From NCBI GenBank assembly GCA_012730045.1, contig JAAYBR010000143.1, positions 26,785-90,784 of the forward strand: a stretch of DNA of 64,000 nt, written 5' to 3'. Shown here in pieces: positions 1-64,000 of this stretch. The notes under the pieces were generated by a model. The model did not search any database and was not told the DNA's origin. It saw nothing but the letters and a program-made list of their open reading frames with translations. Position 1 is the stretch's first letter. Every line of letters starts with the position of its first letter. The position numbers were made by a program, and so were the translations under genes. The DNA comes from Candidatus Hydrogenedentota bacterium. Lineage in GTDB: Bacteria; Hydrogenedentota; Hydrogenedentia; Hydrogenedentales; CAITNO01.

Positions 1-91
1 AAAGTATAAAACAGAAGGCGGCGGCGTTCCAAGAGCGCGGAAACGGCCCGGGTCGCCGGATAAAATGGGCGCGCGCCGGAGCGGCGGCGGG

Positions 92-165
92 CACGAGATT
101 GCTTCACTTCGTTCGCAATGACGCGGAGACACACGTCATTGCGAACGAAGTGAGGCAATCTCGTG
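92..165. repeat. long perfect hairpin element (family 2, copy 1)
   Basis: 32-nt arm CACGAGATTGCTTCACTTCGTTCGCAATGACG, a 10-nt loop, then the reverse-complement arm. The only mismatch is a G.U wobble position. It lies immediately downstream of the 218..1015 minus-strand gene. Confidence 0.6.
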
Positions 166-217
166 TCAGAACGCCCCAAGTCTGCCGCATCCCGCGGGTG
201 AACCGGCATGTTCGCCG

Positions 218-1015
218 CTATTTCTGAACGTCTTTCCCGGAGGAATCGGGGACGGTGACGGACAGCATGCCGACATACAGGCCGCCGGGGCCCGTGCGGT
301 CCATCTCGGGCGTGTAGAAGGCCGAGAGCGCGCCGTCCAGATACAGCGCGTCGCGGCATTTCAGCTCATCGCGGAAGAAGAGCGCGAAGTCGTTGAAGTT
401 GACCGGGCTGAGAGACAGCACGAACACCGCCTCCGTCTCCGAGCGCATGCCCACGCCGCTGCGGACGTACAGGCTGTCGGAGTCCGGGAGGAACCGCGGG
501 TGAATCTCGCCGTTGGACAGGAGCAGCGGCCCCGACTGCACCGCCAGGTCGGGCTTTATTTTGAGGGCGGCGTAGGCCTCCGTCTCCATGACCCGCCCCT
601 TGCGGTCCTTCATGAAGAAGACGCCGTTGGGCTTCAGGAAGAAATTGCCCCCGCCCTGTTTCCGGTTGAGGGGCTCCATCTCCCTGCCGTTCTCGACATG
701 CAGACCGAGGGGCGTGTAGTCCCGCGCATAGATGCCCGCGTTCGCGGCGAAGATCAAAAAACGGCCCTGTCCGGACAGGTAGTCCCGCAACGCGTGGAAA
801 TGGCACAACGGCGTGCCGTCCTCCCGTTTCCAGTGGAGCGCCAGGTCCGCCGTGTCCAGCGGCACTTGTACTATGAGGTACCGGACGCCCTTGCTGGAGC
901 CCCTGTTTACCACCCGCACCACGCCTGACGGGGAGACTGGAACCACATCCCCCGGCGTCCAGAGGGTGCCCGGGACCAGCAACAGCAGGACCAGCGGCGG
1001 CAAAAACCGTTTCAC
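218..1015 (-). CDS. secreted phosphodiester glycosidase family protein (NAGPA-like domain)
   Basis: 265-aa ORF with N-terminal signal peptide (MKRFLPPLVLLLLVPGTLW). Motifs FAANAGIY, NFFLKPNGVFF and LAVQSGPLLLSNG resemble the phosphodiester glycosidase (uncovering-enzyme-like) fold. It lies 40 nt downstream of the lipoprotein gene on the same strand. Confidence 0.5.
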   Translation of the reverse strand: MKRFLPPLVLLLLVPGTLWTPGDVVPVSPSGVVRVVNRGSSKGVRYLIVQVPLDTADLALHWKREDGTPLCHFHALRDYLSGQGRFLIFAANAGIYARDYTPLGLHVENGREMEPLNRKQGGGNFFLKPNGVFFMKDRKGRVMETEAYAALKIKPDLAVQSGPLLLSNGEIHPRFLPDSDSLYVRSGVGMRSETEAVFVLSLSPVNFNDFALFFRDELKCRDALYLDGALSAFYTPEMDRTGPGGLYVGMLSVTVPDSSGKDVQK

Positions 1016-1055
1016 ACACCACCCCTTTGAACGCGCCGCGCGCGGCGCAACGGGA

Positions 1056-1724
1056 TCAGGGCACCGAGACGACGGGGACTTCAGCCCGCATCCGCGCGAC
1101 CACCTGCCCGGCCATTTCCGGGGGGAGAGCCTCGCTCCAGTTGCTCCGGGTGACGGCGAGCACGGCCGGCAGCTCGCCGGCCGCAGGATCCGCCGCCTCC
1201 ACCGCGCCCGGCCCGATCACGCAGAGGCCGGTGTCCAGTTCCGCGCGGCTGAAGGGGACGATTCCCTCGCCGTTCACCTCAACCGTGACCTTGTCGTTCT
1301 GATGTCCGGTCCAGGAGACATTGAACCCCGCCGCGCGGGAAAGCCGTGCGTCCGGGGCGGGCTCGGTCACCTCCAGGGCCAGCGGCGCGAAGACGTTTGC
1401 CTCATAGGAGGCGTCCCGCCGCTTGAAGACAAAGGTGTACCCCTCCGCCGCGGGGATCTCCGCGGAGTAGTAGTCATACGACTCCTCCTCCTGGCGGACC
1501 AGGGGGACCTCGTTCACCAGAATCTCGTCCCGCCCGCCCAGGAAGAGGAAGACATCGCCGCCGCTCACGCTGAAGGTGGCCTTGGCGACCGTCTTCTCCG
1601 GGGTGGTGACCACCTCGAAAAACACCGAAATCTCGCTGACGTCATAGAAAGTGGACCGCTGGTTCTTGCATCCCGCCGTTAGCAGGACGCATCCGACGGC
1701 CAGGGCAACGGCGCAGGCGCGCAT
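1056..1724 (-). CDS. hypothetical lipoprotein
   Basis: Track ORF 1056..1865 trimmed to the internal ATG at 1724, which is preceded by AAGGAGGAA. The N-terminus MRACAVALAVGCVLLTAGC is a lipoprotein signal peptide with a lipobox. I recognise no domain. Confidence 0.5.
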   Translation of the reverse strand: MRACAVALAVGCVLLTAGCKNQRSTFYDVSEISVFFEVVTTPEKTVAKATFSVSGGDVFLFLGGRDEILVNEVPLVRQEEESYDYYSAEIPAAEGYTFVFKRRDASYEANVFAPLALEVTEPAPDARLSRAAGFNVSWTGHQNDKVTVEVNGEGIVPFSRAELDTGLCVIGPGAVEAADPAAGELPAVLAVTRSNWSEALPPEMAGQVVARMRAEVPVVSVP

Positions 1725-1857
1725 GGCAGTTTCCTCCTTGGTGGGGGCGGACCGGAATCCGGCCCGACGCACCCCCATTCTGACAATCTGGCGGAAAAAA
1801 TGCAAGGCGTCCCCCCTGCTTGGGCATAATGGGGCGTTCCCCGGCCACAGGAGACCG

Positions 1858-3228
1858 ATGCCCATGAGTCAAACCCCCAGGGGGCGGATCGCGGCGCTCG
1901 CCGTCGGCGCACTTTGCCTTGCAGGGGCCCTCGCGCTTCTGCGCCTCACGCTTCCGGAGGGCGTGGCGCGCGAGACGGTCACCATCGCCGGACCGGGCGG
2001 CCGCGTCTGCGGCGGCACCCTGTGGCTGCCCCGGGAACCCGCCGCGGTCGTCATTCTCGGGCATGGCGTGACGGAGAACCGGGGCTGCATGGCGGCGCTG
2101 GCGAGACTCTTCTCGGCGAACGGGTACGCGGTGGCGGCGGTGGATTTCTGGGGACACGGCCGCTCGCGGGAGCCCTTCGACTGGGGGGCCAATCCGGAAC
2201 AGATTCACGCGTGGTGCGCCTGGGCACAGGAGCGTTTTCCCGGCCTGCCGCTGGGGTATGTCGGCCATTCCATGGGCGGGTTCGCGGGGACGGACGCCTT
2301 TGCGGAGGACGCGCACGGCGTGGGCGCCTTTGTTGCCCTGGGCGCCCTGCCCCGGCGGATCCCCAAGCCCAAGACCCTGATCGCCGCCGGAAGGTTCGAG
2401 GAGCTGTTCTCCGCCGAGCAGGCGCGGCAGAAGGCGGGCACACAGGCCGATGTGCTGATTTCCCCCCGGAGCAACCATGCCCTGGAACCGTGGGATTTTA
2501 CCCTGGGGTGGGGCATGGTGGAGTGGATGACCGCGGCCCTCGCCGTGGAGCGCCCCCTCTCCTTCTCCGCCGTCCGGCATTTCGCCGGGTTGCTCGCGGC
2601 GCCCCTGGGCCTGCTGGCGGCCTTCCTGCTGGCCGCCGTTGCCGCAGGCTGCGCCGCGCGCGCGAAGGCCGCCGAGACGCGCGCGCCCTTCGGCTTCGGG
2701 ATGCGGTTCTCGCCCTACCGCCCCGCTGCACGCCTGTTCGGATGCGGGAACCCGTCGGGGCTGGTGCGCGTCTCCCCTCCCCTGACCGCGCTGCTGCGCG
2801 CGGCCGCCTTCTGCGCCGTCTTTGTGCTGGTCCTCTCGCTGGTTTTCGACCGGCATTTCTTCACCTCCCTCCCCTTTCATCCCAGCCGCACGGTGAAGTG
2901 GCTGGGATTGGGATGCGTGTTCTCCGGTTTGGCCCTGCCGGACCTGTGGCTGCTTAACCGTGCCACGCCCAACCGGGGGGTGAGGCTTTTTCTCGTGGCC
3001 GCCCTCACGCGCATGTTCCCCTGGGTGCTTGGGGGGCTTGTCTTGTATCTCCTTGTGCCGGGGGCGGCGTTTGGCGGCATGATGCTCTTCATCCTGGCCT
3101 TCATCCTGGGGATGGTCTCCCTGGCCCAGGCGGCGGTGGTGCGGATGACCGGCGATCCGCGCGCCGGGGCGCTGGCGGCCGGGATGCTCGCAGCCTATGT
3201 GTTCGCGTACTGGTTTCCCGTCACCTGA
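1858..3228 (+). CDS. alpha/beta-hydrolase fused to a C-terminal polytopic membrane domain
   Basis: Track ORF 1651..3228 trimmed to the ATG at 1858 (GGAG 7 nt upstream; the longer 5' extension would overlap the convergent lipoprotein gene). It carries an HG motif (ILGHGVTENRG) and a nucleophile elbow GHSMGG. The C-terminal ~200 aa contain about 6 hydrophobic helices. Confidence 0.6.
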   Translation: MPMSQTPRGRIAALAVGALCLAGALALLRLTLPEGVARETVTIAGPGGRVCGGTLWLPREPAAVVILGHGVTENRGCMAALARLFSANGYAVAAVDFWGHGRSREPFDWGANPEQIHAWCAWAQERFPGLPLGYVGHSMGGFAGTDAFAEDAHGVGAFVALGALPRRIPKPKTLIAAGRFEELFSAEQARQKAGTQADVLISPRSNHALEPWDFTLGWGMVEWMTAALAVERPLSFSAVRHFAGLLAAPLGLLAAFLLAAVAAGCAARAKAAETRAPFGFGMRFSPYRPAARLFGCGNPSGLVRVSPPLTALLRAAAFCAVFVLVLSLVFDRHFFTSLPFHPSRTVKWLGLGCVFSGLALPDLWLLNRATPNRGVRLFLVAALTRMFPWVLGGLVLYLLVPGAAFGGMMLFILAFILGMVSLAQAAVVRMTGDPRAGALAAGMLAAYVFAYWFPVT

Positions 3229-3242
3229 CAAGGAGCGAGACA

Positions 3243-4181
3243 ATGGCAAAGAAATGGCGCGTGGTGAAGCGGGTCCTGGGGGCGCTTGTCGCGCTGGTTG
3301 TCCTGTTGGCCGCCGGCACGGCCGGCGCGCTGGGGTGGTTCCTCCACCGGACCCCCGGAAACGTGTTCGACTCGAACGGCGTGCCGATTTACTACACCGA
3401 CGAGGGGGCCGGCGAGCCGGTGATCCTGATCCACGGGGTGGCGGCGAACGCCGACCTCAACTGGCGCAAGCCGGGGGTGGTTCGGGCGCTGTCCCGGGAT
3501 TTCCGGGTGATCACCATGGACCTGCGGGGACACGGGCTGTCGGGAAAACCGACGGACCCCGCCCGGTACGGCATGGAGATGATCGGGGACATCACCCGGC
3601 TGATGGACCATCTGGGGCTGGAGAACGCGCATGTGGCCGGGTATTCCCTCGGCGGGTTTCTGGTCCTGAAACTGGTCACGACGCACCCCGAGCGGGTGCG
3701 CAGCGCGGCGGTTTGCGCCGCGGGCTGGTCCTCGCTGGTCAAGGAGCTGGATGACATTCCTGCGCCCTATGAGAAGCCTGTGCCGGTGCGCGAAAAACGT
3801 TCCGCACCCGCCGCCCCCCCGGCGGACGGCGCCTCCGGGGACTCCGCCCGGCCCGCGCCCAAACCGCCCAAGCCCCTCGTCCACCGGCTGCGCAGCGCCA
3901 TCGGGGATTTCGTGGTCGGCGACAAGACGCCCATCAAGGCCATGAAAAAGAGCTTTCCCGACCTGACGGTGGCGCGGGAGGAGATCGAGCGCAACCAGGT
4001 CCCCACCCTGTGCGTCATCGGCGACAACGACGGCCTGTACTATCTCGGCAAGGAGCTGGGCGAGATCATGGGCGCCGTGGAGTATGTGGAGTTGAAAGGC
4101 CCGAACCATCTGACCACCCCGGTGGACCGGCAGTTCAAGGAGACCCTGCGCGGGTTTCTGCTGCGTCAGCGGGCCGGGTAA
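3243..4181 (+). CDS. alpha/beta-hydrolase fold protein with N-terminal membrane anchor
   Basis: ATG at 3243 preceded by AAGGAG. Motifs ILIHGVAAN (HG) and GYSLGG (GxSxG). N-terminal TM helix. It sits 15 nt after the previous hydrolase gene, so the pair is probably co-transcribed. Confidence 0.7.
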   Translation: MAKKWRVVKRVLGALVALVVLLAAGTAGALGWFLHRTPGNVFDSNGVPIYYTDEGAGEPVILIHGVAANADLNWRKPGVVRALSRDFRVITMDLRGHGLSGKPTDPARYGMEMIGDITRLMDHLGLENAHVAGYSLGGFLVLKLVTTHPERVRSAAVCAAGWSSLVKELDDIPAPYEKPVPVREKRSAPAAPPADGASGDSARPAPKPPKPLVHRLRSAIGDFVVGDKTPIKAMKKSFPDLTVAREEIERNQVPTLCVIGDNDGLYYLGKELGEIMGAVEYVELKGPNHLTTPVDRQFKETLRGFLLRQRAG

Positions 4182-4297
4182 TTTCAGCGGGCAACAAGCC
4201 CTTCGCGGTTGGTTCCCGTTTTCCGCCTCCATGCTCTATAATGCCGGGAAACCCCCGGCCGCCGGAATCGCGGCCGCAGAACCCCAGGAGACCCACC

Positions 4298-5725
4298 ATG
4301 CCGAAGATTGCCATGATCGGAGCCGGAAGCATTGTCTTCGCCAAAACCCTCTTCAAGGACATCTGCGCCACCCCCGCGCTGCGGGACAGCGAGTTCCGCT
4401 TCATGAGCCGCACGACGACCAAGCTGGAGCGGCTCAAGGCGTACGCGGACCGGGTCATCGCGGAGAACAGCCTGAAGGCCACGGCGATGATCACCACGGA
4501 CCGCCGCGAGGCGCTGAAGGACGCGGACTTCGTCATCGCCATGCTCCAGATCGGCGGCGTGGAGGCCTTTGAGGCGGACTACACAGTCCCCCTGAAGCAC
4601 GGGGTGGACCAGTGCATCGGCGACACGCTGGGGCCGGGCGGCATCTTCCGCGCCCTGCGCACCATTCCCGAGATGCTCTCCATCGCGGCGGACATGAAGG
4701 AACTCTGCCCGAACGCGGTGATGCTCAACTATGTGAACCCCATGGCGGCGGTGTGCTGGGGGCTGGGGACCGTTCCGGGCCTCCAGTATGTCGGGCTGTG
4801 CCACGGCGTGCAGACCACGCTGGACCTCATCGCGGGCTATCTGGGCGTGCCGAAGCAGGAGATAGACTACCTCTCGGCGGGCATCAACCACATGGGCTGG
4901 TTCCTGAAGATGTCGCACAAGGGGCGGGACCTCTACCCGCGCTTCAAGGAGCTGTGCGAGAAACCGGAGTACTACATCAACGAAAAGGTGCGCATCGAGG
5001 TGATGCGGCATTTCGGCTATTTCATGACGGAGAGCACGGGGCACCTGTCGGAATACGTGCCGTGGTTCCGCACCAGCGCGGAGGGCATGGGCCGCTACTG
5101 CGATGAGCCGTCTTTTGGCGGCGAGACGGGCGCGTATTTCAAGTGGTGCCGCCTCATCGCAGACCAGTTGGAGAGCGTGGACATGTTGGCGGACGAGTCC
5201 GCCGTCCTCGACGGGCGCAGCGTGGAGTACTGCTCGTACATTCTGGAGGCGCTCACGACGGGCATCCCCTTCAAGTTCCAGGGCAACGTCCGCAACGAGG
5301 GATACATCACGAACCTGCCGATGGGCTGCTGCGTGGAGGTGCCGGTGTTCGCCGACAAGATGGGCCTGCACCCCACCTTCGTGGGGGCGCTGCCCTCCCA
5401 GTGCGCGGCCCTCAACCTCACGAACGTGAACGTGCAGGGGCTGTCGGTCGAGGCGGCCGTCTCCGGCGACCCGGAACTGGTCGTGGCGGCCTGCGCCCTC
5501 GACCCGCTCACCTCGGCCTGCCTCACCCTCAAGCAGGTGCGCGACATGGTCGCCGACATGCTGGAGGCCGAAAAGCAGTGGCTGCCGCAGTTCGCGGGCA
5601 AGGCCCTCCGGCCCACGCCGCACATTGACACGCCCCCCGGAACGGCCCACGCCTCTGTGCCGCTGGACCCGGCCCTCGCCGTGGTGCACCGCTTCGGGGA
5701 GCTGGCCCGGAAGGCGTCCTCGTAA
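4298..5725 (+). CDS. glycoside hydrolase family 4 alpha-galactosidase / alpha-glucosidase-like (NAD+/Mn2+-dependent)
   Basis: Track ORF 4010..5725 trimmed to MPKIAMIGAGS at 4298. The N-terminal Rossmann motif IAMIGAGSIVFAK and the conserved CHGV and GINHMGWF blocks are typical of GH4 (MelA/AglA-like) enzymes. Confidence 0.75.
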   Translation: MPKIAMIGAGSIVFAKTLFKDICATPALRDSEFRFMSRTTTKLERLKAYADRVIAENSLKATAMITTDRREALKDADFVIAMLQIGGVEAFEADYTVPLKHGVDQCIGDTLGPGGIFRALRTIPEMLSIAADMKELCPNAVMLNYVNPMAAVCWGLGTVPGLQYVGLCHGVQTTLDLIAGYLGVPKQEIDYLSAGINHMGWFLKMSHKGRDLYPRFKELCEKPEYYINEKVRIEVMRHFGYFMTESTGHLSEYVPWFRTSAEGMGRYCDEPSFGGETGAYFKWCRLIADQLESVDMLADESAVLDGRSVEYCSYILEALTTGIPFKFQGNVRNEGYITNLPMGCCVEVPVFADKMGLHPTFVGALPSQCAALNLTNVNVQGLSVEAAVSGDPELVVAACALDPLTSACLTLKQVRDMVADMLEAEKQWLPQFAGKALRPTPHIDTPPGTAHASVPLDPALAVVHRFGELARKASS

Positions 5726-5782
5726 AACCACTTTCCCGGCGGCCGCCAAAGGCCCCGGGGCCAACGTTTGGGAGTCAGGAAC

Positions 5783-7075
5783 ATGGTGAAAAAAAGCAGC
5801 GTGAGCCGCCGCGCCTTTCTGGCCGGGGCGGCGGGCGCGGCGGCGGGAAGCCTCCTTCCCCGGACCGCCCGCGCCACACAGGCGGCCCGCAGGGTCCCGC
5901 CGAGTGAGAAGGTCCGCGTCGCCGTCATCGGCACGGGCGGCATGGGGTCGCGCCACATCGAGGCGCTGATCAGCAACCCGAACTGCGACCTGGTGGCCCT
6001 GTGCGACGCGGCCAAGGGCCGCTACATGCCCGTGCTGGACAACGTCGAGAAGCTGTCCGGCCGGCGGCCGGACGGTTATCAGGACTTCCAGCAGGTGCTG
6101 GACCGGCAGGACATAGACGCCGTCTTTGTCGTCACGCCGGACCACTGGCACCCCCTGCTCACGATTCTGGCGTGCCAGGCGGGCAAGGACGTTTACGTCG
6201 AGAAACCCGTCTGTCCGACCGTGCGGGAGGGGCGCGCCATGGTGGAGGCCGCCCGCCGCTACGGGCGCGTGGTGCAGGTGGGCACGCAGCAGCGCTCCAT
6301 GCCCGTGTTCCAGAAGGCCATTGACATCGTCCAGAGCGGCCGCCTGGGCACGATCACCCACGCGGGCGCCTGGGTCGGCGTGAACGAGTGGCAGACGGGG
6401 GACACGCCCGCCGAGCCGCCCAAGGGGTTTGACTGGGACAGGTGGCTGGGGCCCGCACCCTGGGTGCCCTGGTCCCCCGAGCGCATGAGCTGGATGGGCT
6501 GGCACGACTACGCGCGCGGCGGCCAGCTCACCAACTGGGGCGTCCACCTGATGGACATCGTCCAGTGGGGCATCCGCCAGGACCGGCCGCTGAGCGTGCA
6601 GGCCCTGGGCGGCAGCTATCTCGGGAACGCCGGGCAGGACAACTACAACACCATTGAGGCGATCCTGGAGTATCCCGGGTGCACGGTGACCTGGGAGCAG
6701 CGCCACAGCAACGCCAACGCGAACAAGGGGTACGGCATCACGTTCTCCGGCACGCAGGGCAGGCTGTTCGTGGACCGGGGCAGTTTCGTGGTGGAGCCCG
6801 AGGGCGTCGGAATCAAGGAGTGGGTGGGCGAGCCCGAGAAGAGCTGGGCCTACCCCCCGCATCACGACAACTTCTTCGAGTGCATCAAGACGCGCCAGCG
6901 GCCCGCCGCGGACATCGAGCAGGCCTTCCGCACCACCACCGCCGTCCTGCTCGCGGGCATATCCCTCAAGGTGGGAAAGAAACTGCACTGGGACGGCGAA
7001 ACGGAAACCTTCCTCAACGACGAGCAGGCCAACAGGCACCTCACGCGGGACTACCGCGCGCCGTGGCACCTGTGA
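5783..7075 (+). CDS. Gfo/Idh/MocA family oxidoreductase, Tat-exported
   Basis: ATG at 5783 (GGAG upstream). Twin-arginine signal SRRAFLAGAAGAAAGS. NAD-binding motif VAVIGTGGMGSRH and the Gfo/Idh/MocA signature HVYVEKP. Confidence 0.75.
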   Translation: MVKKSSVSRRAFLAGAAGAAAGSLLPRTARATQAARRVPPSEKVRVAVIGTGGMGSRHIEALISNPNCDLVALCDAAKGRYMPVLDNVEKLSGRRPDGYQDFQQVLDRQDIDAVFVVTPDHWHPLLTILACQAGKDVYVEKPVCPTVREGRAMVEAARRYGRVVQVGTQQRSMPVFQKAIDIVQSGRLGTITHAGAWVGVNEWQTGDTPAEPPKGFDWDRWLGPAPWVPWSPERMSWMGWHDYARGGQLTNWGVHLMDIVQWGIRQDRPLSVQALGGSYLGNAGQDNYNTIEAILEYPGCTVTWEQRHSNANANKGYGITFSGTQGRLFVDRGSFVVEPEGVGIKEWVGEPEKSWAYPPHHDNFFECIKTRQRPAADIEQAFRTTTAVLLAGISLKVGKKLHWDGETETFLNDEQANRHLTRDYRAPWHL

Positions 7076-7089
7076 GCGGAGACACCCCC

Positions 7090-9195
7090 ATGAAACACCT
7101 TCCCCTTCTTCTGCTTCTGCTGGCGGCCTGCGCCGCCGTTTTCGCCGCGGAGCCCGGCCAGCCCGCGCCCACGCTGGACGCGCTGCTGAAGGACATCGCC
7201 GGGGACAATGGCCCGGCGCAGTCCCTGGCCCGGCAGCTGCTCCCCCGGCACGGCACGGCGGCGCTGCCGGGACTGGTCGCCCTGCTGGGCGACGAGCGCG
7301 ACCACGTCTGGCGGACCGCCGCCATGGTCATCAAGGACGTGGCCCAGCAGCCGCCCGCCGTGCTGATGGGCGGCGAGACGCCCCAGCCCCCGCGCAGGGC
7401 CGTGCTGGACGCCCTGCTGCCCTGCATCGCCCCGGACCGGCCCAGGCCGCTGATCGAGCGCGCCCTGGCCATCCTTCCGCTGGTGCTGGACGAGGAGACG
7501 GACGTCGCCCCCGTTGCCGCGCTGCTGGAGAATGCCGACCTGCGTGACCGCGCCAAGGCCGCCCTGCACGAGGCGGGCACGATGAAGGCCCTCCAGGCGA
7601 TGGCCCTGGCCGCCGCGGAGACCGCCAACGCCGATTTCCAGTACGCCCTGCTGTGCTCGCTGTTCAACCGGCAGCCGAAACTCGGGTCGGACGCGTGGTT
7701 CGCCGCCAAACTGCTGGAAAGCCCCTGGCCGAAGGTCCGCGCCGCCGCCGCCCGCATCCTCGCGGAAACCGGCCGGCCGGAATTCTGGCCGATGGTGCTC
7801 GCCTCCGCGCGCGCGACCGACGCGACCGCGCAGTTTGAGGCGTGGGACGCCTGCCTCCGCTATGCCGACACGGCGGCCCGCGCGGGGGGCCGCTGGGAGG
7901 AGGCCATGGCCCGCTACCGCACCGTGCTGGCGGAGGCGCCCGACACGGTCCTTAAGGGCGGCGCCATCGCGGGGCTGGGCCGCTTCGGCGATGATTCGGT
8001 CATCCCCGAACTGGCCGCGGTCCTGAACGACCCGAACGCCTCCCAGACCGCCTCTCCCGCCCTGGGCGCCCTGTGCAGTCTGCAGGGCCGCGCCGCGAAC
8101 CTGGGCCTGCTGGATGTGTGGGCCTCGCTCCCGCCGGACGCCGGGGCCGCCCTGCTGCTGAACTTCGGCGCCCGCCGCGACCCGGTGCTCACCCCCCTGC
8201 TGGTGGAGCAGGCGCAGAATGCCGACCCGGCGATGCGCGCCGCCGCGCTGGAGGGGCTGGTGCGCTCCGGCGCGCCGGAGGCCGCCCCCGTGTTGGCGAA
8301 GGCGCTGCTGGACGCCCCCGAGGCGGAGCGCCCGCCCCTGGAGGACCAGGTGCGCCGGCTGGCCAACGACCTGCGCGACCACAACCAGCCCGAGGCGGCG
8401 GGCCGTGCCTACCTTGCCCTCTACCGCACCACCGCCGACCCGGACCTCAAGGCCGCCGCCCTGGAGGGCGTCCGCCGGTATCCCGTGCCCGAGGCCTTTG
8501 ACATTGTCATGGACATGCTCGCCTCCGGCGACGCCGAATCCATGCCCGTCGCGGGCATGATCGGTGTGGCCATGGCGGCCATGGACGCGGGGAAGAAGGA
8601 GGAGGGGCAGAAGATTCTGGACACCCTCATGACCAAGATGGGCGACCCCGCCACGGCCGGCCAGGTGATTGACGCCCTCGGGCGCATGCCCGATCCCGGG
8701 CGCTACGCCGGACAGCTCGGCGCCATCGGGAAATGGAGGGTTGTCGGCCCCTTCGACTGGACCCCCGCCGAGGGCTTCGCCAAGACCTTCATCAACGAGC
8801 CGAACGTGGACCTTTCCGCCGCCTACGACAAGGGGCAGCAGTGGAAGCCCCTCGAAACCGGACATCTCGCCGGGCAGATGGACCTCACCGCACCCCTGGA
8901 AATGCGGGACAGCGCCGTCGCCTTCGCCCACTGTGTTGTCGTGGTGGACGCGGACATGGACGCCACCCTCCGCGGCGGCTCGGATGACGGCCTCAAGATA
9001 TGGGTCAACGGCGAGGTGGTGCACGAGAACGACGTGGACCGCGGCTATGCCCCCGACAGCGACGTGGCCCCCGTCAAGCTCAAGGCCGGGAAGAACGCCG
9101 TGCTGGTCATGATCTCCCAGCGCATGGGCGGCTGGAACTTCGGCCTGCGCCTGACCCGTCCCGACGGCACCGTGCCCGCCTTCACCGTGGAATGA
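7090..9195 (+). CDS. secreted HEAT-repeat protein with C-terminal jelly-roll (lectin/galactose-binding-like) domain
   Basis: Track ORF 6679..9195 trimmed to MKHLPLLLLLLAACAAVFAAEP (signal peptide) at 7090, 15 nt after the oxidoreductase stop. Repeated leucine/alanine-rich HEAT/PBS-lyase-like helices (DRAKAALHEAG, DPAMRAAALEGL, DPDLKAAALEGV). The C-terminus (KIWVNGEVV...GGWNFGLRL) looks like a beta-sandwich. Confidence 0.55.
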   Translation: MKHLPLLLLLLAACAAVFAAEPGQPAPTLDALLKDIAGDNGPAQSLARQLLPRHGTAALPGLVALLGDERDHVWRTAAMVIKDVAQQPPAVLMGGETPQPPRRAVLDALLPCIAPDRPRPLIERALAILPLVLDEETDVAPVAALLENADLRDRAKAALHEAGTMKALQAMALAAAETANADFQYALLCSLFNRQPKLGSDAWFAAKLLESPWPKVRAAAARILAETGRPEFWPMVLASARATDATAQFEAWDACLRYADTAARAGGRWEEAMARYRTVLAEAPDTVLKGGAIAGLGRFGDDSVIPELAAVLNDPNASQTASPALGALCSLQGRAANLGLLDVWASLPPDAGAALLLNFGARRDPVLTPLLVEQAQNADPAMRAAALEGLVRSGAPEAAPVLAKALLDAPEAERPPLEDQVRRLANDLRDHNQPEAAGRAYLALYRTTADPDLKAAALEGVRRYPVPEAFDIVMDMLASGDAESMPVAGMIGVAMAAMDAGKKEEGQKILDTLMTKMGDPATAGQVIDALGRMPDPGRYAGQLGAIGKWRVVGPFDWTPAEGFAKTFINEPNVDLSAAYDKGQQWKPLETGHLAGQMDLTAPLEMRDSAVAFAHCVVVVDADMDATLRGGSDDGLKIWVNGEVVHENDVDRGYAPDSDVAPVKLKAGKNAVLVMISQRMGGWNFGLRLTRPDGTVPAFTVE

Positions 9196-9221
9196 ACCCA
9201 AACGCATCTGGAGAAAACATC

Positions 9222-10385
9222 ATGCGCGCATTTTCACCGCTCTTTGCCGGGGCCCTGCTGGTGTCCGGCCTGTCCTTCGGGGCGGAACCCCCGGTTTTTG
9301 AGGGCCGCCGGATCGGCACCGGCACCTATGAGTCCGCCGCCATCTTCGACGTGGACAACGACGGCGTCCTCGACCTCTTCTCCGGCGGGTTCTGGTATCC
9401 CGGCCCCGGGTTCGACCGCGCCGTCAAGGCCTGCGAGCCCATGTACCAGGACACCTATTACGACGACTTCTCGAACTATCCCATGGACGTTAACGGCGAC
9501 GGCTACCTGGACATCGTCACTGGCGGCTGGTGGGGCTTGAACCTGTCCTGGCGGGAGAATCCCAAGGGCCAGGAGACCGAGTGGACCACCCACCTCGTGG
9601 CCGAGGTGGGGAATGTCGAGCGCGCCCTCTTCTGCGACCTCGACGGCGACGGCGTGCCCGAGGTCATGCCCGTGACGAATCCCGTGCACATCTTCAAGCT
9701 CAAGAAAGACGCCCAGGGCAAGGGTGCCGGCGGCTTTGAGCAGTTCACCATCGCGGTGAAGGGCGGCGGCGGCCACGGCGCGGGCGCGGGCGACATCAAC
9801 GGCGACGGCCGGCCCGACCTGGTCTTCGCCGGCGGCTGGTTCGAGAACCCGGAAAACACCTACGACATGAACGCCTGGGTGTGGCATCCGGAGTTCGAGG
9901 CCCCCATGGCCAGCATTCCCATGCTCGTGCACGATGTGAACGGCGACGGGCTGGCCGACCTCATCATCGGCGAGTCGCACAACTACGGTCTCTACTGGCT
10001 GGAGCAGGGCAAGGCCGACGGCAAGCGGACCTGGACCAAGCACGACATTGAGACGCGCCGTTCGCAGTTCCACGACCTCCAGCTCCATGACATGGACAAC
10101 GACGGCAAGCCCGACCTCGTGACCGGAAAGCGCTACCACGCCCACAACGGCCACGATCCGGGGGCGAACGACCCCGTCGGCCTCTACTACTACCGCATCA
10201 ACGGCGGCGCCTTTGAGCGGGTCACGGTGGACTACGGCACCCCCGACAAGCACAGCGGCGCGGGCATCTACTTCTGGGTCGAGGACGTGGACAAGAACGG
10301 CTGGAAGGACATCCTCGCCCCCGGCAAGGAAGGCCTCCACCTCTTCCTAAACCAGGGTCCCGCCCCCGTCCCGCCCGCCAAGTAA
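9222..10385 (+). CDS. secreted FG-GAP repeat protein (seven-bladed beta-propeller, integrin-alpha-like)
   Basis: Track ORF 9000..10385 trimmed to the ATG at 9222 (GGAGAAAA upstream), with a signal peptide. There are seven DxDxDG-type calcium-binding FG-GAP repeats (DVDNDGVLDLFSGG, DVNGDGYLDIVTGG, DLDGDGVPEV, DINGDGRPDLVFAGG, DVNGDGLADLIIG, DMDNDGKPDLVTG, DVDKNGWKDILAPG). Confidence 0.7.
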   Translation: MRAFSPLFAGALLVSGLSFGAEPPVFEGRRIGTGTYESAAIFDVDNDGVLDLFSGGFWYPGPGFDRAVKACEPMYQDTYYDDFSNYPMDVNGDGYLDIVTGGWWGLNLSWRENPKGQETEWTTHLVAEVGNVERALFCDLDGDGVPEVMPVTNPVHIFKLKKDAQGKGAGGFEQFTIAVKGGGGHGAGAGDINGDGRPDLVFAGGWFENPENTYDMNAWVWHPEFEAPMASIPMLVHDVNGDGLADLIIGESHNYGLYWLEQGKADGKRTWTKHDIETRRSQFHDLQLHDMDNDGKPDLVTGKRYHAHNGHDPGANDPVGLYYYRINGGAFERVTVDYGTPDKHSGAGIYFWVEDVDKNGWKDILAPGKEGLHLFLNQGPAPVPPAK

Positions 10386-10399
10386 CCCCAACGAAAAAA

Positions 10400-10438
10400 G
10401 CCGCGCGTTCCCAAACGGAACGCGCGGCTTGTGTTTTT
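10400..10438. terminator. bidirectional rho-independent terminator between the FG-GAP gene and tRNA-Ala
   Basis: Perfect hairpin GCCGCGCGTTCC-caaac-GGAACGCGCGGC. It is flanked by an A-run on the left and TTGTGTTTTT on the right, so it can terminate both convergent transcripts. Confidence 0.55.
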
Positions 10439-10442
10439 CCAC

Positions 10443-10518
<76 letters not shown>

Positions 10519-10660
10519 AGCGGTCCGCGTATCTTAGCAACTTCCGGCGCGGGCGCGCAAGTTTCGCTCCGCGGAAAAACCGGAAAAGCGGGGCCTGGGA
10601 CTTGACGAAACCCCCGTTCATCAGTTACGTTTCGCCGGCGAAACTCCGGGAGACGACGGC

Positions 10661-11668
10661 ATGAAAAAGATTCTCAAGCCCGGCCAGCATGTGGTGGGCA
10701 TGGACATCGGCGGCACGAAGATGATGGCCGCCGTGTTCGACAGCGATTTCAACATCCTGGGCGTGTGCCGCAAGAAGAGCAAGGCGAAGTCCCGCGAGCG
10801 CGCCGAGGACCGGATTATCAAGATCATTGAGACGGCCATCGAGGCGGCGGGCGGCCCCAAAATCAGCGGCATCGGCGTCGGCTCCCCCGGCCCGCTTGAT
10901 CCGGACACGGGGGTGATCATAGACACGCCGAACCTCGGCTGGAAGGATTTTCCCCTGGCCGACGTGCTGAAGAAGAAGTTCGGGGTGCCGGTCGCGGTGG
11001 ACAACGACGTCAACGTGGGCACCTACGGCGAGTGGTGTTTCGGCGAGATCAGCGGGTGCCGCCACGTGGTCGGCATCTTCCCCGGAACGGGCATCGGCGG
11101 GGGCATCATCGTGGACGGGAAGATGCTCCACGGGTTCTCCGGCGCGGCGGGCGAAATCGGCCACATGACCGTCGAGGTCGGCGGCCCCTTCTGCGGCTGC
11201 GGCAAGCGCGGATGCCTGGAGGCCGTCGCCTCCCGCATCGCCATCTCCAAGGAGATCGCGGCGCTGGCGATCCGCGAGGACGCCCCCTTCATCCTTGAAA
11301 AGTGCGGCGCCGACCTGGCGGCCATCCGCAGCGGCGTCATCGCCGAGGCCGTCGCCGCCGGCGAGAAAAAGGTGGAGGACGTCGTGCGGCGCGCCGCCTA
11401 CCACATCGGCATCGCCGCCGGGAACCTGATCAACATCCTCAGCCCCGAGGTGGTGGTGGTCGGCGGCGGGCTCGTCACCGCCATGCCCGACCTTTTCATC
11501 AAGGAGATCAGGCGCGGCGTGGCCGACCATGCCATGCCCTTCCTCCGCAAGAACGTCCGCATCCTCCCCGCCGCCCTGGGCGACAACGCCACGGTCATGG
11601 GCGCGGCCCACATGGCCGCCACGCGGCTCAAGGCCGCCCCGGCAAAGCGGAAGGCCCGCGCGCGGTAG
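10661..11668 (+). CDS. ROK family sugar kinase (glucokinase / N-acetylglucosamine kinase-like)
   Basis: ATG at 10661 (GGGAGA upstream). N-terminal ATPase motif GMDIGGTK. The ROK zinc motif CGCGKRGCLE and the GEIGH motif are present. Confidence 0.8.
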   Translation: MKKILKPGQHVVGMDIGGTKMMAAVFDSDFNILGVCRKKSKAKSRERAEDRIIKIIETAIEAAGGPKISGIGVGSPGPLDPDTGVIIDTPNLGWKDFPLADVLKKKFGVPVAVDNDVNVGTYGEWCFGEISGCRHVVGIFPGTGIGGGIIVDGKMLHGFSGAAGEIGHMTVEVGGPFCGCGKRGCLEAVASRIAISKEIAALAIREDAPFILEKCGADLAAIRSGVIAEAVAAGEKKVEDVVRRAAYHIGIAAGNLINILSPEVVVVGGGLVTAMPDLFIKEIRRGVADHAMPFLRKNVRILPAALGDNATVMGAAHMAATRLKAAPAKRKARAR

Positions 11669-11879
11669 GGGGGGGTGTTTCGGTGGAGAAGGCAGGCACC
11701 TCGTCATGGACAATGACGGGCGTGCTGTGGCCAGAGCGCATCAGGGGTGGGATGGGGCGTTGTCGGGAAGATGCCGGGCACGGCATGTCAACTGTGAACA
11801 TGCCCTATTCTGCGGCAAGCTCCTCCCGCGTTTTTGAGAGCGCGGCCGGGGGGCGCGCGTGCAGTTTCAGGGTGCCCGG

Positions 11880-12230
11880 CGTGCTCTCCCACCGTTGCAC
11901 GGTCGAAAATCGCGGCGGGGGGACCGCGCCGGCCTTGGGGAAACGCGCGGTCCCAGTCGCTTTTCGTGTGCCCCCGCGCGGGCAAGCCCGCGCGACGAAA
12001 GTCGGCACCAGACTGCCGCACTCCAAGGCGCCGCGCGCCGCGCGGACCCGGGGCTGCGGTAATGGGCGGCGGCCTGCTTGGACAATATGCGGGTATCCCG
12101 TTGGGACAACAAACACCACATCACGGGCCCGGGGAGCGTTCATGCCGGTCGCAGGCGTTTCTCGAGAGGCCTTTTGGTGCGATTGCCCTGGCGGGAGAAT
12201 GGACACTGCCAAACGGCCTGTGCTACACTT
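11880..12230 (+). repeat. dispersed structured intergenic repeat, copy A (long form)
   Basis: It shares a ~150-bp core (GGCCTTGGGGAAACGCGCGG...TTTCGTGTGCCCCCGCGCGGGCAAGCCCGCGCGA...GGCAGCAAGCCACCGCACTCCAAGGCGCTGCGCGC...CGGACCCGGGGCTACGGTGATGGGCGGCGGCCTGC) and a ~120-bp 3' extension with copy B. It ends about 10 nt before tRNA-Arg. Confidence 0.6.
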
Positions 12231-12239
12231 TTCGCGTTC

Positions 12240-12316
12240 GCGCCCATAGCTCAGTTGGATAGAGCGCTTGCCTCCGGAGCAAGAGGCCACAGGTTCGAGT
12301 CCTGTTGGGCGCGCCA
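12240..12316 (+). tRNA. tRNA-Arg (anticodon CCG)
   Basis: GCGCCCATAGCTCAGTTGGATAGAGCGCTTGCCTCCGGAGCAAGAGGCCACAGGTTCGAGTCCTGTTGGGCGCGCCA. The anticodon loop is CTCCGGA with a CCG anticodon. The TPsiC arm is GGTTCGAGTCC, the discriminator is G and the 3' CCA is encoded. The coordinates cross-check against an overlapping track ORF. Confidence 0.85.
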
Positions 12317-12357
12317 TTTCTTTTAACCGGGCGGTTCTCCCCGCGTCCTCCCCTCCC

Positions 12358-13512
12358 CTACGCGAAATCCTCCAGCGCCAGGGCCGGATTTTGCGCCCAG
12401 GCGGTCTGGGCGCGGTAGTTGCGGTCGGCGGCGGGGTTCCCGTTGATCCCCAGCTCGCCGTAGGTGCCGATGAACTCGAAGCCCAGGCGCGCCGCCCCGG
12501 GGTATACCCGCGCAATGTCCGCCGCGTAATCCCGGTCCACTGTTCGGGTGGAGGTGTTGAACCAGTGGAGGTAGCCGTAGCGGCGGTGTTCCGGCGCCCC
12601 GGCGAACTCTTCGGGGAATCCGGGTTTCCGCACCATCTCGTCGAGGGTGTACTGCCAGACGGTCCCCGGGGGCACGGCGTCCACGTAGGGCATGGCGGGG
12701 AAGGACGCGATCCGGTGGTATCCGCGGTAGGTGCTGTTGATGAAGAGGCCGTCCGGCTTGGCGGCGAGGGCGTGGCGCAGCAGGCCGCGCGTGGCCACCA
12801 CGCAGTCCATCAGGTTTCCGTTGGTCTCGAAGCCCAGCCCCGCCCGCGCGCGGACCGCGCTTTCTGACGGGTTGACAATGAAGTCGCCCATCTCGTAGTT
12901 CACGCCGCCAATGGCGAAGGTTTCCAGCATCCACTCCAGCCCGTCCCGCCACCACGCCTGGTTCTCCGCGAGGGACGGGTCGAGCACGGGGGCCACCTCG
13001 CGGCCGCCGCCGTCCTCGAAGGCGGTGCTGGCCCGCTCGGGGTGTTTCCGGAGATAGGTGGCGAGGTTGAACGGGTGGTCCCCCTCATAGTAGTAGCCGC
13101 CGTAGGCGCACAGGCCCACCCCTGGAAGAATCGCCACGCCATGGTCCCGGGCGTAGGCCGCCAGCTCCTTGGCCGCCTTCACCCCGCCGTGGGCGTCGCG
13201 GAGAAACCCCCAGACAATAACCGCGTGGACGCCAATCCGCGCGGCGTAGTCCACGAGGCGTTTGAAGCCTGTCAGAAACGATTCGGGGCGCTTGCCGTAG
13301 GGGAAGGCCTGCTCCGAGGCCGCCATCTTCCGGCTGACCGCCTCCGGCTCGTCGTCCCAGGTCATCCGCGCGTCCCAGCACCACAGGATGACCTTCATGG
13401 GCCGCGGCGCGGACGGCTCCGCGGCCGCGGCCATGCCTCCCGCCGCGCCCAACGCGGCGGCAGTCGCCATTCCCCGGAGAAAACCGCGCCTCCCCAGCCT
13501 GCCGTGGTTCAT
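12358..13512 (-). CDS. Tat-exported hypothetical protein (possible TIM-barrel glycoside-hydrolase-like)
   Basis: Track ORF 12358..13566 trimmed to MNHGRLGRRGFLRG at 13512 (AAGGAG 8 nt upstream). A twin-arginine motif is followed by an Ala-rich h-region. I recognise no confident family. Confidence 0.5.
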   Translation of the reverse strand: MNHGRLGRRGFLRGMATAAALGAAGGMAAAAEPSAPRPMKVILWCWDARMTWDDEPEAVSRKMAASEQAFPYGKRPESFLTGFKRLVDYAARIGVHAVIVWGFLRDAHGGVKAAKELAAYARDHGVAILPGVGLCAYGGYYYEGDHPFNLATYLRKHPERASTAFEDGGGREVAPVLDPSLAENQAWWRDGLEWMLETFAIGGVNYEMGDFIVNPSESAVRARAGLGFETNGNLMDCVVATRGLLRHALAAKPDGLFINSTYRGYHRIASFPAMPYVDAVPPGTVWQYTLDEMVRKPGFPEEFAGAPEHRRYGYLHWFNTSTRTVDRDYAADIARVYPGAARLGFEFIGTYGELGINGNPAADRNYRAQTAWAQNPALALEDFA

Positions 13513-13631
13513 GCCTTTGCTCCTTTCCGGAACCCGGGGAGAGCATACCCGATGCGGCAAAGGCACGCAACGCGCCGGCCCCTCCCGATCGCCGGATAAG
13601 ACATCGCGGGAACCGAATCCGTGGCGGGAAC

Positions 13632-13712
13632 GAGATTGCCGCGCTTCGCTCGCAACGACAGGAAAACGTGCGTCGTTGCGAGGCGGCCGCCCCGGGCCGC
13701 CGCGGCAATCTC
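13632..13712. repeat. long compound hairpin element (family 2, copy 2)
   Basis: The outer 12-bp stem GAGATTGCCGCG / CGCGGCAATCTC encloses an inner 11-bp stem CTCGCAACGAC / GTCGTTGCGAG plus a GCGGCC...GGCCGC mini-hairpin. It shares the GAGATTGC and TCGCAA(C/T)GAC motifs with the hairpin at 92-165. Confidence 0.55.
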
Positions 13713-14019
13713 TTGTCGGAAGACCTCAGGGTCTCCACACCTCATGGATGAACACGCTCCCTTCGCACCGCCGACACTTTCAGCGCGGATCCCCAAGGTG
13801 TGCGTTCCCTCGAACACGTTCACGACCGTTTCTCATCCGGCGATTCGGGCTCTCCCTCCCCGGCTCAGGGCAATCGCACTAAAATCCGCAGGCTCTTTCT
13901 GGATGGAGTCCGGCCATTGTCCGTTGTGCGACCTCTTCAACGCTGAAAGCGTTGCCGAATTTAGCCCAGGCCAGGCCGCCGCCCGAAGGGCCCGGCCTGC
14001 CCTGGGGTGCCCGGACAGA

Positions 14020-14340
14020 AGGAATCATGCCCCAACGGGGCAGCCGAAATTAAGGCGGGGAGCGCCGCGCAGGCCTTGGGAAAACGCGCGGCCATCGCCG
14101 TCTTTCGTGTGCCCCCGCGCGGGCAAGCCCGCGCGAAGGAAGGCGGCAGCAAGCTACCGCACTCCAAGGCGCTGCGCGCTGTACGGACCCGGGGCTACGG
14201 TGATGGGCGGCGGCCTGCCTGGGCTATGTGCGGATGCCCCGTTGGGACAACAAAGACAGAATCACATAACCAAGGGACGTCCATGCCGCTCGCAGGCGCT
14301 TCTCGAGAGGCATTTTAGTGCGGGATTGCCCTGCTCCCCG
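14020..14340 (+). repeat. dispersed structured intergenic repeat, copy B (long form)
   Basis: Best-preserved copy. The 5' CATGCCCCAACGGGGC is mirrored by GCCCCGTTGGG about 200 bp downstream. It contains the internal palindrome CGCGCGGGC-AA-GCCCGCGCG. It ends ~85 nt upstream of the aldolase gene. Confidence 0.6.
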
Positions 14341-14425
14341 GCTTGACTCACGGCGTACTTCCTGCAAGAATGGGCGCTCCCGGTCCGCTGTCAGGACCGC
14401 AACCAGACACATGAACGGAGTTCCC

Positions 14426-15202
14426 ATGGCCGCACTGGGCAAGCAGATCCGCCTGAACCGCATTTTCAGCCATCCGTCGGGGCGCATCCTGTCGGTGGCG
14501 GCGGACCACCTGATCAACTATTCCATCGGCATGCCGGAGGGGCTGCGCCGCATCGGGGACACGGTGCGCCGGATCATCGAGGCGCGGCCGAGCGCCATCA
14601 CGCTGAACAAGGGCGTGGCCATGCGCTGCGTCACGAAGGAGCTGGCGGGCCGGATTCCGCTGATCATCCAGCAGATGGCCCCCCGGGCCGGCCAGGACGG
14701 GTTCGCCGACCATGCGGAGGTGGAGGAGGCGGCGGCCCTGGGCGCGGACGCCATCGCGGTCGCCCTGTTTGTCAAGGACCCCGGCGAGTTTGCGTTTCTC
14801 AAGCGGCTGGCGCAGACGGTCCGCGAGGCGGAGCGCTTCGGCCTGCCGGTCATCCCGCACATCTACCCCATTGTTGTGAGGGACGGCGCTTCGGTCATCA
14901 GCGACCGGGCCGAGGACATCGCCTATGCGGCGCGCGTGGGGCTGGAGATGGGCGCGGACGTGGTGAAGATTCCCTACACCGGCGACGCCGCATCGTTCGC
15001 CGACATCGTTTCGGTCACGCCGATCCCGGTGGTGACCGCCGGCGGGCCGAAGTGCGAGACGTTGGAGGACGCCGCCGCCATGATGCGGGACGTGGTGCGC
15101 AGCGGCGCGGCGGGCAGCACCGTCGGGCGCAATGTCTGGGGCTTCCCCGACATCGCGGAGGCCATTGCCACGCTCAAGGCGGCCCTGGAGATTGACCGGT
15201 GA
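14426..15202 (+). CDS. class I aldolase, DhnA/DeoC-LacD family (fructose-bisphosphate aldolase-like)
   Basis: Track ORF 14318..15202. ATG at 14426 preferred (GGAG 6 nt upstream); the alternative ATG is at 14411. Conserved VKIPY lysine Schiff-base block and VTAGG. A TIM-barrel aldolase pattern. Confidence 0.7.
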   Translation: MAALGKQIRLNRIFSHPSGRILSVAADHLINYSIGMPEGLRRIGDTVRRIIEARPSAITLNKGVAMRCVTKELAGRIPLIIQQMAPRAGQDGFADHAEVEEAAALGADAIAVALFVKDPGEFAFLKRLAQTVREAERFGLPVIPHIYPIVVRDGASVISDRAEDIAYAARVGLEMGADVVKIPYTGDAASFADIVSVTPIPVVTAGGPKCETLEDAAAMMRDVVRSGAAGSTVGRNVWGFPDIAEAIATLKAALEIDR

Positions 15203-15777
15203 CCCTGACGCGGGACACGGCGCTGGCACTGCTGGAGGCGCACGGGCGCGGCGGCGCGTGGGTGTGCCACTGCCGCGCCGTGGCGGAGCACGCGGCCGTG
15301 CTGGGGCGCGCGCTGGCGCGCCGCCATCCCGTGGACCATGATTTTCTGTGGCGCGCCGCGCTGCTCCATGACATTGGCCGCTCGGTCACGCACGACCCGG
15401 TGGGGCACGGTGTCGAGGGCCACAAGCTGCTGTCCGGACTGGGGCACGCCCGGGAGGCCGCGCTGTGCGCTTCCCACATCCTTTTTGGCCTGGAAGCCGC
15501 CGAAGCCGCGCAATTCGGCCTGTCGGAACGGGCCCACCTTCCCGAGGGACTGGAGGAGAGGATTGTCACCCTGGTGGATTTCCTGGTCGAACACACCCGG
15601 CCCACCACGCTGCGTCAACGGTTTGAATCCCTCAAGCAGCGGAACGCGGAGAATCCTTTCTTCTCCGGGCGGCTCGACCGGGCTCAGGAGCGCGCCCGGG
15701 GGTTCATGCGCTGGGTGGAGGGGGAAATCGGGGAACCGGTGGAGGAACTGCTCGCCCGGCACGGGGCCGTTTCCTGA
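15199..15777 (+). CDS. HD-domain phosphohydrolase
   Basis: GTG start overlaps the aldolase stop (GTGA), which indicates translational coupling. The HD motif LLHDIGR is present with downstream His residues. 192 aa. Confidence 0.7.
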   Translation: MTLTRDTALALLEAHGRGGAWVCHCRAVAEHAAVLGRALARRHPVDHDFLWRAALLHDIGRSVTHDPVGHGVEGHKLLSGLGHAREAALCASHILFGLEAAEAAQFGLSERAHLPEGLEERIVTLVDFLVEHTRPTTLRQRFESLKQRNAENPFFSGRLDRAQERARGFMRWVEGEIGEPVEELLARHGAVS

Positions 15778-15929
15778 GCGCAGGGACGGGAATAGGGCGA
15801 TCCGGCTGAGGTGTACCTGTACCCATGCGGAAACTGAGACGGGTTCCCAACAGTCCTAAAGAGCGACCGCCAAACAGGTTGGCGCGGGCACAGGGGGCGT
15901 TGTTGAACGCGGACCTGGGAAAGGATTCC

Positions 15930-17639
15930 ATGACTTACGCGGATTCCCGGATATTCTCGCGGGGGCTTCGGTGTTTCCTTGCGGTTGCGGCGGTTGTTGC
16001 GGCCGGAGGGGGGGGCGCAGAGGCCGCGGCGGCCCCTCCCCAGGACGCGGCAGCCATCCAAAGCGGCATTGCCGGGTTTGTGGCCGTCGTGGAGACGTCC
16101 TCCCCCGCCAAGCGTCTCGACTACAGGGAATTGACCGTCGCGCTGTTCCTCCGGGCGCATGGCCGCGCGCCCTCCCCTGTCGAGTTCTTCATGATCCGGG
16201 AGACCGCCGAGGCGTTTTCCGCCACGCCGGAGGAGGTGCTTTCGCTGGTGCTGCGGGAAGACCAGCCCGGTCCGACGTGGGACCAGTGCCGCCGGTTTCT
16301 GCAACGTTCCGGGGAGAAAGAGTTCCAGCCTTCTTCGGACGCGGCCGCCGTGGCGGCGGCGCTCGCCGCCACTCCGCTGGAGGAGTTGTTTGCGGAAATG
16401 GATGCGCTGGACGGGGCCAAAAGCGGCGCTGCTCCCGCCGTTCCTGTGGCTCCCCAGACCACCCCCGCCGATCCGGCGGACTATCCCACCTATTTCGGGT
16501 ACTTCCACGACCACAGCGAGCTGTCCCTGGACGCCGAGGGGGATCCGTACCAGGCGTACCGGACGGCGCGCGACCTGGCGGAATTGGATTTCTACTCCCT
16601 GGCCGACCATGCCGAGTACCTGATTCTCTGGCCCTGGGACGACAAGTGGGACACCCTTCGCGATGCCGCGAATGCGGCCTACCAGCCCCATCAGTTTGCG
16701 GCCCTGTGGGGCTTCGAGTGGTCCAATCCCCTGCTTGGCCACATCACCGTGGTGAACAGCGACGGCTTCATCAACGCGGTGAGCACATACGGGCTGGGAA
16801 GCTTCTACCGGTGGATCTCCAGGCAGGCGGATTCGTTTGCCCTCTTCAACCATCCGGGCGACTTTGACCACACAGGCCGGGAGTTCCGCCGTTTCCGGCT
16901 GTCTCCCGCCGGCGTGCCCAACCTTGTCGGCATGGAGCTCTGGAACAGGAGCTATGGATTTGACCAGTACTATTACGCGGGAAGCTGGGAAAGCGACACG
17001 CCCTTCTTTGACCTCGCCCTTCAGAAAGGCTGGCGGATTTCCCCGGGGGGCGGTCAGGACAACCACAGCCGGGCCTGGGGGCTGCGCAACGACTTCCGGA
17101 TGGGCGTGCAGGCGCGGGAGCTGACCCGGGACGGCATTGCGGAGGCCTGTCTGGCGCGGCGCTTCTACAGCACGGAGGACAAGAACCTGCTGCTGGATTT
17201 CCGGTCCTCCGGGCATCCGATGGGGTCCCGGCTGAAAGGGCTGCCCCGGGTTTTCACCGTGAGCCTCGGCGACCGCGGCGGCGACGGGTTCGAGCGGGTC
17301 CGTCTCTTCCGCAACGGCGAATTGGCGCAGGACGCGGCCGTGTCCGGGAACGCGGTGGACGTGGTGTTTGAGGACCCCGACGGCGCGGGGAACGACTACT
17401 ACTATGTGATCGTGACGCAGACCGACGACGGCGACCGCAACGGCCGCAACGATGAGGCCGTTTCCGCGCCGATCTGGTTTGAGGACGGCCCGGAGGACGA
17501 ACCCCGCACCCCCGCCTGCGGCACCCTGTCCGCAAACGCCGCCGCCCGGGGCGGCTGGGGAAGCCTTGCCGTCTGCGTGACGGCCCTTGTGCTGCTGGTC
17601 TGGCTGCGCCGCCGTCCCCTTCCGGGATTCATGAGGTAG
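15930..17639 (+). CDS. PHP-domain metal-dependent phosphoesterase, membrane-anchored/secreted
   Basis: Track ORF 15825..17639 trimmed to MTYADSRIFS (AAAGGA upstream). N-terminal hydrophobic segment. PHP motifs YFHDHSELSLD, LADHAEY, FEWSNPLLGH and FNHPGD. C-terminal TM helix (LAVCVTALVLLVWL). Confidence 0.5.
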   Translation: MTYADSRIFSRGLRCFLAVAAVVAAGGGGAEAAAAPPQDAAAIQSGIAGFVAVVETSSPAKRLDYRELTVALFLRAHGRAPSPVEFFMIRETAEAFSATPEEVLSLVLREDQPGPTWDQCRRFLQRSGEKEFQPSSDAAAVAAALAATPLEELFAEMDALDGAKSGAAPAVPVAPQTTPADPADYPTYFGYFHDHSELSLDAEGDPYQAYRTARDLAELDFYSLADHAEYLILWPWDDKWDTLRDAANAAYQPHQFAALWGFEWSNPLLGHITVVNSDGFINAVSTYGLGSFYRWISRQADSFALFNHPGDFDHTGREFRRFRLSPAGVPNLVGMELWNRSYGFDQYYYAGSWESDTPFFDLALQKGWRISPGGGQDNHSRAWGLRNDFRMGVQARELTRDGIAEACLARRFYSTEDKNLLLDFRSSGHPMGSRLKGLPRVFTVSLGDRGGDGFERVRLFRNGELAQDAAVSGNAVDVVFEDPDGAGNDYYYVIVTQTDDGDRNGRNDEAVSAPIWFEDGPEDEPRTPACGTLSANAAARGGWGSLAVCVTALVLLVWLRRRPLPGFMR

Positions 17640-17664
17640 TTCGGTTGCGCATCGCCGGGCCCGT

Positions 17665-18138
17665 TCAGTCCGCCCCGGCCATTTTGGCGAGCAGCGCCTC
17701 CAGCGCCCGCGAGGTCGCCCAGGCCTGGGTTTTGCGCACAACGGGAAAAACCACCGGCAGCGGGAGAATGGTGAGCGCGCAGACCCACAGCAGCTCTGGC
17801 CGTTTGTTGACTGTGATGAAGACCACCGAAAGCGCGACCGTTTGCACCACGGCGATCACGCCGATGACGACAAGCAGGAACTTCAGGACGGAGCGCAGGT
17901 TCCCGAACTCGGCGTTCAGAACGAGCTCCTGGCCGATGACCGTGACACTTCCCCGCGAGACCATGAGCAGGGGCTGCTTGTTGGTCTTCCAGAAGGACAC
18001 GGGATTCTCAAAGAACACCTGGTTTCCCGTCGGCGGGAGCGCCTGATACCCCGCGTCGGCCAGCAGCCGCCCCGCGCGCGCCAGTGCCGCGTCCCGGTCC
18101 CCCGTGAACGCCGCCCGGCCTTCATAATCGTCCGCCAT
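17665..18138 (-). CDS. small two-TM membrane protein, hypothetical
   Basis: 157 aa. AGGAG upstream of the ATG. Overlaps the upstream RHH gene by 17 nt. Two hydrophobic helices sit in the C-terminal half. No known domain. Confidence 0.5.
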
Positions 18139-18322
18139 CTTCCTCAGGCTCCTTTGCCTCCGGTTCGGTCCTCTTCCGCTCCCTCCCGCGCTTTCGCACG
18201 GCGTCGCGGAGCAGATACTCGATCTGGCCGTTGAGGCTGCGGAGTTCGTCCGCGGCCCAGCGGTTCAGGTCTTCGAGCAGCTCCGGCGGCAGCCGCAGCA
18301 GGAAGGACTTTTTCTCGGCCAC
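18122..18322 (-). CDS. Arc-type ribbon-helix-helix DNA-binding protein
   Basis: 66 aa. [39 protein letters not shown] matches the Arc/MetJ-like RHH pattern (beta-strand RLP, then two helices). It has a basic then acidic C-terminal tail. GTG start. Confidence 0.65.
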
Positions 18323-18337
18323 GTTGACGCCCCCGTC

Positions 18338-19213
18338 CTACTGGTACAGCGTGCCCGCGTTCACCACGGGCCGGGTGGACTCGTGGCTGCACAGCACCAC
18401 CAGAAGGTTGCTGACCATCGCTGCCTTCCGCTCGTCGTCCAGCGGAAAACGCTTTGACTCCTCCAGTTTGTCCAGCGCCATCTCCACCATGCCCACGGCG
18501 CCCTCCACGATGCGGGCGCGCGCCGCCACCACGGCCTCCGCCTGCTGGCGCTGGAGCATGGCCCCCGCGATCTCCGGCGCGTAGGCCAGATGGGCGAGCC
18601 GGCTCTCCTCCACCACCACCCCCGCCGGGGCCACCCGCTCCTGCACCTCCTGCTGGAGCGCTTTCGAGACCTCGTCCGTGCTGCCGCGCAGCGAAATCTC
18701 CTCCGTGGCGTGGAAGTCGTCGTAGGGGTAGGCCATCGCCATGTGCCGCAGCGCCGCCTCGCTCTGGACGGCGACGTAGTTCTCAAAATGGTCCACGTCG
18801 AAAATGGCCTTGGCCGCGTCTGCCACCCGCCACACCATGACCGCCGCGATCTCGATCGGGTTCCCGCGCAGGTCGTTCACCTTGATCGTCGCCCCGTTCA
18901 GGTTGCGGCGGCGCAGGGACACCTTGCGCTTGAGGTAAAACGGGTTCGCCCAGTGGAACCCGCTCTCGCGCACCGTGCCCATGTATTTCCCGAACAGGAT
19001 GAGCGCGGCGGCCTCGTTCGGCTGGAGGGTGAAGAAGCCCCCCGCACAGACCACCCATACCGTGCCGAGAAGGGCGAGCACGACAACGACCGGCACGGCC
19101 TCGTTGGCGGCCCCCCAGACGATTCCCGAGGCGATCAGGACGCCTGTTGTGAAGAGGAGAAAGAGCATCATCCACCCGTTGGCGACAGTCCGCGGCACAT
19201 CCCTGGTAACCAT
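18338..19213 (-). CDS. SPFH/band-7 (stomatin/HflC-like) membrane protein
   Basis: Track ORF 18338..19237 trimmed to the ATG at 19213 (AAAGGAG 8 nt upstream). N-terminal TM helix, then an SPFH domain and a C-terminal coiled coil ([18 protein letters not shown]). Confidence 0.8.
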
Positions 19214-19243
19214 GTCCTGGTCTCCTTTCAAAACCATATCATT

Positions 19244-19272
19244 ATGATATCATCTCCGGAGACAGAAGTCAA
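19244..19272 (-). promoter_or_regulatory. sigma70-type promoter of the SPFH operon (-35 TTGACT, 17 nt, -10 TATCAT)
   Basis: Read on the minus strand: TTGACTtctgtctccggagatgaTATCAT. It lies in a locally AT-rich patch. The predicted transcription start is near 19237, just upstream of the SD and the ATG at 19213. The palindrome TGATATCA is embedded. Confidence 0.45.
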
Positions 19273-19307
19273 CCCCTGTTTTTCACCGCGGGTTGCCGGA
19301 TCCCCCC

Positions 19308-20915
19308 TCAGGCCAGCGAGTTCAGATACTCCTCCAGACGGGTGTATCCGTCCGGGCCGGTCTCCGCGCCGTCGGCGGGGTTGGCGGGGTCGAGGCCGTG
19401 GGTGCGCTCCCAGTCGTCCGGCATGCCGTCGTGGTCGGTGTCCGGGGGCGCGGGAAGGCTGTTCAGTTCGGGCCAGCCGCCGACAGCGGCCTGGGAGTCT
19501 ATGATTCCCTTTCCCCCGCCCTCGTAGGTCTCCCCGAATTTCGCGGTGCCGGTGCGCACCTCGTGGACGATGCGGGTGTCCACGGCGTCCCGCCGCAGGG
19601 AGCACCCCGCCTGCCGCAGCACCGCCTCGAAGGCGTCCTCCGCAGACTGTGTTTCCACGGGGGCCACGACGTAGGGGGTGGTGACGCGGAGGGTTGCCTC
19701 GGTGGCTTCGCCGTCGGGGGCGAAATGGACGCCGCCGTTCCAGTTGTCGCGGGTGATCTTCGGGAAGCCCCAGACGAAGTTGCCGTCGCAGTACATCTTT
19801 CCGCGCGGGTCCTTCTGGAGGAAGATGCGTCCGCGCACCTCCCTGTCCGTGGCGGGGCCGTGTTTGTAGTAGTTGTTGATCCAGTTGCGCGGCCACATCT
19901 CGCCGCCGTAGGCGCTGTTGAACCCCCAGTTGTAGATGACGTTGTTGCGCATGTCCATGAGCCCGGACGCCTCGTTGCCCGAGGCGCGGGGGTTCCGGCT
20001 GGAGTGGTGCGCGAGGAGGTTGTGGTGCCACGAGCCGCCCGGGCCGCCCCACAGGCCGCCGTAGCCGTGCTTCCCCTTCTTGTGTATCGAGTCGGTGAGG
20101 CTTTCGGTCACCATGCACCACTGCACCGTGGCGTTGGCCCCCTTGTTGATGGAGAGCGTCTCGTCCACCCCCCAGCTCACGGAGCAGTGGTCCACCAGGA
20201 GATGGTCCCCCTCCCCGCCGAAAGCGTCCTGCTCCTTCTTGGTCTCGTCGCCCGGACGGAACCGCATATACCGCACAATCAGATGCTGGGTGTTGAAACT
20301 GACCTGGTAGTCCTTCACGCAGATGCCGTCGCCCGGGGCGGTCTGGCCCGCAATGGTCAGAAAGGGGTTCCTGATCTTGATCTGGGACGCCAGGGCGATG
20401 TTTCCCGAGACACGGAAGACGACGGTCCGCGGCCCCTCCGCCTCGCAGGCCTCCCGGAAACTGCCGGGGCCGCTGTCGCCCAGATGGGTCACCTCAAATA
20501 CCCTTCCGCCGCGCCCGCCGATCGTGTACTTGCCGAAACCCTCGGCCCCCGGAAACGCCGGGACGCGGTCCGGACGGAAACGGGACAGCACGAGAAACGG
20601 CGCGTGGTCCTGGTAGGCCGTGTCGCAGAGCCATCCCCCGGGCAGCACGATGCGGTCAAAGCGTCCGGTCACGGATTCCACGCCCTCTCCGAACACGGCA
20701 ACGGAGGTGTTCTCGTGCGGCTCAATGCGTCCGGAAAAGGAAACCGCGAGCGTTCCAGAAAGGGCCCATCGTCCCGAGGTGACGGTCTCCCCCGCCGTTC
20801 CGTCGGTGATCACGAAGGTTCTTCCGTCCGCCGGAAGGGGCTCCTGGGCCGCGCAGGTTCCGGCGGCCAGCAGAAGGGAGAAAACCGCCGGGAAACAAGA
20901 GGAAAACCGGTGCAT
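19308..20915 (-). CDS. secreted pectate-lyase-like right-handed beta-helix protein (PL1-like) with C-terminal Ca-binding/dockerin-like tail
   Basis: Track ORF 19308..22022 trimmed to MHRFSSCFPAVFSLLLAAGTCAAQ (signal peptide; AAGGAG upstream). Motifs LLVDHCSVSWGVDE and HHNLLAHHSSRNPR resemble the vWiDH and RxPxxR blocks of pectate lyases. The C-terminus DTDHDGMPDDWERTHGLDP is an EF-hand/dockerin-like segment. Confidence 0.55.
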   Translation of the reverse strand: MHRFSSCFPAVFSLLLAAGTCAAQEPLPADGRTFVITDGTAGETVTSGRWALSGTLAVSFSGRIEPHENTSVAVFGEGVESVTGRFDRIVLPGGWLCDTAYQDHAPFLVLSRFRPDRVPAFPGAEGFGKYTIGGRGGRVFEVTHLGDSGPGSFREACEAEGPRTVVFRVSGNIALASQIKIRNPFLTIAGQTAPGDGICVKDYQVSFNTQHLIVRYMRFRPGDETKKEQDAFGGEGDHLLVDHCSVSWGVDETLSINKGANATVQWCMVTESLTDSIHKKGKHGYGGLWGGPGGSWHHNLLAHHSSRNPRASGNEASGLMDMRNNVIYNWGFNSAYGGEMWPRNWINNYYKHGPATDREVRGRIFLQKDPRGKMYCDGNFVWGFPKITRDNWNGGVHFAPDGEATEATLRVTTPYVVAPVETQSAEDAFEAVLRQAGCSLRRDAVDTRIVHEVRTGTAKFGETYEGGGKGIIDSQAAVGGWPELNSLPAPPDTDHDGMPDDWERTHGLDPANPADGAETGPDGYTRLEEYLNSLA

Positions 20916-21067
20916 GGGGCGCGCTCCTTGCGCCGGCCTGTCCTTGCGCCGGCCGCATTTTCCGCCAGTCTGAACCGCCTTCCCGGCGCGTGTCAACCCC
21001 CGGGGCGCGGGCGGCGTTGTTCCAGCAGACGCGAAAGCAAGATAGCCCAAAGCCCTTTCCTGTCTAT

Positions 21068-21129
21068 GGAACGTGGACGAAGTTCCTGCCTGTCCTCCCC
21101 CTCCCGTCCACGTTCCTCTTTTTTTGTCC
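21068..21129 (+). terminator. orphan plus-strand intrinsic-terminator-like hairpin (12-bp stem + T9)
   Basis: GGAACGTGGACG - 25 nt - CGTCCACGTTCC followed by TCTTTTTTTGTCC. There is no plus-strand CDS upstream. The loop is long for a canonical terminator. Confidence 0.35.
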
Positions 21130-21169
21130 GCGCGTGTTTTCCGGAGGACGGAGGACGGTGTCAGAACAG

Positions 21170-21400
21170 CCCGCGCAGAACAGGCATGCCCCAACGGGGC
21201 GGCCGAAATTGCGGCGGGGAGTGCCCGCCGGCCTTGGGGAAACGCGCGGCCACGGTCGTTCTTCGCGGGCTCCCGCGCGGGCAGGCCCACGCGAAGAAAG
21301 GCGGCAGCAAGCCACCGCACTCCAAGGCGCTGCGCGCTGTGCGGATCCGGGGCCGCGGGGGGCTGGACGTCATGGACAGGCAAGACACCCCCCGCGCGCT
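21170..21400 (+). repeat. dispersed structured intergenic repeat, copy C (3'-truncated)
   Basis: It matches copy B from CATGCCCCAACGGGGCGGCCGAAATT through ...CGGATCCGGGGCCGCGG. It lies between the gspF stop and the pectate lyase start. Confidence 0.55.
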
Positions 21401-21472
21401 TCCCTGCCCGTGCCGTCTCCATGGGATTCGGTTGGCCGCCAACCCCCGGCGCCGCGAGTTCCGGGTTTTGGC

Positions 21473-22687
21473 CTAGGCCCCAATGGTGGAGCTGAGGGTG
21501 AGCATGGGCAGGAGCATGGCGATGACGAGGAAGCCGACGACGACGCCCATGACCACGATGAGGAGGGGCTCGAAGAGGGCGGCCATGGCCTTGACGGCGC
21601 GGTCCACCTCGATGTCGTAGGCGTCGGCGACGCGCTTGGCGACGGCGCCCACGCGGCCGCTCTCCTCGCCGACGGCGAACATGCTCACGACCATGGGGGT
21701 GAAGAACAGGCGCTTGCGGAGGCACTCGCTGAGGCTTTCGCCCTCGGTGATGCCGATGTGGATCTGGCTGACCTCGTCGCGGATGAGGCGGTTGGTCATG
21801 GTGTCGGCGGTGATCTTGATGGACGTGAGGATGGGGACGCCGTTGTCCATGAGGGTGCCGAGGGTGCGGGCGAACTTGGCCATCTCGTACTTGACGATGA
21901 CGGTTCGGATGACGGGAACGCGCAGAAGGAAGGTGTCCATCTGCCGCCGGCCGGTGTCGGTGCGGACATGGCGCACCACGGCGGTGCCCAGGACGAAGAG
22001 GACGATCAGGACGGCCCACCACCAGGTGCCCATGAAGTCGCAGAAGCCCATGACCATGCGGGTGGGCAGGGGAAGTTCGGCGTTGAACTCCTCGAAAATG
22101 GTGACAAACTTGGGGAACACGAAGGAGACGAGGATGAAGATGGCGATGGAGCCGATGGACAGCAGGAAGGCCGGGTAGATCATGGCGGAGGTGGCCTTGC
22201 CGCGCAGCTCCTCCTCCTGCTCGCCGAAGGCGCAGATGCGCCAGAGCACCTCCTCCAGCATGCCGCCGGTTTCCCCCGCGCGGACCAGGTTGCTGTACAT
22301 GGCGGGGAAGAGGTCGGGGTGCCGGTCCATGGCGTCGGCGAGGCTGTTGCCCTTCTGGACGTCGTCGCGGAGCTGGTCAATGACCTTGGCCAGTTTGGGG
22401 TTTTCGGTCTGCTCGACCAGGGTGCGCAGGGCGCGGGTGATCATCATGCCGGACTCGCACAGGTTGGCGAGCTGGCGCAGGAAGAGGTTGCGGTCCTTCA
22501 GGCGGATGCGGGACAGGGCGTCGCGGAGGGAGTCCTTCGCCTGCTTCTCGCGGAACTCCTCCACGCGGAGGGGGAAGAAGCCCATGTCCCGCAGGCGGGA
22601 GATGGCGGCGCGCTGGTTCTCGGCCTCGACCATGCCCGTGACCGGCGCGCCGGGGCCCTTTTTCGCCTCATACTGGAACTGGGGCAT
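21473..22687 (-). CDS. gspF: type II secretion system / type IV pilus inner-membrane platform protein GspF/PilC
   Basis: 404 aa. Two GspF repeats with three TM helices. The 5' end overlaps the gspE stop by 20 nt. Confidence 0.85.
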   Translation of the reverse strand: MPQFQYEAKKGPGAPVTGMVEAENQRAAISRLRDMGFFPLRVEEFREKQAKDSLRDALSRIRLKDRNLFLRQLANLCESGMMITRALRTLVEQTENPKLAKVIDQLRDDVQKGNSLADAMDRHPDLFPAMYSNLVRAGETGGMLEEVLWRICAFGEQEEELRGKATSAMIYPAFLLSIGSIAIFILVSFVFPKFVTIFEEFNAELPLPTRMVMGFCDFMGTWWWAVLIVLFVLGTAVVRHVRTDTGRRQMDTFLLRVPVIRTVIVKYEMAKFARTLGTLMDNGVPILTSIKITADTMTNRLIRDEVSQIHIGITEGESLSECLRKRLFFTPMVVSMFAVGEESGRVGAVAKRVADAYDIEVDRAVKAMAALFEPLLIVVMGVVVGFLVIAMLLPMLTLSSTIGA

Positions 22688-24422
22688 TGCTTCGGTCCGT
22701 GCCGAGTCCGAAGTCCTCGGTGTCTGCGGTCAGCCGGAGGACCTCCTCGAAGGTGGTGCCCCCCGATTTCACACGCTGCCACCCGGAATAACGCAGGGTC
22801 TTCATGCCGTTGCGCATGGCGACCCGCTTGATGTCCAGCGCGTTGAGCCGCTCCACGGTCATGCGCTTGATCTCCTCGGTGAAGGCGAGCATCTCATAGA
22901 TGGCGAGGCGGCCCCTGAAGCCCGTGTGGCGGCAGGCGTCGCAGCCGCGGCCGTGCCGGAAGGCGGCGCCCTCCAGCTGGTCGGGCCGCAGCCCGAACTC
23001 GCGGAGGAGCAGCTCCGTGTCCGGCTCGTGGGGCTCGCCGCACTCGCGGCAGACGCGGCGGACCAGGCGCTGGGCGATGGAGGCGATCATGGTGCTGGAG
23101 ATGAGGAAGGGCTCGATGCCCATGTCCACGAGGCGGGTGACGGCCCCGGCGGAGTCGTTGGTGTGCAGGGTGCTCAGGACCAGGTGGCCCGTGAGGCTGG
23201 ACCGGATCGCCATTTCGGCGGTCTCGTAGTCGCGGATCTCGCCCACGAGCATGATGTCGGGGTCGTGGCGGAGCATGGCCCGCAGGCCCAGGGCGAAGTC
23301 GAACCCGATTTTCGGCTGCACCTGCATCTGGGAAACCCCGGCGAGCTGGTACTCGATGGGGTCCTCGATGGTGATGATCTTCCGGTCGAGCTGGTTGAGC
23401 TTCGCCAGGGCGGCGTAGAGCGTCGTGGTCTTGCCGCTGCCCGTGGGGCCCGTCACGAGGATGATGCCGTGGGGCTTGGTGATGAACCGGTTGAACACCT
23501 CCAGGTCCTCGGCGAGGAAGCCGAGCTGGTCCAGCGTCATCGCCATGGACGAGCGGCTCAGGATGCGGATGTTCACCGTCTCGCCGTGCGGCGTGGGCAG
23601 GATCGAGACGCGCAGGTCGTAGTGGTTGTCGCCGAAGGAGGCGAGGATTTTGCCGTCCTGCGGCAGGCGCTTCTCCGCGATGTTAAGGTTGGCCATGATT
23701 TTGATGCGCGAGACGATGGCCGAGTGGAAGCCCCGGATGCTCGGGGGCGTCGGGGCCTGGTGCAGGATGCCGTCAATGCGGTACCGGACGCGCAGGGCCT
23801 CCTCGAAGGGCTCGATGTGGATGTCCGTCGTGTCCGACTGGATCGCCTCGAGGATCAGCTCGTTCACGAACTTGATGATGGAGGCGTCTATGCTGTCGTC
23901 GCCGAGGTCCGAGCTGGACTGCGAGGACTCCAGGTTCACCACGCCCTCGGCGCCCTCGGCCGCGCTGATGAGCATCTTCTCCATCGTGTCCGCGCCCACG
24001 CCGTAGAGGTCGCGGGTGACCCGGGCGATCTCCTGCGGGGTGGTCACCACGGCCTCGATGCGCCGCTTGAGCACCAGGCGGATGTCGTCCAGAAGCTGGG
24101 CGTTCAGCGGGTCACTTACGGCGACCACCAGCAGGCCGTCCCGCTCCTGCACGGGGACGAAGCCGTAGTGCGTGGCGAAGCGGGCGGGAACCTTGCTGAT
24201 CAGTTCCGGGGGGATGGTGATCTTCGACGGGAGGACGAAGCGCATTTCGCAGAACTGGGCGAGGGCCTCGTAGGCCTTTTCGGGGGGGAGGTAGCCCATC
24301 TGCACGACGGCGGCCAGGAGACTCAGGCCGTTTTTCGCGGCCTCGGCCCGGGCGCGCTCCAGACGCGCCGCGTCCAGGACCTCCTGCCTCAGCAGAAACT
24401 GCTCAAAACCGCTCGCGGCCAC
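22668..24422 (-). CDS. gspE: type II secretion ATPase GspE (PilB-like)
   Basis: 584 aa. N-terminal GspE_N domain, Walker A GPTGSGKTTT, Asp box, Walker B and His box, and the tetracysteine motif CRECGEPHEP...CDAC. GTG start preceded by ACGGAGGAC. Confidence 0.9.
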   Translation of the reverse strand: MAASGFEQFLLRQEVLDAARLERARAEAAKNGLSLLAAVVQMGYLPPEKAYEALAQFCEMRFVLPSKITIPPELISKVPARFATHYGFVPVQERDGLLVVAVSDPLNAQLLDDIRLVLKRRIEAVVTTPQEIARVTRDLYGVGADTMEKMLISAAEGAEGVVNLESSQSSSDLGDDSIDASIIKFVNELILEAIQSDTTDIHIEPFEEALRVRYRIDGILHQAPTPPSIRGFHSAIVSRIKIMANLNIAEKRLPQDGKILASFGDNHYDLRVSILPTPHGETVNIRILSRSSMAMTLDQLGFLAEDLEVFNRFITKPHGIILVTGPTGSGKTTTLYAALAKLNQLDRKIITIEDPIEYQLAGVSQMQVQPKIGFDFALGLRAMLRHDPDIMLVGEIRDYETAEMAIRSSLTGHLVLSTLHTNDSAGAVTRLVDMGIEPFLISSTMIASIAQRLVRRVCRECGEPHEPDTELLLREFGLRPDQLEGAAFRHGRGCDACRHTGFRGRLAIYEMLAFTEEIKRMTVERLNALDIKRVAMRNGMKTLRYSGWQRVKSGGTTFEEVLRLTADTEDFGLGTDRSNAPVPV

Positions 24423-24493
24423 CGGCCGTCCTCCGTGGGTTGTCGTTCAGGCGCGGATTATACCACAGCCCCCGGCGGCCTCCCGCCGGCCTC

Positions 24494-25537
24494 TCAGGGT
24501 TCCAGGCGCGCCAGGGCCGCCTGGGCCTGGGTGCTGACCGCGGGGCTGCCGCCCGAGGCCGCCTGGAGAAACAGGTCGCGCGCCTGCGCCTCGTCGTGGA
24601 AGGCGTCGCAGTAGAGGCCGCCAAGCGCCAGGTTGAGCTGGGCGACGGCCGCAGGCTCGACACAGCGGCTGCGGGCGTCCTCCAGGGCCAGGACGGCGGC
24701 GGCGGGGTCCTGTCCGGCGGCGGCGCCGGAGGGGTGGATGATCTGGCTGACAGCGGCGGCGGCGAGCATGGTCCCCGGATACCGGGCGATGACGCGCTCC
24801 AGCTGTGGCAGGGCCTCCTCCCGGTGCTCCCGGGCGAAGTCCAGGGCGCGCAGCGGCGCGTAGTCATACGCCCGCGCCTCGTCAAGGAGGTTAAACCGCT
24901 CAATGCTGCGGGGGTCGGTGGTGAAGGTGTCCGGATAGCGCTCGCGCAGACGGGTGTAGGCCGCGTGGGCCTGCGGGTACCGCTGCAGGTGGGCGTATTC
25001 CATGTCGGCCAGGAGGGCCTGGGCGGCGCCCGCCCCGGGATCGTCGGGGGCTGCGGCCAGCGCGCCGGTCAACGAGGTCCGGGCCCCGGCGAAATCCCGC
25101 CGCTGAAGCGAGGCGCGGGCCTGTTCCAGCACGCCTGCCAGCGGGGACGGGGCGGCGCTCTCCGCCGCCTCCCGTGTGGGGGCGGGTCCGGTCGGAAGCG
25201 GTCCCGCGGCGAAATACACCCCGGCGGCCAGCACGGCCACCGCCGCCGCGGCCAGCGCGCGCGGGAACGCCCGTGAATGGTGCGCGGCGGGGGCTTCCGC
25301 CAGTCCCGCGCGGACCGCGGGGAGCAGATCCCCGGTGAACTCCGGGGTTTCGAGGAGGTTCATGGCGCGCAGGGCGCGGAGCTCCGCAGCCTCCCGTCGG
25401 AACGACGGATCCTCGCGGAGCATTTCTTCCAGGAGGCGCTCGTCCTCCCCACTCAGGGTCTCGTACAGGGACGCGGCCAGGGCGCCCTCCGCGCGGCGCG
25501 CGCGTGACCAGGGGAAACGGGTCCAAAGAGGCATCAC
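24494..25537 (-). CDS. anti-sigma factor (single-pass membrane, TPR-like periplasmic domain)
   Basis: The start overlaps the sigma gene stop (ATGA). There is a central TM helix (ALAAAAVAVLAAGVYFAAG). The position immediately downstream of the ECF sigma gene is typical of anti-sigma factors. Confidence 0.55.
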   Translation of the reverse strand: MMPLWTRFPWSRARRAEGALAASLYETLSGEDERLLEEMLREDPSFRREAAELRALRAMNLLETPEFTGDLLPAVRAGLAEAPAAHHSRAFPRALAAAAVAVLAAGVYFAAGPLPTGPAPTREAAESAAPSPLAGVLEQARASLQRRDFAGARTSLTGALAAAPDDPGAGAAQALLADMEYAHLQRYPQAHAAYTRLRERYPDTFTTDPRSIERFNLLDEARAYDYAPLRALDFAREHREEALPQLERVIARYPGTMLAAAAVSQIIHPSGAAAGQDPAAAVLALEDARSRCVEPAAVAQLNLALGGLYCDAFHDEAQARDLFLQAASGGSPAVSTQAQAALARLEP

Positions 25538-26163
25538 TCGTCCCCTTCCCGCGCGTCCGGAGCGTCCGGCGCCATGTCTTTGAGTTCGGTGCGCAATTTC
25601 TTCAACGCCCTAAACAGGTGTACTTTCACACTGCCCACGGTGCAGCCCAGCTGCCCCGCTATCTCCACGAGGGAAAACCCCTCGAAGTGTCTGAGGACAA
25701 ACACGTCGCGCTGCATCGGCGACAGCACCCGCAACGCGCCGCGCACGCGCTCGTCAATCTCCCGCGCCGCCACCGCCTCGTCCGTCGCGGCCACATGCGG
25801 CTCCACGGGCGCGTGCTCCGTGTCGCCCACGAAGGCCTCGTCCAGCGCCTCCTGGGGCCGCCGGATCCGCTTGCGGACATGGTCTATCGCCTGGTTCGTC
25901 GTGAGCCGCAGGAGCCACGACAAAAAACTGCCCGTCGGCTCCCACGACGACAACTTCCGGTGGGCCTTGATCAGCGCGTCCTGCGCCGCGTCCAGGGCGT
26001 CCTCGCGGTTGCCCGTGACGCGGTAGGCCGCCGCGTACACCCGGCCCTGATACCGCCGCACGATCTCCTCGAAGGCGGCCGCGTCGCCCGCCCGCGCCGC
26101 CAGAGCCAGCGCGGTGTCGTCCGTGGCGGACCAGTCCTTCGTGTTGTGGCGGGACATCTGCAT
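25534..26163 (-). CDS. RNA polymerase ECF-type sigma-70 factor (sigma-24 family)
   Basis: Region 2 (YQGRVYAAAYRVTGNREDALDAAQDALIKAHR) and region 4 (VFVLRHFEGFSLVEIAGQLGCTVGSVKVHLFRALKKLR) are present. A possible autoregulated ECF promoter GTAAAC-N17-CGTTT lies upstream at ~26167-26194. Confidence 0.85.
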   Translation of the reverse strand: MQMSRHNTKDWSATDDTALALAARAGDAAAFEEIVRRYQGRVYAAAYRVTGNREDALDAAQDALIKAHRKLSSWEPTGSFLSWLLRLTTNQAIDHVRKRIRRPQEALDEAFVGDTEHAPVEPHVAATDEAVAAREIDERVRGALRVLSPMQRDVFVLRHFEGFSLVEIAGQLGCTVGSVKVHLFRALKKLRTELKDMAPDAPDAREGDE

Positions 26164-26403
26164 GCTAAACGAGCGCGCTCCGAAAAAGGTTTACAGGAAA
26201 GATGGCCGGGGCGGCCGAAAGGGTTCCCGGCTCCCGCGCCCAAGGGGCCATTGTACACGGTTCCGCAGGGCGCGCCCCAGTTGACCGCGCCGTGCCCGCC
26301 GGGGTATTGTTGCCCCCTTGGGGTGGTCAACCCGGCGGCCACAACATCCTGTGCGGGCGGCCGGGGACGCGCCCCCCCCTGTCCCCCCATCGAAAGGGCC
26401 CCC

Positions 26404-27774
26404 ATGCTGCTGTGGATTGAAAACGCGCTGAATGCGGCGAACGGCATTTTGTGGGGCCCCCCCATGCTGATATTGCTTTTCGGCACGCACCTGTTTCTTA
26501 CCGTGCGGCTGCGGTTCATCCAGCGCCATCTGGGCACGGCGGTCCGTCTGTCCCTCAAGCGGGACGAGGCCGGCGGCGGGGACATCAGCCCCTTCGGCGC
26601 GCTGACCACGGCGCTGGCGGCCACGGTGGGCACCGGCAACATTGTCGGCGTGGCCACGGCGGTTTCCCTGGGCGGCCCCGGGGCGGTGCTGTGGATGTGG
26701 CTGACCGGGGTTTTCGGCATTTCCACCAAGTACGCCGAGGCACTGTTGTCGGTGAAGTACCGGATAAAGGGGCCCTCGGGCGCCATGGCCGGCGGGCCCA
26801 TGTATGTCCTGGAGCGGGGGCTGGGCTGGAAGTGGCTCGGCGTGCTCTTCGCGGTGTTCACCGTGGTCGCCTCCTTCGGCATAGGCAACATGGTGCAGGC
26901 CAACGCCCTGTCGCACCTGCTGCTGGAGAACACGGGGGCCCCGCTGTGGGCCAGCGGGCTGGTCATGAGCCTCCTGACGGGGGTGGTGGTGCTGGGCGGC
27001 ATCAAGTCCATCGCCCGTGTCTGCCAGGCCCTGGTGCCGTTCATGGCCCTGTTTTACATCGTCGGCTGCCTCGTGCTGCTTGTCATGTTTGCGGACACCC
27101 TTCCGGAGACGGTGGCGCTGATTGTGAAGAGCGCGTTCACGGGACAGGCCGCGGCCGGGGGCTTCCTCGGGGCGGGGATGCGGGAGGCGGTGCGTTTCGG
27201 CATCGCGCGCGGGCTGTTCTCCAACGAGTCCGGCATGGGCAGCGCGCCCATCGTGGCCGCCGCGGCGCAGACGCGCAACCCCGTCCGGCAGGCCCTGGTC
27301 TCCGCCTCGGGCACCTTCTGGGACACCGTGGTCATCTGCCTTATGACCGGCCTGGTCATCGTCAACTCCGGAAAATGGCAGGAGGGCCTTCAGGGGGCGA
27401 AACTGAGCCACGAGACCTTTGCCAGCCTGCCGGTGCTGGGGCCGGTCATTCTGACGGTGGGCATGGCCACCTTCGTCTTCTCCACCATCCTCGGGTGGTC
27501 CTACTACGGTGAAAAGGCCTGCGAGTACCTCGCGGGGGCCCGCTCGGTGCTTGTCTACCGCGCCCTGTGGACCGTGGCGGTGCTGGCGGGGGCCCTGGTC
27601 AATCTGCCGCTGGTCTGGTCCTTCGCCGATTTCGCCAACGCCCTCATGGCCCTTCCCAATCTGGTCGCCCTGCTGCTGCTCAGCGGCGTGGTGGTGGCGG
27701 AGACGCGGAAGTACCTCTGGGACGGCAACCTGGACATGGAAAGCGCGGACGAGGCGCCGCAGGAAAAGCCCTAG
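26404..27774 (+). CDS. sodium:alanine (amino acid:cation) symporter, AGCS family
   Basis: Track ORF 25504..27774 trimmed to MLLWIENALN at 26404. 456 aa with ~11 TM helices. Conserved AGCS blocks GPGAVLWMW and SNESGMGSAPIVAAAAQT. Confidence 0.8.
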   Translation: MLLWIENALNAANGILWGPPMLILLFGTHLFLTVRLRFIQRHLGTAVRLSLKRDEAGGGDISPFGALTTALAATVGTGNIVGVATAVSLGGPGAVLWMWLTGVFGISTKYAEALLSVKYRIKGPSGAMAGGPMYVLERGLGWKWLGVLFAVFTVVASFGIGNMVQANALSHLLLENTGAPLWASGLVMSLLTGVVVLGGIKSIARVCQALVPFMALFYIVGCLVLLVMFADTLPETVALIVKSAFTGQAAAGGFLGAGMREAVRFGIARGLFSNESGMGSAPIVAAAAQTRNPVRQALVSASGTFWDTVVICLMTGLVIVNSGKWQEGLQGAKLSHETFASLPVLGPVILTVGMATFVFSTILGWSYYGEKACEYLAGARSVLVYRALWTVAVLAGALVNLPLVWSFADFANALMALPNLVALLLLSGVVVAETRKYLWDGNLDMESADEAPQEKP

Positions 27775-28751
27775 GCCAGAAACAGGAAATCCTCCCCCTC
27801 GGCATAGCCCCGGGGAAGCAGTCTTGTCCGGATGTCGTCCCGGGCGCCGGGGGTGCCGACGGCGGCCACAACGAACACCCCGTCCGGCGGGGGGAGGTCT
27901 GGTGGCGCGATGACGGGGGTGCCGTGGATGGTGCGGCCGATCTTGCGGGGGTTGATGTCCACCACCGCCTCCGGCCGGAGGGTTTCCCACTCGCGGAGCC
28001 AGCGCTTCCCCACCTCCCCCGCCCCCCACTGGAAGAAGCGCCGCCCGTCCCAAAGCCCGCTTTCCGCCAGATAATGCCGCTTGCACCGCCGGAAGGCCGC
28101 CTCGGCGTAGCGGGGGTCGGTCCTCGAAAGGCGGCGGCCGTGGTCGCGCCATTCGAGCACCGGGACGGACGGCTTGGCGAAGCGCCGTCCGGCCCGCCAG
28201 ACGCGGAGGACCAGGTCATAGTCCTCGGGCCAGCCGCAGTCCCGGTATCCGCCCAGCTCCTCGAAGAGGGCTTTGGGCATCAGGAAGGTCGGGTGCGGCA
28301 CGGGGCATTCCACGAGGATTTCCCGGACGATTTCCCGGTGGGTGAGCAGGCCGTTCACCCAGGCCTCGTAGCGCCGGGCGCCGGATCCCACCGGTTCCCC
28401 CGTGATGCGCACCACGCCGCCGCAGAGGCCGATGCCGGGGTCGGCCTCCAGCAGGGCGCGCTGCGCCTCCAGCCGGTGGGGCAGGGAAAGGTCGTCCGCG
28501 TCCATCCGGGCCAGCAGGCGGCCGCGTGCCGCTTCGGCCGCCGTGTTCAGCGCCGCCACAATGCCCCGGTGCGGGGTGTGCAGCGTGCGGATTCGGGCGT
28601 CCTCCCGGGCCAGCTTGCCGGCGATTTCGGGGCTTTCGTCCGTGGACCCGTCATCCACAACGAGCAGTTCCCAGTCCTGAAAGGTCTGGTTTCGGACGGA
28701 GTCCACGGCTGCCGGCAGGGTGGCCGCCGCGTTCCACACGGGCAGGAGCAC
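27771..28751 (-). CDS. family 2 glycosyltransferase
   Basis: N-terminal VLLPVWNAA...LVVDDGSTD (GT-A DXD-type). GTG start. The stop overlaps the convergent alsT-like gene by 4 nt. Confidence 0.75.
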   Translation of the reverse strand: MLLPVWNAAATLPAAVDSVRNQTFQDWELLVVDDGSTDESPEIAGKLAREDARIRTLHTPHRGIVAALNTAAEAARGRLLARMDADDLSLPHRLEAQRALLEADPGIGLCGGVVRITGEPVGSGARRYEAWVNGLLTHREIVREILVECPVPHPTFLMPKALFEELGGYRDCGWPEDYDLVLRVWRAGRRFAKPSVPVLEWRDHGRRLSRTDPRYAEAAFRRCKRHYLAESGLWDGRRFFQWGAGEVGKRWLREWETLRPEAVVDINPRKIGRTIHGTPVIAPPDLPPPDGVFVVAAVGTPGARDDIRTRLLPRGYAEGEDFLFLA

Positions 28752-28794
28752 GGAAATGGCCGGCGAATCAGCCGCGGGCCGTCCCTCCCCCGCC

Positions 28795-29481
28795 CTATTC
28801 GCCGGCGCTGTCGTACTGCTCCAGGTAGGGGTAGATGTGCCCCGTGATGAAGGATCGCACCACCCGGAGGTTGGCGATGACGGTCTCCGGCGCGTCCGGC
28901 GCCACCTGCTGCTTCCCGAAAATCCCCTTCACCTCGACGAAAATCTCGTTGTTGCTGTGCCGGAAGGTCTCAATGTTCACATAGAGCGTTCCCGGGCACT
29001 CCGCCGTCTCCGGCAGCACATAGCGCAGCCCGGCGGTGGCGATGGGGCGGTTGAACACCGCCATGGCGCGGGGCTCCTGGCGGCACACACGCTCAATGAG
29101 AAAGCGCCGGCAGTCCCCCTCCCCTGTGAGGGCGAAGGTGGAGCGCACCGTGGCCGCGTGCACCATGAACCCGGGAATCCCGCGCGCCTCGCCCAGCCGC
29201 GGCATGACGGTGCGGACCCGCTCCTCGAAGTCGGCCATGGGAATGTCGGCCCACTCCTCGATGATGAGGGCGCGGTCGGGCAGGAACAGCAGGACGGACT
29301 GGGCGCGGCCCCGCCGCGAGTAGAAGCGCGCCTGGGCCGTGTCGCTCACCTCAATGCTGTCATATCCGGCGCCGGTCTGGGAGAGCTCAAAGTAAAGCTT
29401 CTGGAGGGCGCCCCGGTTGAAGGGCTGGCCGGGGTGGATCAACTCTACGCAGAAATGGATGACTCTGTCTTCAGCCTGCAT
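28795..29481 (-). CDS. hypothetical protein (228 aa)
   Basis: Codon usage is consistent with the neighbours. It sits 44 nt upstream of the GT2 gene on the same strand. No recognised domain. Confidence 0.45.
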   Translation of the reverse strand: MQAEDRVIHFCVELIHPGQPFNRGALQKLYFELSQTGAGYDSIEVSDTAQARFYSRRGRAQSVLLFLPDRALIIEEWADIPMADFEERVRTVMPRLGEARGIPGFMVHAATVRSTFALTGEGDCRRFLIERVCRQEPRAMAVFNRPIATAGLRYVLPETAECPGTLYVNIETFRHSNNEIFVEVKGIFGKQQVAPDAPETVIANLRVVRSFITGHIYPYLEQYDSAGE

Positions 29482-29574
29482 GATGCGCCCGTCCGGGGTT
29501 GCGGTTTGCGATGGGAGTATAGCGTTGCCGGGGCGGGGGCTTCAACGGCCCGCCAAGGAAATCGAACCAGGACG

Positions 29575-29720
29575 CCGCCCATCACCGCAGTCCCGGGTCC
29601 GCGCAGCGCGCAGCGCCTTGGAGTGCGGTGGCTTGCTGCCGCCTTTCTCCGCGCGGGCTTGCCCACGCGGGGGCACACGAGAAACGATGGTGGCCGGCGC
29701 TTCCCCAAGGCCGTTGCGGT
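29575..29720 (-). repeat. dispersed structured intergenic repeat, copy D (short form, inverted)
   Basis: The reverse complement matches the core GGCCTTGGGGAAGCGCCGGCC...TTTCTCGTGTGCCCCCGCGTGGGCAAGCCCGCGCGGAGAAAGGCGGCAGCAAGCCACCGCACTCCAAGGCGCTGCGCGCTGCGCGGACCCGGGACTGCGGTGATGGGCG. It lies in the divergent promoter region between 29481 and 29771. Confidence 0.55.
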
Positions 29721-29770
29721 CCCCCCCCGCCGCTTTGCATTCTGCGCGGGTTCCCGCTACCGTATACGGC

Positions 29771-30781
29771 ATGGAGACGGACAACCGAGAGGCGGGCTCC
29801 GGCGGGCGCATGGGGCTGCTGCTGCTGCAGACGGGCTCCCCGGACACCTGCGACCTCGCGGGGGTGCGTCGCTACCTGCGCCGGTTTCTCATGGACCCCC
29901 ATGTGATCTCCCTCCCTTTTCCCCTGCGCGCCCTGCTGGTCCACGGGATCATCGCCCCGTTGCGGGCGCGGAAGAGCCTGGAACTGTACCGGCACATCTG
30001 GACCGGCCAGGGGGCCCCGCTGACGGCGCACACCCGAAACCTGGCGGCGGCCATCGCGGCGCGCCGTCCGGACCTGTGCGTGCGGCACGCCGCGGTCTAC
30101 GCCAGCCCGACCCCCGGCGACGCCCTGCGGGACTTTGTCCAGGAGGGCGTCGGGGAGGTGCTTGTGCTTCCCCTCTTTCCCCAGCACGCCACGGCGAGCC
30201 GGGGCGCCGCCCTGGCGGCGGTTCGGGCGGCGGCCGCGCGGGCGCCGCATGCGCCCGCTCTCCGGGAGCTCCCCCCCTTTTATGACGCCCCGTGGTTCAT
30301 CGAGCCCCTCGCCCGCCTGTATGGTCCCCTGTTGCGGGACTTTGCGCCGGACCGGGTGATCTTCAGTTTTCACGGACTCCCCCTCGCCCAGGCCGCACGG
30401 GACGCGGCGGCGGGGCCGGAATGTGACTACGTGGGACAGTGCAAGGCCACCATGGACGCCCTGGTCGGGGTGCTTGGGCTGGATACGGACCGATGCCGTC
30501 TGGGGTGGCAGTCCCGGTTTGGGCGCGGCTGGCTGGCCCCGGACACGGAGAGCCTGCTTGCCGCCGCCCCGGCCGGGGGAGCCGCGCGGGTCGCCCTCTG
30601 CGCGCCCTGTTTTGTCGCCGACTGCCTGGAAACGCTGGAGGAACTGGGGCTGCGGGGACGGGCGTGTTTTATGGCGGCCGGGGGCCGGGAACTGCTGCTG
30701 CTGCCCTGCCTGAACGTTTCGGACGACTGGGTGGAGGCGGTATGCCGGCGGGCCCTTCCCCCGCCGAAAGCCAAAAACTGA
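29771..30781 (+). CDS. hemH: ferrochelatase
   Basis: Track ORF 29417..30781 trimmed to the ATG at 29771 (alternative ATG at 29810, MGLLLLQTGSPDT). Conserved LLLQTGSPDT N-terminus, FSFHGLP, and the cysteine-rich C-terminus CAPCFVADCLETLEE consistent with a [2Fe-2S] ferrochelatase. Confidence 0.8.
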   Translation: METDNREAGSGGRMGLLLLQTGSPDTCDLAGVRRYLRRFLMDPHVISLPFPLRALLVHGIIAPLRARKSLELYRHIWTGQGAPLTAHTRNLAAAIAARRPDLCVRHAAVYASPTPGDALRDFVQEGVGEVLVLPLFPQHATASRGAALAAVRAAAARAPHAPALRELPPFYDAPWFIEPLARLYGPLLRDFAPDRVIFSFHGLPLAQAARDAAAGPECDYVGQCKATMDALVGVLGLDTDRCRLGWQSRFGRGWLAPDTESLLAAAPAGGAARVALCAPCFVADCLETLEELGLRGRACFMAAGGRELLLLPCLNVSDDWVEAVCRRALPPPKAKN

Positions 30782-30808
30782 AAAAAAAGCGGTCTGTGCG
30801 AAGACGGG

Positions 30809-30837
30809 TTGTTAATTTTGGGGATATGTGCTACAAT
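30809..30837 (+). promoter_or_regulatory. sigma70-type promoter with extended -10 (TTGTTA, 17 nt, TGcTACAAT) for the pseudopilin operon
   Basis: TTGTTAattttggggatatgTGcTACAAT in an AT-rich patch. About 45 nt of 5' UTR with GGAGG 5 nt before the ATG at 30886. Confidence 0.45.
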
Positions 30838-30885
30838 TTGGCGGGAAAAGGCGCCCGGATTAGTCGGCGTTTTACGGAGGCAGTT

Positions 30886-31452
30886 ATGTTGCAAGGAAGA
30901 GTGTGTGCGCGCGCGGTGCGGCTGGGGCGTGTGCGCGGACGTTCCCCGCGCCTGGCGGGGTTCAGTCTTCTTGAGTTGACCATCGCCATCGCCATACTGA
31001 TGACCATCCTCAGCATCACCGCACAGGGGCTGGTGTCCAGCCATGCGGTCATGCGGCTGCAGAACCAGCGCAACGACGCCATGAACTCCTGCCGTGCGGT
31101 CATTGCCAATCTCCGCCAGGTGGCGCGGGCGCTTCCGGTAAGCACGGACTGCCCAGCGGGGGGGGCCATGTTTCCCTGCGTGTTGATGTCCTGGCTGGAC
31201 GACATGCCCGGCACGTCGGTGGAGTTTCTTGAGCTGTCCGAGGCGGAGCGGGAACCGTACCGGGGCCTGTTTGTGCTGCGGGACCAGGAGATTCAGGTGC
31301 TGCTGCTTGACGCGGACGGGAACCCCGCAGTCACTTCCCTGGTGGAGAGCGGCAACACCAACCCGGTGCATGTCCAGGTCATCACGCGCTGGACCGGCGC
31401 GCGCGGGCGGGTGTTCCAGGCCGGACTGCGCACCATAATCACCAACCGATAG
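30886..31452 (+). CDS. type II secretion minor pseudopilin (GspI/GspJ-like)
   Basis: Track ORF 30439..31452 trimmed to the ATG at 30886. It has the prepilin class III motif AG-FSLLELTIAIAILMTIL. The leader is unusually long (24 aa from ATG 30886, or 9 aa if GTG 30931 is used). Confidence 0.7.
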   Translation: MLQGRVCARAVRLGRVRGRSPRLAGFSLLELTIAIAILMTILSITAQGLVSSHAVMRLQNQRNDAMNSCRAVIANLRQVARALPVSTDCPAGGAMFPCVLMSWLDDMPGTSVEFLELSEAEREPYRGLFVLRDQEIQVLLLDADGNPAVTSLVESGNTNPVHVQVITRWTGARGRVFQAGLRTIITNR

Positions 31453-31473
31453 GGCTGCCCCCCGGAGAAACCC

Positions 31474-32100
31474 ATGAGACAGGCGGGATTCACCCTCATA
31501 GAAATGATGATTTCGGTGGCCATCGTGCTGGTGGTCAGCATGCTCGGCTACATCGCCTTCTCCTCCAGTTACGAGGCCATAGACCTGAACCAGCGCATGG
31601 GCGCCCTCCAGGCGGACTGCCGGGACGCCATGCGCGCCCTGAGCGACGAGGCGCAGATGGCCGTCAAGCGGGCGGCCCCCGGGCAGGTGCTGCCGGCCGG
31701 CGCCCAGGATCTGCGGGTGAACCCCGGAAATCCGCGCGAAATCACCTATGTTGTTCCAACCGCGAACGACGGGACGGCTTTCTCCCCCGTGCGGACCATC
31801 CGGTTTGAGTCGGAAGACCTGCCCGCCGCCGGGCTGGAAAACGGCGAGTTTGGCAACGGGCGGCTGGACCCGGGCGAGGACACGGACGGCAACGGGCGTC
31901 TCACGCGCCAGCTGGTCCTGATTAACGGGATTCAGCGGCGGGTGCTGGGCAGCGCCACCACGCTGGCAAATGTCGCCTTTGACCTTTCGGCCGACGGCAG
32001 CTGCCTGGTGGTCACCATGACCGCCGTCACCCCAATCGCCCAGGACAGCGCCCGGATGCTGCGCGTGGACACCGAAAGCACCATTTACCTGATGAACTGA
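31474..32100 (+). CDS. type II secretion pseudopilin (GspH/GspJ-like) with prepilin-type N-terminal cleavage/methylation domain
   Basis: MRQAG-FTLIEMMISVAIVLVV has a canonical 5-aa leader with G-1, F+1 and E+5. 208 aa. Confidence 0.75.
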   Translation: MRQAGFTLIEMMISVAIVLVVSMLGYIAFSSSYEAIDLNQRMGALQADCRDAMRALSDEAQMAVKRAAPGQVLPAGAQDLRVNPGNPREITYVVPTANDGTAFSPVRTIRFESEDLPAAGLENGEFGNGRLDPGEDTDGNGRLTRQLVLINGIQRRVLGSATTLANVAFDLSADGSCLVVTMTAVTPIAQDSARMLRVDTESTIYLMN

Positions 32101-32153
32101 CGTGACGTGGGCCGCCCGGACGGCGGGCAGAACAGAGCAAGGAGACCACGGGG

Positions 32154-34394
32154 ATGGAAGCGAAGAACAACGGTTCGCAGCGGGGCATGGCGCTGGTGCT
32201 GGCGCTCATTGCCATGGTGCTGATCCTGGGGGCGGTGCTGCTCGTCTCCCAGCAGGCGACGCGGGCCGCCGCGCAGACCGAGATGCTCATGTCCCAGATG
32301 GACCTGGAGGAGGCCTGCAAGGCCGGGATAGACACGGGCATTGAGCGGCTCTGGAACCAGTACGTCACCGGCAACGGCAACACCACGGGCAATCTGGCCT
32401 CCTACAAGGTCTTCGTGGACGAGGTGGTCGAGGAGGGCGGCCAGGCCACCCTGGCCAGCGCCGCGTCCCCGATCGTGCTGGACGAGGCGTCGGGGCTGGC
32501 CGTGACGGGCCTGACACTGGCGCGCGAGGACACGCTGTTCGGCGTGGACGTGACCATCACCTCCACCGCCAGCCGGACCAAGGGCGCCGCCGCCGGGGAG
32601 CCCGCCACGCTGACCGCCCAGCAGACGGTCCGCATCTCCGGCACCCCCTTCACGGGCTTCGAGTACGCCGTGCTCGCCAACCAGATCAACTGCATCCTCT
32701 GCCACGCGGGCATCCGCAACCTGGACCAGGAACTCAACACCGATGAAGACCTGCGGGGCACCTTTGACCGCGTGAAAGTCGCCACGCTGCAGGCGCTTCT
32801 TTACCGCAAGGACGCCGCCGACTCCCATATCGCGGGGACCCTGTACACCCGCGGAAATGTTTACAACACCAACTACAGCCTCCTTTCGGACGCGCAGATC
32901 CAGTCGTCGAGCGGCCTGAAGAGCCGCCAGTTTGACACCACCAACGGAAAGATCACCCAGAACCCGACAAACGGCGCCATGATCACCACTCCCATGGTTG
33001 CCGCGGGCAACGACGCCCAGGGCCGCCCGACACAGTTCGGCAATCTCTACCGCAACTATCCCAGCGACCCCGACCTCATGACCGACGGGCCGCTGCCCAC
33101 CGACTTTCCCGCGCCGTTCCCGGACAACGACGGCGACCGGTATGTGGACACCGACGAGTTTGAGGAGATCGCCGGGGTGCTGGAGGGAAGCATAAATGGC
33201 GGCGTCGCTTTTGGCGTGCCGCAGGGGTCCACGTATAACACGAACGCACTGCCGACCACCTCCAACTCAGCCCTGGCCACCCTTGCGGCCACGGGCCAGT
33301 TTAATGGCAACCTGATTCTGGTCGGCACGGAAGCCAACCCCATCCAACTTAACGGGACCGTTGCCGTGAACGGCGACCTGGTGATGACGGGCAAGGTGAG
33401 GGGCACGGGGCAGATTTTTGTGCGCGGCAACACGTATCTCACGGGCGATGTCACCTATGCCGACGCGCCCGGAAGATTCGGGCAGGCGGACGACGGCACC
33501 CAAAACGCCATGGCCCTCATCACCGGGGGCAGCGTGCTTATGGGCGACTACCTCACCGTGCGGGGGAAGAACCACTCGCTGGACACCGCGCACGTTCCGA
33601 GCAGCGCCTACAGCATTGATGTACGAACCGCGAACAGGTCGGCGACCCAGACCATCAGCAAAAAGAAGGAGACGCTTAACTACGGGTACTTTGATCCGGG
33701 AGTCATAGATGCCGGCGGGATTTTTCCCACCATGGTGGACAACAGCGGAAAGACCGTGGCCCGGCAGGGCCAGCAGTTCTCCTTCACCCAGTCGGAGCTT
33801 CAACTGTTCAATTTCTATGAGTTGGAGAAGGCCGTGGCCGATTCCAGTTACACCCCCCGTTTCTACGGCATGCGGGAGAGCCAGCCGGACAACATCTGGG
33901 TGTTCACCAAGCTGAGCGACGAGCACTCGGTGAAGTACGACCGGACGGACAACACTGTGAAGCTGCTCCAGGACTACATGATTTCCAAGGGCTACCCGCT
34001 GGACATTCTGGACCGGGCGGCGTACCACTACATGAATCCGGAGGGCAACTGGATCAGCGAGGACATCCTGCGCCGGATCTGGTACAACGACGAGATGGCC
34101 CGGCCGGACAAGTCGAAGTGGAAGTTTGACGGGCTGCTGTACAGCAACAACGCCATCTTCGCCATCACGCGGAGCAAGGCCCGCCACAAGTCTTACACCG
34201 AGGGCAAGATGCAGGTGCGCGGCGCGATCATCTGCCCCGATCTCGGCGTGCTGGTGGCCGGTTCGGACACATCGGGGCAGGAGTCGTTCACGTTGCTCTA
34301 TGACGGGCGCGTGAAGGAGTTCTGGGCGCCCCAGGACCGCACCCAGGTCTTCTTTGCCCGCACGGTCTACAGCGTTCTCCGCGACGGCGGCTGA
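32154..34394 (+). CDS. GspK-like giant minor pseudopilin / pilus-tip protein (746 aa)
   Basis: The N-terminus QRGMALVLALIAMVLILGAVLLVSQ is a GspK-type (non-cleaved prepilin-like) hydrophobic segment. It lies directly downstream of two pseudopilin genes. The rest is Thr/Asn/Gly-rich with no recognised domain. Confidence 0.5.
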   Translation: MEAKNNGSQRGMALVLALIAMVLILGAVLLVSQQATRAAAQTEMLMSQMDLEEACKAGIDTGIERLWNQYVTGNGNTTGNLASYKVFVDEVVEEGGQATLASAASPIVLDEASGLAVTGLTLAREDTLFGVDVTITSTASRTKGAAAGEPATLTAQQTVRISGTPFTGFEYAVLANQINCILCHAGIRNLDQELNTDEDLRGTFDRVKVATLQALLYRKDAADSHIAGTLYTRGNVYNTNYSLLSDAQIQSSSGLKSRQFDTTNGKITQNPTNGAMITTPMVAAGNDAQGRPTQFGNLYRNYPSDPDLMTDGPLPTDFPAPFPDNDGDRYVDTDEFEEIAGVLEGSINGGVAFGVPQGSTYNTNALPTTSNSALATLAATGQFNGNLILVGTEANPIQLNGTVAVNGDLVMTGKVRGTGQIFVRGNTYLTGDVTYADAPGRFGQADDGTQNAMALITGGSVLMGDYLTVRGKNHSLDTAHVPSSAYSIDVRTANRSATQTISKKKETLNYGYFDPGVIDAGGIFPTMVDNSGKTVARQGQQFSFTQSELQLFNFYELEKAVADSSYTPRFYGMRESQPDNIWVFTKLSDEHSVKYDRTDNTVKLLQDYMISKGYPLDILDRAAYHYMNPEGNWISEDILRRIWYNDEMARPDKSKWKFDGLLYSNNAIFAITRSKARHKSYTEGKMQVRGAIICPDLGVLVAGSDTSGQESFTLLYDGRVKEFWAPQDRTQVFFARTVYSVLRDGG

Positions 34395-34462
34395 GCACGC
34401 CCCGGACACCCGGCCCCGGCCTGTGATGGCCCTCCATTGTCTCTTTTCAGAAGGGAGAAACC

Positions 34463-35377
34463 GTGAGCATGAGCAGGTTTGTTGTCCTGGCGGCGCTGTG
34501 CGCCGCGGTCGCCGTCCCGTCCCCCGCGGACACCATCCACATGAAAAACGGCACGCCCGTTGACGGGGTGGTGGAGTCAAAAAGCGAGGGGATGCTGACG
34601 GTCCGGGTCGGAAAACGGCGTGTCCGGCTGCGGGAGGACGAGATCCAGCTGATTGAGGAAAACGACCGCGACGGAAGCCGCAATCTGGACGCGGCGCGGG
34701 AGGAGGCGAAACGTCGCGACGAGGAGCTTCTTGCGCAGACCGGCCTGAACTACCAGCAGCGCGGGGCGGTGGACGCGGCGCTGGAGAAGCTCTTTTCCGA
34801 CCTGGAGGACCTGAGCGCGGAAGGCCGGCGCAAGCTCATCGAAATGCAAAAAACCAGCGACCTCCTTCCCTACATGCTGCTCTTTTTCTCCGACATGTAC
34901 CCGCAGAAGCGCGCGCGGCTGATCCGGCTCATCTTTGAGTTCGACCCCGGGAAGGTGCGTCCCCTGCTGTCCCAGCATGCCTGCGACCCCGAGGAGACCC
35001 TGCGCGAAGCCTGCCTGGAACTTATGGGCAAGGTGGCGGGGCACAGCCCCGCCGAGGTGGAACTGCTGGTGAGGGGGCTTGCGGACGAGAAGGGCGCGGT
35101 GCGCATGGCGGCCTGCCGCGGGCTGGCCGCCGCGCGGAGCCGGGAGGCCTCGCCCATGCTCATACAGGCCCTGCGCGGGTCTGACATGCGGATCCAGAAC
35201 CTTTCCCGGGACGCCCTTGCCGCTGCGTGGTCCACGCCGGAGGCGGCGGTGCGCTTTGAGAAGGCCGAGGAATGGGCGGCGTACTGGGAGCAGCAGGCCG
35301 CGTCCGTGCCCGCAGCGTACTTCCCCGACCGGGTGGTTCCGCTGGTGGAACCCGGCACAATGCCGCAGAACGACTAG
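34463..35377 (+). CDS. secreted HEAT/PBS-lyase-repeat protein
   Basis: GTG start at 34463 (GGGAGA upstream; alternative ATG at 34469). Signal peptide MSMSRFVVLAALCAAVAVPSPA. HEAT-like repeats (VRMAACRGLAAARSREASPMLIQALRGSD). Confidence 0.5.
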   Translation: MSMSRFVVLAALCAAVAVPSPADTIHMKNGTPVDGVVESKSEGMLTVRVGKRRVRLREDEIQLIEENDRDGSRNLDAAREEAKRRDEELLAQTGLNYQQRGAVDAALEKLFSDLEDLSAEGRRKLIEMQKTSDLLPYMLLFFSDMYPQKRARLIRLIFEFDPGKVRPLLSQHACDPEETLREACLELMGKVAGHSPAEVELLVRGLADEKGAVRMAACRGLAAARSREASPMLIQALRGSDMRIQNLSRDALAAAWSTPEAAVRFEKAEEWAAYWEQQAASVPAAYFPDRVVPLVEPGTMPQND

Positions 35378-36678
35378 GCGCCCTCCACCACGCCGAAGTA
35401 CGGCTTCCGGGTTTTCCAGGCCCCTTTGGTGAAGTCGGGGCATTCCACGGGGGCGGACCCGCGCGCGATGCTCTGCTCCGAGAGTCCGACCACACAGCTC
35501 ATCAGGGCGGCGTCGCACGCGTCCAGCGGGGGCGCGCTTTTTTCGCGGACGGCTTTTGCGAAAAAGGCCAGCACCAGGTAGTCGGTGCCCGCGTGGCCCG
35601 CCTGCAGGGCGGCCTCCCCCATTTCCCGCCACCAGGGATGGTCAAACTCCTTTTCGTAGGGCTCGAAGGGCTCCCACTCGTGGGACACGGGGCTTCTTCC
35701 CTCCAGGTAGACCGAGGTCCGGTGCTGGTCGTAGATGCCGAGGGTTCCCTGGAGCACCCAGCGGTTGTCGTAGGGGCGCGGCAGGGTCATGTCGTTGTTT
35801 ACAACAATCGTCTTCCCCCCGTGCGTGCGGATGACGGTGGTGACCACGTCGCCCTGCATGATCTTCCGCGCGGCGTTGGGGTGGTCCGGGCCCTGCTTCC
35901 GCGCGAAATGCGCGTTGATGCCGAAGGCGCCTGTCGCTGTGGAGGTGAGGGAGGCGAACATGTCGCCGCAGCCGATGTCCAGCCAGCTCAGCACGGGGCC
36001 CAGGCTGTGCGTGGGGTACTGGTCGCAGTTCCGTTTCTCCAGAAAGGCGCCCCGCCAGGACTGTTTTCCGTCCGGCGTGCAGAACCACTCCACGCAGTCG
36101 TGGGCGTAGGCGCAGTGCGCGTGGACCGGGTGGCCGAAGAGGCCCGCGCGGCGCATCTGGAGCAGGGCCAGGTTGTCCCGGCGGAACGACCAGTTCTCCA
36201 GCATCATGCAGGGGACGCCCGTCTCCGCGCTGGTGTTCACCAGCGCCCAGCACTCGTCCACCGTGAGTGCCGCGGGCACCTCGACCCCCGCGTACTTCCC
36301 CGCCCGCATCGTGTCCACCGCCATGGCGGCGTGGGAGTCCCAGGGCGTCGCGATGATCACCGCATCGAGATCGTCCCGCGCCAGCAACCGCCGGTAGTCC
36401 TCCGGTCCGCCGGTGTACTTCTCTGGGGCGGGGCGCCCCGCGGCGGCCAGCAGGGCCGCGGCGGCGTCGGCGGCGGCGGGGTCCACGTCGCACACCGCCG
36501 GGACGTCCACGGACGGCAAAGAGAGCAGGGTTCCCAGCAGGCTCTGCCCGCGGCTGCCTGTGCCGATGATGCCGATGCGCGCGGGGGGGCTCCCCGCGCC
36601 CTCCTGCGCCGCGGCCAGGTTGGCGGCGGCGGCCGCCACGGCCGCCCCCAGAAACGTTCTGCGCGCCATGTCTCTCAT
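35374..36678 (-). CDS. Gfo/Idh/MocA family oxidoreductase, Tat-exported (GH109-like)
   Basis: Track ORF 35374..37308 trimmed to MRDMARRTFLGAAVAAAAANLAAA (Tat motif; AAAGGA upstream). NAD motif IGIIGTGSRGQS. Its stop overlaps the convergent HEAT gene stop (CTAG). Confidence 0.7.
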   Translation of the reverse strand: MRDMARRTFLGAAVAAAAANLAAAQEGAGSPPARIGIIGTGSRGQSLLGTLLSLPSVDVPAVCDVDPAAADAAAALLAAAGRPAPEKYTGGPEDYRRLLARDDLDAVIIATPWDSHAAMAVDTMRAGKYAGVEVPAALTVDECWALVNTSAETGVPCMMLENWSFRRDNLALLQMRRAGLFGHPVHAHCAYAHDCVEWFCTPDGKQSWRGAFLEKRNCDQYPTHSLGPVLSWLDIGCGDMFASLTSTATGAFGINAHFARKQGPDHPNAARKIMQGDVVTTVIRTHGGKTIVVNNDMTLPRPYDNRWVLQGTLGIYDQHRTSVYLEGRSPVSHEWEPFEPYEKEFDHPWWREMGEAALQAGHAGTDYLVLAFFAKAVREKSAPPLDACDAALMSCVVGLSEQSIARGSAPVECPDFTKGAWKTRKPYFGVVEGA

Positions 36679-36822
36679 GTGTCGGGTTCCTTTGACGGCG
36701 GCTCGGGATGGAATCGTGCGCGCCGGCGCGTTGTTTTTTCTTTTCCACATGTTAGAATAACCGGAGTGCGGAAACAAGGCGGCAGGTGTCCCCGTGTCGG
36801 GGCTCCGCCTGTGGAGGTGTTC

Positions 36823-37392
36823 ATGGAATTTTATCTGGAGCTGCTTAACCCGGTGTTTGAGCACCTCGCGGAGTACAAGATCCAGTACATCGGCGGCGCC
36901 GCTATCGGGCTCCCCTTCCTGTACTTCAGCCGCAAGTACACCGTGCCGCTGATTCTGTATCTGCTCGAGATTTCCGTCTACCTTTCCCTGATGCACGGGG
37001 TGGTCCATCTGCTTGTCCTGGTGACGGCCTGGTTCAAGGTCACCTCCTCCATGAAGGCGCTCCGTCCCGACGGGACGCCTTCCGAACAGGTTGACTGGAC
37101 GACCCCCCTCTTTTCGTTCTGGGACCGCTCCCTGTACGAGCCTGCCTGGCTTCTCTACATGGAGGCGTGCTTTGTGGTCATTGTCCTGGTGGTGGTCTTC
37201 CGGTACCGTCCCATGTCCACCCAGCACAAGCCCAAGCCGAGGTACAACCCCGACGGCACCCCGATTGCCAAGAAGGACAAGAAACAGGGCGCGGAGGACT
37301 ACCTCCACAAGTACCGCCGCAGGAAATACGCGGATGAGGTGCGCGCGGAGGATGAGCGGCTGAAGCGGTTGGAAAACCAGCGCCGCAAGTAG
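36823..37392 (+). CDS. hypothetical membrane protein (189 aa) with Lys/Arg-rich C-terminal tail
   Basis: Track ORF 35272..37392 trimmed to the ATG at 36823 (GGAGG 6 nt upstream). Two or three TM helices, then KPKPRYNPDGTPIAKKDKK...KRLENQRRK. Confidence 0.5.
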   Translation: MEFYLELLNPVFEHLAEYKIQYIGGAAIGLPFLYFSRKYTVPLILYLLEISVYLSLMHGVVHLLVLVTAWFKVTSSMKALRPDGTPSEQVDWTTPLFSFWDRSLYEPAWLLYMEACFVVIVLVVVFRYRPMSTQHKPKPRYNPDGTPIAKKDKKQGAEDYLHKYRRRKYADEVRAEDERLKRLENQRRK

Positions 37393-37620
37393 ACGCGGGG
37401 GCGCCGTCCCAGTTCACCGTCCCGGCAGGGTTGGACGGCTGTGCCGGGTGTCGGTTCTTCCCAGGCGGAGATTGTTTGTTTGCATGTTCGCATCTTGCGC
37501 AATTGCCGCAATTGCCGTCGCGCCCGGCCAGTGTTTCATGACTTCCCTAACATGCTCATAAAGAACAAGTTGAACCGATGGAAGAATGCCCGGTCACCGG
37601 ATTTTTTCTTGACAGGGGGG

Positions 37621-37649
37621 TTGGCGAAAACGGGGCTTCCGTGTATAAT
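37621..37649 (+). promoter_or_regulatory. sigma70-type promoter (-35 TTGGCG, 17 nt, -10 TATAAT) for the zinc-ribbon gene pair
   Basis: TTGGCGaaaacggggcttccgtgTATAAT. The TATAAT hexamer is rare in this GC-rich DNA. A second TTGACA lies 29 nt upstream of the -10. There is about 50 nt of 5' UTR with GAGG before the ATG at 37705. Confidence 0.45.
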
Positions 37650-37704
37650 ACCCGTAATGAGAGCGGACCGAAGGTTTCGGGGCCGTGACCTAGAGGCGTG
37701 CGCC

Positions 37705-37875
37705 ATGCACTATACGGGCTATCTCGTGGTGATGACGGGCATCATCGCCGTGGTGATGCTCGTGAGCGTTCCGTCCCTCTTTGCCAGAAAATGCCCCGGA
37801 TGCGGGAAGCGGAACCGGGTGGACGCGCGGCGCTGCCCCGGGTGCGGAGTGGAGCTTCCCCCGGACGATCTGTAA
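37705..37875 (+). CDS. small membrane-anchored zinc-ribbon protein (56 aa)
   Basis: MHYTGYLVVMTGIIAVVMLVSVPSLFARKCPGCGKRNRVDARRCPGCGVELPPDDL has one TM helix plus a CPxCG...CPxCG zinc ribbon. GAGG SD. It lies 22 nt upstream of a larger zinc-ribbon/TPR gene. Confidence 0.45.
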   Translation: MHYTGYLVVMTGIIAVVMLVSVPSLFARKCPGCGKRNRVDARRCPGCGVELPPDDL

Positions 37876-37897
37876 GCCGCCCGCGGCGGGCGACAAC

Positions 37898-39463
37898 ATG
37901 GAAGGCGGACGAACCGTGGCTGAATTGACACAGTGTCCATTTTGCGGAAAAGAGGCGCCGGCGGGAAACCGCAACTGTCCCCATTGCGGGGGGCCCCTGA
38001 AGCAGGGGGCCATCGCCCCCTCCCCCGGAAAGCAATGCCCCAACTGCCGCGCCGAGGTGCAGGGGGGGGACATTATCTGCGTGGCCTGCGGCACGAATCT
38101 GCTCACGGGCCAGCGCGTGGCGGCCACGGGGGAGAAAAAGGACCGGGGCGCCAGGTCCCCCTTCCCGGTGATGGCCGTGCTGAAGTGGCTGGCTGTCGGG
38201 GTCTGCGTGACGGCACTGGTGGCCGGACTGGTACTGGGCGCCGCGTGGCTGCTGGGGGACCCCGTGGCCAAGGCGCGGTCGCAGGCGGCGGCGGGGAACA
38301 TTCCCGAGGCGCTCGCCACGGTGCAGAAGGCGGTGGAGAGCCGGCCCAACAGCCGGGACGCCCGGATTCTTCAGGGAAAACTGCTGATGCAGGCGGGGCA
38401 GCCCGCGCGGGCCGCCGACGCGTTTGAGGCCGCCCTCAAGCTGGACGCGAAGGACCCGGCGCCGGGGTATCTGGCGGTGCTGGCCGCGGCCAAGATGGGC
38501 GGGGAAGAGGGGCTGCGCCGGCAGATCGCCGCGCTGCGGGAACTGGTCCAGCTGCACCCCGGCGAGCAGAAGGCCTGGCGCCTGCTGGTCACGGCGCTCG
38601 GCGCGGCGCACGACTACGGGAACCAGGTGTCTGCCATCTATGACGCGGGCTCCGCGGGAATGGCCACAGGCATTTCCATGGGCGTGATGCCGGGGGTGGC
38701 CCGGGCCCTGGGGAACGACCTGCCGGCCGCCGAGAAGGCTCTGCGCGAGCTGGCGGCCGCCGCGCCGGACAACGGGGACGCCCACGCGGCGCTCGGTCTG
38801 GTGCTCAGTCTCCAGGGGCAGGGCGAACAGGCGGCGCAGGCGCTGCAGGCGTCGCTGGACAAGAACCCCACGGCGCCCGGCCGGGTGCGGTTCCTGCTGT
38901 CCCTGTACCAGCTTCGCAACGGGGCCTATGAGCAGGCCCTTTCGCTGCTCCGGCAGGCCCGAAAGGATATTCCCGAGGATTCCCGCGTGGCGTTTTTCTT
39001 CGCCCTCGCCCTCCAGCAGGCGGGGCTGGGCGATGAGGCGCTCACGGAGTTTGAGCGCGTGTCGTCCGGGTCCGGGCCGTACGCGGCGGAGGCCGCCGTC
39101 CAGATGGCCACCCTCCTGCTCAAGACGGACAACGTGGACCGGGCGGCGGCCGCGATGCGGCGCGCCTCGGAGCAGGGCCTTGCATCGGCCCGCATGATGA
39201 CCATCCAGGGCATTATCCACGCGAAACAGGAGAATCCCGGCGAGGCGGAGAACGCCTACCGCCGCGCCATCCAGGCCGATCCGGACTATGCGGCGGCGCA
39301 TCTGGAACTGGGCCTCCTGCAGGTGGGGCGGAACGCCCTGGACGAGGGGGTCCGCGAGCTGGAGCGCTTTCTGGAGCTTCGGCGGGCGGCCGGGTCGGAC
39401 GGGAATGTGAATGAGATCGAAGTGCTGGTCAGCCAGTTGAAGCAGACGATGCAGGCTTCCTGA
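37898..39463 (+). CDS. double zinc-ribbon / TPR-repeat membrane protein
   Basis: Track ORF 37781..39463 trimmed to MEGGRTVAELTQCPFCGKEAPAGNRNCPHCGG...CPNCRAEVQGGDIICVACG (two zinc ribbons). A TM helix follows (LAVGVCVTALVAGLVLGAAWLL), then multiple TPR-like repeats. Confidence 0.6.
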   Translation: MEGGRTVAELTQCPFCGKEAPAGNRNCPHCGGPLKQGAIAPSPGKQCPNCRAEVQGGDIICVACGTNLLTGQRVAATGEKKDRGARSPFPVMAVLKWLAVGVCVTALVAGLVLGAAWLLGDPVAKARSQAAAGNIPEALATVQKAVESRPNSRDARILQGKLLMQAGQPARAADAFEAALKLDAKDPAPGYLAVLAAAKMGGEEGLRRQIAALRELVQLHPGEQKAWRLLVTALGAAHDYGNQVSAIYDAGSAGMATGISMGVMPGVARALGNDLPAAEKALRELAAAAPDNGDAHAALGLVLSLQGQGEQAAQALQASLDKNPTAPGRVRFLLSLYQLRNGAYEQALSLLRQARKDIPEDSRVAFFFALALQQAGLGDEALTEFERVSSGSGPYAAEAAVQMATLLLKTDNVDRAAAAMRRASEQGLASARMMTIQGIIHAKQENPGEAENAYRRAIQADPDYAAAHLELGLLQVGRNALDEGVRELERFLELRRAAGSDGNVNEIEVLVSQLKQTMQAS

Positions 39464-39495
39464 GCGGCCGGATTTCCTTCAGGAGAAGAGAAGAC

Positions 39496-40944
39496 ATGCG
39501 ACGAACCACACCGTTTCTGACGGTCCTTGCCGCCGCGCTGGTGCTGGCGGCCCCGGCGGCGAACGCCTGGGGCCCCCGCACGCAGACGGCCATTGTGACC
39601 ACGGCGGCCAAACTGGTCTCCAAGGCGGGCAACGCCCCCATTTCGAAAATGGATGAGCACATCCTCGCGGGCGTCGCCCTGCCGCTGTCGGAGATCACGG
39701 CGCGCCATCCGGAGTTCGCCACCGACCCCGTCTCGGTGATCGAGCAGGAAATGGCCCTCCTGTCGGCGGCCCGGCGCGGGCGGGTGGACGTGTATTTCGC
39801 GCACCGGCTCGGCATTCTGGGCAAGATGATCTGCGCCGTCACGGCGCCCCTGGCGGGGGCCGAGGTTACCTGGCGCAACATGTACTACGCCGACGCGGAC
39901 AACGCCATTGCCGGCCTGCGGCTCAAGGAGTTTCCCCGCAAGGAGGTGGACCCGAAGAGCTATTTCGTCCGCCTGCAGGGCGAGATGACGCTGAACTCCG
40001 AACTGATCGAGAAGCAGTACAAGGACGGGGTGGGCTTCAAGGATGTGGCCGCGACCACCTTCCCGGCCGATGCGAGCCGCTCTGTGGCCGCCGTGGCGGA
40101 TGTCTGGTGGACCGTGCTCACCTCCCGCACCGTGCCGGGCGGCGTCTCCGAGGCCCAGCTCCAGGAATACGTCCTCGCCGCGCAGGACTACCTCATCCAG
40201 CGGGGGAACCTGCAGGAGCTGGAGGCCGCCGTGGCCGCCCACAGGCAGCTGACCCCCTTCACGGCGGACATGGACGCCCGCGTCGGCGACATGCTGCTGG
40301 CCGCCGGGTACGAGGACCGCGCCATCGCCGCCTATGAGACCGTGCTGGCGGCCGCCCCGGACCGCAAGGATGTCGCCAAGAAGGTGGCGGACTATTATGT
40401 CGGCAAGGGGAACGGGCTGCTGCAGGACGGGCGGCTGGAGGACGCCCGCGACGCGTTTGCCGCCGCCGCCAAGGCCAACCCGCTGCACCCCGAGGCCGAG
40501 GCCAAACGGCTGGAGGCCGAGGCGCAGATCACCGCCCGCGACGGCCGCCAGGCGGCCCACCGGGACGCCCTCAGCCGGGCGGACGAGCTGCGGGCCATGG
40601 CCGAGCAGGAGGCCGCGCGGTCGTACTACGCGGAGGCCATCAGCTTCCTGCAGCAGGCCGAGGCCGCCTACCAGGAGGTGACGGACGAGTTTCCCTCGGA
40701 GGCGCAGCAGCGGACCCGCGGCCTCCGCGACGTGCGCGACCTGCTGAACCAGTGGAAACAGTCCCTCAAGGGGAGCGCGCCGACCTACAGCGGGCGCGGC
40801 TTCACCGAGGACCTGAACAGCGCCGTGCAGGCGGGCATGAAGGGGTTGGAGCAGGAGGCGCTCGCGGAGATGGCGGACAAGGCCCACGCCGCCGAGATCG
40901 AGCGGCTCACGAAGGAAATGCAGCCGCAGCTCGCTATTCCCTGA
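39496..40944 (+). CDS. secreted hypothetical protein with C-terminal coiled-coil/TPR-like region
   Basis: AGGAGAAG upstream. Signal peptide MRRTTPFLTVLAAALVLAAPAANA. A 482-aa Ala/Glu-rich helical protein. No confident family. Confidence 0.5.
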   Translation: MRRTTPFLTVLAAALVLAAPAANAWGPRTQTAIVTTAAKLVSKAGNAPISKMDEHILAGVALPLSEITARHPEFATDPVSVIEQEMALLSAARRGRVDVYFAHRLGILGKMICAVTAPLAGAEVTWRNMYYADADNAIAGLRLKEFPRKEVDPKSYFVRLQGEMTLNSELIEKQYKDGVGFKDVAATTFPADASRSVAAVADVWWTVLTSRTVPGGVSEAQLQEYVLAAQDYLIQRGNLQELEAAVAAHRQLTPFTADMDARVGDMLLAAGYEDRAIAAYETVLAAAPDRKDVAKKVADYYVGKGNGLLQDGRLEDARDAFAAAAKANPLHPEAEAKRLEAEAQITARDGRQAAHRDALSRADELRAMAEQEAARSYYAEAISFLQQAEAAYQEVTDEFPSEAQQRTRGLRDVRDLLNQWKQSLKGSAPTYSGRGFTEDLNSAVQAGMKGLEQEALAEMADKAHAAEIERLTKEMQPQLAIP

Positions 40945-41653
40945 CCCCCGCCGCGGCCACCCAGTCCGGGGGCAGAACCCAGGCCCCCGCCGCGGCCGGT
41001 TCGGCGGTCGCGGCGCGCACCCGCCCCAGGTATTCCCGCCGCGGCATGACCACCCCGCCCATGGACGCCAGATGGGCCGTCGGCATCTGCGCGTCAATCA
41101 GGGTGTGCCCCCTCCGCAGGCACAGCGCCGAGAGCGCCGCGAGCGCCGCCTTGCTCGCGTCGCGTGCCAGGTGGAACATGGATTCCGCGAAGAAGCACCC
41201 CCCGATGGAGATGCCGTAGAGTCCGCCCACCAGCGCGCCGTTCTCGCGGCACTCGATGGAATGCGCGTGCCCCTCCTCATGGAGCCGGATGTAGGCTGCG
41301 GCCATCTCCGGAAGGATCCACGTCCCGTCCTGCCCTTCCCGGGGCGTCTCGGCGCAGGCGCGGATCACCTCGGCGAAGGCCGTGTCCACCGTCACCTCGA
41401 AGCGGCCCGAACGCAGGGTGCGCGCCAGCCGCCGGGACACATGTACCCGGCCGGGAAAGAAAACCAGGCGCGGGTCGGGCGACCACCAGAGGATGGGCGT
41501 GTCCTCGCTGTACCAGGGGAAGATGCCGCGGCGGTACGCCTCCAACAGCCTTTCCGGGCTGAGATCCCCGCCCACTGCCAGGAGGCCGTCCCCGTCCGCA
41601 TGTTCGGCTGGGGGAAACCGCAGGGAGCGCAGGGAGAGGCGGTAGAGGGTCAT
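40934..41653 (-). CDS. aat: leucyl/phenylalanyl-tRNA--protein transferase
   Basis: Track ORF 40934..41740 trimmed to MTLYRLSL at 41653 (GGGGAGGGGG SD). The conserved GIFPWYSE and ILWWSPDPR blocks are present. The start overlaps the hemW stop (ATGA). Confidence 0.8.
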   Translation of the reverse strand: MTLYRLSLRSLRFPPAEHADGDGLLAVGGDLSPERLLEAYRRGIFPWYSEDTPILWWSPDPRLVFFPGRVHVSRRLARTLRSGRFEVTVDTAFAEVIRACAETPREGQDGTWILPEMAAAYIRLHEEGHAHSIECRENGALVGGLYGISIGGCFFAESMFHLARDASKAALAALSALCLRRGHTLIDAQMPTAHLASMGGVVMPRREYLGRVRAATAEPAAAGAWVLPPDWVAAAGVRE

Positions 41654-42744
41654 TCCGCCCCCTCCCCCACCAGCGCCAGCCCGATCTCGTTGTTCAGCTC
41701 GAAGCCCGCAACGGTGGGGCGCGCGGCGCGCCCGTCCCATTCCAGGAGCCCCCTTCCCTTCAGGCCCGCCAGCACCGCGCCGAAATCCGCCTCCAGGGAC
41801 GCGCCAAAGCGTTCCCGGTAGCTGTCCGCCGTCAGCCCCTCCCGCAGCCGGAAATGCTGGATCAGGGTCTCCACTTTGATTTCCGGAGGCGTCAGCGCCA
41901 GCGCTTCGGACTTTTCTCCGGGAGCGCGCAGATACCCGTCCAAGTCCGACGGATTCTGCGCCCGCACCCCTCCAGTGAAACAGTACGCCCCCGGGCCGAA
42001 CCCCGCGTACTCCCCGTTGCGCCAGTAGACAAGATTATGGCGGCAGGCCCGGCCGGACAGGCAGAAGTTGGAGATTTCATAGCGGTCATGGGCCGCCAGC
42101 GCCCGGCGCGCCGCCCGGTAGAGGGCCAGGGCGGTGTCCTCGTCCACCGCCTGGTCCCGCCGCGCGGCGAAGGGCGTGCCCTCCTCAAAGGTCAGGCCGT
42201 AGGCCGACACATGGGGCGGGGCCAGGGCTGCCGTCTCCCGCAGGGTTTCCCCCCACGCGTCATGCGGCCTGCCGCCGAAGATGAGGTCCATGCTCCAGTT
42301 GTCGAACACCGCCGCCGTCCGCGCGACGGCCCGGCGCGCGCCTTCCGCGTCATGGCGCCGTCCGAGCCAGGCGAGCACCCGGTCGTCAAAACTCTGCACC
42401 CCCAGGCTCAGGCGGTTGAAGCCCAGCCCCCGCCAGGCGGAGACCTTGTCCGCCGTCACGTCGTCGGGGTTGGCCTCCAGGGTGATTTCGGCGTCGGGCG
42501 CGACAAGGAAGCGGCGCGCCACGGCGTCCAGCACGCGCTCCAAGCCGGCGGGCGGGACCAGGGAGGGGGTTCCCCCGCCGAAGAAGAGGGTGTCCGCCCG
42601 GTCGGGCCCGTCAAACGCCATGATTTCGCGGCACAGCGCCTCCACGAACGCATCCGGCGGGTCGCCTTTCACCGGCAGGCTCACGAAATCGCAGTAGGGG
42701 CACTTCGTCCTGCAGAAGGGAATGTGTATGTAGACACCGAACAT
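41650..42744 (-). CDS. hemW: radical SAM heme chaperone HemW (HemN-like, oxygen-independent coproporphyrinogen oxidase family)
   Basis: Track ORF 41650..43350 trimmed to MFGVYIHIPFCRTKCPYCDF (CxxxCxxC radical SAM motif; GGGGAG SD). HemN C-terminal domain. 364 aa. Confidence 0.8.
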   Translation of the reverse strand: MFGVYIHIPFCRTKCPYCDFVSLPVKGDPPDAFVEALCREIMAFDGPDRADTLFFGGGTPSLVPPAGLERVLDAVARRFLVAPDAEITLEANPDDVTADKVSAWRGLGFNRLSLGVQSFDDRVLAWLGRRHDAEGARRAVARTAAVFDNWSMDLIFGGRPHDAWGETLRETAALAPPHVSAYGLTFEEGTPFAARRDQAVDEDTALALYRAARRALAAHDRYEISNFCLSGRACRHNLVYWRNGEYAGFGPGAYCFTGGVRAQNPSDLDGYLRAPGEKSEALALTPPEIKVETLIQHFRLREGLTADSYRERFGASLEADFGAVLAGLKGRGLLEWDGRAARPTVAGFELNNEIGLALVGEGAE

Positions 42745-42767
42745 GTCCGGGCTCCCCGGATGCGCGC

Positions 42768-44150
42768 CTATCCCTCCGCCCCGCCGGAGGCGGACCCGCC
42801 GACCCGGCCGACAATGTCCCGCTCCGCCACCCAGCCCAGGGACCTGCTGTCGCCCTGCTCCCCGGCCTTGACGGGTGCGAGCAGGAAGTAGTGCCCCTCG
42901 GGAACCTGGGCGTACTCCGGGGCGCGCAGCCGCCCGTAGGGGGCCGCCGCGGCGTCCTCGGCCGTCAGGGCCGGCACGGGGAGCGGACGCTCTTTTCCGT
43001 TCACCAGCAGACGGCCGTCCTCCAGGGCGACCCGCTCGCCGGGCAGCGCGGCGACCCATCCGGTGAAGGAGACCTCCTGGCTCTTGTCGGCCACCGCCGA
43101 CGCCAGCACCAGGTCGCCCCGCCGGGGGCGCGCCCACCGCAGCAGCCAGAGGCGGCTGAGCGGCACCCGGAACCCATAGGCCAGGGCGAGGGCAAAGCGC
43201 CACCGCTGCCCCCCGCCGGCCGTCGGAGCGGTCACGGGGCGGCCCACCAGCAGGCGAACCAGGGTCAGCAGCACGACCAGCGTCGCGGAGACGCGCCACC
43301 AGAGGGTGCCGGAGAAGCCCGTGAAATCGCGCCAGCGGGGGGGCGGCCACCAGATGCAGGCGACGCGCCCCACGAGGTGCTCATTGGGGACCCATCCGAA
43401 CCAGCGTCCGTCGCGGCTGTGCGCGCTGTTGTCGCCCAGCAGCAGGTAGTGCCCCTCCGGGACCATGGAATACTCGTCGCCGGGGAGGACGCCGTAGCGC
43501 CCCTCAAACGGCGCGGTGTAGAAAAGGTCCTCCGGCATGCCCGGAGGCGGCGTCAGCGGTTTTCCATCGGCATACACCGTCCCGTTGCGGATTTGGATGC
43601 GCTCGCCGGGCATGCCGACGATGCGTTTGACCAGCGTTTTAAAAACGGCGTCCTTCTCGACAGTCTTGAAGACGACGATGTCCCAGCGCTGCGGGGGGCT
43701 GCCGTAATAGAGGCGCTTGTTCATGAAGGGCACGCGGATGCCGTAGACCCACTTGTTGACCCAGACCCGGTCACCCTTGCCGAAGCCCGGATCGCCGAGC
43801 AGGGTGGTTTCCATGGAACCCGAGGGGATGCGGTAGGGCTCGGCGACGGCCCAGCGGAAGGCCAGGGCCAGCGCGAGGGCGATCAGGCCGCCGCGGGTCC
43901 ATTCAACGGTCTGCCGCCAGGTCATGCCCGCCGTCAGCCAGCCGACCGCGCCCAGGGCGGTGACCACGGCCCCGGAATACCACATGCCCTCGGAGGTGCC
44001 CGGAACGCCCGTGTTGCCCCGCTGCATCAGCCAGAGGCCGGCGGCCACGGCGGCGACGCCCGCGTAGGTCATCCAGGCGGGCACAAAGACGCGCTCCCTT
44101 TCGGGTTCCGCGCCGCCGGGTTTCCTCTTCTCAGACTTCTCTTTCTTCAT
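42768..44150 (-). CDS. lepB: signal peptidase I (S26) with a degenerate duplicated C-terminal S26-like domain
   Basis: N-terminal TM helices. Catalytic Ser box IPSGSMETTLL, Lys box KRIVGMPGE, and box E GDNSAHSRDGRWFGWVP. The second half repeats the fold (GDLVLASAV...GEQGDSRSLGWV) but lacks the SGSM serine. Confidence 0.7.
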   Translation of the reverse strand: MKKEKSEKRKPGGAEPERERVFVPAWMTYAGVAAVAAGLWLMQRGNTGVPGTSEGMWYSGAVVTALGAVGWLTAGMTWRQTVEWTRGGLIALALALAFRWAVAEPYRIPSGSMETTLLGDPGFGKGDRVWVNKWVYGIRVPFMNKRLYYGSPPQRWDIVVFKTVEKDAVFKTLVKRIVGMPGERIQIRNGTVYADGKPLTPPPGMPEDLFYTAPFEGRYGVLPGDEYSMVPEGHYLLLGDNSAHSRDGRWFGWVPNEHLVGRVACIWWPPPRWRDFTGFSGTLWWRVSATLVVLLTLVRLLVGRPVTAPTAGGGQRWRFALALAYGFRVPLSRLWLLRWARPRRGDLVLASAVADKSQEVSFTGWVAALPGERVALEDGRLLVNGKERPLPVPALTAEDAAAAPYGRLRAPEYAQVPEGHYFLLAPVKAGEQGDSRSLGWVAERDIVGRVGGSASGGAEG

Positions 44151-44219
44151 GCGTGCCTTCCAGAATGCGCCCGGGCGGGACCGTGCCGTTTTTGGGGCGC
44201 GTTTTCGGCGGGGGCCGTC

Positions 44220-44588
44220 TCAGCGGTCCGCGCCGGAGGGGGGATCCGTCACCACGTCATCATAATCAAACGGCGGCACCCCGATAATCAGCGACTCCAG
44301 GTCGCCGACGGACTGGTGCACATGCCCCGGCCGTATCCACACGCAGTCCCCCTGGCGCACCGGAACCTCCTCGCCGTCAATGATGATCACGCCCTCCCCA
44401 TTCAGAATGAAGTAATACTCGTCCGTGCGGCGGTGCCAGTGGGGCTGCGCGTGGTCCGTCCGCAGGCGGGTGATGCTTGCAGGGGCCCCGTCCTCCTTCT
44501 TGAGAATGCGCTGCCGGAACCCGCAGATGCTGCGCTCCTGGTCCTGTTCCTCGACATTGACCTTCACGTATGCGCGCGTGTCGTCCAT
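44220..44588 (-). CDS. cupin-domain protein
   Basis: 122 aa. HWHRRTDEYYFILNGEGVIIIDGEEVPVRQGDCVWIRPGHVH matches the two-His cupin motifs G(X)5HXH...and the second His-containing motif. Confidence 0.65.
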   Translation of the reverse strand: MDDTRAYVKVNVEEQDQERSICGFRQRILKKEDGAPASITRLRTDHAQPHWHRRTDEYYFILNGEGVIIIDGEEVPVRQGDCVWIRPGHVHQSVGDLESLIIGVPPFDYDDVVTDPPSGADR

Positions 44589-44749
44589 CCCGCGGGACTC
44601 CTTTGCCCGAAAAGCGTATCATACCCATGCGCGCGGCGGCCACCCGGGCGGGCAATGCTTGCCCCAACCGCCGCGGTTGTGGTTTGATGGAATGCGCGGC
44701 GCAGGCGGGCATCCGGTTCGGACGCCCGCCGCGCTGGAAGGAGAACACC

Positions 44750-45424
44750 ATGCGGTTGATCGTTTTTCTGGCCCTGGCGGCCTGCGTGCTGTTGCCGGTC
44801 GGATGCTCCCAGGGCGGCGCGCCCCCCTCTGCGGGGCCCAGGCGGACGGATGCGCCGCCCGCCGCGCCGCAGGCTCCGGAGGCGGCGCCCGGCCCCGCAG
44901 TGATAGACATCGGGGACGTTGAAAGCAGCATCGTGGTGGCGGCCACGGTGCCCCCCGAGGGTCTGCCCGCGGAGGTGACGGTGGAGGAGATGAAGACGGC
45001 GCGGGACCGGCTGGCCCTCTGCACCGTGACGGTCCGCCCCCCCTACCCTGCCAGTCTCACGCTTCGCATGACGCTGGAGCCGCAGCGGGGTTTCGCGGAG
45101 CGCCCCGTGGTGCTGCGCGGCGCGGTGTACCGGGACGATGCCCCCCTTGCCCCCGCGTTGGAGACGGTCGTGGGCGCACAAGGGCCGGCGGCGCCGGCGG
45201 CCCCCGCCGCCGCCCGTCCCCTCACGGTGGACGTGGACCTGATGCAGGGACTGACCCCTGTTCCCGACACGATGCTCGTCGTGGGGAAACTGGACGCGTT
45301 TCTGATGGATGCGGGCGCGCCGGAGGCGGGGCTGGACCCCGCGACGGCGACCTCCGCCAGCCGCACCGTGCTGCAAAGCAACCCCGTGCGGGTGAACTTC
45401 GTCCGCGAGGGCGCGGCGCAATGA
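44750..45424 (+). CDS. hypothetical lipoprotein
   Basis: Track ORF 44570..45424 trimmed to the ATG at 44750 (GGAAGGAGA upstream). MRLIVFLALAACVLLPVGCSQ is a lipobox. Its stop overlaps the start of the next gene (ATGA). Confidence 0.5.
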   Translation: MRLIVFLALAACVLLPVGCSQGGAPPSAGPRRTDAPPAAPQAPEAAPGPAVIDIGDVESSIVVAATVPPEGLPAEVTVEEMKTARDRLALCTVTVRPPYPASLTLRMTLEPQRGFAERPVVLRGAVYRDDAPLAPALETVVGAQGPAAPAAPAAARPLTVDVDLMQGLTPVPDTMLVVGKLDAFLMDAGAPEAGLDPATATSASRTVLQSNPVRVNFVREGAAQ

Positions 45425-46242
45425 ACATCCTGTGCGCGGGCGCGCATCCGGACGACGCCGAGTTCTACGCGGGCGGGTCCATGATCCGGTGGGCCGCCGC
45501 CGGGCACCGGGTGACGGCGGTTTCGCTGACCAACGGCGACGCGGGCCACCACGAGACCCCCCTTCCGGAGCTGGCCGTCCGCCGCCGTGCGGAGGCGCTG
45601 GAGGCCGCGCGCAGGGGCGGCTATGAGGCCGTGACGTGGGACGTGCATGACGGGGAGCTCATGCCCACCCTGGAGCTGCGCCGGGAAATGGTGCGGCTGA
45701 TCCGGCGCTGCCGCGCGGACGTGGTGCTCTGCCACCGGCCCTACGACTACCATCCGGACCACCGCTACACGGGCGTCCTGGTTCAGGACGCGGCGTTCAT
45801 GGTCACGGTGCCCCATGTGTGCCCCGAGGAGCCCGCGCTGGAGACCAACCCGGTGTTCCTCTACATGACCGACCCCTTCTCGCGGGAGGCGCCGTTTCAG
45901 GCGGACCTGGCAGTGCCCATAGACTGCGTGGACGAGGCCAAGTGGCGTCTGCTGGATGCCATGCCGTCGCAGTTCTACGAGTGGCTTCCCTGGCTGGAGC
46001 ACCGGCTGGACGAGGTGCCCCCGGCCAACGCGCCGGAGGCGCGCTTCGCCTGGCTTCAGCAGTTCCACGGCCCTGTGCTTGACGAGATGTTCGCCCCCCA
46101 CCGCGCCGTTCTGGAGCGGATCCACGGCGCCGCGGCCGCGGGGGTGCGGCGTTTCGAGGTGTTCGGTGTCTGCGGTTACGGCCGGAGCCCGGGCGACGAG
46201 GAAGTGCGGGCACTGTGCCTGTGCGGCGCCCCTCCGGCATGA
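45421..46242 (+). CDS. PIG-L/LmbE family N-acetylglucosaminyl deacetylase
   Basis: The N-terminal ILCAGAHPDDAEFYAGGS motif (AHPDDE) and downstream HPDH are present. 273 aa. Confidence 0.75.
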   Translation: MNILCAGAHPDDAEFYAGGSMIRWAAAGHRVTAVSLTNGDAGHHETPLPELAVRRRAEALEAARRGGYEAVTWDVHDGELMPTLELRREMVRLIRRCRADVVLCHRPYDYHPDHRYTGVLVQDAAFMVTVPHVCPEEPALETNPVFLYMTDPFSREAPFQADLAVPIDCVDEAKWRLLDAMPSQFYEWLPWLEHRLDEVPPANAPEARFAWLQQFHGPVLDEMFAPHRAVLERIHGAAAAGVRRFEVFGVCGYGRSPGDEEVRALCLCGAPPA

Positions 46243-46265
46243 CCCACTCTTCAAGGAGACCCGCC

Positions 46266-46940
46266 ATGAAGTCCCCCCTGTTCCGGTTCGTGATGGTGCT
46301 GACCCTCCTGCTGCTGCCCGCGGCGGGCCGCGCGGCGGACACGCCCGTGGTCATCAACACCGGGGTCGGCACCGCCCTGACCGTGCCCGGCTCTGTCCTG
46401 TTCACGTTTCAAAAACGCTTCGAGGGCCCGGATGTTAAAAGCGCGGTGGAGTCCGCCGGCGCCTTCATTGCGGAAATGCAGCAACTGCTGCGCTCTGGGG
46501 AGGTGCAGCCCGCCGTGGTGTCCTCCGTGCCGCCGCTGCTGACCAACCTCGACTCCGCGTGTGTCTGGGCACAGGTGCGCGCCGAGTTTCTCATGACCAC
46601 CATGAACACGCCCAGCACGGGCCCGGTGCAGTACGGGCTGCTCTGCGACAAAATGTCCGCCCTGGCGGCGGCGCAGGGGGCCACACTGGTACAGCCCAAG
46701 CTTCTGCCCCCGGACCGTGACCTCACTGCCGACGCGGCGGTGGCCAAGGCGGTGGAAGTGGCCTACTCGCAGGCGGAGGCGGTGGCCACCGCGGTGCGCA
46801 GCGCCATCTACGCCGTGGGCTCCGCGGAGATTCTGGAAGTCGCCTGGGAGGACGAGCCGGCCGTGGAGCCCGGGGAGGTTCCCCAGATCAAATGCACCGC
46901 CCGGGTGCGCATGACCTACACCCTGGGCCCGGTGGAGTAA
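46266..46940 (+). CDS. secreted hypothetical protein (possibly SIMPL/DUF541-like)
   Basis: Track ORF 46215..46940 trimmed to the ATG at 46266 (AAGGAGA 7 nt upstream). Signal peptide MKSPLFRFVMVLTLLLLPAAGRA. The domain assignment is tentative. Confidence 0.45.
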   Translation: MKSPLFRFVMVLTLLLLPAAGRAADTPVVINTGVGTALTVPGSVLFTFQKRFEGPDVKSAVESAGAFIAEMQQLLRSGEVQPAVVSSVPPLLTNLDSACVWAQVRAEFLMTTMNTPSTGPVQYGLLCDKMSALAAAQGATLVQPKLLPPDRDLTADAAVAKAVEVAYSQAEAVATAVRSAIYAVGSAEILEVAWEDEPAVEPGEVPQIKCTARVRMTYTLGPVE

Positions 46941-46975
46941 ACGCCGTTCCCGACGGCCGCACAAGGAGTATTCAG

Positions 46976-47938
46976 ATGAGACCATGCATGTACCTCTCCC
47001 CCGTCGCCCTGCTGACCCTGGCGGGTTGCGCCACCACCTTCCACGCGGGGCCGCCCGAGGGGGCCGTGGCGGTCATCGCCCACCGGGGCGCCAGCGCCTA
47101 TGCCCCGGAGAACACCCTCGCGGCGTTCTCCAAGGCTCTTGAGATGGGGGCCGACTGGTTTGAGCTGGACTGCCACCTCACCAAGGACGGCAAGCTGGCG
47201 GTCATCCACGACGCCGACCTCAAGCGGGTGGCCAACGAAAACCCGCGGGTGGTGCCCCTGAGCACCCTGGAGTCCCTCCAACAGGCGGATGTCGGCGCGT
47301 GGAAGGGCGCGGAGTTCACCGGGGAGCGCATCCCCTCGCTGGAGCAGGCGCTGGACTTCGCCAGGGGGAAGATCGGCGTCTATCTGGAGGTGAAAAGCGA
47401 CTGGCCGGACGCCAAACTCACGGAGAAGCTCGTGGCCCTTGCGCAGGACTGGCAGGGGGATGAGGCGTCCCTGCGCCGGGCGATGATGCGTGAAATCGAG
47501 GCGGACGGCACCCGTAACCTCCTGCTGACGCGGGAAGTCCTGAAGGCGGTGAAAGCCCGGCGCATGAAGGACCAGGTGGTTCTTCAGTCCTTCTCCCCTG
47601 TGGTCTGCGTGATCGCCCTGGCGGAGATGCCCGAACTGCGCACGGAATTTCTCGGCGCGGACGACCCCGAGAAGCCGGGGCAGTGGGAGCGCTTCGTGAT
47701 GTTCGGTTCGCGCATCGGGGTGGCGGGGTTCAACGTCAGCAAGGATTCGGTGACGGCGGAACGCATCGCGGCCTTCCACGCGGCGGGCAAGACCAGCGCC
47801 GCCTGGACGGTGGACGACCCGGCGGAGATGACGCGCTGCGTGGACTGCGGCGTGGACGCCCTCATCACCAACCGTCCGGACCTGTGCATTGAGACCCTGC
47901 GCGCCCTGGGCAAATACCCGGAACGGGGCCGTTCATGA
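46976..47938 (+). CDS. glycerophosphodiester phosphodiesterase (GDPD family), lipoprotein
   Basis: Track ORF 46892..47938 trimmed to the ATG at 46976 (AAGGAG upstream). LTLAGC lipobox. The GDPD catalytic block IAHRGASAYAPENTLAAFSKALEMGADWFELDCHLTKDGKLAVIHD is present. Confidence 0.75.
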   Translation: MRPCMYLSPVALLTLAGCATTFHAGPPEGAVAVIAHRGASAYAPENTLAAFSKALEMGADWFELDCHLTKDGKLAVIHDADLKRVANENPRVVPLSTLESLQQADVGAWKGAEFTGERIPSLEQALDFARGKIGVYLEVKSDWPDAKLTEKLVALAQDWQGDEASLRRAMMREIEADGTRNLLLTREVLKAVKARRMKDQVVLQSFSPVVCVIALAEMPELRTEFLGADDPEKPGQWERFVMFGSRIGVAGFNVSKDSVTAERIAAFHAAGKTSAAWTVDDPAEMTRCVDCGVDALITNRPDLCIETLRALGKYPERGRS

Positions 47939-48690
47939 GCCCAACCTCCCGGCCAGTCGGCACCCAAAGCGTCCTTCTGACCAGTTTCTGCCATGAGCGG
48001 GCCGCCGCGCCCTTCTTGGAGGCGCTGGCCGCCGTGGGTGTCCGCGCCTGGACCGAGGGCGGGGAGAACGAGGCGCCCGTGGGGGTGTGCGTGGGCCCTT
48101 CCGATGTCCCTGCGGCGGCGGAAGTGCTCCGGCGGCATGTCGAGGCGCGTGTCGCGGAACTGGAGGCTTTTGACGGTGCCGCCCTCGGGGGGGTGGACGC
48201 CGACTGGTCCGAGACGCCGTGGCACGAGGTGACCTTTTTCGCGGACAGGGGTGAGGCGGACGTCTTTGCCGGGGTTCTCGAAAGCCACAGCGTCCCTTAC
48301 CGCTTTTCGGTTCCGAGCATTATCCCCCGCGCGTACTTCTATGGAAAAGGCCCAGAACGTGGTCTGCGTGTGTTCGTACCGGAACCTTTCTTGGCATGGG
48401 CGGTGGCCTGGGTGGAGGCCGGCCAGCAGCGGAGTGATCTGGAGGAGCTGGGCATCGAGCCCGACGCGGATTTGGAAAGCTACTATGACGCCGTGGAGGC
48501 GGGGACGGTCTGCCCCGAATGCGGCGGCAAGGACATCGAGACCCTCCCCCCCGTCCCGGCGAAACCCAAGGACTTCCTCGGATTTCTTTTGGGGCTGGTG
48601 AAGGACGTCATCCTCCTCGCGGTCGCGCGGGAGATTCCCGACGACGGGGACAAGGCCCACGTCTGCCGCGACTGCGGCTGTGAGTGGTAG
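47935..48690 (+). CDS. hypothetical protein with C-terminal zinc-ribbon (CPECGG...CRDCGCEW)
   Basis: The start overlaps the GDPD stop (ATGA). 251 aa. The N-terminal half is of unknown fold; the C-terminal half has four Cys in a ribbon arrangement flanking a hydrophobic helix. Confidence 0.45.
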   Translation: MSPTSRPVGTQSVLLTSFCHERAAAPFLEALAAVGVRAWTEGGENEAPVGVCVGPSDVPAAAEVLRRHVEARVAELEAFDGAALGGVDADWSETPWHEVTFFADRGEADVFAGVLESHSVPYRFSVPSIIPRAYFYGKGPERGLRVFVPEPFLAWAVAWVEAGQQRSDLEELGIEPDADLESYYDAVEAGTVCPECGGKDIETLPPVPAKPKDFLGFLLGLVKDVILLAVAREIPDDGDKAHVCRDCGCEW

Positions 48691-48697
48691 GGGCCGC

Positions 48698-49720
48698 ATG
48701 AACGTCGCCGACTTGGATTATGCCCTTCCCGAGGAGCTGATCGCGCAGCATCCCTGCCCGGACCGGGACGGATCGCGCCTGCTGGTGGTGGACCGCGCCA
48801 CGGGAACCCTCACCGAGGATGTCTACCGCAATGTCGCCGCGTGGCTTCGTCCCGGCGACTGCATGACCCTCAACGACACCCGGGTCATCCGCGCGCGGCT
48901 GCACGGCCACAAGGAGAGCGGCGGCGCGGTGGAGATATTCCTGCTGCGGGAGGAGGCCCCCGGCGTATGGGCCGCCCTCGTGCGCCCGTCGGCCAAGGTG
49001 CGCCCCGGGGCTGCGGTCCTGCTTCCGGGGGGCATCCGCGCCGAGGTGCTGGAGCCGCTCCCCAACGGGCAGCGCCGGGTCCGCTTTGACCGGCCCGACG
49101 TGGTGGAGACCCTGGAGCGGATCGGCGAGATTCCCCTGCCCCCCTACATCCACCGGGACACGCAGGAGGCGGGCGACGCGGTCCGCTACCAGACCGTGTT
49201 CGCGCGGACGCCCGGCGCGGTGGCCGCGCCGACGGCGGGGCTCCACCTGACCCCCGAGGTCTTCGCCGCCCTCGACGCGAAGGGGGTGCGGCGGGCGCAT
49301 CTCACGCTGCATGTGGGCTACGGCACCTTCAAGCCCATCACGGCGGAGCGGCTGGAGGACCACCGGGTGGACCCGGAGGACTTCGAGTTTCCGGAGGACA
49401 CGGCGGAGCTTCTGAACGCAACCCGCGCGGCGGGCGGCCGGGTAATGGCGGTAGGCACCACGGCCACCCGCGTGCTGGAGACGCAGTGGCGCGACGGGCG
49501 CTTCCACGCCGGGGCCGGCCAGACCACCACCTACATCCATCCCCCGCACACCTTTCGGGGCGTGGACATCCTCCAGACCAACTTCCACCTGCCCAAGTCG
49601 AGCCTGCTGGCGCTGGTCTGCGCCTTCGCGGGGCGCGACCTGACCATGGACGCCTACGCCCACGCCGTCCGCAACCGTTTCCGCTTCTACTCCTACGGGG
49701 ACGTGATGCTCATTCTGTGA
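48698..49720 (+). CDS. queA: S-adenosylmethionine:tRNA ribosyltransferase-isomerase
   Basis: Track ORF 48680..49720; the ATG at 48698 gives MNVADLDYALPEELIAQ, the canonical QueA N-terminus. The conserved GTTxxR block (AVGTTATRVLE) is present. Confidence 0.85.
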   Translation: MNVADLDYALPEELIAQHPCPDRDGSRLLVVDRATGTLTEDVYRNVAAWLRPGDCMTLNDTRVIRARLHGHKESGGAVEIFLLREEAPGVWAALVRPSAKVRPGAAVLLPGGIRAEVLEPLPNGQRRVRFDRPDVVETLERIGEIPLPPYIHRDTQEAGDAVRYQTVFARTPGAVAAPTAGLHLTPEVFAALDAKGVRRAHLTLHVGYGTFKPITAERLEDHRVDPEDFEFPEDTAELLNATRAAGGRVMAVGTTATRVLETQWRDGRFHAGAGQTTTYIHPPHTFRGVDILQTNFHLPKSSLLALVCAFAGRDLTMDAYAHAVRNRFRFYSYGDVMLIL

Positions 49721-49833
49721 GCGGGCATATGGCATCACCTGAACAAAAAGCCCGACAACAATACCTTCAGCACGCACAGGGGCTTCTTCGTTTTTCCTTC
49801 CCGAGCGCTCCGGAGCGCCGAAGGCGCGCCATA

Positions 49834-50076
49834 CAATAGCCCGGGGCGTGAGCCCCGGGGAGGGAGACAAGCCTGGGTTCTAAGAGAGCGCTGAAAGCGC
49901 GGCACATAGGCGGAAGGTCTTTGTGCCGCCCCTTCGGGGCTCCGGCGGCGGGGGGGGCGTTTCCCGGGGCTTGCGCCCCGGGCTATTGAATGCCGCGCTT
50001 TCAGCGCTCTGAAACCCACCCTCAAGGGGGAACCAATGGCCGGTCTTCTCAAGGGGGAACCAATGGCCGGTCTTCT
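49834..50076. repeat. compound palindromic element plus tandem 27-bp direct repeat between convergent queA and cls
   Basis: Hairpin CCCGGGGC-gtga-GCCCCGGG (49834-49860) and its inverted twin at 49963-49988. An 17-bp inverted repeat GAGCGCTGAAAGCGCGG / CCGCGCTTTCAGCGCTC is separated by 90 nt (49886-49902 / 49993-50009). Nested small hairpins lie inside. Then CAAGGGGGAACCAATGGCCGGTCTTCT occurs twice (50023-50076). Confidence 0.55.
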
Positions 50077-50087
50077 GACACAGGTCT

Positions 50088-51479
50088 TCACAGCAGCGGC
50101 GAAATGAGGTGGCAGAGCTGCTCCGCCCAGGCGCGGCTGGGGCTTACGGGCTTTTCCCCCAGCGGCACACTCCCCTTCTCCAGGCCGGAGAAGAACGACG
50201 CCACGCGGTCCACCTCGCCGCGCGTGTGGTGGAACAGGGCGATCTCGTAGTTGAGGTAGAGGCTGCGCATGTCGAGGTTGGGGGTTCCGGTGATGGCGAG
50301 GGTGTGGTCGAAGATCATGGCCTTGGCGTGCACCATGCGGCCCGGGTACCCGTAGACCTTTCCGCCCGCGCGGACGAGGGCGCGCAGCGAGGGGCCGCGG
50401 GCGATGTCGGCGAGGCGGTGGTTGGACCGCAGCGGCACCACGACCCGCACGTCCTTTCCCCCCCGCGCCTTCACCTCGAGCGGCTTGAGAAACGCCTCAT
50501 CGGGGATGAAATAGGGCGTGACCAGCCAGATCCGCCGGCGGGCGTCCATGACCGCGCCCAGGAGCGCGTCGTTGAACGTGTCCTCCGGCACGTCCGGCCC
50601 GCTGGCCACCACCTGGATGCGGGACGGTCCGGGTCCCTCGGCGGCGTCCGCCGCGTCGGGCAACTCCAACTCCTCGTTGGTGGCGTAGTACCAGTCGCTC
50701 AAGAAGACCCGCTCGATGTCCGCGACGGCGGGCCCCTCCAGGAAGGAGGCCATGTCCACGAAGCGGCGCGGGTCGGGCGTGGGGCCCATGAAGGCCGAGG
50801 CGAGGTTCATGCCGCCCACCATGGCGACGCGGTGGTCCGCCACGACGATTTTGCGGTGGTTGCGGAGGTTGGCCGACCACCGGCGCTGCACGGGCAGCAC
50901 GGGCATGAAGGTGGCCACGCGCCCGCCCGCCTCGATCACGGGCCGGAGGAAGGCCCCGCTCGCCCAGATGCTCCCGAGGGAGTCCAGCAGCAGGCGGACC
51001 TCCACCCCCTCGGCGGCCTTCCGCGCGAGGACGCGGGTCAGCGCCTTGCCGGTTTCCTCCCGGCCGAGGATGAAGGTCATGACGTGGAGGGACTTTTCCG
51101 CCTCCTCGATCATGCCCATGAGCCGCCAGAAGGCGGTCTCCCCGTTGAAGTGCATGTCCACGGTGTTCCCGGAACGCGGGGGCGGCACCCCTGGCCCCCA
51201 CACGCCCCCGGCGCCGGATTCCCCCTCCCCGCCGGAGGGGGCGGGCGGGTCGCCGGTGTAGAGGACCGCCTTCTTGCGGGCGGCCCGGCGTACCTTTCTG
51301 CCGCCGATAAGGAGGTAGAGCGGCACGCCCACATAGGGGATGAGGATGATGGCCATGAGCCAGGCGAGGGTGCCGCCGGGCTGGCGGCGCTCCTGCAGCA
51401 CGCGCACGGCAAGCACCACGGCGAGCAGAAAGCCGCTGATGGTCAGCAGATGCTCAAGCGCCAGCTGCGCCATGGACAC
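50088..51479 (-). CDS. cls: cardiolipin synthase (PLD superfamily)
   Basis: Two N-terminal TM helices. Two HKD motifs (HRKIVVADHRVAMVGGMN and HAKAMIFDHTLAITGTPNLD). 463 aa. Confidence 0.85.
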   Translation of the reverse strand: MSMAQLALEHLLTISGFLLAVVLAVRVLQERRQPGGTLAWLMAIILIPYVGVPLYLLIGGRKVRRAARKKAVLYTGDPPAPSGGEGESGAGGVWGPGVPPPRSGNTVDMHFNGETAFWRLMGMIEEAEKSLHVMTFILGREETGKALTRVLARKAAEGVEVRLLLDSLGSIWASGAFLRPVIEAGGRVATFMPVLPVQRRWSANLRNHRKIVVADHRVAMVGGMNLASAFMGPTPDPRRFVDMASFLEGPAVADIERVFLSDWYYATNEELELPDAADAAEGPGPSRIQVVASGPDVPEDTFNDALLGAVMDARRRIWLVTPYFIPDEAFLKPLEVKARGGKDVRVVVPLRSNHRLADIARGPSLRALVRAGGKVYGYPGRMVHAKAMIFDHTLAITGTPNLDMRSLYLNYEIALFHHTRGEVDRVASFFSGLEKGSVPLGEKPVSPSRAWAEQLCHLISPLL

Positions 51480-51480
51480 C

Positions 51481-53208
51481 TCACTCCTTCGGGGTCAGGA
51501 CGATGAAGGTGGGCAGGCCCAGCACCTGGAAATGCCCCGTCACCTCGCGGGCCGGGGACTGCGTCAGGTTCTCGGCCTGGTACTTGACCTTGACGTACCC
51601 CTCCAGACGCGAGAGCACCTCGTCGTCTTTCAGAATGGTCTTGTCCATGAGGGAGCAGTTCTTGCACCAGGTGGCCCAGAAGTCCACGATGACCGGCTTT
51701 TTCTCGTCCAGCGCCCGCCGGAACCCCTCCTCCAGGCTGGGCGTCCAGCCGCCGGCGGACGCGTCCGCCGCCTGCGGCGCGCCGGAGAGGGACCACGCCA
51801 ACTGCCCGTAGTATGCGGCGAACCCCAGGATGAAAAAGCCGAAGGCGTACTTCACCCAGGTCATCCACTTGCCCGGCTTGGGCAGGAAGGAGAGGCCCGC
51901 GCCCAGGAAGGGCCACGGCAGGGCCATGCCCGCGCCCAAGAGGAAGGGCAGCAGCACGGCGGCCCGGTGTCCCTGGCTGTACAGGTCCTGCGCGTGCAGG
52001 ATGGTGTAGATGACGACCGGGGCGACGCAGGCCCCGGCGAGCAGCGCGGAGACCCCGCCCATGAAGAGCGCCGCAGGGAAACTGCCGTTCTCGTTGCGCC
52101 GCACCCCCAGCCGCGCCTGGAACCGCGAGAAGTCTATCTGGATCAGGTCGAACATGGCGACGCCGAGCACCACGAAGAGGGCCGCGATGGCGGCGTTGAA
52201 CCACACGGTGGAGTTGATCGCGCCGAAGGCGGAACTGACCCCCAGCACCACCGCAAGCCCGAGGCCGCCGTAGACAAGGGCGATGCCCGCGCCGTAGGCC
52301 GCGCCCAGCAGGAAACCCCGCGTCTTGCTGCCCGCCCGCGCCCCGGCGCCGATGATGGCGACGTTGATGGGGATCAGCGGCAGCACGCAGGGGGTCAGGT
52401 TCAGCAGGAGTCCGCCGAACACCACCAGCAGCAGCATGGGCAGGAAGCCCCTTCCCGCAAACCCGCCTCCGGCGGGTTCCCCGGTTTCGGCGGCCTCCAC
52501 AAAGGCCAGGAACCCCGCCTTGTCCGCATAGCCGTCCAGACGGCCCGACACCGTGAAGCGCTCCGCAAGGGCGCGCCAGTCGTCCGATGCGGCGACGGGC
52601 TCCGCCGGTGTGGCGGTCTCCCCTGCTTCCGACTCAACACGCTCCGCAAGATTCTCCGCCTGGTCCCAGTTCAGTTCGGGGAACCCGGCGGTCTTCTCCC
52701 CCGCCGCCGCCGCCACCGTGACCTCCACGGCGAATTCGGCCTCCGCCGGGGGCGCGCACATCTTGTCATTGCAGGCCTGGTACTGGAGCGTGCCCTTCAG
52801 GGGGTACGTTCCCTGCGCGAGGCCTGCCGGGGCTTCCGCCTCGATGCCGACGGCGAAGGTGCCCTCGTACAGGGCCAGAGGCTCCGGGGAGAAGGACAGC
52901 GTCATCATGACGGCCTCGGGATAGGCCGCCCGCAGCACGCGGAACGGGCTGTCCGCAGGGAACGTGACCAGCGTGGGAATCAGGAACTCGTCCAGGGGAT
53001 GACGCGCGTTCACATGCCACGGCTTGTCCACGGAGAACGTGACGGCGGCGCGGAAGGTCTGCCCCGGCGCGACGGCGGAGGTCTCCACCAGCGCCGAGTG
53101 GGACACCGCCGGGCCGGCGGGCTGCGCGGAAGCCGCGTATCCGGCCAGAAGAACCAGCACCCCCAGGCATGACGCGCCGATTCCTTTTCCTCTCTTGGAA
53201 CGTGTCAT
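51481..53208 (-). CDS. dsbD: thiol:disulfide interchange protein DsbD
   Basis: Signal peptide. N-terminal DsbD-alpha domain with CNDKMC. Central CcdA-like TM core with LTPCVLPL. C-terminal thioredoxin domain with WCKNC. Confidence 0.85.
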   Translation of the reverse strand: MTRSKRGKGIGASCLGVLVLLAGYAASAQPAGPAVSHSALVETSAVAPGQTFRAAVTFSVDKPWHVNARHPLDEFLIPTLVTFPADSPFRVLRAAYPEAVMMTLSFSPEPLALYEGTFAVGIEAEAPAGLAQGTYPLKGTLQYQACNDKMCAPPAEAEFAVEVTVAAAAGEKTAGFPELNWDQAENLAERVESEAGETATPAEPVAASDDWRALAERFTVSGRLDGYADKAGFLAFVEAAETGEPAGGGFAGRGFLPMLLLVVFGGLLLNLTPCVLPLIPINVAIIGAGARAGSKTRGFLLGAAYGAGIALVYGGLGLAVVLGVSSAFGAINSTVWFNAAIAALFVVLGVAMFDLIQIDFSRFQARLGVRRNENGSFPAALFMGGVSALLAGACVAPVVIYTILHAQDLYSQGHRAAVLLPFLLGAGMALPWPFLGAGLSFLPKPGKWMTWVKYAFGFFILGFAAYYGQLAWSLSGAPQAADASAGGWTPSLEEGFRRALDEKKPVIVDFWATWCKNCSLMDKTILKDDEVLSRLEGYVKVKYQAENLTQSPAREVTGHFQVLGLPTFIVLTPKE

Positions 53209-53285
53209 GAGACATCCCTTTCCCGTTGCCGCTGTTGCGTTTATAGTAGCAACATGTCTGCGGGGAATGGCATTCCGGGCGGGGG

Positions 53286-54020
53286 TTACTCCCCCTCCCC
53301 CCCGTCATCGTCCTCTTCGACCGCGAATTTCGGGTTGTTCCCGGAAATCACAATGGTGACCTCGCCCTTGACCTGTCTTCCGGCGAATTCGGCGGCGAGG
53401 TCCGCAAGAAACCCGCGCCGGACGCTCTCGAACTTTTTGGTCAGCTCCAGGCACACGGCGGCGAGGCGGTTGCCGAGGGCGGCGTGGGCGTCGGCGAGGC
53501 AGGCTCCCACGCGGTAGGGGGACTCGAAGACCACGAGGGAATGGGGCAGGTCCTTCTCCATCTCGAAGAAGCGGCGGCGCGGCCCGGGTTTACGGGGCGG
53601 GAAGCCCTTGAAGGAGAAGCTCGCCGTGGAGAGTCCGGAGGCCAGCAGGGCCGTGGTCACGGCGCTGGGTCCGGGCACCACCTCGATGCGGTACCCCTTT
53701 TCGTGGCAGAGCGCGGCGATCCGGTAGCCCGGGTCGCTGATGCCCGGGCAGCCCCCGTCGGTGCAGAGGGCGACGCTCTTGCCCTCCTCCAGCAGGCCCG
53801 CGATGCGGCGTGCGGCGTGCTCCTCGTTGTGCTCGTGGTACGAGAAGCGGTGGGCGGGCGCGGTGATGCCGTGGCGCTCGAAGATGATGCGGGTGGTGCG
53901 GGTGTCCTCGCAGGCGAGGGCGTCGGCCCCGGACAGCACGCGCAGGGCGCGCAGGGTGATGTCCTCCAGGTTGCCGATGGGGGTGGCGACGAGGTAGAGG
54001 GTTCCCGGTTCCAAGCTCAT
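53286..54020 (-). CDS. rsmI: 16S rRNA (cytidine1402-2'-O)-methyltransferase
   Basis: N-terminal LYLVATPIGNLEDITLRALRVL is the tetrapyrrole-methylase-fold RsmI signature. 244 aa with an acidic C-terminal tail. Confidence 0.85.
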   Translation of the reverse strand: MSLEPGTLYLVATPIGNLEDITLRALRVLSGADALACEDTRTTRIIFERHGITAPAHRFSYHEHNEEHAARRIAGLLEEGKSVALCTDGGCPGISDPGYRIAALCHEKGYRIEVVPGPSAVTTALLASGLSTASFSFKGFPPRKPGPRRRFFEMEKDLPHSLVVFESPYRVGACLADAHAALGNRLAAVCLELTKKFESVRRGFLADLAAEFAGRQVKGEVTIVISGNNPKFAVEEDDDGGEGE

Positions 54021-55018
54021 GACGCCTCCACGCGGGGCTTCATGACCGCGATGCCCTTTTCACCCATGGCATGCACCAGCCTCCCGTACATCTCCTCGTC
54101 GTAGTACATGCCCACGACGGCACCGCCGGACCCGGCGTACTTGGCATGGGCGCCGAGACTGCGGGCGCACTCCACCATCTCCACGGTGCCGGGATCGAGG
54201 TTGAAGATTGAGCGGCGGCGGGCGAAGTTTTTGTCCATGAGCGGCCCGATTTCCAGGCCTTTGCCGGCCTTCAGAAGGGCGCGGGCCTCTTCGGCGTAGG
54301 CGGCGAAGTCCTTCATCGCCTGGACAACGTCCGGATCCCCGGCAAGCCAGCGCTGGCGCACGTTGTTGTGGATGGTCTCCGAGCCCTCGCCCAGATCGGT
54401 CCGGTAGGCGATGAAGAGCGGCGGCAACAGCGCCGGGTCCAGTTCCTCATACTCGCCGTATCCCCGGCCCTCCATGAGGTCGCGGTCGAAGTCCATGTAG
54501 ACCACGCCCTCGTAAACCTGGATGACGCGGTCCTGGAGCCCCGCGGTGATGCCCAGCTCGTCCATTTCCACGCTCAGGATGAGATTGGGCAGCAGGGGCT
54601 TGGGGATCTCCACCTCGTAGAACTCCGTGAGGCACTGGATCGTCGCGGTGACCAGGGCGCTCGATCCCGCCAGCCCGAGGCGGCGCGGGATCGTGGACCG
54701 GTAGCGCAGGGAGAAGTTCCGGTCGGGAAGCCGGATGCCCTGGGTCTCGCAGTGGTCAAAGAACTTCTTGACGGCGGCCTTCATCAGCCGGATGCCGCCG
54801 TAGTAGCCGTTGCTCTTGACGTCCTCCACCAGCTCGCGGATGCCCGGATACTTCGACCGGTCCTGGAAACTGGGGATGATCTCGACCTCCGGGCTCTCGT
54901 ACAGGCTCACCTTGGCCGAGAAGTCGCGGATGATGATGCTGATGGTCTTGCCGAAATACCCGTCCGACGGGTTTCCCATGAGCCCCGCCCGGGCATAGGC
55001 CACTGATTCAACCGCCAT
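54017..55018 (-). CDS. GHMP-family sugar/acid kinase
   Basis: Track ORF 54017..55096 trimmed to [21 protein letters not shown] at 55018 (AAAGGAG upstream). GHMP motifs PSDGY...GKTISI and PRRLGLAGSSALVTA. The stop overlaps the rsmI start. Confidence 0.7.
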   Translation of the reverse strand: MAVESVAYARAGLMGNPSDGYFGKTISIIIRDFSAKVSLYESPEVEIIPSFQDRSKYPGIRELVEDVKSNGYYGGIRLMKAAVKKFFDHCETQGIRLPDRNFSLRYRSTIPRRLGLAGSSALVTATIQCLTEFYEVEIPKPLLPNLILSVEMDELGITAGLQDRVIQVYEGVVYMDFDRDLMEGRGYGEYEELDPALLPPLFIAYRTDLGEGSETIHNNVRQRWLAGDPDVVQAMKDFAAYAEEARALLKAGKGLEIGPLMDKNFARRRSIFNLDPGTVEMVECARSLGAHAKYAGSGGAVVGMYYDEEMYGRLVHAMGEKGIAVMKPRVEAS

Positions 55019-55703
55019 GGCTGCACTCCTTTCCCTTTCCCGCCGGCTCCGCAGCGCCGGCGCTCTCCGAAAACACGTCCAGAAAGGCCCGCTCAAACCG
55101 GTCCATCACCTCCGAAATCGGGGGAGTGTGGCCGAGCAGGCGCGCCATCGAGGTCAGCCCCCGGTCGCGGATGCCGCAGGGGACAATGAGGGACCAGTGG
55201 CCCCAGTCGGGGGCCACGTTGAGCGCCAGCCCGTGAAAGGTGACCCACTGGCGGATGCCCACGCCGACGGCGGCGATTTTTTCCCCGCCGACCCAGACGC
55301 CGGTGTGCCCCTCCAGACGCTCCGCCGGGATGCCATAGTCCGCGAGCAGGCGGATAAGCGCCCCCTCCAGGGAGCGCAGGTACCATTGCACTGAGCAGCG
55401 CCGGCGGCGCAGGTCCAGGATGGGATACGCCACCAACTGGCCGGGGCCGTGGTAGGTGACGTCGCCGCCCCGGTCCGAGGGGCAGAGCGCCACACCGAGT
55501 TCTGCGAGTTTCTCCGGCGGCGCCAGCACATGCGCGGCGTCCGCCTTCCTGCCCAGGGTGACCACCGGGGCGTGCTCCAGGAGGAAGACCGTGTCGGGGG
55601 CCTCCCCGCGCTCCACAGCGTCCCGCCGCGCGCGCTGCATTTCAAAGGCGTCCCCATAGGGGATCAACCCGGGCAGGCGCTCAAAGGAAATCTCTCCGTT
55701 CAT
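55008..55703 (-). CDS. lipB: lipoyl(octanoyl) transferase
   Basis: Track ORF 55008..56177 trimmed to [16 protein letters not shown] at 55703 (GGGGAGGG SD). The conserved [28 protein letters not shown] and KIAAVG blocks are present. Confidence 0.8.
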
Positions 55704-55720
55704 GCGCCCGAGGCCCTCCC

Positions 55721-56398
55721 CTACCCCTGCATCACATCGTACAGGGGGGTTCCGTAGAAGGCGAGGGCGAACACCCCCCTGGACAGCAGGGCCATGGGCA
55801 CGTCCAGGATGTGGAACTGGAAGACCAGGACGAAGAGGATGATGAGGCTGAACGGGCCCAGTTTTTCGAACTGCTCCGCGGCCCTGGGGGGCAGCACGGC
55901 CTCGAGCAGGTGGTGGCCGTCGAGGGGCGGCAGCGGGATCAGGTTGAACAGCATGAGCAGCGCGTTGATGAGCGCCAGATAGACGAAGGTCTGAAGGAGG
56001 AGGAGAACGACCGGATTCGCGCCCACCACGCCCACGGCCATCGCCACAAGGCGCAGAACCACCACCGTCGAGAGGATCAGGAGCAGATTGGCACCGGGGC
56101 CCGCCAGGCCGATCAGCACGGAGTCCCGGCGGATGTTGTGGAGATTGCGGGGGTTGTAGGGGACGGGTTTGGCCCACCCGATAAGGAAGGGAGATGTGCT
56201 GAATATGGCGAACAGCGGCAGCACCACGGTGCCCAGGGGGTCAATGTGCTTGACGGGGTTCAGGGTCATGCGCCCGAGCAGGCGCGCCGAGGGATCGCCG
56301 CACCAGTTGGCCATGGCGGCGTGGGCCGCCTCGTGGGCGCTGAGCGAGAACAGCAGGCACAGGTACTGGAGGATCATCATTCCCAGGTCGTCGCGCAC
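55721..56398 (-). CDS. site-2 protease family (peptidase M50) membrane metalloprotease
   Basis: HEAAHAAMA (HExxH within the first TM region). A small polytopic membrane protein typical of single-domain M50B peptidases. Confidence 0.7.
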
Positions 56399-56455
56399 GG
56401 AAAACTCCTTGTTCTTGTCACGCGGGGCATTGTATCAGGCGCCGGGGGGGCGGCG

Positions 56456-57289
56456 TCATTCCGCGGCGGCGGGAAGCTCGGTCAGCGTGATCTCGTAGAG
56501 CATGGGCCACTTCTTCCCCGTCACCCAGAGCCGTTTCGTGGCCGGGTCATAGGCGATGCCGTTCAGCACGTCCACCCGGTGTCCCGCGCGGTCCTCGGGG
56601 GTGAGGAGGCCCGACAGGTCAATCCAGGCCTCCACCGTTCCCGTGTCCGGCGCGATCACGGCGACCACGTCCTTTTTCCAGATGTTGGCGTAGACGCGGC
56701 CCTCGACCCATTCCAGCTCGTTCAGCCGCCCCACGGGCTGGCCCCCGCTGGTCACCCGGACCGTCCTCGTGACGGCGAAGGTGTCGGGGTCCAGAAAGCG
56801 CAGGTTGGCGGTCCCGTCGCTCAGGATGAACTGCTTTCCGTCAAAAGTGAGGCCCCAGCCCTCGCCGATGTAGTGGAACTCCGCCAGCGGTTCAAAGGTC
56901 TTCCGGTCGTACACGAAGCCCTTGCCGTTCTGCCAGGTCAGCTGGACCAGCCGGTCACCGTCGCAGGCCAGGCCCTCGCCGAAGAACTGGTCGCCCAGCC
57001 CGCGGCTCCGCAGGACCTTGCCGTCCTCCAGGGAGACCTCGCGCACGGTGGATTCCCCCTTGATGCCCGTGCTTTCGTAGAGCAGGCCGTCGTGCCAGAG
57101 CAGGCCCTGGGTGTAGGCCTCCGGGTCGTGGGGGTGCTTCTGGACCACGGTGTGGGTGTACCGCGCGGCGGGGCCGGACGGCAGGGTGTCGCAGGAGCAG
57201 GCGCACAGCAGCGCAGCGACGCACACGGCCGCCAGCACGGCCCCGCCCCTGAGGGGGCGGCGGACAGCCTTTCCGGCCGCGCGCGTCAT
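56456..57289 (-). CDS. glutaminyl-peptide cyclotransferase (plant/bacterial beta-propeller type), lipoprotein
   Basis: Track ORF 56456..57409 trimmed to [33 protein letters not shown] at 57289. Conserved [29 protein letters not shown] and [16 protein letters not shown]. The start overlaps the clpX stop. Confidence 0.7.
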
Positions 57290-58581
57290 GCCGAGGCGTT
57301 GCCGGCGCGCTTTTCCGGAGGCTCCTTGAGGTCCTTGAGGCGTCCCTCGTTCTCGTACACGATGATGGGGTCCTCCCCGTTCAGGATGACCCCGGGAGTG
57401 ATGACGCACTCCTTGACGTCTGTGCGCGAGGGGATGTCGTACATGAGGTCGAGCATGACGATCTCCAGGATGCCGCGCAGGCCGCGCGCCCCGGTGTCAT
57501 GCTGCATGGCCCGCTCCGCCACCGCGGTGATGGTCTCCTCCTGGAAGACGAGCTTGACGTTCTCCATCTGGAAGAGCTTCTCGTACTGGCGGGTCAGCGC
57601 GTTTTTCGGCTCGCGCAGGATGCGCGCAAGGTCGTCCCGCGTCAGGTCGTTCAGCGTGGCCACCACGGGCAGCCGCCCGACAAACTCGGGGATCATGCCG
57701 TACTTGATCAGGTCTTCCGGGCGCACCTGGGCCAGGATTTCGCCGAGGCGGGCCGTCTTCTTTGTCTTGATGTCCGAGGTGAACCCGGCCGTGTTGGTGC
57801 CGGTCCGCTTGCGGATGACCTGCTCCAGACCGTTGAAGGCGCCGCCGCAGATGAACAGGATGTTCCGGGTGTCCACCTGGACGCATTCCTGCTGCGGGTG
57901 CTTGCGGCCGCCCTGCGGCGGCACATTGGCCACCGTGCCCTCGAGAATCTTCAGCAGGGCCTGCTGCACGCCCTCGCCCGACACGTCGCGCGTGATGGAC
58001 GGGCTGTCGCTCTTGCGCGAAATCTTGTCCACCTCGTCAATGTAGACAATGCCCATCTCCGCCCGGCCAATGTCGAAATCCGACGCCTGGAGGAGCTTCA
58101 GCACCACATTCTCCACGTCGTCGCCCACATACCCCGCCTCGGTCAGCGTGGTCGCGTCCACAATGGCCAGCGGCACGTCCAGCATCCGGGCCAGGCTCTC
58201 CGCCAGCAGGGTCTTGCCGCAACCCGACGGGCCGATCAGCAGGACATTGGACTTCTGGAGCTCCACCCCCTCGACCTCGGAACCCGTGGTGATCCGCTTG
58301 TAGTGGTTGTGCACCGCCACGGCCATCACCCGCTTGGCATAGTCCTGCCCGACCACATACTGGTCCAGGAATTCCTTGATTTCCTTGGGCGCGGGCACCC
58401 GCTTCTGGAGGGTGCGGCGCTTGCGGGTCTTCTCCTCCGCGATGATCTCGCTGCACAGACGCACGCAGTCATCGCAGATGTTCACGTCCGGCCCCGCGAT
58501 GAGCTTGTTCACCTCATCGTGCCGTTTCCCGCAAAAGGAGCAGGTCGGGCCGGAGATTCTGGAACGTTGCTGAGGCGCCAT
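57286..58581 (-). CDS. clpX: ATP-dependent Clp protease ATP-binding subunit ClpX
   Basis: N-terminal C4 zinc finger CSFCGK...CDDC. Walker A GPSGCGKT, Walker [10 protein letters not shown] and sensor motifs are present. 431 aa. Confidence 0.9.
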
Positions 58582-58637
58582 TGACGGGTCTCCATGAATC
58601 CAACGACTGCCCTCGTTCTTGGGGCAATCCCACGCGC

Positions 58638-58666
58638 AATAATAGCACTTTCAAGAATGCGTGTCA
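58638..58666 (-). promoter_or_regulatory. near-consensus sigma70 promoter of clpX (-35 TTGACA, 17 nt, -10 TATTAT)
   Basis: Minus strand: TTGACAcgcattcttgaaagtgcTATTAT in an AT-rich island. About 50 nt of 5' UTR before the ATG at 58581. An adjacent imperfect palindrome GGATGGC-t-GGCCATCC lies at ~58684-58700. Confidence 0.5.
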
Positions 58667-58847
58667 ACAATAAATTGTGGCCGGATGGCTGGCCATCCCC
58701 ACCTATTGTGCCTTGAACGCCCGTTGAAAGGCAAACGGCACCCACAACTTGTGTATTCCCAATGGCGGGGAAAGGTTCCGGAAAGGAGGGCGAAACAGGG
58801 GGGCAAGGGGGCGTTTTTTGGGGGGAGTTGGGCTCAGGCGGAATGGG

Positions 58848-58880
58848 GTGGACGCGGTGGACCGCGTGGACGAGGTGGAC
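58848..58880. repeat. four GTGGAC hexamers at exact 9-bp periodicity
   Basis: GTGGACgcgGTGGACcgcGTGGACgagGTGGAC. It lies ~80 nt upstream of the membrane-protein start at 58961 and ~185 nt upstream of the divergent clpX promoter. Confidence 0.45.
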
Positions 58881-58960
58881 GGAGGAGCTGCGAAGGATGG
58901 CATTGTGCGGCGGTTTCGGGTAGACTGGGGGGACTTTGCGGGGTCTCGGGAGTCTTTCGG

Positions 58961-60889
58961 ATGGTGGATTGGATGGCAGAGCAGGTGCGGGGCGCGTTTG
59001 GCGCGCCGCTGTACCTGCCGCTGGTGCTGGCGGCGGTCGGGGTGCTGGCCGCCGGGGCGGTGGTGTCCTCGGGGGCGGTGCGGCGGCGGCTGGGCGGCCC
59101 GGGGCATGCGTTTGCCTCGGGGTTTCTCGGGGCGGTGCTGGCGGTCACGGCGGTGTTGGCGGTGGAAAACTATGTGAAGACCGACTATTTCCGGTACGGG
59201 TCGCACCTGAACGCCTATGAGTTCTTCCACTACTACCTGGGCTCGAAATACGCCCCGGAGCTGGGGTACACGCGGCTGTACGCCGCCGCGCTGATCGCGG
59301 ACGACGAGACGGGGCGGAAGTGGGCCCACCCGTCGAAGATGATCCGGAACCTGGAAACGGGGGGGTATGTCGCGGCGGAGGCGGTGCTGGCGGACCGGGA
59401 GGCGGTGAAGGCCTGTTTTTCCCCGGAGCGCTGGGAGGCGTTCAAGGGGGACGTGGCCTGGTTCAAGGATGACAGCCGTCTGAACGGGGCGCGGTGGGCG
59501 AGCGTGCTGCGGGACAAGGGGTACAACGGCACGCCGGTGTGGGGCATGGTGGTGGGGGGGCTGCTGGCGAACCGGGTGCCGACTTCGTCGGCCCGGGGCA
59601 TGGGCGCGCTGTCCCTGTTGGACCCCCTGCTGCTCGCCGCGGCGATGGGGCTGGTCTGGTGGGCCTTCGGGTTCCGCGCCATGGCGCTGCTGGTGGTGCT
59701 GCTGGGCACGAACTATATGATGAAATGGTGGCACATGAAGGGGGCCTTTCTGCGGACCGACTGGGTTGCGGCGATGGTGGCCTCGGTGTGCCTGATGAAG
59801 AAGGGGCGGCACGGCCTGGCGGGCGGGCTGCTCGCCTGGTCCGTCCTGTCGCGCATTTTTCCCGTGGTGCTTTTGTTCGGGCCGGGCGTCAAGCTTGCCG
59901 AGCAGGCCTGGGAATTCCGCCGACGCCGGAGCGGCCCCCTGTTTGAGGCGGTCGGACGGCGCTTTCCCGGCCGCCGGGGCGCGGTTCTCCGCCTGACCGC
60001 AGGGACGGCGGCGTTTCTGGCTGCGGTGTGCGTGCTGTTCTGGGTCCGGGGGGCGCTGGTGCCGTGGCTGTCGGCCCCCGAACACGGGGTGGCCGCCCTG
60101 TTCCGGCCTGCGGGCGCGGGGATGGTGGCGGCGGCGGCCAACGGGTTCGCGGTGCTGGTGCTGGCCGCGCTGGCGGCCACGCTGGGCATGACGGCGGTCC
60201 AGGGATGGTGGACCGGGGGCATGGACCGGCGGTGGCTGCGCTTTTTCGCGGTGTTCGCGGTGGTGACGGCGGGGTTCGGGCTGGCATCGGCGGCGCACTG
60301 GCGGGGCACGGGCCTCTGGCCGGAGTACGTGAAGAAGATCGGTGACCACAACCAGGGGGTGAGCGAGTGGCGGGTGGGCTACAAATACGTCCTCATGGCG
60401 GAGTGGCCGGAGGGGTTCCGCGCGCTGGACACGCCGCCCCGGCAGTGGGCCCCCCAGCTCCGGTCGGCGCGGTACCAGGAGCACCTTCACACCTGGTGGA
60501 ACACGCAGGCCACGGTGCTGCTGGCGGCGTTCCTGGCGGCCTTCTTCCTGAAGGACCACCGCGCCCTCATGCTGGGGTTCGCGCCCCTGTTCTTCCTGTC
60601 GGCGGCCACCTACTACTACTACATCATGCTGCTGGTGCCCATGCTGTTTTTCGCGGAAAAGGCGGAGTCGCCGCCCCACGCCCTGGGGGCGTCGCTGCTG
60701 CTGCTTTCGGGGGCGTCGGGCTACTTCTTTTACGGCCTGTGGAAGCAGCAGTACGGGACCTACTACTGGCTCTCCGTGGAGCTGATGGCCGTGTGCCTGC
60801 TTCTGCTGGCGCTGGCCTTCGCGGAGGGGCTCCTGTCGGCATGGGGGGCGGGGGATGGCGAAGACCCCCCGGCCCGAAGGGAGGCGTGA
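58961..60889 (+). CDS. large polytopic membrane protein, hypothetical (GT-C-like / DUF2079-like topology)
   Basis: Track ORF 58661..60889 trimmed to MVDWMAEQ at 58961 (GGGAG 8 nt upstream). 642 aa with at least 12 hydrophobic helices. Aromatic-rich loops (YFRYGSHLNAYEFFHYYLGSKY, TYYYYIML). Confidence 0.5.
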   Translation: MVDWMAEQVRGAFGAPLYLPLVLAAVGVLAAGAVVSSGAVRRRLGGPGHAFASGFLGAVLAVTAVLAVENYVKTDYFRYGSHLNAYEFFHYYLGSKYAPELGYTRLYAAALIADDETGRKWAHPSKMIRNLETGGYVAAEAVLADREAVKACFSPERWEAFKGDVAWFKDDSRLNGARWASVLRDKGYNGTPVWGMVVGGLLANRVPTSSARGMGALSLLDPLLLAAAMGLVWWAFGFRAMALLVVLLGTNYMMKWWHMKGAFLRTDWVAAMVASVCLMKKGRHGLAGGLLAWSVLSRIFPVVLLFGPGVKLAEQAWEFRRRRSGPLFEAVGRRFPGRRGAVLRLTAGTAAFLAAVCVLFWVRGALVPWLSAPEHGVAALFRPAGAGMVAAAANGFAVLVLAALAATLGMTAVQGWWTGGMDRRWLRFFAVFAVVTAGFGLASAAHWRGTGLWPEYVKKIGDHNQGVSEWRVGYKYVLMAEWPEGFRALDTPPRQWAPQLRSARYQEHLHTWWNTQATVLLAAFLAAFFLKDHRALMLGFAPLFFLSAATYYYYIMLLVPMLFFAEKAESPPHALGASLLLLSGASGYFFYGLWKQQYGTYYWLSVELMAVCLLLLALAFAEGLLSAWGAGDGEDPPARREA

Positions 60890-60898
60890 CCCGCCCCT

Positions 60899-62029
60899 TT
60901 AGAGGAGCTGGGTGCCCTGCATGGTCGTGTCGCCCACGTCGGGCAGGCTTTCCTGGTAGATTTCCACGCCGCTCTCGTCCCGGAGCATCTGCATCATCTT
61001 GCCGATAATGAGGGGCGCGGCGAGGGTGGGTTTCGCCTCCTCCAGCGTCAGTTTCCGGGCGGGTTTGCATTCCAGCACCTTGAGGACCAGGTAGGCGTCG
61101 GGCATGTTGATGGCGCGTGCGCGGCCCTGGGCGTCCGTGGCCACCTGCCGGTAGGCGGGCAGGTACACGGGCCCGATGACGGTGTCCACGGCGGTGCCCG
61201 AGGCCACCTCCCAGAACCCCCGGAAGCGCTCCAGCGCGGGGTTGTTCTGGATCCCCGATTCGATCACGTACTCAACCTTCTCCTCCGCGCCCCGCCGCAG
61301 AAATTCGTCCACCAGCGCGTCAAAGCCCTCCCCGGCGTCCAGGCGGGCGCGGACCGCCGAGGCCCGGGCGGACGCGTCGGGAAGCGCGGCCGGGAAGCGC
61401 ACGGCGCGGAAGGCGATCTCCTCGAAGACATCGAGGGTTTCGCCGGAGAAGCGGTACTCGCGTTCGAACTCCTCGTCTGAGATGGTGATGCGCTTCTCCT
61501 TGAAGGCCTCCACGGCGAGATACTGGACGGCGCTCTCGCCGAGGAGCCGGGCGACCACGGCGTCGGTCCCGTCCTCGATGTTCTGCTTGAGGTTTCGGAG
61601 GCGGTCCGGTGTGAGCTCGTAAATCTTCATGAGGGGGGTGATTTCATTGTTGACGGGGATTTCGGCCTGCCACATGGCGCGCAGGTAGTCCGCCTCGTCC
61701 CCCCGTTCCTGAAAATAGACCTCGCGGGCCTGCTCGCGGTCCACGTCAATCTTGCCCTCCTCCTTCAGCTTCTTCCCGAGGGGCAGCTTGATCTGCTGGT
61801 CAATGTGGTGGTTCAGCACGCGCAGGAGGTCGCCGCGGGTCCGGATTTTGGGCCGGTCCGTGTCGGGCATTTCCCGGATCAGCCGGAACAGGTCGCCCCG
61901 GGTGATGTACTTGTCCCCCATCTTCGCCACGCGGATGCGGTCCTTGTCCACAATCCGCCCGCAGCCCGCCGCCAGCACCGCCAGCAGGGCCGCCGCGGCC
62001 AGCATCTTCACCTTTGTTCCCTGCATCAT
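60899..62029 (-). CDS. SurA/PpiD-like periplasmic chaperone lipoprotein (SurA N-terminal domain)
   Basis: Signal/lipobox MKMLAAAALLAVLAAGCG. Helical SurA_N-like region. No clear parvulin catalytic motif. The start is ambiguous among 62029, 62026 and 62005. Confidence 0.5.
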   Translation of the reverse strand: MMQGTKVKMLAAAALLAVLAAGCGRIVDKDRIRVAKMGDKYITRGDLFRLIREMPDTDRPKIRTRGDLLRVLNHHIDQQIKLPLGKKLKEEGKIDVDREQAREVYFQERGDEADYLRAMWQAEIPVNNEITPLMKIYELTPDRLRNLKQNIEDGTDAVVARLLGESAVQYLAVEAFKEKRITISDEEFEREYRFSGETLDVFEEIAFRAVRFPAALPDASARASAVRARLDAGEGFDALVDEFLRRGAEEKVEYVIESGIQNNPALERFRGFWEVASGTAVDTVIGPVYLPAYRQVATDAQGRARAINMPDAYLVLKVLECKPARKLTLEEAKPTLAAPLIIGKMMQMLRDESGVEIYQESLPDVGDTTMQGTQLL

Positions 62030-62085
62030 GCTATGATCCTTGCGAGGCGTTTTTCGCGCGGCCCGCCGCGCCGGGAGGTTGTCCC

Positions 62086-62175
62086 ATGCACGTGTATCTG
62101 GCTTTCATGGGCCTGCTGGCCGTCACGATGTTCCTGTGGCTCCTGCTGGCATTTTACACGGACGACGAGTCCTGA
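62086..62175 (+). CDS. candidate 29-aa hydrophobic micro-protein MHVYLAFMGLLAVTMFLWLLLAFYTDDES
   Basis: It is not in the six-frame track because it is short. GGGAGG 7 nt upstream of the ATG. A single predicted TM helix with an acidic C-terminus. It occupies the intergenic space between two convergent genes. Confidence 0.35.
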   Translation: MHVYLAFMGLLAVTMFLWLLLAFYTDDES

Positions 62176-62191
62176 CCGGCCCCCGTTTCCG

Positions 62192-63946
62192 TCACGGCGC
62201 GCGCCGGATCAGGTGGCGGTAGGAGAAGGTGGCCTGGTCGTGGGCCGTCTGCGAGGCGACGGGGGTCAGGGGCACGGCATACTCCCCCATGAACCCGGAG
62301 TGGTTGTACGTGACCCCGAGGACCGGCCCGGAGGCGGCCGCCCCCTTCCCTTCCAGCTCCCCCGCCGCCGCGCGCAGGGCGGCCTCTTCGGGGAACAGGA
62401 GCACGTTCTCATCCCAGGGCTCGCCGTGGAACATGGGGTTGCGCCGCTCGTCCACGCCCATGAGCCAGGGGCCGAGGAAGAGCGCCAGCAGCTCCGGCTT
62501 GTCCGCCGGGAGAGCCTCGCAGGCCACCGCCTCGTTTTTGGGATTCACGAAACGGAAGGCGTATTCGAGGGCCACCGTCACCTTTTCGCCGGGCTTCAGC
62601 GGCACCGCCGCATTGTCCCCGTCCGCCGGGGCGGGCGAAACCGAGAACCCGGCCGCCCATGCGGGACGGCGCAGCAGGACGCGCACGCCCGCCGCCGGGC
62701 CCTCTTCCAGCGTCACCTCATACGAGGCGCCCGCGCCGTTTCCGTGCGCCTTCCGGGCCACGGCCAGGGTGCAGCCGCCGGCCGACCAGCGCCCCTCCTC
62801 CCAGAGGTTCAGGCGCAGCGCGTCCCCGCCCTTGTCCGCGGTGACGACCGAATCCAGCACATCGCGGAAGGCCCGCATGCCGTGCATGGTGCAGCACCAC
62901 CAGGCGCGGCCGGACCCGGGATGGGGCTTGTAGCCCTTGTAGGCGAAGCAGCGGTGTCCGAAATCGCCCGTGTCAAACTGGTTGGCGTAAAAGGCATTGT
63001 AGAGGCAGGTCTCCGCGCGCTCGAGATAGGCCCCGTTCCCCGTGGCCTTCCAGAGCTGCAGCGACAACCGGAGCAGGTCGGCGACGGAGCACCCCTCGTC
63101 GCGGTCGTAGTCGGGCTTGAAGTACTCCAGGATGCCGCCGTTGGGCATCACGGCGCCGGCATCCAACAGGTCCTGATAGCGGGCCTCCACCGCCTTCAGG
63201 ATGGCGGCGTCGCCGGTGGTCTCGTAAATCATCATCGCGCCGCGCAGGGTCGTGAGATAGCCGTGGGTGTGCTGGTCTCCCCTGCCCTCCAGGATGGGCT
63301 CCATCTTCCGCGCGGCGTCGCGGTAGGCCTCCTTCCCCGTGGCGCGGGCCAGCAGTTCCAGCCCCTCGTTGAGCTGGGTGAAGCAGATGAAGCCGTTGGC
63401 GGCCTTGCCGCGCAGCCGGTCCATAACCTCCGGTTTCGCGCAGTCGTCAAAGACCGCCAGCAGGAAGACGCCCAGCCGCTCGGCGGCCTCCAGGGCCTCC
63501 TTCTGTTCGGGGAACCGCTGCGCGTACTCCAGGAGTCCCACGAGCAGCCGGCCGTTGCCCCAGAGCAGGGCCATCTGGTCGGGCCCGACGTCCGCCGCCT
63601 TGAAAGAAAGGCTCTCATAGCCGAAACGGCCGTCCTTCCGCTGGTGTTTCAGCGTCTCCGCGACCAGGCGGTGGAGGCGCGCGTCGTCCTCGCCGCCGCG
63701 GGAGAGCATGGCCAGGGCGCTGAGGAAGCGGCCGGAGACGTCGCCGCTGAACTCCATGAAGCGCCGCGGGCGGCTCTTGTCCACCAGAACATCCGCCAGA
63801 ATGAAATCGTCCGAAAAGGCCGGCTCGTCCACGACGGTGATCCGGTTGAAGACCAGGGCGATGCGGGCCGCCAGTTCCCCCTCCGGATGCGGAGCGGACG
63901 TCTGGCCGACGGCAAGCAAACACGCGGCAACGGTGAGAATACCCAT
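62192..63946 (-). CDS. glycoside hydrolase family 127-like protein (DUF1680, beta-L-arabinofuranosidase-type), secreted
   Basis: Signal peptide MGILTVAACLLAVGQTSA. E-G-C (DEGCSV) and a CC pair (WWCCTMHG) about 75 residues apart mirror the Glu/Cys/Cys-Cys zinc site of GH127 HypBA1. 584 aa. Confidence 0.6.
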   Translation of the reverse strand: MGILTVAACLLAVGQTSAPHPEGELAARIALVFNRITVVDEPAFSDDFILADVLVDKSRPRRFMEFSGDVSGRFLSALAMLSRGGEDDARLHRLVAETLKHQRKDGRFGYESLSFKAADVGPDQMALLWGNGRLLVGLLEYAQRFPEQKEALEAAERLGVFLLAVFDDCAKPEVMDRLRGKAANGFICFTQLNEGLELLARATGKEAYRDAARKMEPILEGRGDQHTHGYLTTLRGAMMIYETTGDAAILKAVEARYQDLLDAGAVMPNGGILEYFKPDYDRDEGCSVADLLRLSLQLWKATGNGAYLERAETCLYNAFYANQFDTGDFGHRCFAYKGYKPHPGSGRAWWCCTMHGMRAFRDVLDSVVTADKGGDALRLNLWEEGRWSAGGCTLAVARKAHGNGAGASYEVTLEEGPAAGVRVLLRRPAWAAGFSVSPAPADGDNAAVPLKPGEKVTVALEYAFRFVNPKNEAVACEALPADKPELLALFLGPWLMGVDERRNPMFHGEPWDENVLLFPEEAALRAAAGELEGKGAAASGPVLGVTYNHSGFMGEYAVPLTPVASQTAHDQATFSYRHLIRRAP

Positions 63947-63969
63947 GGTTTTTCTCCTTCCAGGCCGCC

Positions 63970-64000
63970 TACTCGCGGCGCAGTGTCTTGACCAGTTCCA
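63970..64000 (-). CDS. 3' end of a minus-strand gene truncated by the window edge (...ELVKTLRRE*)
   Basis: An open frame runs into the window end with stop TAG (CTA at 63970-63972). Too short to assign. Confidence 0.3.

Follow-up and report, generated by a model that had tools for sequence, protein, structure and literature searches.

The window, by which we mean the whole 64-kb stretch of DNA analysed here, carries four copies of one repeat, three direct and one inverted, all of which are intergenic according to Pfam matches and the genes called on the source contig (Table 1). Repeat searches and a 16-mer, CCGCACTCCAAGGCGC, which has four exact occurrences in the window, one in each copy, found all of them at the places given by the initial annotation, whose claim of strictly intergenic placement was upheld for every copy. 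The three direct copies are 80–82% identical over 153 nt in the repeat search, copies 1 and 2 form a longer shared pair of 278 nt (11904–12181 versus 14045–14322, 80% identity), and the inverted copy 4 is 81–87% identical to the others over 112–164 nt. One copy is intact (copy 2) and three are partial (copies 1, 3 and 4). Three of the four precede a co-oriented gene, and copy 3 is antisense to both its neighbours. The copy that the initial annotation placed at 14020–14340 was correctly located but wrongly delimited; the element occupies 13866–14333, and in the earlier delimitation the left arm of 154 nt was omitted and the terminal inverted repeats and the 10-bp duplication of the target went unnoticed.

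The partial copies differ in what they retain. Upstream of copy 1, a search for a remnant of the left arm found none. Synteny with relatives breaks at copy 3, where they have an FTHFS gene, and the 5' edge of this copy is a deletion or rearrangement junction relative to two relatives; therefore, truncation by deletion does occur. Exact-protein look-ups for strain polymorphism at copies 1 and 4 returned only assemblies with identical spacing, including, for copy 4, other assemblies of the same strain. The motif CCCCAACGGGG is present at 14030–14040 and 21189–21199, and its mirror, CCCCGTTGGG, lies ~200 nt downstream in copy 2, as had been described. The look-alike peptides of the open reading frame track are DNA-repeat artefacts, again in agreement with the initial annotation.

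Table 1 Positions of the repeat copies and their parts in the window
Feature	Position	Strand	Remarks
Copy 1	11871–12190 (about)	+	Diverged 5' part, core and right arm; without left arm
Copy 1 heart	11975–12038	+	
Copy 1 right terminal repeat	12171–12190	+	
Target-site duplication, left copy	13856–13865	.	CTCCCCGGCT; exact 10/10 match to right copy
Copy 2	13866–14333	+	Intact, 468 bp: left arm, core, right arm
Left terminal inverted repeat	13866–13885	+	CAGGGCAATCGCACTAAAAT
Inner inverted repeat, left half	13962–13983	+	TAGCCCAGGCCAGGCCGCCGCC
Core common to all copies	14051–14215	+	~165 nt; from MAG core-only copies
Heart	14116–14179	+	~65 nt; two hairpins, tag ACTCCAAGG, then CGCTGCGCGC
Hairpin 1	14116–14135	+	
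Hairpin 2	14143–14160	+	
Tag	14161–14169	+	ACTCCAAGG
Inner inverted repeat, right half	14206–14226	+	GGCGGCGGCCTGCCTGGGCTA
Right terminal inverted repeat	14312–14333	+	ATTTTAGTGCGGGATTGCCCTG
Target-site duplication, right copy	14334–14343	.	CTCCCCGGCT
Copy 3	21170–21360	+	5' module (CCCGCGCAGAA...CCCCAACGGGG) and core; without terminal repeats
Copy 3 heart	21274–21337	+	
Copy 4	29562–29750	-	Core with shortened 5' module; without terminal repeats
Copy 4 heart	29606–29669	-	

Terminal repeats and target duplication of copy 2

The ends of copy 2 were set by its terminal repeats and target duplication. The terminal inverted repeats are 14–20 bp long and begin with CAGGGCAATCGCAC, and the right one matches the left one in reverse complement except for one substitution and an insertion of 2 nt. 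The duplicated 10-mer that brackets them has only those two occurrences on either strand of the 64-kb window. Homology between copy 2 and full or left-arm copies in loci of Hydrogenedentota MAGs runs from 13864–13866 through 14333, and the left terminus recurs in L015, L042, L065, L076, L078, L089, L091 and L106. Terminal inverted repeats were also found in the full copies L042, L089 and L015, whose target duplications match at 9/10, 9/10 and 8/10 positions, so that the check for target-site duplications suggested by the initial annotation had a positive outcome in the window and in three MAG copies. The two arms of copy 2 are alike at their outer and inner ends and unlike in the middle, the inner halves being reverse complements of each other save for one extra base. 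Transposition of copy 2 as a TIR/TSD MITE is thus supported by the terminal repeats and the perfect 10-bp duplication. The initial annotation had offered a MITE as one of two readings, and this is right for copy 2 but does not cover the other three copies, which lack one terminal repeat (copy 1, with the right one only) or both (copies 3 and 4); nor did that account include the nature of the conserved core, a REP-type module tied to RAYT genes, as described below.

Two relatives have no copy of the element upstream of their orthologous aldolase gene. In L192, homology with the window starts at 14338, 4 nt into the right duplication, and upstream of the corresponding point there is no sequence of the element; in L189–L191, the intergenic region before the aldolase gene is 56 nt. 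The left flank of L192 gave no significant alignment with the left flank in the window (score of 18 versus a random mean of 16.7). The empty-site evidence is accordingly one-sided, clean on the right and with a left flank that is not significantly alignable.

At least 20 related copies are present in Hydrogenedentota MAGs, which backs the genome-wide family that had been predicted from four copies and speaks against a repeat restricted to the window. An exact 23-mer of the heart occurs in at least 15 stretches of the closely related MAG JAPXRP01, a contig of which is 96.2% identical to the window over 3.5 kb, and the named relatives of the T2SSE protein of the window, 70–78% identical to it, are all Candidatus Hydrogenedentes/-ota. 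A BLAST search of the PLSDB plasmids with copy 2 gave no match. The arms and the core occur in several combinations in the MAGs (the core with a left arm, with a right arm or by itself), and L069 has right-type arms on both sides. The family and its extent, the terminal repeats, the target duplication and the absence of the element upstream of the aldolase gene in relatives are established.

A parent insertion sequence was sought as paired CAGGGCAATCGCAC ends at IS spacing together with a transposase; in the window and ~190 loci none was found, and all such pairs were MITE-sized. The ISAs1 family, whose members have CAGGG ends and 8–10-bp duplications, shares these traits with the element, the ends of which begin CAGGG and the duplication of which is 10 bp; no ISAs1-type transposase or insertion sequence with these ends is present in the window or the loci examined.

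The core and the small-RNA reading

The core-only copies L049, L078 and L003 align to 14051/14054–14213/14215, and many core-only copies have the same boundaries; 19 cores were aligned. The heart has a mean pairwise identity of 96%, compared with 72–74% for the rest of the core; the loci L001–L107 were chosen by an exact 23-mer inside the heart, which inflates the conservation over those 23 columns, yet the identity is still 95.6% over the columns outside the search pattern. Each element in the window contains a single canonical unit. The 9-bp palindrome of hairpin 1 is free of mismatches in copies 1 and 2; hairpin 2 of the window copies is imperfect, with a perfect stem of 4–5 bp. The initial annotation had ascribed a perfect palindrome, CGCGCGGGCAAGCCCGCGCG, to the conserved core as a whole; this is true of copies 1 and 2 (11975–11994 and 14116–14135) but not of copy 3, which has two substitutions, one in the loop and one in the stem, or of copy 4, which has one. 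The window copies may be decaying relics that are no longer substrates.

The other reading first offered for the repeat was a novel sRNA family. Small-RNA genes, or cis-acting RNAs such as a leader, stabiliser or terminator, would be transcribed from or with their neighbours and kept for their RNA fold, and the GC-rich hairpins and the position of three of the four copies ahead of a co-oriented gene are compatible with this, as is the effect of REP elements elsewhere on mRNA stability and termination (PMC6006769, PMC3733652). The RNA searches point the other way. The Rfam scan that had been recommended matched no known family on any copy, either at the gathering score over the whole window or at E ≤ 10 over 11850–14420. 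RNAalifold on the 19 cores gave a covariation term of +0.53 with two-sided changes in 1 of 38 pairs, in an alignment whose potentially informative region is nearly invariant, and the folding z-scores of copy 2 were ordinary (-1.36 and -1.40 on the two strands). No promoter-like site was found inside the element with a consensus that may not fit this phylum; such sites lie just outside its right ends. Three weak terminator-like 5-bp stems with T-rich tracts are present inside the element (11947–11960, 14088–14101 and 14298–14311), a number at the chance rate of 2.8 expected. Moreover, copy 3 is antisense to both neighbours, and terminal repeats with a target duplication indicate insertion rather than gene duplication. 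We therefore find no evidence for a small-RNA gene and regard an RNA function of either kind as highly improbable. A selfish REP-like repeat, which the initial annotation had named as the outcome should the sRNA proposal fail, is close to what the evidence shows.

Association of the heart with RAYT genes

In the 64-kb window, tblastn with a RAYT found none and Pfam found no transposase of any kind among 40 ORFs; thus, the RAYT link for the present genome rests on closely related MAGs. The L003 reading frame at 376–954 matches the NCBIfam model NF047646, REP-associated tyrosine transposase (82.4 bits with a cutoff of 80, E = 2.8e-23), and its protein matches TnpA-REP (PDB 4ER8, E = 2e-4). These NCBIfam and PDB sequence searches identified the L003 transposase, which gave no Pfam match at E ≤ 0.01; its homologues bear PF01797. 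L108 has a RAYT that is 68% identical to the one in L003. In both loci, REP doublets are located upstream of the gene, and the double-hairpin heart, without arms, begins 15–20 nt after the stop codon. A second RAYT paralogue, in L070, is likewise flanked by heart copies.

The association extends well beyond these loci. Across 80 metagenomic RAYT loci, the density of the 9-mer GCACTCCAA is 4.15 per kb within 100 nt of the RAYT gene versus 0.033 per kb beyond 1 kb, an enrichment of ~125-fold, and the tag lies within 300 nt of the gene in 53 of the 80. A perfect stem of at least 6 bp whose foot abuts the tag was found in 161 of 251 tag-bearing units, compared with ~1.4% in shuffled or random controls; these stems have 31 distinct sequences, and the hairpin covaries across phyla. 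Tag and hairpin surround RAYT genes in organisms entirely without the arms of this MITE, and the units are paired 80–140 nt apart in Acidobacteriota and Verrucomicrobiota loci. The candidate RAYT clade has more than 1,700 homologues at E < 1e-5, with named members in Hydrogenedentota, Acidobacteriota, Verrucomicrobiota, Armatimonadota, Chloroflexota, Zixibacteria, Marinimicrobia and Clostridia. The conserved foot is TTGGAGT (ACTCCAA on the other strand) and not GT[AG]G, the canonical GTAG/GTGG tetranucleotide found 5' of the hairpin foot in REPs. Acido-Lenti-1 was also considered as a component of the RAYT system and was rejected; of 18 Acidobacteriota loci, 4 have it together with REP units, but it occurs in 0 of 20 RAYT loci. 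The conservation of the heart, the association of heart and tag with RAYT genes and the covariation of the hairpin across phyla are established observations.

We propose, with a probability of roughly 0.7, that the four sequences are a mosaic, non-coding, selfish mobile element in which a REP/RAYT-type repeat lies inside a TIR/TSD MITE. In the first layer, the heart would be a REP-type module that is recognised and cleaved by a RAYT (HUH/Y1) enzyme whose gene lies elsewhere in the genome. On the model of E. coli TnpA-REP, this enzyme would bind the hairpin and the foot bases on single-stranded DNA, a constraint that would hold the heart nearly invariant while the remaining element drifts. The same constraint would explain why there are core-only copies, copies 3 and 4 for instance, that have no terminal repeats, and we infer that a RAYT acts on the copies in the window. 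In the second layer, the full form represented by copy 2 has its core between two arms of ~115–125 nt that end in the terminal inverted repeats, and a putative DDE-type transposase making staggered cuts would have inserted the whole 468-bp unit and generated the 10-bp target duplication. The element would then be a MITE with a REP module inside, of which copy 1 retains only the right arm, and the order in which the REP and MITE layers combined is again something that we infer. The copies adjoin, and do not overlap, the promoter-like sites of neighbouring genes, which would be influenced only incidentally, if at all. Many MAG copies consist of left arm and core, without a right arm and without a recognisable duplication, and neither the MITE nor the REP layer accounts cleanly for them; no conserved insertion target of an IS200/IS605-like kind was found in the left flanks of left-arm copies.

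Each layer might also be taken for the whole. Were the repeat a plain DDE-type MITE family, the partial copies would be deletion products and the resemblance to RAYT systems incidental, for example because RAYT genes are frequent neighbours of this MITE. The terminal repeats with 8–10/10 duplications in copy 2 and three MAG copies agree with such a family, and so do the single terminal repeat retained by copy 1 and the truncation seen at the 5' edge of copy 3. We consider it unlikely, since a decaying MITE is not expected to keep one internal segment at 96% identity while everything else, arms included, stands at ~73%. Furthermore, tag and hairpin accompany RAYT genes in organisms without the arms, the stems by the tag covary across phyla, in L003 and L108 the heart lies by itself next to the RAYT stop codon, and numerous core-only copies have common boundaries.

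A pure REP/REPIN (BIME-like) element dispersed by a RAYT only, in which the ends and duplication of copy 2 come from a REP cluster inside an older, unrelated MITE or from chance, is the least probable of the accounts that we weighed. The varied combinations of arm and core, including L069, do resemble BIME mosaics, and RAYT-like genes with long inverted repeats that form repeat families have been described (Di Nocera et al., PMC3733652). However, four independent full-length copies in different contexts have the same arm-core-arm composite with their own 8–10/10 duplications, indicating that the composite itself transposed, and a 10/10 duplication that is unique in 64 kb is not a matter of chance. 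In addition, HUH/Y1 transposition of the IS200/IS605 type is not known to produce target duplications. The mosaic of both layers remains our preferred reading.

Significance and comparison with known repeat systems

The element is a variant of known repeat types in a Hydrogenedentota genome, and the general picture of bacterial repeats is unchanged by these findings. Within that picture, they remove one candidate 'novel sRNA' from the annotation and explain the spurious look-alike ORFs (the ALECGSLLP, GSKLPHSK and AAASxRTPK peptides), which presumably also occur in gene calls for these phyla. They provide a natural chimera in which a REP module is joined to a TIR/TSD MITE, and a REP/RAYT pair with a cross-phylum tag is a tractable system for studying what a RAYT reads. 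The position of copy 3 at a junction where a gene of close relatives is missing hints at a role of the repeat in rearrangements. More tentatively, the tag plus hairpin (a GC-stem hairpin followed by ACTCCAARG) might be the signal of a large undescribed cross-phylum RAYT clade that was captured, in Hydrogenedentota, inside a DDE-type MITE; if this is true, a single element bears the handles of two unrelated transposition systems. The texts of PMC3733652 and PMC6006769 contain neither GGAGTG nor CACTCC.

The REP/BIME elements and RAYT genes that form the 'REPtrons' of E. coli and other Proteobacteria, and the REPINs of Pseudomonas (PMC6006769, PMC3733652), resemble the present system as follows: First, the unit is a short GC-rich hairpin with conserved foot bases. 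Second, the copies are extragenic and probably numerous, with frequent inverted doublets. Third, a Y1/HUH gene is flanked by the repeats and encodes a protein that passes the NCBIfam RAYT model and matches 4ER8. They differ in the foot, which is (CC)TTGGAGT here (ACTCCAARG on the other strand) and GTAG/GTGG there, and in the range of the tag, which is conserved across phyla here while REPs have been described as species-specific (PMC6006769). The two hairpins of the Hydrogenedentota version also differ from each other, each of its elements has only a single canonical unit, and this version, on which RAYT activity is putative, sits within a larger mosaic that bears terminal repeats.

The TIRtrons/TIRYT are RAYT-like genes flanked by long inverted repeats that are unrelated to GTAG REPs, and include an Acidobacteria group (Di Nocera et al. 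2013, PMC3733652). They are similar to the present system in that the inverted repeats are longer and partly self-complementary and can form moderately abundant families (PMC3733652), and in their occurrence in Acidobacteria, a phylum where the present unit is common. The motif reported for them is GGGGWSAS and not the present tag (PMC3733652).

Bacterial MITEs (Correia/NEMIS, RUP, ERIC, Nezha and others) resemble copy 2, which is small (468 bp) and non-coding, ends in terminal inverted repeats of 14–20 bp, is flanked by a target duplication of 10 bp, and belongs to a multi-copy, intergenic family inserted just upstream of a promoter-like site. The present family differs from them in that a search of the window and the ~190 loci revealed no parent IS with such ends and in that most copies are without one or both terminal repeats. 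At last, the best-conserved part of a copy is not its termini but the internal REP heart.

Four intergenic copies and the full-length element

Rereading all four regions, together with a repeat finder run on the window, bore out the four-copy repeat family that the initial annotation had described. The repeat finder returned a 153-nt stretch in three direct copies (80-82% identity), a 278-nt pair common to copies 1 and 2, and the inverted copy near 29.6 kb, which matches the others at 81-87% over 112-164 nt. Each of the four copies has the 16-mer CCGCACTCCAAGGCGC once, and the window has it nowhere else; looser matches are at chance level. The palindrome, the GGCCTTGG/CCAAGGC motifs and the CCCCAACGGGG/CCCCGTTGGG pair noted earlier were all found in the reread copies, and by gene calls and Pfam each copy is intergenic, as had been stated. 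The internal DNA repeats at 9000-10385 (repeat-finder families D3 and D9) correspond to recurring Asp-rich motifs, of calcium-binding type, in an FG-GAP/VCBS-like protein, whose orthologue in the related locus L196 carries Pfam FG-GAP matches; they are unrelated to the four-copy family.

Features of the repeat copies and of the Acido-Lenti-1 region (positions in the window; neighbours from gene calls and Pfam)
Feature	Position	Strand	Description	Neighbouring genes
Copy 1	~11871-12190		core and right arm; terminal repeat 12171-12190	ROK-family gene 10661-11668 (+); tRNA-Arg 12240-12316 (+)
Copy 2, full element	13866-14333		468 bp, from alignment with MAG copies	hypothetical gene 12358-13566 (-); DeoC-type aldolase 14426-15202 (+)
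Target-site duplication of copy 2	13856-13865 and 14334-14343		CTCCCCGGCT, both flanks	
Inner inverted pair of copy 2	13962-13983 and 14206-14226		inside the outer repeats	
Copy 3	21170-21360		core and part of 5' module; without terminal repeats	T2SSF 21473-22687 (-); hypothetical gene 19308-20915 (-)
Copy 4	29562-29750	-	core and part of 5' module; without terminal repeats	hypothetical gene 28795-29481 (-); ferrochelatase ~29771-30781 (+)
Promoter-like sites	12200-12229 and 14343-14371		sigma-70-like, 9/12, each with TG extension	
Weak Acido-Lenti-1-like match	13939-13975	-	16 bits, E=1.8	
Acido-Lenti-1 (RF01687)	49814-49859	-	64 bits (Rfam)	queA-like gene 48680-49720
Acido-Lenti-1 (RF01687)	49963-50008	+	56 bits (Rfam)	PLD-type gene 50088-51479
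Tandem duplication	~50022-50078		perfect, 29-nt unit CTCAAGGGGGAACCAATGGCCGGTCTTCT	PLD-type gene, 3' end region

The element had been placed at 14020-14340, a start that required revision since the homology of copy 2 to copies in related MAGs begins at 13864-13866. In a multiple alignment of 23 copies, the full element starts with CAGGGCAATCGCAC(T/C)AAAAT and ends with its reverse complement. The 10-mer duplicated on both sides of copy 2 is absent from the rest of the 64 kb, and full-length copies at three loci fetched from related MAGs have 10-bp flanking duplications of their own: L042 (432 bp, 9/10), L089 (444 bp, 9/10) and L015 (433 bp, 8/10). Terminal repeats with a duplication of fixed length are the signature of staggered-cut, DDE-type transposition. 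Furthermore, a second inverted pair inside the outer repeats marks the two ~115-125-nt arms as diverged copies of each other, and locus L069 has a right-type arm on either side. Neither a DDE-type enzyme nor a parent IS for the 468-bp form was found in the window or the fetched loci. The CAGGG ends and the 10-bp duplication of copy 2 bear what we take to be a resemblance to the ISAs1 family.

The region upstream of the aldolase lacks the element in relatives. The aldolase of L192, a locus from a close relative, is 96% identical to that of the window at the amino-acid level (nucleotide identity 92.5% over the first 963 nt and 85.5% over 3.2 kb), and upstream of it the match to the window holds only from 14338 on, a position 4 nt into the right duplication, and no element sequence is present in the 86 nt that precede it. 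This empty-site evidence is one-sided, because the left flank of L192 gave no significant alignment to that of the window. In a more distant relative (88% aldolase identity; L189-L191), the intergenic region is 56 nt.

The remaining copies are partial. Copy 1 retains no trace of the left arm. Many MAG copies consist of left arm and core, the ~165-nt part common to all copies, with a common end point equivalent to ~14214 and no recognisable duplication, and several are core-only with common boundaries (14051/14054-14213/14215). These arm combinations make the family a mosaic, and a DDE mechanism alone cannot account for every form. The initial MITE reading therefore stands for copy 2, with its terminal repeats and 10-bp duplication, but is incomplete for the family. 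The MAG copy in L078 has a separate ~190-bp small element with CTAG-ended imperfect inverted repeats nested between its left arm and core (~4555-4747), which shows activity of further miniature elements in these genomes. Meanwhile, copy 3 lies at a synteny breakpoint (window 20962-21472 versus L193 3530-5758 and L192 3867-4950). In L193 and L192, both from close relatives, a 1.77-kb FTHFS (formate-tetrahydrofolate ligase) gene, found nowhere in the window, separates T2SSF from the counterpart of 20962-21177. The start of copy 3 falls in the final codons of an FTHFS remnant, at a shared microhomology, AGCCCGCGCA (21167-21178), which suggests that the gene was lost or replaced with involvement of the repeat element.

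A conserved heart and a tag-plus-hairpin unit in other phyla

A 23-nt pattern taken from the conserved core, searched against one genome for each species, returned 107 stretches. Copies beyond the window, as had been anticipated, exist: all of the closest (80-92% over 150-470 nt) come from Candidatus Hydrogenedentota MAGs. The T2SSE protein of the window has named relatives only from Hydrogenedentota (70-78% identity); a contig of MAG JAPXRP01 (GCA_033813475.1) shares 96.2% identity with the window over 3.5 kb, and contigs of the ENA metagenome assembly ERZ778039 also match it.

Within the 165-nt core, 66 nearly invariant columns form a heart, in the order hairpin 1 (CGCGCGGGCAAGCCCGCGCG), spacer, hairpin 2 (GCGGCAGCAAGCT(A/G)CCGC), tag ACTCCAAGG, then CGCTGCGCGC. 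Mean pairwise identity is 96% in the heart (95.6% over the 41 columns outside the search pattern) against 72-74% in the remaining core. The scan also gave loci in Acidobacteriota and Verrucomicrobiota, and in a few MAGs assigned to Clostridia and Dehalococcoidales, which may be contaminated through binning. Loci outside Hydrogenedentota have just a smaller unit in common, composed of AAAG, a GC-rich hairpin and CACTCCAAGGCGC in that order, mostly as inverted pairs 80-140 nt apart. Among all fetched loci, a perfect stem of at least 6 bp has its last base abutting the tag in 161 of 251 ACTCCAARG units, compared with ~1.4% in shuffled sequences and at random positions, and the 31 different stem sequences show that the hairpin is maintained while its sequence varies. 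Eight loci of a second lineage, Hydrogenedentota MAG P2IB.85 (L020, L024, L028, L032, L037, L038, L079, L105), carry tag-plus-hairpin units tail-to-tail (tag, ~30 nt, inverted tag) with different hairpins and without the arms or hairpin 1 of the window element, a different architecture made from the same unit.

Evidence on an RNA gene

The alternative proposed at the outset, that the element is an RNA gene (a novel sRNA family), is unsupported. The repeats have no Rfam match, the folding energy is ordinary on either strand, RNAalifold on 19 cores gave no covariation signal, and terminator-like matches occur at chance rate. Just beyond the right ends of copies 1 and 2 are the region's two promoter-like sites, whose simplest reading is as promoters of tRNA-Arg and the aldolase, respectively. 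In the second site, the -35 hexamer overlaps the last duplication base, so the element inserted against a promoter-like site and left it undisrupted.

Rfam did detect two Acido-Lenti-1 matches elsewhere in the window, an inverted pair 103 nt apart between convergent genes, with the tandem duplication just past it. Of 18 Acidobacteriota loci, 4 have the Acido-Lenti-1 motif within 100-450 nt of REP units (in L010 as an inverted pair), and none of 20 RAYT loci has it near the RAYT gene. Its behaviour is that of a dispersed palindromic repeat, not of a single-copy sRNA gene. The weak match, which covers the CCCAGGCCAGGCC...GGCCTGCCCTGGG hairpin in the copy 2 left arm, is probably a chance or distant resemblance.

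RAYT genes and comparison with known systems

The element is a repeat of the REP/RAYT type inside a TIR/TSD MITE; its tag is non-canonical and is conserved across phyla. L003, a contig of the MAG 96% identical to the window, has an ORF (376-954) with HUH (NHYH) and Y-x-H-N-N-P motifs. Its protein scores above the cutoff of the NCBIfam equivalog model for REP-associated tyrosine transposase (RAYT; 82.4 bits, cutoff 80) and matches the E. coli TnpA-REP sequence (PDB 4ER8, E=2e-4); Pfam gave no match to it, and many of its 1,708 homologues carry PF01797. A window-type heart starts 15 nt past the RAYT stop codon, with a doublet of units upstream. L108 (RAYT 68% identical) repeats this arrangement, its double-hairpin heart starting ~20 nt past the stop and a doublet upstream, and in L070, which has a second paralogue (62% identical), heart copies flank the gene. 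So that the association would not depend on those few loci, we then counted the exact 9-mer GCACTCCAA in the flanks of 80 metagenomic loci with RAYT relatives (46-68% identical). Its density falls from 4.15/kb within 100 nt of the gene to 1.67/kb at 101-300 nt, 0.24/kb at 301-1000 nt and 0.033/kb beyond 1 kb, and it lies within 300 nt of the gene in 53 of the 80 loci, in both orientations and on both sides.

No RAYT gene was found in the window, and the heart most likely serves as substrate for a RAYT whose gene lies in another part of the genome. By analogy with TnpA-REP and the IS200/IS605 transposases, the hairpin and its neighbouring TTGGAGT foot would be recognised by such an enzyme in single-stranded DNA; this recognition would explain why the heart is conserved while the remainder decays and why core-only copies exist. 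The 468-bp form shows that the core has moved inside a TIR-bounded MITE as well, mobilised by a different, DDE-type enzyme. We infer both RAYT action on the window copies and the order in which the mosaic was assembled. Overall, the observation behind the initial annotation holds and is extended here, its MITE reading applying to one copy and its sRNA reading being unsupported.

A repeat-flanked RAYT gene is the defining arrangement of REP/RAYT systems and is also seen here in the related loci. REPs are described as species-specific and tagged by GTAG/GTGG (PMC6006769), and 'TIRtrons' as RAYT-like genes with long inverted repeats of other kinds on their flanks, including an Acidobacteria group (PMC3733652); the present tag is absent from both papers. 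REP/RAYT repeats and TIR/TSD MITEs are already known, and the variant combining them is new.

Follow-up and report, generated by a model that had tools for sequence, protein, structure and literature searches.

Bacterial SPFH proteins are, to our knowledge, mostly without a known function and without a known regulator or partner other than NfeD and FtsH. The SPFH-NfeD operons, such as QmcA/YbbK-YbbJ of E. coli, YuaF-FloT of B. subtilis, and PH1510-PH1511 of Pyrococcus, combine an SPFH scaffold gene with a small partner in a tight arrangement. Among the ribbon-helix-helix (RHH) proteins, P22 Arc occupies subsites about 11 bp apart in the 21-bp arc operator, acting as a dimer of dimers. SPFH subfamilies have been delimited with operon partners taken as defining features, and no NfeD homolog was reported for subfamilies 3, 4, and 6-12 (Hinderhofer et al. 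2009, PMC2636767). In the copG-repB operon of pMV158, a small RHH protein is co-transcribed with the gene that it controls, is bound over its own promoter, and keeps RNA polymerase off (PMC2724298). Membrane-stress modules in which a membrane-associated scaffold is tied to small membrane partner proteins or to the control of transcription are represented by PspA-PspF and by the B. subtilis pspA-ydjGHI (SamGHI) SPFH system (PMC8581546).

The locus described here is situated on the minus strand of the window, that is, the whole 64-kb stretch of Hydrogenedentota DNA that was analyzed, and consists of genes encoding an SPFH protein, an Arc-type RHH protein, and a 157-aa membrane protein. It is similar to the SPFH-NfeD operons in that a scaffold gene is accompanied by a small partner in a tight operon, and a small membrane protein is also encoded, but the conserved partner is a predicted DNA-binding RHH protein and the NfeD domain is missing. 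Like copG-repB, the locus has a small RHH gene beside the gene that it would control and a putative site over its own promoter, whereas CopG, a plasmid-borne protein, is encoded by the first gene of its operon and has a replication initiator under its control. In our locus, the RHH gene comes second and the cargo is a membrane scaffold.

Gene content of the locus

The ORF calls reproduced the three minus-strand genes, their coordinates, and the 17-nt overlap reported in the preliminary description of this DNA. The first gene (18338..19213) encodes a 291-aa SPFH/Band-7 protein that matches Pfam PF01145 over residues 70-242 (E-value 5.5e-24; 85.6 bits against a cut-off of 23.6). The ORF has two candidate starts (19237/19213-18338). 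The start at 19213, which had been proposed originally, is confirmed by the homologs, which are 291 aa long and align from residue 1, and by the Shine-Dalgarno sequence GGAG located ahead of it at 19225-19222; the other ATG, at 19237, falls within the putative operator, near the expected transcription start. The protein has an N-terminal two-helix membrane hairpin (residues ~13-36 and 40-62), the SPFH domain, and a long C-terminal helix. The hairpin helices (pLDDT ~88-90) are the sole confident parts of the AF2 model, which also contains the long helix at residues 213-253; this model was built from a 27-sequence alignment and is poor (mean pLDDT 57), hence it was not used for a fold search. 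Among proteins of solved structure, HflK is the nearest by sequence, with a weak E-value of 5e-4. Arg residues are present at the N-terminus, and we infer that the SPFH domain faces the cytoplasm. Homologs of the protein form more than 8000 protein clusters, and its subfamily is present in at least 578 species genomes.

The second gene (18122..18322), starting with GTG, encodes a 66-aa Arc-family RHH protein that matches both the RHH_5 (7.3e-8; 32.5 bits, cut-off 26) and Arc (2.4e-5; 24.5 bits, cut-off 20.4) families of Pfam. Together with the Band_7 match, these above-threshold matches agree with the family assignments made initially for the two proteins. The best solved relatives of the RHH protein are the P22 Arc chains, with 30% identity over the whole fold. 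The strand FLLRL is aligned with FNLRW of Arc, including the beta-strand Arg, and the helix-B N-cap RSLN is aligned with RSVN (motif RS(V/L)N). In the family alignment, R10, R28, S29, and N31 are invariant among 79 RHH homologs, K5, Q33, and E35 are at 99%, and the surface residues of helix A are well kept (W22, 92%; A23, 95%; D25, 78%). The conserved core is formed by residues 1-48; the remaining tail of about 18 aa is short, variable, and of low complexity, being charged, acidic, or proline-rich without conservation across the family. One of the RHH homologs is named "HicB family antitoxin" in RefSeq.

The third gene (17665..18138) encodes the 157-aa membrane protein, and its ATG lies inside the RHH gene, the two genes sharing 17 nt here and 4-11 nt in related loci. 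According to a confident AF2 model (pLDDT 93.5), an N-terminal alpha/beta domain (residues ~1-78) is followed by two long TM helices forming a TM hairpin. This order is the reverse of that in NfeD, where N-terminal TM helices precede a C-terminal OB barrel. No match to Pfam, NCBIfam, or PADLOC families was found for the protein or for 58 of its relatives. In particular, NfeD (PF01957) was matched neither by the two downstream proteins at E<=1 nor by the 58 family members at E<=0.01. Thus, the absence of an NfeD partner holds, and the predicted fold of the 157-aa protein is not an OB barrel. An NfeD/YqiJ-type identity of this protein, the possibility raised against the original reading of the locus, was found neither in Pfam, nor among the 58 relatives, nor in the predicted fold, and it is ruled out by the Pfam results and by the modeled combination of an alpha/beta domain and a TM hairpin. 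The N-terminal ~75 residues superpose on the KA1 domains of Chk1, MARK, and AMPK-alpha (Foldseek probability 1.0, target TM 0.48), the superposition being weak (E-value 0.014, identity 7-17%). Unlike KA1, the domain is fused to a TM hairpin, and the similarity is a fold resemblance only, not family membership.

Pairing of SPFH and RHH genes

Species-representative genomes scanned with the SPFH alignment yielded 80 loci from many phyla. In 76 of them, the SPFH gene is followed, in the same orientation, by a gene for a homolog of the RHH protein (phmmer E-values from 1e-11 to 1e-26). The two genes are mostly directly adjacent, separated by at most 30 nt in about half of the loci and by ~1.7 kb in two. 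Of the four loci without an RHH gene, three are on contigs that end too early. The paired loci come from Hydrogenedentota, Planctomycetota, Bacillota, Krumholzibacteriia, and Acidobacteriota, among others, and annotated pairs are found in cultivated Deinococcus, Bacillus thuringiensis, and Parabacteroides distasonis. The accessions of the pair are WP_000660677.1 / WP_001085171.1 for B. cereus/thuringiensis and WP_211744627.1 / WP_005854106.1 for P. distasonis. Pairwise identities of the SPFH and RHH proteins co-vary, with a Mantel r of 0.57 that was reached in none of 999 permutations. Less similar SPFH homologs, for example the one of Listeria with ~51% identity, occur without an RHH gene; therefore the pairing is a trait of this SPFH subfamily and not a universal one. 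The pair was not described in any paper retrieved by literature searches that combined SPFH with RHH, Arc, or CopG.

The gene following the RHH gene differs among lineages. The 157-aa protein gene follows the pair mainly in Hydrogenedentota-type loci, a GPP34 gene takes the third position in Clostridia-type Bacillota, and genes for Topo VI-A, MurJ, or an ATPase are found there elsewhere. A convergent gene comes next in B. thuringiensis and P. distasonis. Conversely, five of the eight sampled members of the 157-aa family are preceded by an RHH gene, and the other three have neither RHH nor SPFH neighbors, standing beside fucosidase, SRP54, or PQ-loop genes. The conserved unit is the SPFH gene with the RHH gene, and the third gene varies by lineage. 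According to the neighborhood analysis suggested in the preliminary description, the trio is not a conserved unit. A two-gene cassette that is widespread and here extended by a lineage-specific third gene is a better description of the locus than a three-gene operon. The 157-aa protein may serve the SPFH scaffold as an accessory or client specific to this lineage, rather than being a toxin.

Promoter and putative operator

The operon is preceded by the -35 hexamer TTGACT (19267..19272) and, after a 17-bp spacer, the -10 hexamer TATCAT (19249-19244) with an upstream TG; TTGAC(A/T) and the 17-bp spacing are also observed in related loci. In the promoter scan this was the only sigma-70-like site in region 17000-20000, compared to 0.2 in shuffled sequences, which confirms the promoter noted earlier. 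The extended -10 element TGaTATCAT (19244..19252) coincides with the first putative operator subsite, TGATATCA (19252-19245). The second putative subsite, TGATATGG (19234..19241), is situated 11 bp past the first one, and after another 11 bp there is a degenerate sequence, TGAAAGGA (19223..19230), overlapping the Shine-Dalgarno sequence. Since related loci have TGATAGGAGG or TGATAGAAGG at this phase, TGAAAGGA is a candidate third subsite in this genome. The bipartite motif TGATATCNNNNTGATAT occurs at one locus in the window (reported on both strands), against 0.07 expected by chance.

This arrangement is widely conserved. Two or three TGATATC-like subsites, phased by 11 bp and overlapping the -10 element, were found upstream of the SPFH gene in 78 of 82 loci, with the consensus (A/G)TGATATCATTnTGATATCA. 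A bipartite site scoring above 10 bits is present in 78 of the 82 upstream regions and in 0.8% of shuffled regions. Distances between GATA cores over the 82 loci equal 11 bp in 71 cases and 22 bp in 23 cases, and every other spacing occurs at most twice. The phased site is also found at the Deinococcus, Bacillus, and Parabacteroides loci and at L094. In 45 of the 78 loci, a subsite serves as the -10 hexamer, located 16-18 bp downstream of a -35-like hexamer. The phasing strengthens the earlier suggestion that the TGATATCA region is a plausible operator for the RHH protein, and the phased repeats as a whole are likely to be its binding site, although they could in principle serve another factor.

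The match to the Arc family and the 11-bp subsites agree with the geometry of the Arc operator. Both P22 Arc with its Pant operator and the system considered here combine the RHH fold with short subsites spaced by 11 bp over the core promoter, the operator in our case being a predicted one. Several differences are nevertheless seen. The putative repressor is chromosomal and would regulate an SPFH membrane-protein operon; there are often three subsites instead of two; the subsites are direct 11-bp repeats of the near-palindromic TGATATCA core; and the RHH protein carries an additional variable tail, acidic or proline-rich.

The leader region was also considered as a possible RNA element. No Rfam family was matched by it, and a small hairpin over the Shine-Dalgarno sequence is confined to close relatives, by which this possibility was ruled out.

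Proposed regulation of the cassette and alternative explanations

We suggest that the locus is probably a self-contained, negatively autoregulated SPFH membrane-scaffold cassette. According to this model, a strong sigma-70 promoter would drive the genes of the SPFH protein, anchored through its two-helix hairpin, the Arc-type RHH protein, and the 157-aa membrane protein, with translational coupling of the third gene in this Hydrogenedentota lineage. Two or three TGATATC-like subsites, one helical turn (11 bp) apart, would be occupied by RHH dimers in a cooperative manner. As the subsites span the region from the extended -10 element through the transcription start to the ribosome-binding site, the bound RHH protein would occlude RNA polymerase, and the dosage of the SPFH protein, predicted to make large oligomeric assemblies, would be capped. 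The phased subsites over the -10 element in 78 of 82 loci and their Arc-operator-like geometry make negative autoregulation the best-supported mechanism. The conservation of W22, A23, and D25 in helix A hints at an extra interaction beyond simple autorepression. The cassette would provide a simple handle on the control of membrane-scaffold dosage, and experiments are feasible, as the pair is carried by culturable bacteria from the Bacillus cereus group, Parabacteroides, and Deinococcus.

A different role of the pair would be that of a membrane-state sensor, in which the SPFH assembly captures or releases the RHH protein, so that transcription follows the occupancy of the scaffold or the stress on the membrane, and the third-position proteins are clients supplied in step with the scaffold. 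The analogy here is the partner switch of PspA-PspF, although neither PspA, PspF, nor YdjG/H has any sequence relation to the proteins of this locus, and the link between scaffold and regulator is genomic only. One particular RHH protein is tied to one SPFH subfamily across phyla, which is tighter than usual for a local repressor; both proteins are predicted to face the cytoplasm, given the SPFH hairpin and its N-terminal Arg residues; the helix-A residues are highly kept; and the third genes of two lineages encode domain types that bind membrane lipids in eukaryotes, namely the weakly KA1-like domain and GPP34/GOLPH3. However, contact between the SPFH and RHH proteins is purely conjectural, the RHH tail, where a docking peptide would most readily be sought, lacks conservation, and dimer-dimer cooperativity on DNA can account for the conservation of helix A. 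We consider such a sensor unlikely. The more specific proposal of a cross-phylum membrane-state circuit, where the SPFH protein sequesters and releases the Arc-type repressor at the cytoplasmic face of the membrane and the 157-aa and GPP34/GOLPH3-like proteins are its lipid-binding clients, is quite unlikely as well; if true, a defined transcription factor would for the first time be known as the partner of a bacterial SPFH protein.

The preliminary description had likened the RHH and 157-aa genes to an antitoxin/toxin pair, that is, a type II toxin-antitoxin or stress module whose RHH protein neutralizes the overlapping 157-aa protein and represses the operon. The gene order and overlap fit such a module, as do the RefSeq label of the single homolog and the RHH genes preceding five of the eight sampled 157-aa family members. 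Nevertheless, the constant partner of the RHH protein is the SPFH protein, which it follows in 76 of 80 genomes whatever gene, if any, comes next: the RHH gene faces a convergent gene in B. thuringiensis and P. distasonis, the third position is taken by GPP34, Topo VI-A, MurJ, or ATPase genes in other lineages, and three of the eight sampled 157-aa family members stand alone. In addition, the RHH protein has no conserved C-terminal toxin-binding extension, and searches with the 157-aa protein found neither a toxin family nor a PADLOC model. Because the RHH gene is conserved beside SPFH while the downstream genes are variable or absent, the pair was rejected as a toxin-antitoxin candidate, and we regard this function as very improbable. 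Labels like "HicB family antitoxin" for RHH homologs are misleading and can be corrected by the SPFH-RHH pairing. An SPFH-based anti-phage or abortive-infection membrane system, following the phage-defense context mentioned initially, is scarcely credible. An AAA_15/AAA_21 ATPase gene is located downstream at one locus (L044), and a few phage-labeled records hold SPFH homologs; but none of the seven phage matches is annotated, these being unverified low-coverage contigs, and the inspected record (H19/L091) is an UNVERIFIED_ORG contig without annotated features. PADLOC gave no meaningful match for the three proteins, the sole one being a partial match of the RHH protein to a Cas3 model (12 bits, E-value 0.018), and the neighborhoods are of the housekeeping type, differing by lineage. 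The Listeria copy lacks the RHH gene. On these grounds, the locus was dismissed as a candidate defense system.

Finally, membrane proteins of ~155 aa related to the third gene product make up an unnamed family, which is a frequent addition to the SPFH-RHH cassette. An exhaustive search identified 77 representatives of this family, and a word-indexed search with the family profile yielded few extra members in comparison.

An SPFH-RHH pair with a variable third gene

The cassette comprises three co-directional ORFs on the minus strand, placed as in the preliminary description: the SPFH gene (19213-18338), encoding a 291-aa protein with a Band_7 domain (Pfam, 5.5e-24); the RHH gene (18322-18122, GTG start), whose 66-aa product matches both RHH_5 (7.3e-8) and Arc (2.4e-5) beyond the curated Pfam cut-offs; and a third ORF (18138-17665, ATG start) encoding 157 aa and matching no Pfam family. 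The third ORF, from its ATG onward, shares 17 nt with the 3' end of the RHH gene. Searches of the three proteins against NCBIfam and PADLOC yielded nothing beyond the Pfam assignments. Judged by the names of near-identical homologs, the source organism belongs to Hydrogenedentota. The longest possible SPFH ORF begins at 19237, at an ATG that falls within the promoter/operator region. Since SPFH homologs are 291 aa long and alignable from 19213, and GGAG lies 8 nt upstream of this position, the start originally proposed at 19213 is correct.

The conserved unit is the SPFH gene together with the RHH gene. Homologs of the SPFH protein fall into more than 8000 clusters. A scan queried with an alignment of 27 SPFH homologs, in which each species was represented by a single genome, detected relatives in at least 578 genomes. 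The best 80 of these loci, retrieved for neighbourhood analysis, come from Hydrogenedentota, Planctomycetota, Bacillota, Krumholzibacteriia, Latescibacteria, Acidobacteriota, and Verrucomicrobiota, with a few bins labeled Nitrospirota, Alphaproteobacteria, or Thermoleophilia. When the window RHH was compared by phmmer with all ORFs of the 80 loci, a same-strand homolog was found downstream of SPFH in 76. It directly adjoins SPFH in most loci, with a gap of at most 30 nt in about half; the gap is 340-485 nt in a few, and two Planctomycetota loci carry an insertion of ~1.7 kb (L056, 5903-7697; L069, 5903-7613). Three of the four RHH-less loci are contigs ending within ~300 nt of the SPFH stop, and only L072 (2399-3256) genuinely lacks the RHH gene in ample downstream sequence. 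Across 79 loci the pairwise identities among SPFH proteins correlate with those among RHH proteins (Mantel r 0.57; 0 of 999 permutations as high), which fits inheritance of the two genes as a unit. In cultivated bacteria SPFH is likewise accompanied by an annotated RHH gene, named a 65-aa "hypothetical protein" in Deinococcus sp. NW-56, a "HicB family antitoxin" in Bacillus thuringiensis, and an "Arc family DNA-binding protein" in Parabacteroides distasonis; in the latter two genomes the following gene is convergent, and thus the cassette has two genes. A more distant SPFH homolog on a Listeria-derived contig (~51% identity) has no RHH gene, so the pairing is a trait of this SPFH subfamily and not of all SPFH proteins.

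The third position is far less constant. With a word-indexed search only nine proteins closely similar to the 157-aa protein came up, each encoded on a syntenic contig of a close relative; an exhaustive profile search gave 77 representatives at 50% clustering, which are full-length (~150-170 aa) and align well with each other. None of 58 members scanned against Pfam had a meaningful match. Among the 80 SPFH loci the family profile detected only the Hydrogenedentota-type L004, L005, L007, L008, and L029; the family is also present in the related loci L001-L003 and in the window. We inspected the contig neighbourhoods of eight divergent members: four (P0134, P0138, P0149, and P0192) clearly follow an RHH and/or Band_7 gene, P0141 probably does so, and the remaining three are located after a fucosidase gene, SRP54, and a PQ-loop gene, with neither RHH nor SPFH nearby. 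In nine Bacillota loci the third gene, often overlapping the RHH stop, encodes a GPP34/GOLPH3-family protein; elsewhere the position is occupied by Topo VI-A, MurJ, or an AAA_15/21 ATPase, or is empty. Thus the third gene has been added to a two-gene core in a lineage-specific manner, and RHH is not its specific partner; of the three-gene combination initially singled out, the SPFH-RHH pair recurs but the third gene differs by lineage.

The AlphaFold model of the 157-aa protein is confident (pLDDT 93.5, pTM 0.83), and shows an N-terminal alpha/beta domain (~residues 1-78) ahead of a predicted membrane hairpin of two long helices. This architecture differs from that of NfeD, in agreement with the earlier remark that no NfeD partner is encoded here. 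In a Foldseek search against the PDB, the N-terminal domain found only weak matches, to KA1 domains (E 0.014, TM 0.48 on target).

Promoter and putative operator

The promoter recognized in the preliminary description, TTGACT-17-TATCAT, has a TG making an extended -10 and is the sole sigma-70-like site in 17000-20000 (0.2 in shuffles). Alignment of 110-130 nt 5' of SPFH start codons revealed two or three TGATATC(A)-like copies in nearly all regions. For GATA-to-GATA distances of up to 30 nt, a value of exactly 11 bp was recorded 71 times and one of 22 bp 23 times, every other distance being seen at most twice. An exact GATA-N7-GATA occurs in 53 of 82 upstream regions (shuffle mean, 0.26), and with the position weight matrix of the bipartite site, consensus (A/G)TGATATCATTnTGATATCA, 78 of the 82 exceed 10 bits, compared with 0.8% of shuffled regions. 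The element is also seen ahead of the genes in Deinococcus, Bacillus, and Parabacteroides and in a metagenomic three-gene locus; no second occurrence was found elsewhere in the 64-kb window, and an Rfam search of the promoter/operator region matched no family. In L072 the operator is marginal (best site 10.1 bits at a threshold of 10, 91 nt upstream), which fits joint loss of RHH and operator.

In the window, subsite 1, TGATATCA (19252-19245, minus strand), provides the extended -10 (TGaTATCAT), subsite 2, TGATATGG (19241-19234, minus), lies approximately at the transcription start, and the degenerate subsite 3, TGAAAGGA (19230-19223, minus), overlaps the Shine-Dalgarno sequence. The TGATATCA palindrome reported previously is therefore real, but is one member of a larger direct-repeat array. 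In 45 of 78 loci the -10 hexamer likewise belongs to a subsite, with a -35-like hexamer 16-18 bp upstream.

The 5' leader (19236-19218, minus) could form a 7-bp hairpin, UGGUUUU/GAGACCA, burying the Shine-Dalgarno GGAG (-8.3 kcal/mol, z -3.5); the sequence GGTTTTGAAAGGAGACC is kept only among the closest Hydrogenedentota relatives.

Regulation of the cassette and alternative readings

The closest solved relatives of the window RHH are P22 Arc chains, with weak scores; it aligns with Arc across the whole fold at 30% identity, its beta-strand FLLRL corresponding to FNLRW and its RSLN to RSVN. Comparison of 79 homologs shows strong conservation over residues 1-48: R10, R28, S29, and N31 are invariant, and conservation reaches 99% for K5, Q33, and E35, 97% for L8, and 92% for W22. 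The C-terminal ~18 residues form a variable acidic/proline-rich tail. Arc binds as a dimer of dimers to a 21-bp operator with subsites ~11 bp apart, and the 11-bp phasing upstream of SPFH reproduces this spacing.

We consider it probable that the cassette is a self-repressed SPFH scaffold. RHH would bind the subsites over the core promoter and occlude it, resulting in negative autoregulation; the Arc-family protein, the helical-turn phasing of the subsites, their overlap with the core promoter, and the strict co-occurrence of protein and site all argue for such repression. The SPFH domain is predicted to face the cytoplasm, given two N-terminal hydrophobic helices, a basic N-terminus, and no signal peptide. 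The 157-aa protein, for which a cytoplasmic domain and a transmembrane hairpin are predicted, could be a scaffold accessory or client.

The unusually tight SPFH-RHH coupling and the conserved helix-A surface of RHH are compatible with sequestration or release of RHH by the SPFH assembly, which would make the cassette a sensor of membrane state; we regard this variant as rather unlikely. The antitoxin/toxin interpretation offered at first is poorly supported and highly improbable: the third gene is lineage-specific and RHH is not specifically tied to it. The B. thuringiensis protein WP_001085171.1 (L089, 3222-3386), named "toxin-antitoxin system HicB family antitoxin" in RefSeq, has no adjacent toxin gene. 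This name is probably a misleading automatic label for an SPFH-linked Arc-type protein. Slimmer still are the chances of a role in defence; the phage-defence context suggested for SPFH operons is poorly supported here, PADLOC having added nothing.

Such a self-repressed cassette would be built from elements of known kinds, namely a scaffold of the SPFH type, an Arc-type autorepressor, and a promoter-overlapping operator. Prokaryotic SPFH proteins form 12 subfamilies, of which only SPFH1, 2, and 5 have NfeD partners, the others being reported without an NfeD homolog (Hinderhofer et al. 2009, PMC2636767), and NfeD proteins are the sole partners mentioned in a survey, dated 2026, of SPFH proteins in Pseudomonas (PMC13086221). 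Our full-text literature search combining SPFH/Band 7 with ribbon-helix-helix/Arc/CopG found no description of the pair. Apparently undescribed so far are the fixed SPFH-RHH association, the operator shared across phyla, and the family of the 157-aa protein.

Additional observations on neighbouring genes

The GPP34/GOLPH3 genes (PF05719; ~220 aa, E 3e-26 to 3e-30 for two tested) lie immediately 3' of SPFH-RHH, at ~6050-6810 in each of L036, L040, L048, L053, L054, L057, L064, L076, and L082, and their carriers include Pseudobacteroides cellulosolvens. In the closest relatives (L001, 1-4831) a formate-tetrahydrofolate ligase (FTHFS) gene separates the T2SS-F gene from the 539-aa gene located upstream of SPFH. 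The corresponding part of the window (19308-22687) lacks FTHFS and has just ~540 nt of intergenic DNA there (20930-21473). The 269-aa P0009 from an NCBI MAG (L003, 4601-5410) is a frameshift artefact fusing RHH with the 157-aa gene; the neighbouring FTHFS and T2SSF genes are also fragmented, which suggests a low-quality assembly. Finally, one Hydrogenedentes genome has two tandem paralogs of the 157-aa gene after RHH (L005, 1826-2419 and 2447-3232), and the second of these, as well as the single copy in L004 (2699-3568), has ~100 aa of extra C-terminal region made of Gly/Ala-rich hydrophobic repeats (GGFAVGGISVGGGAFGVIAVGG...).
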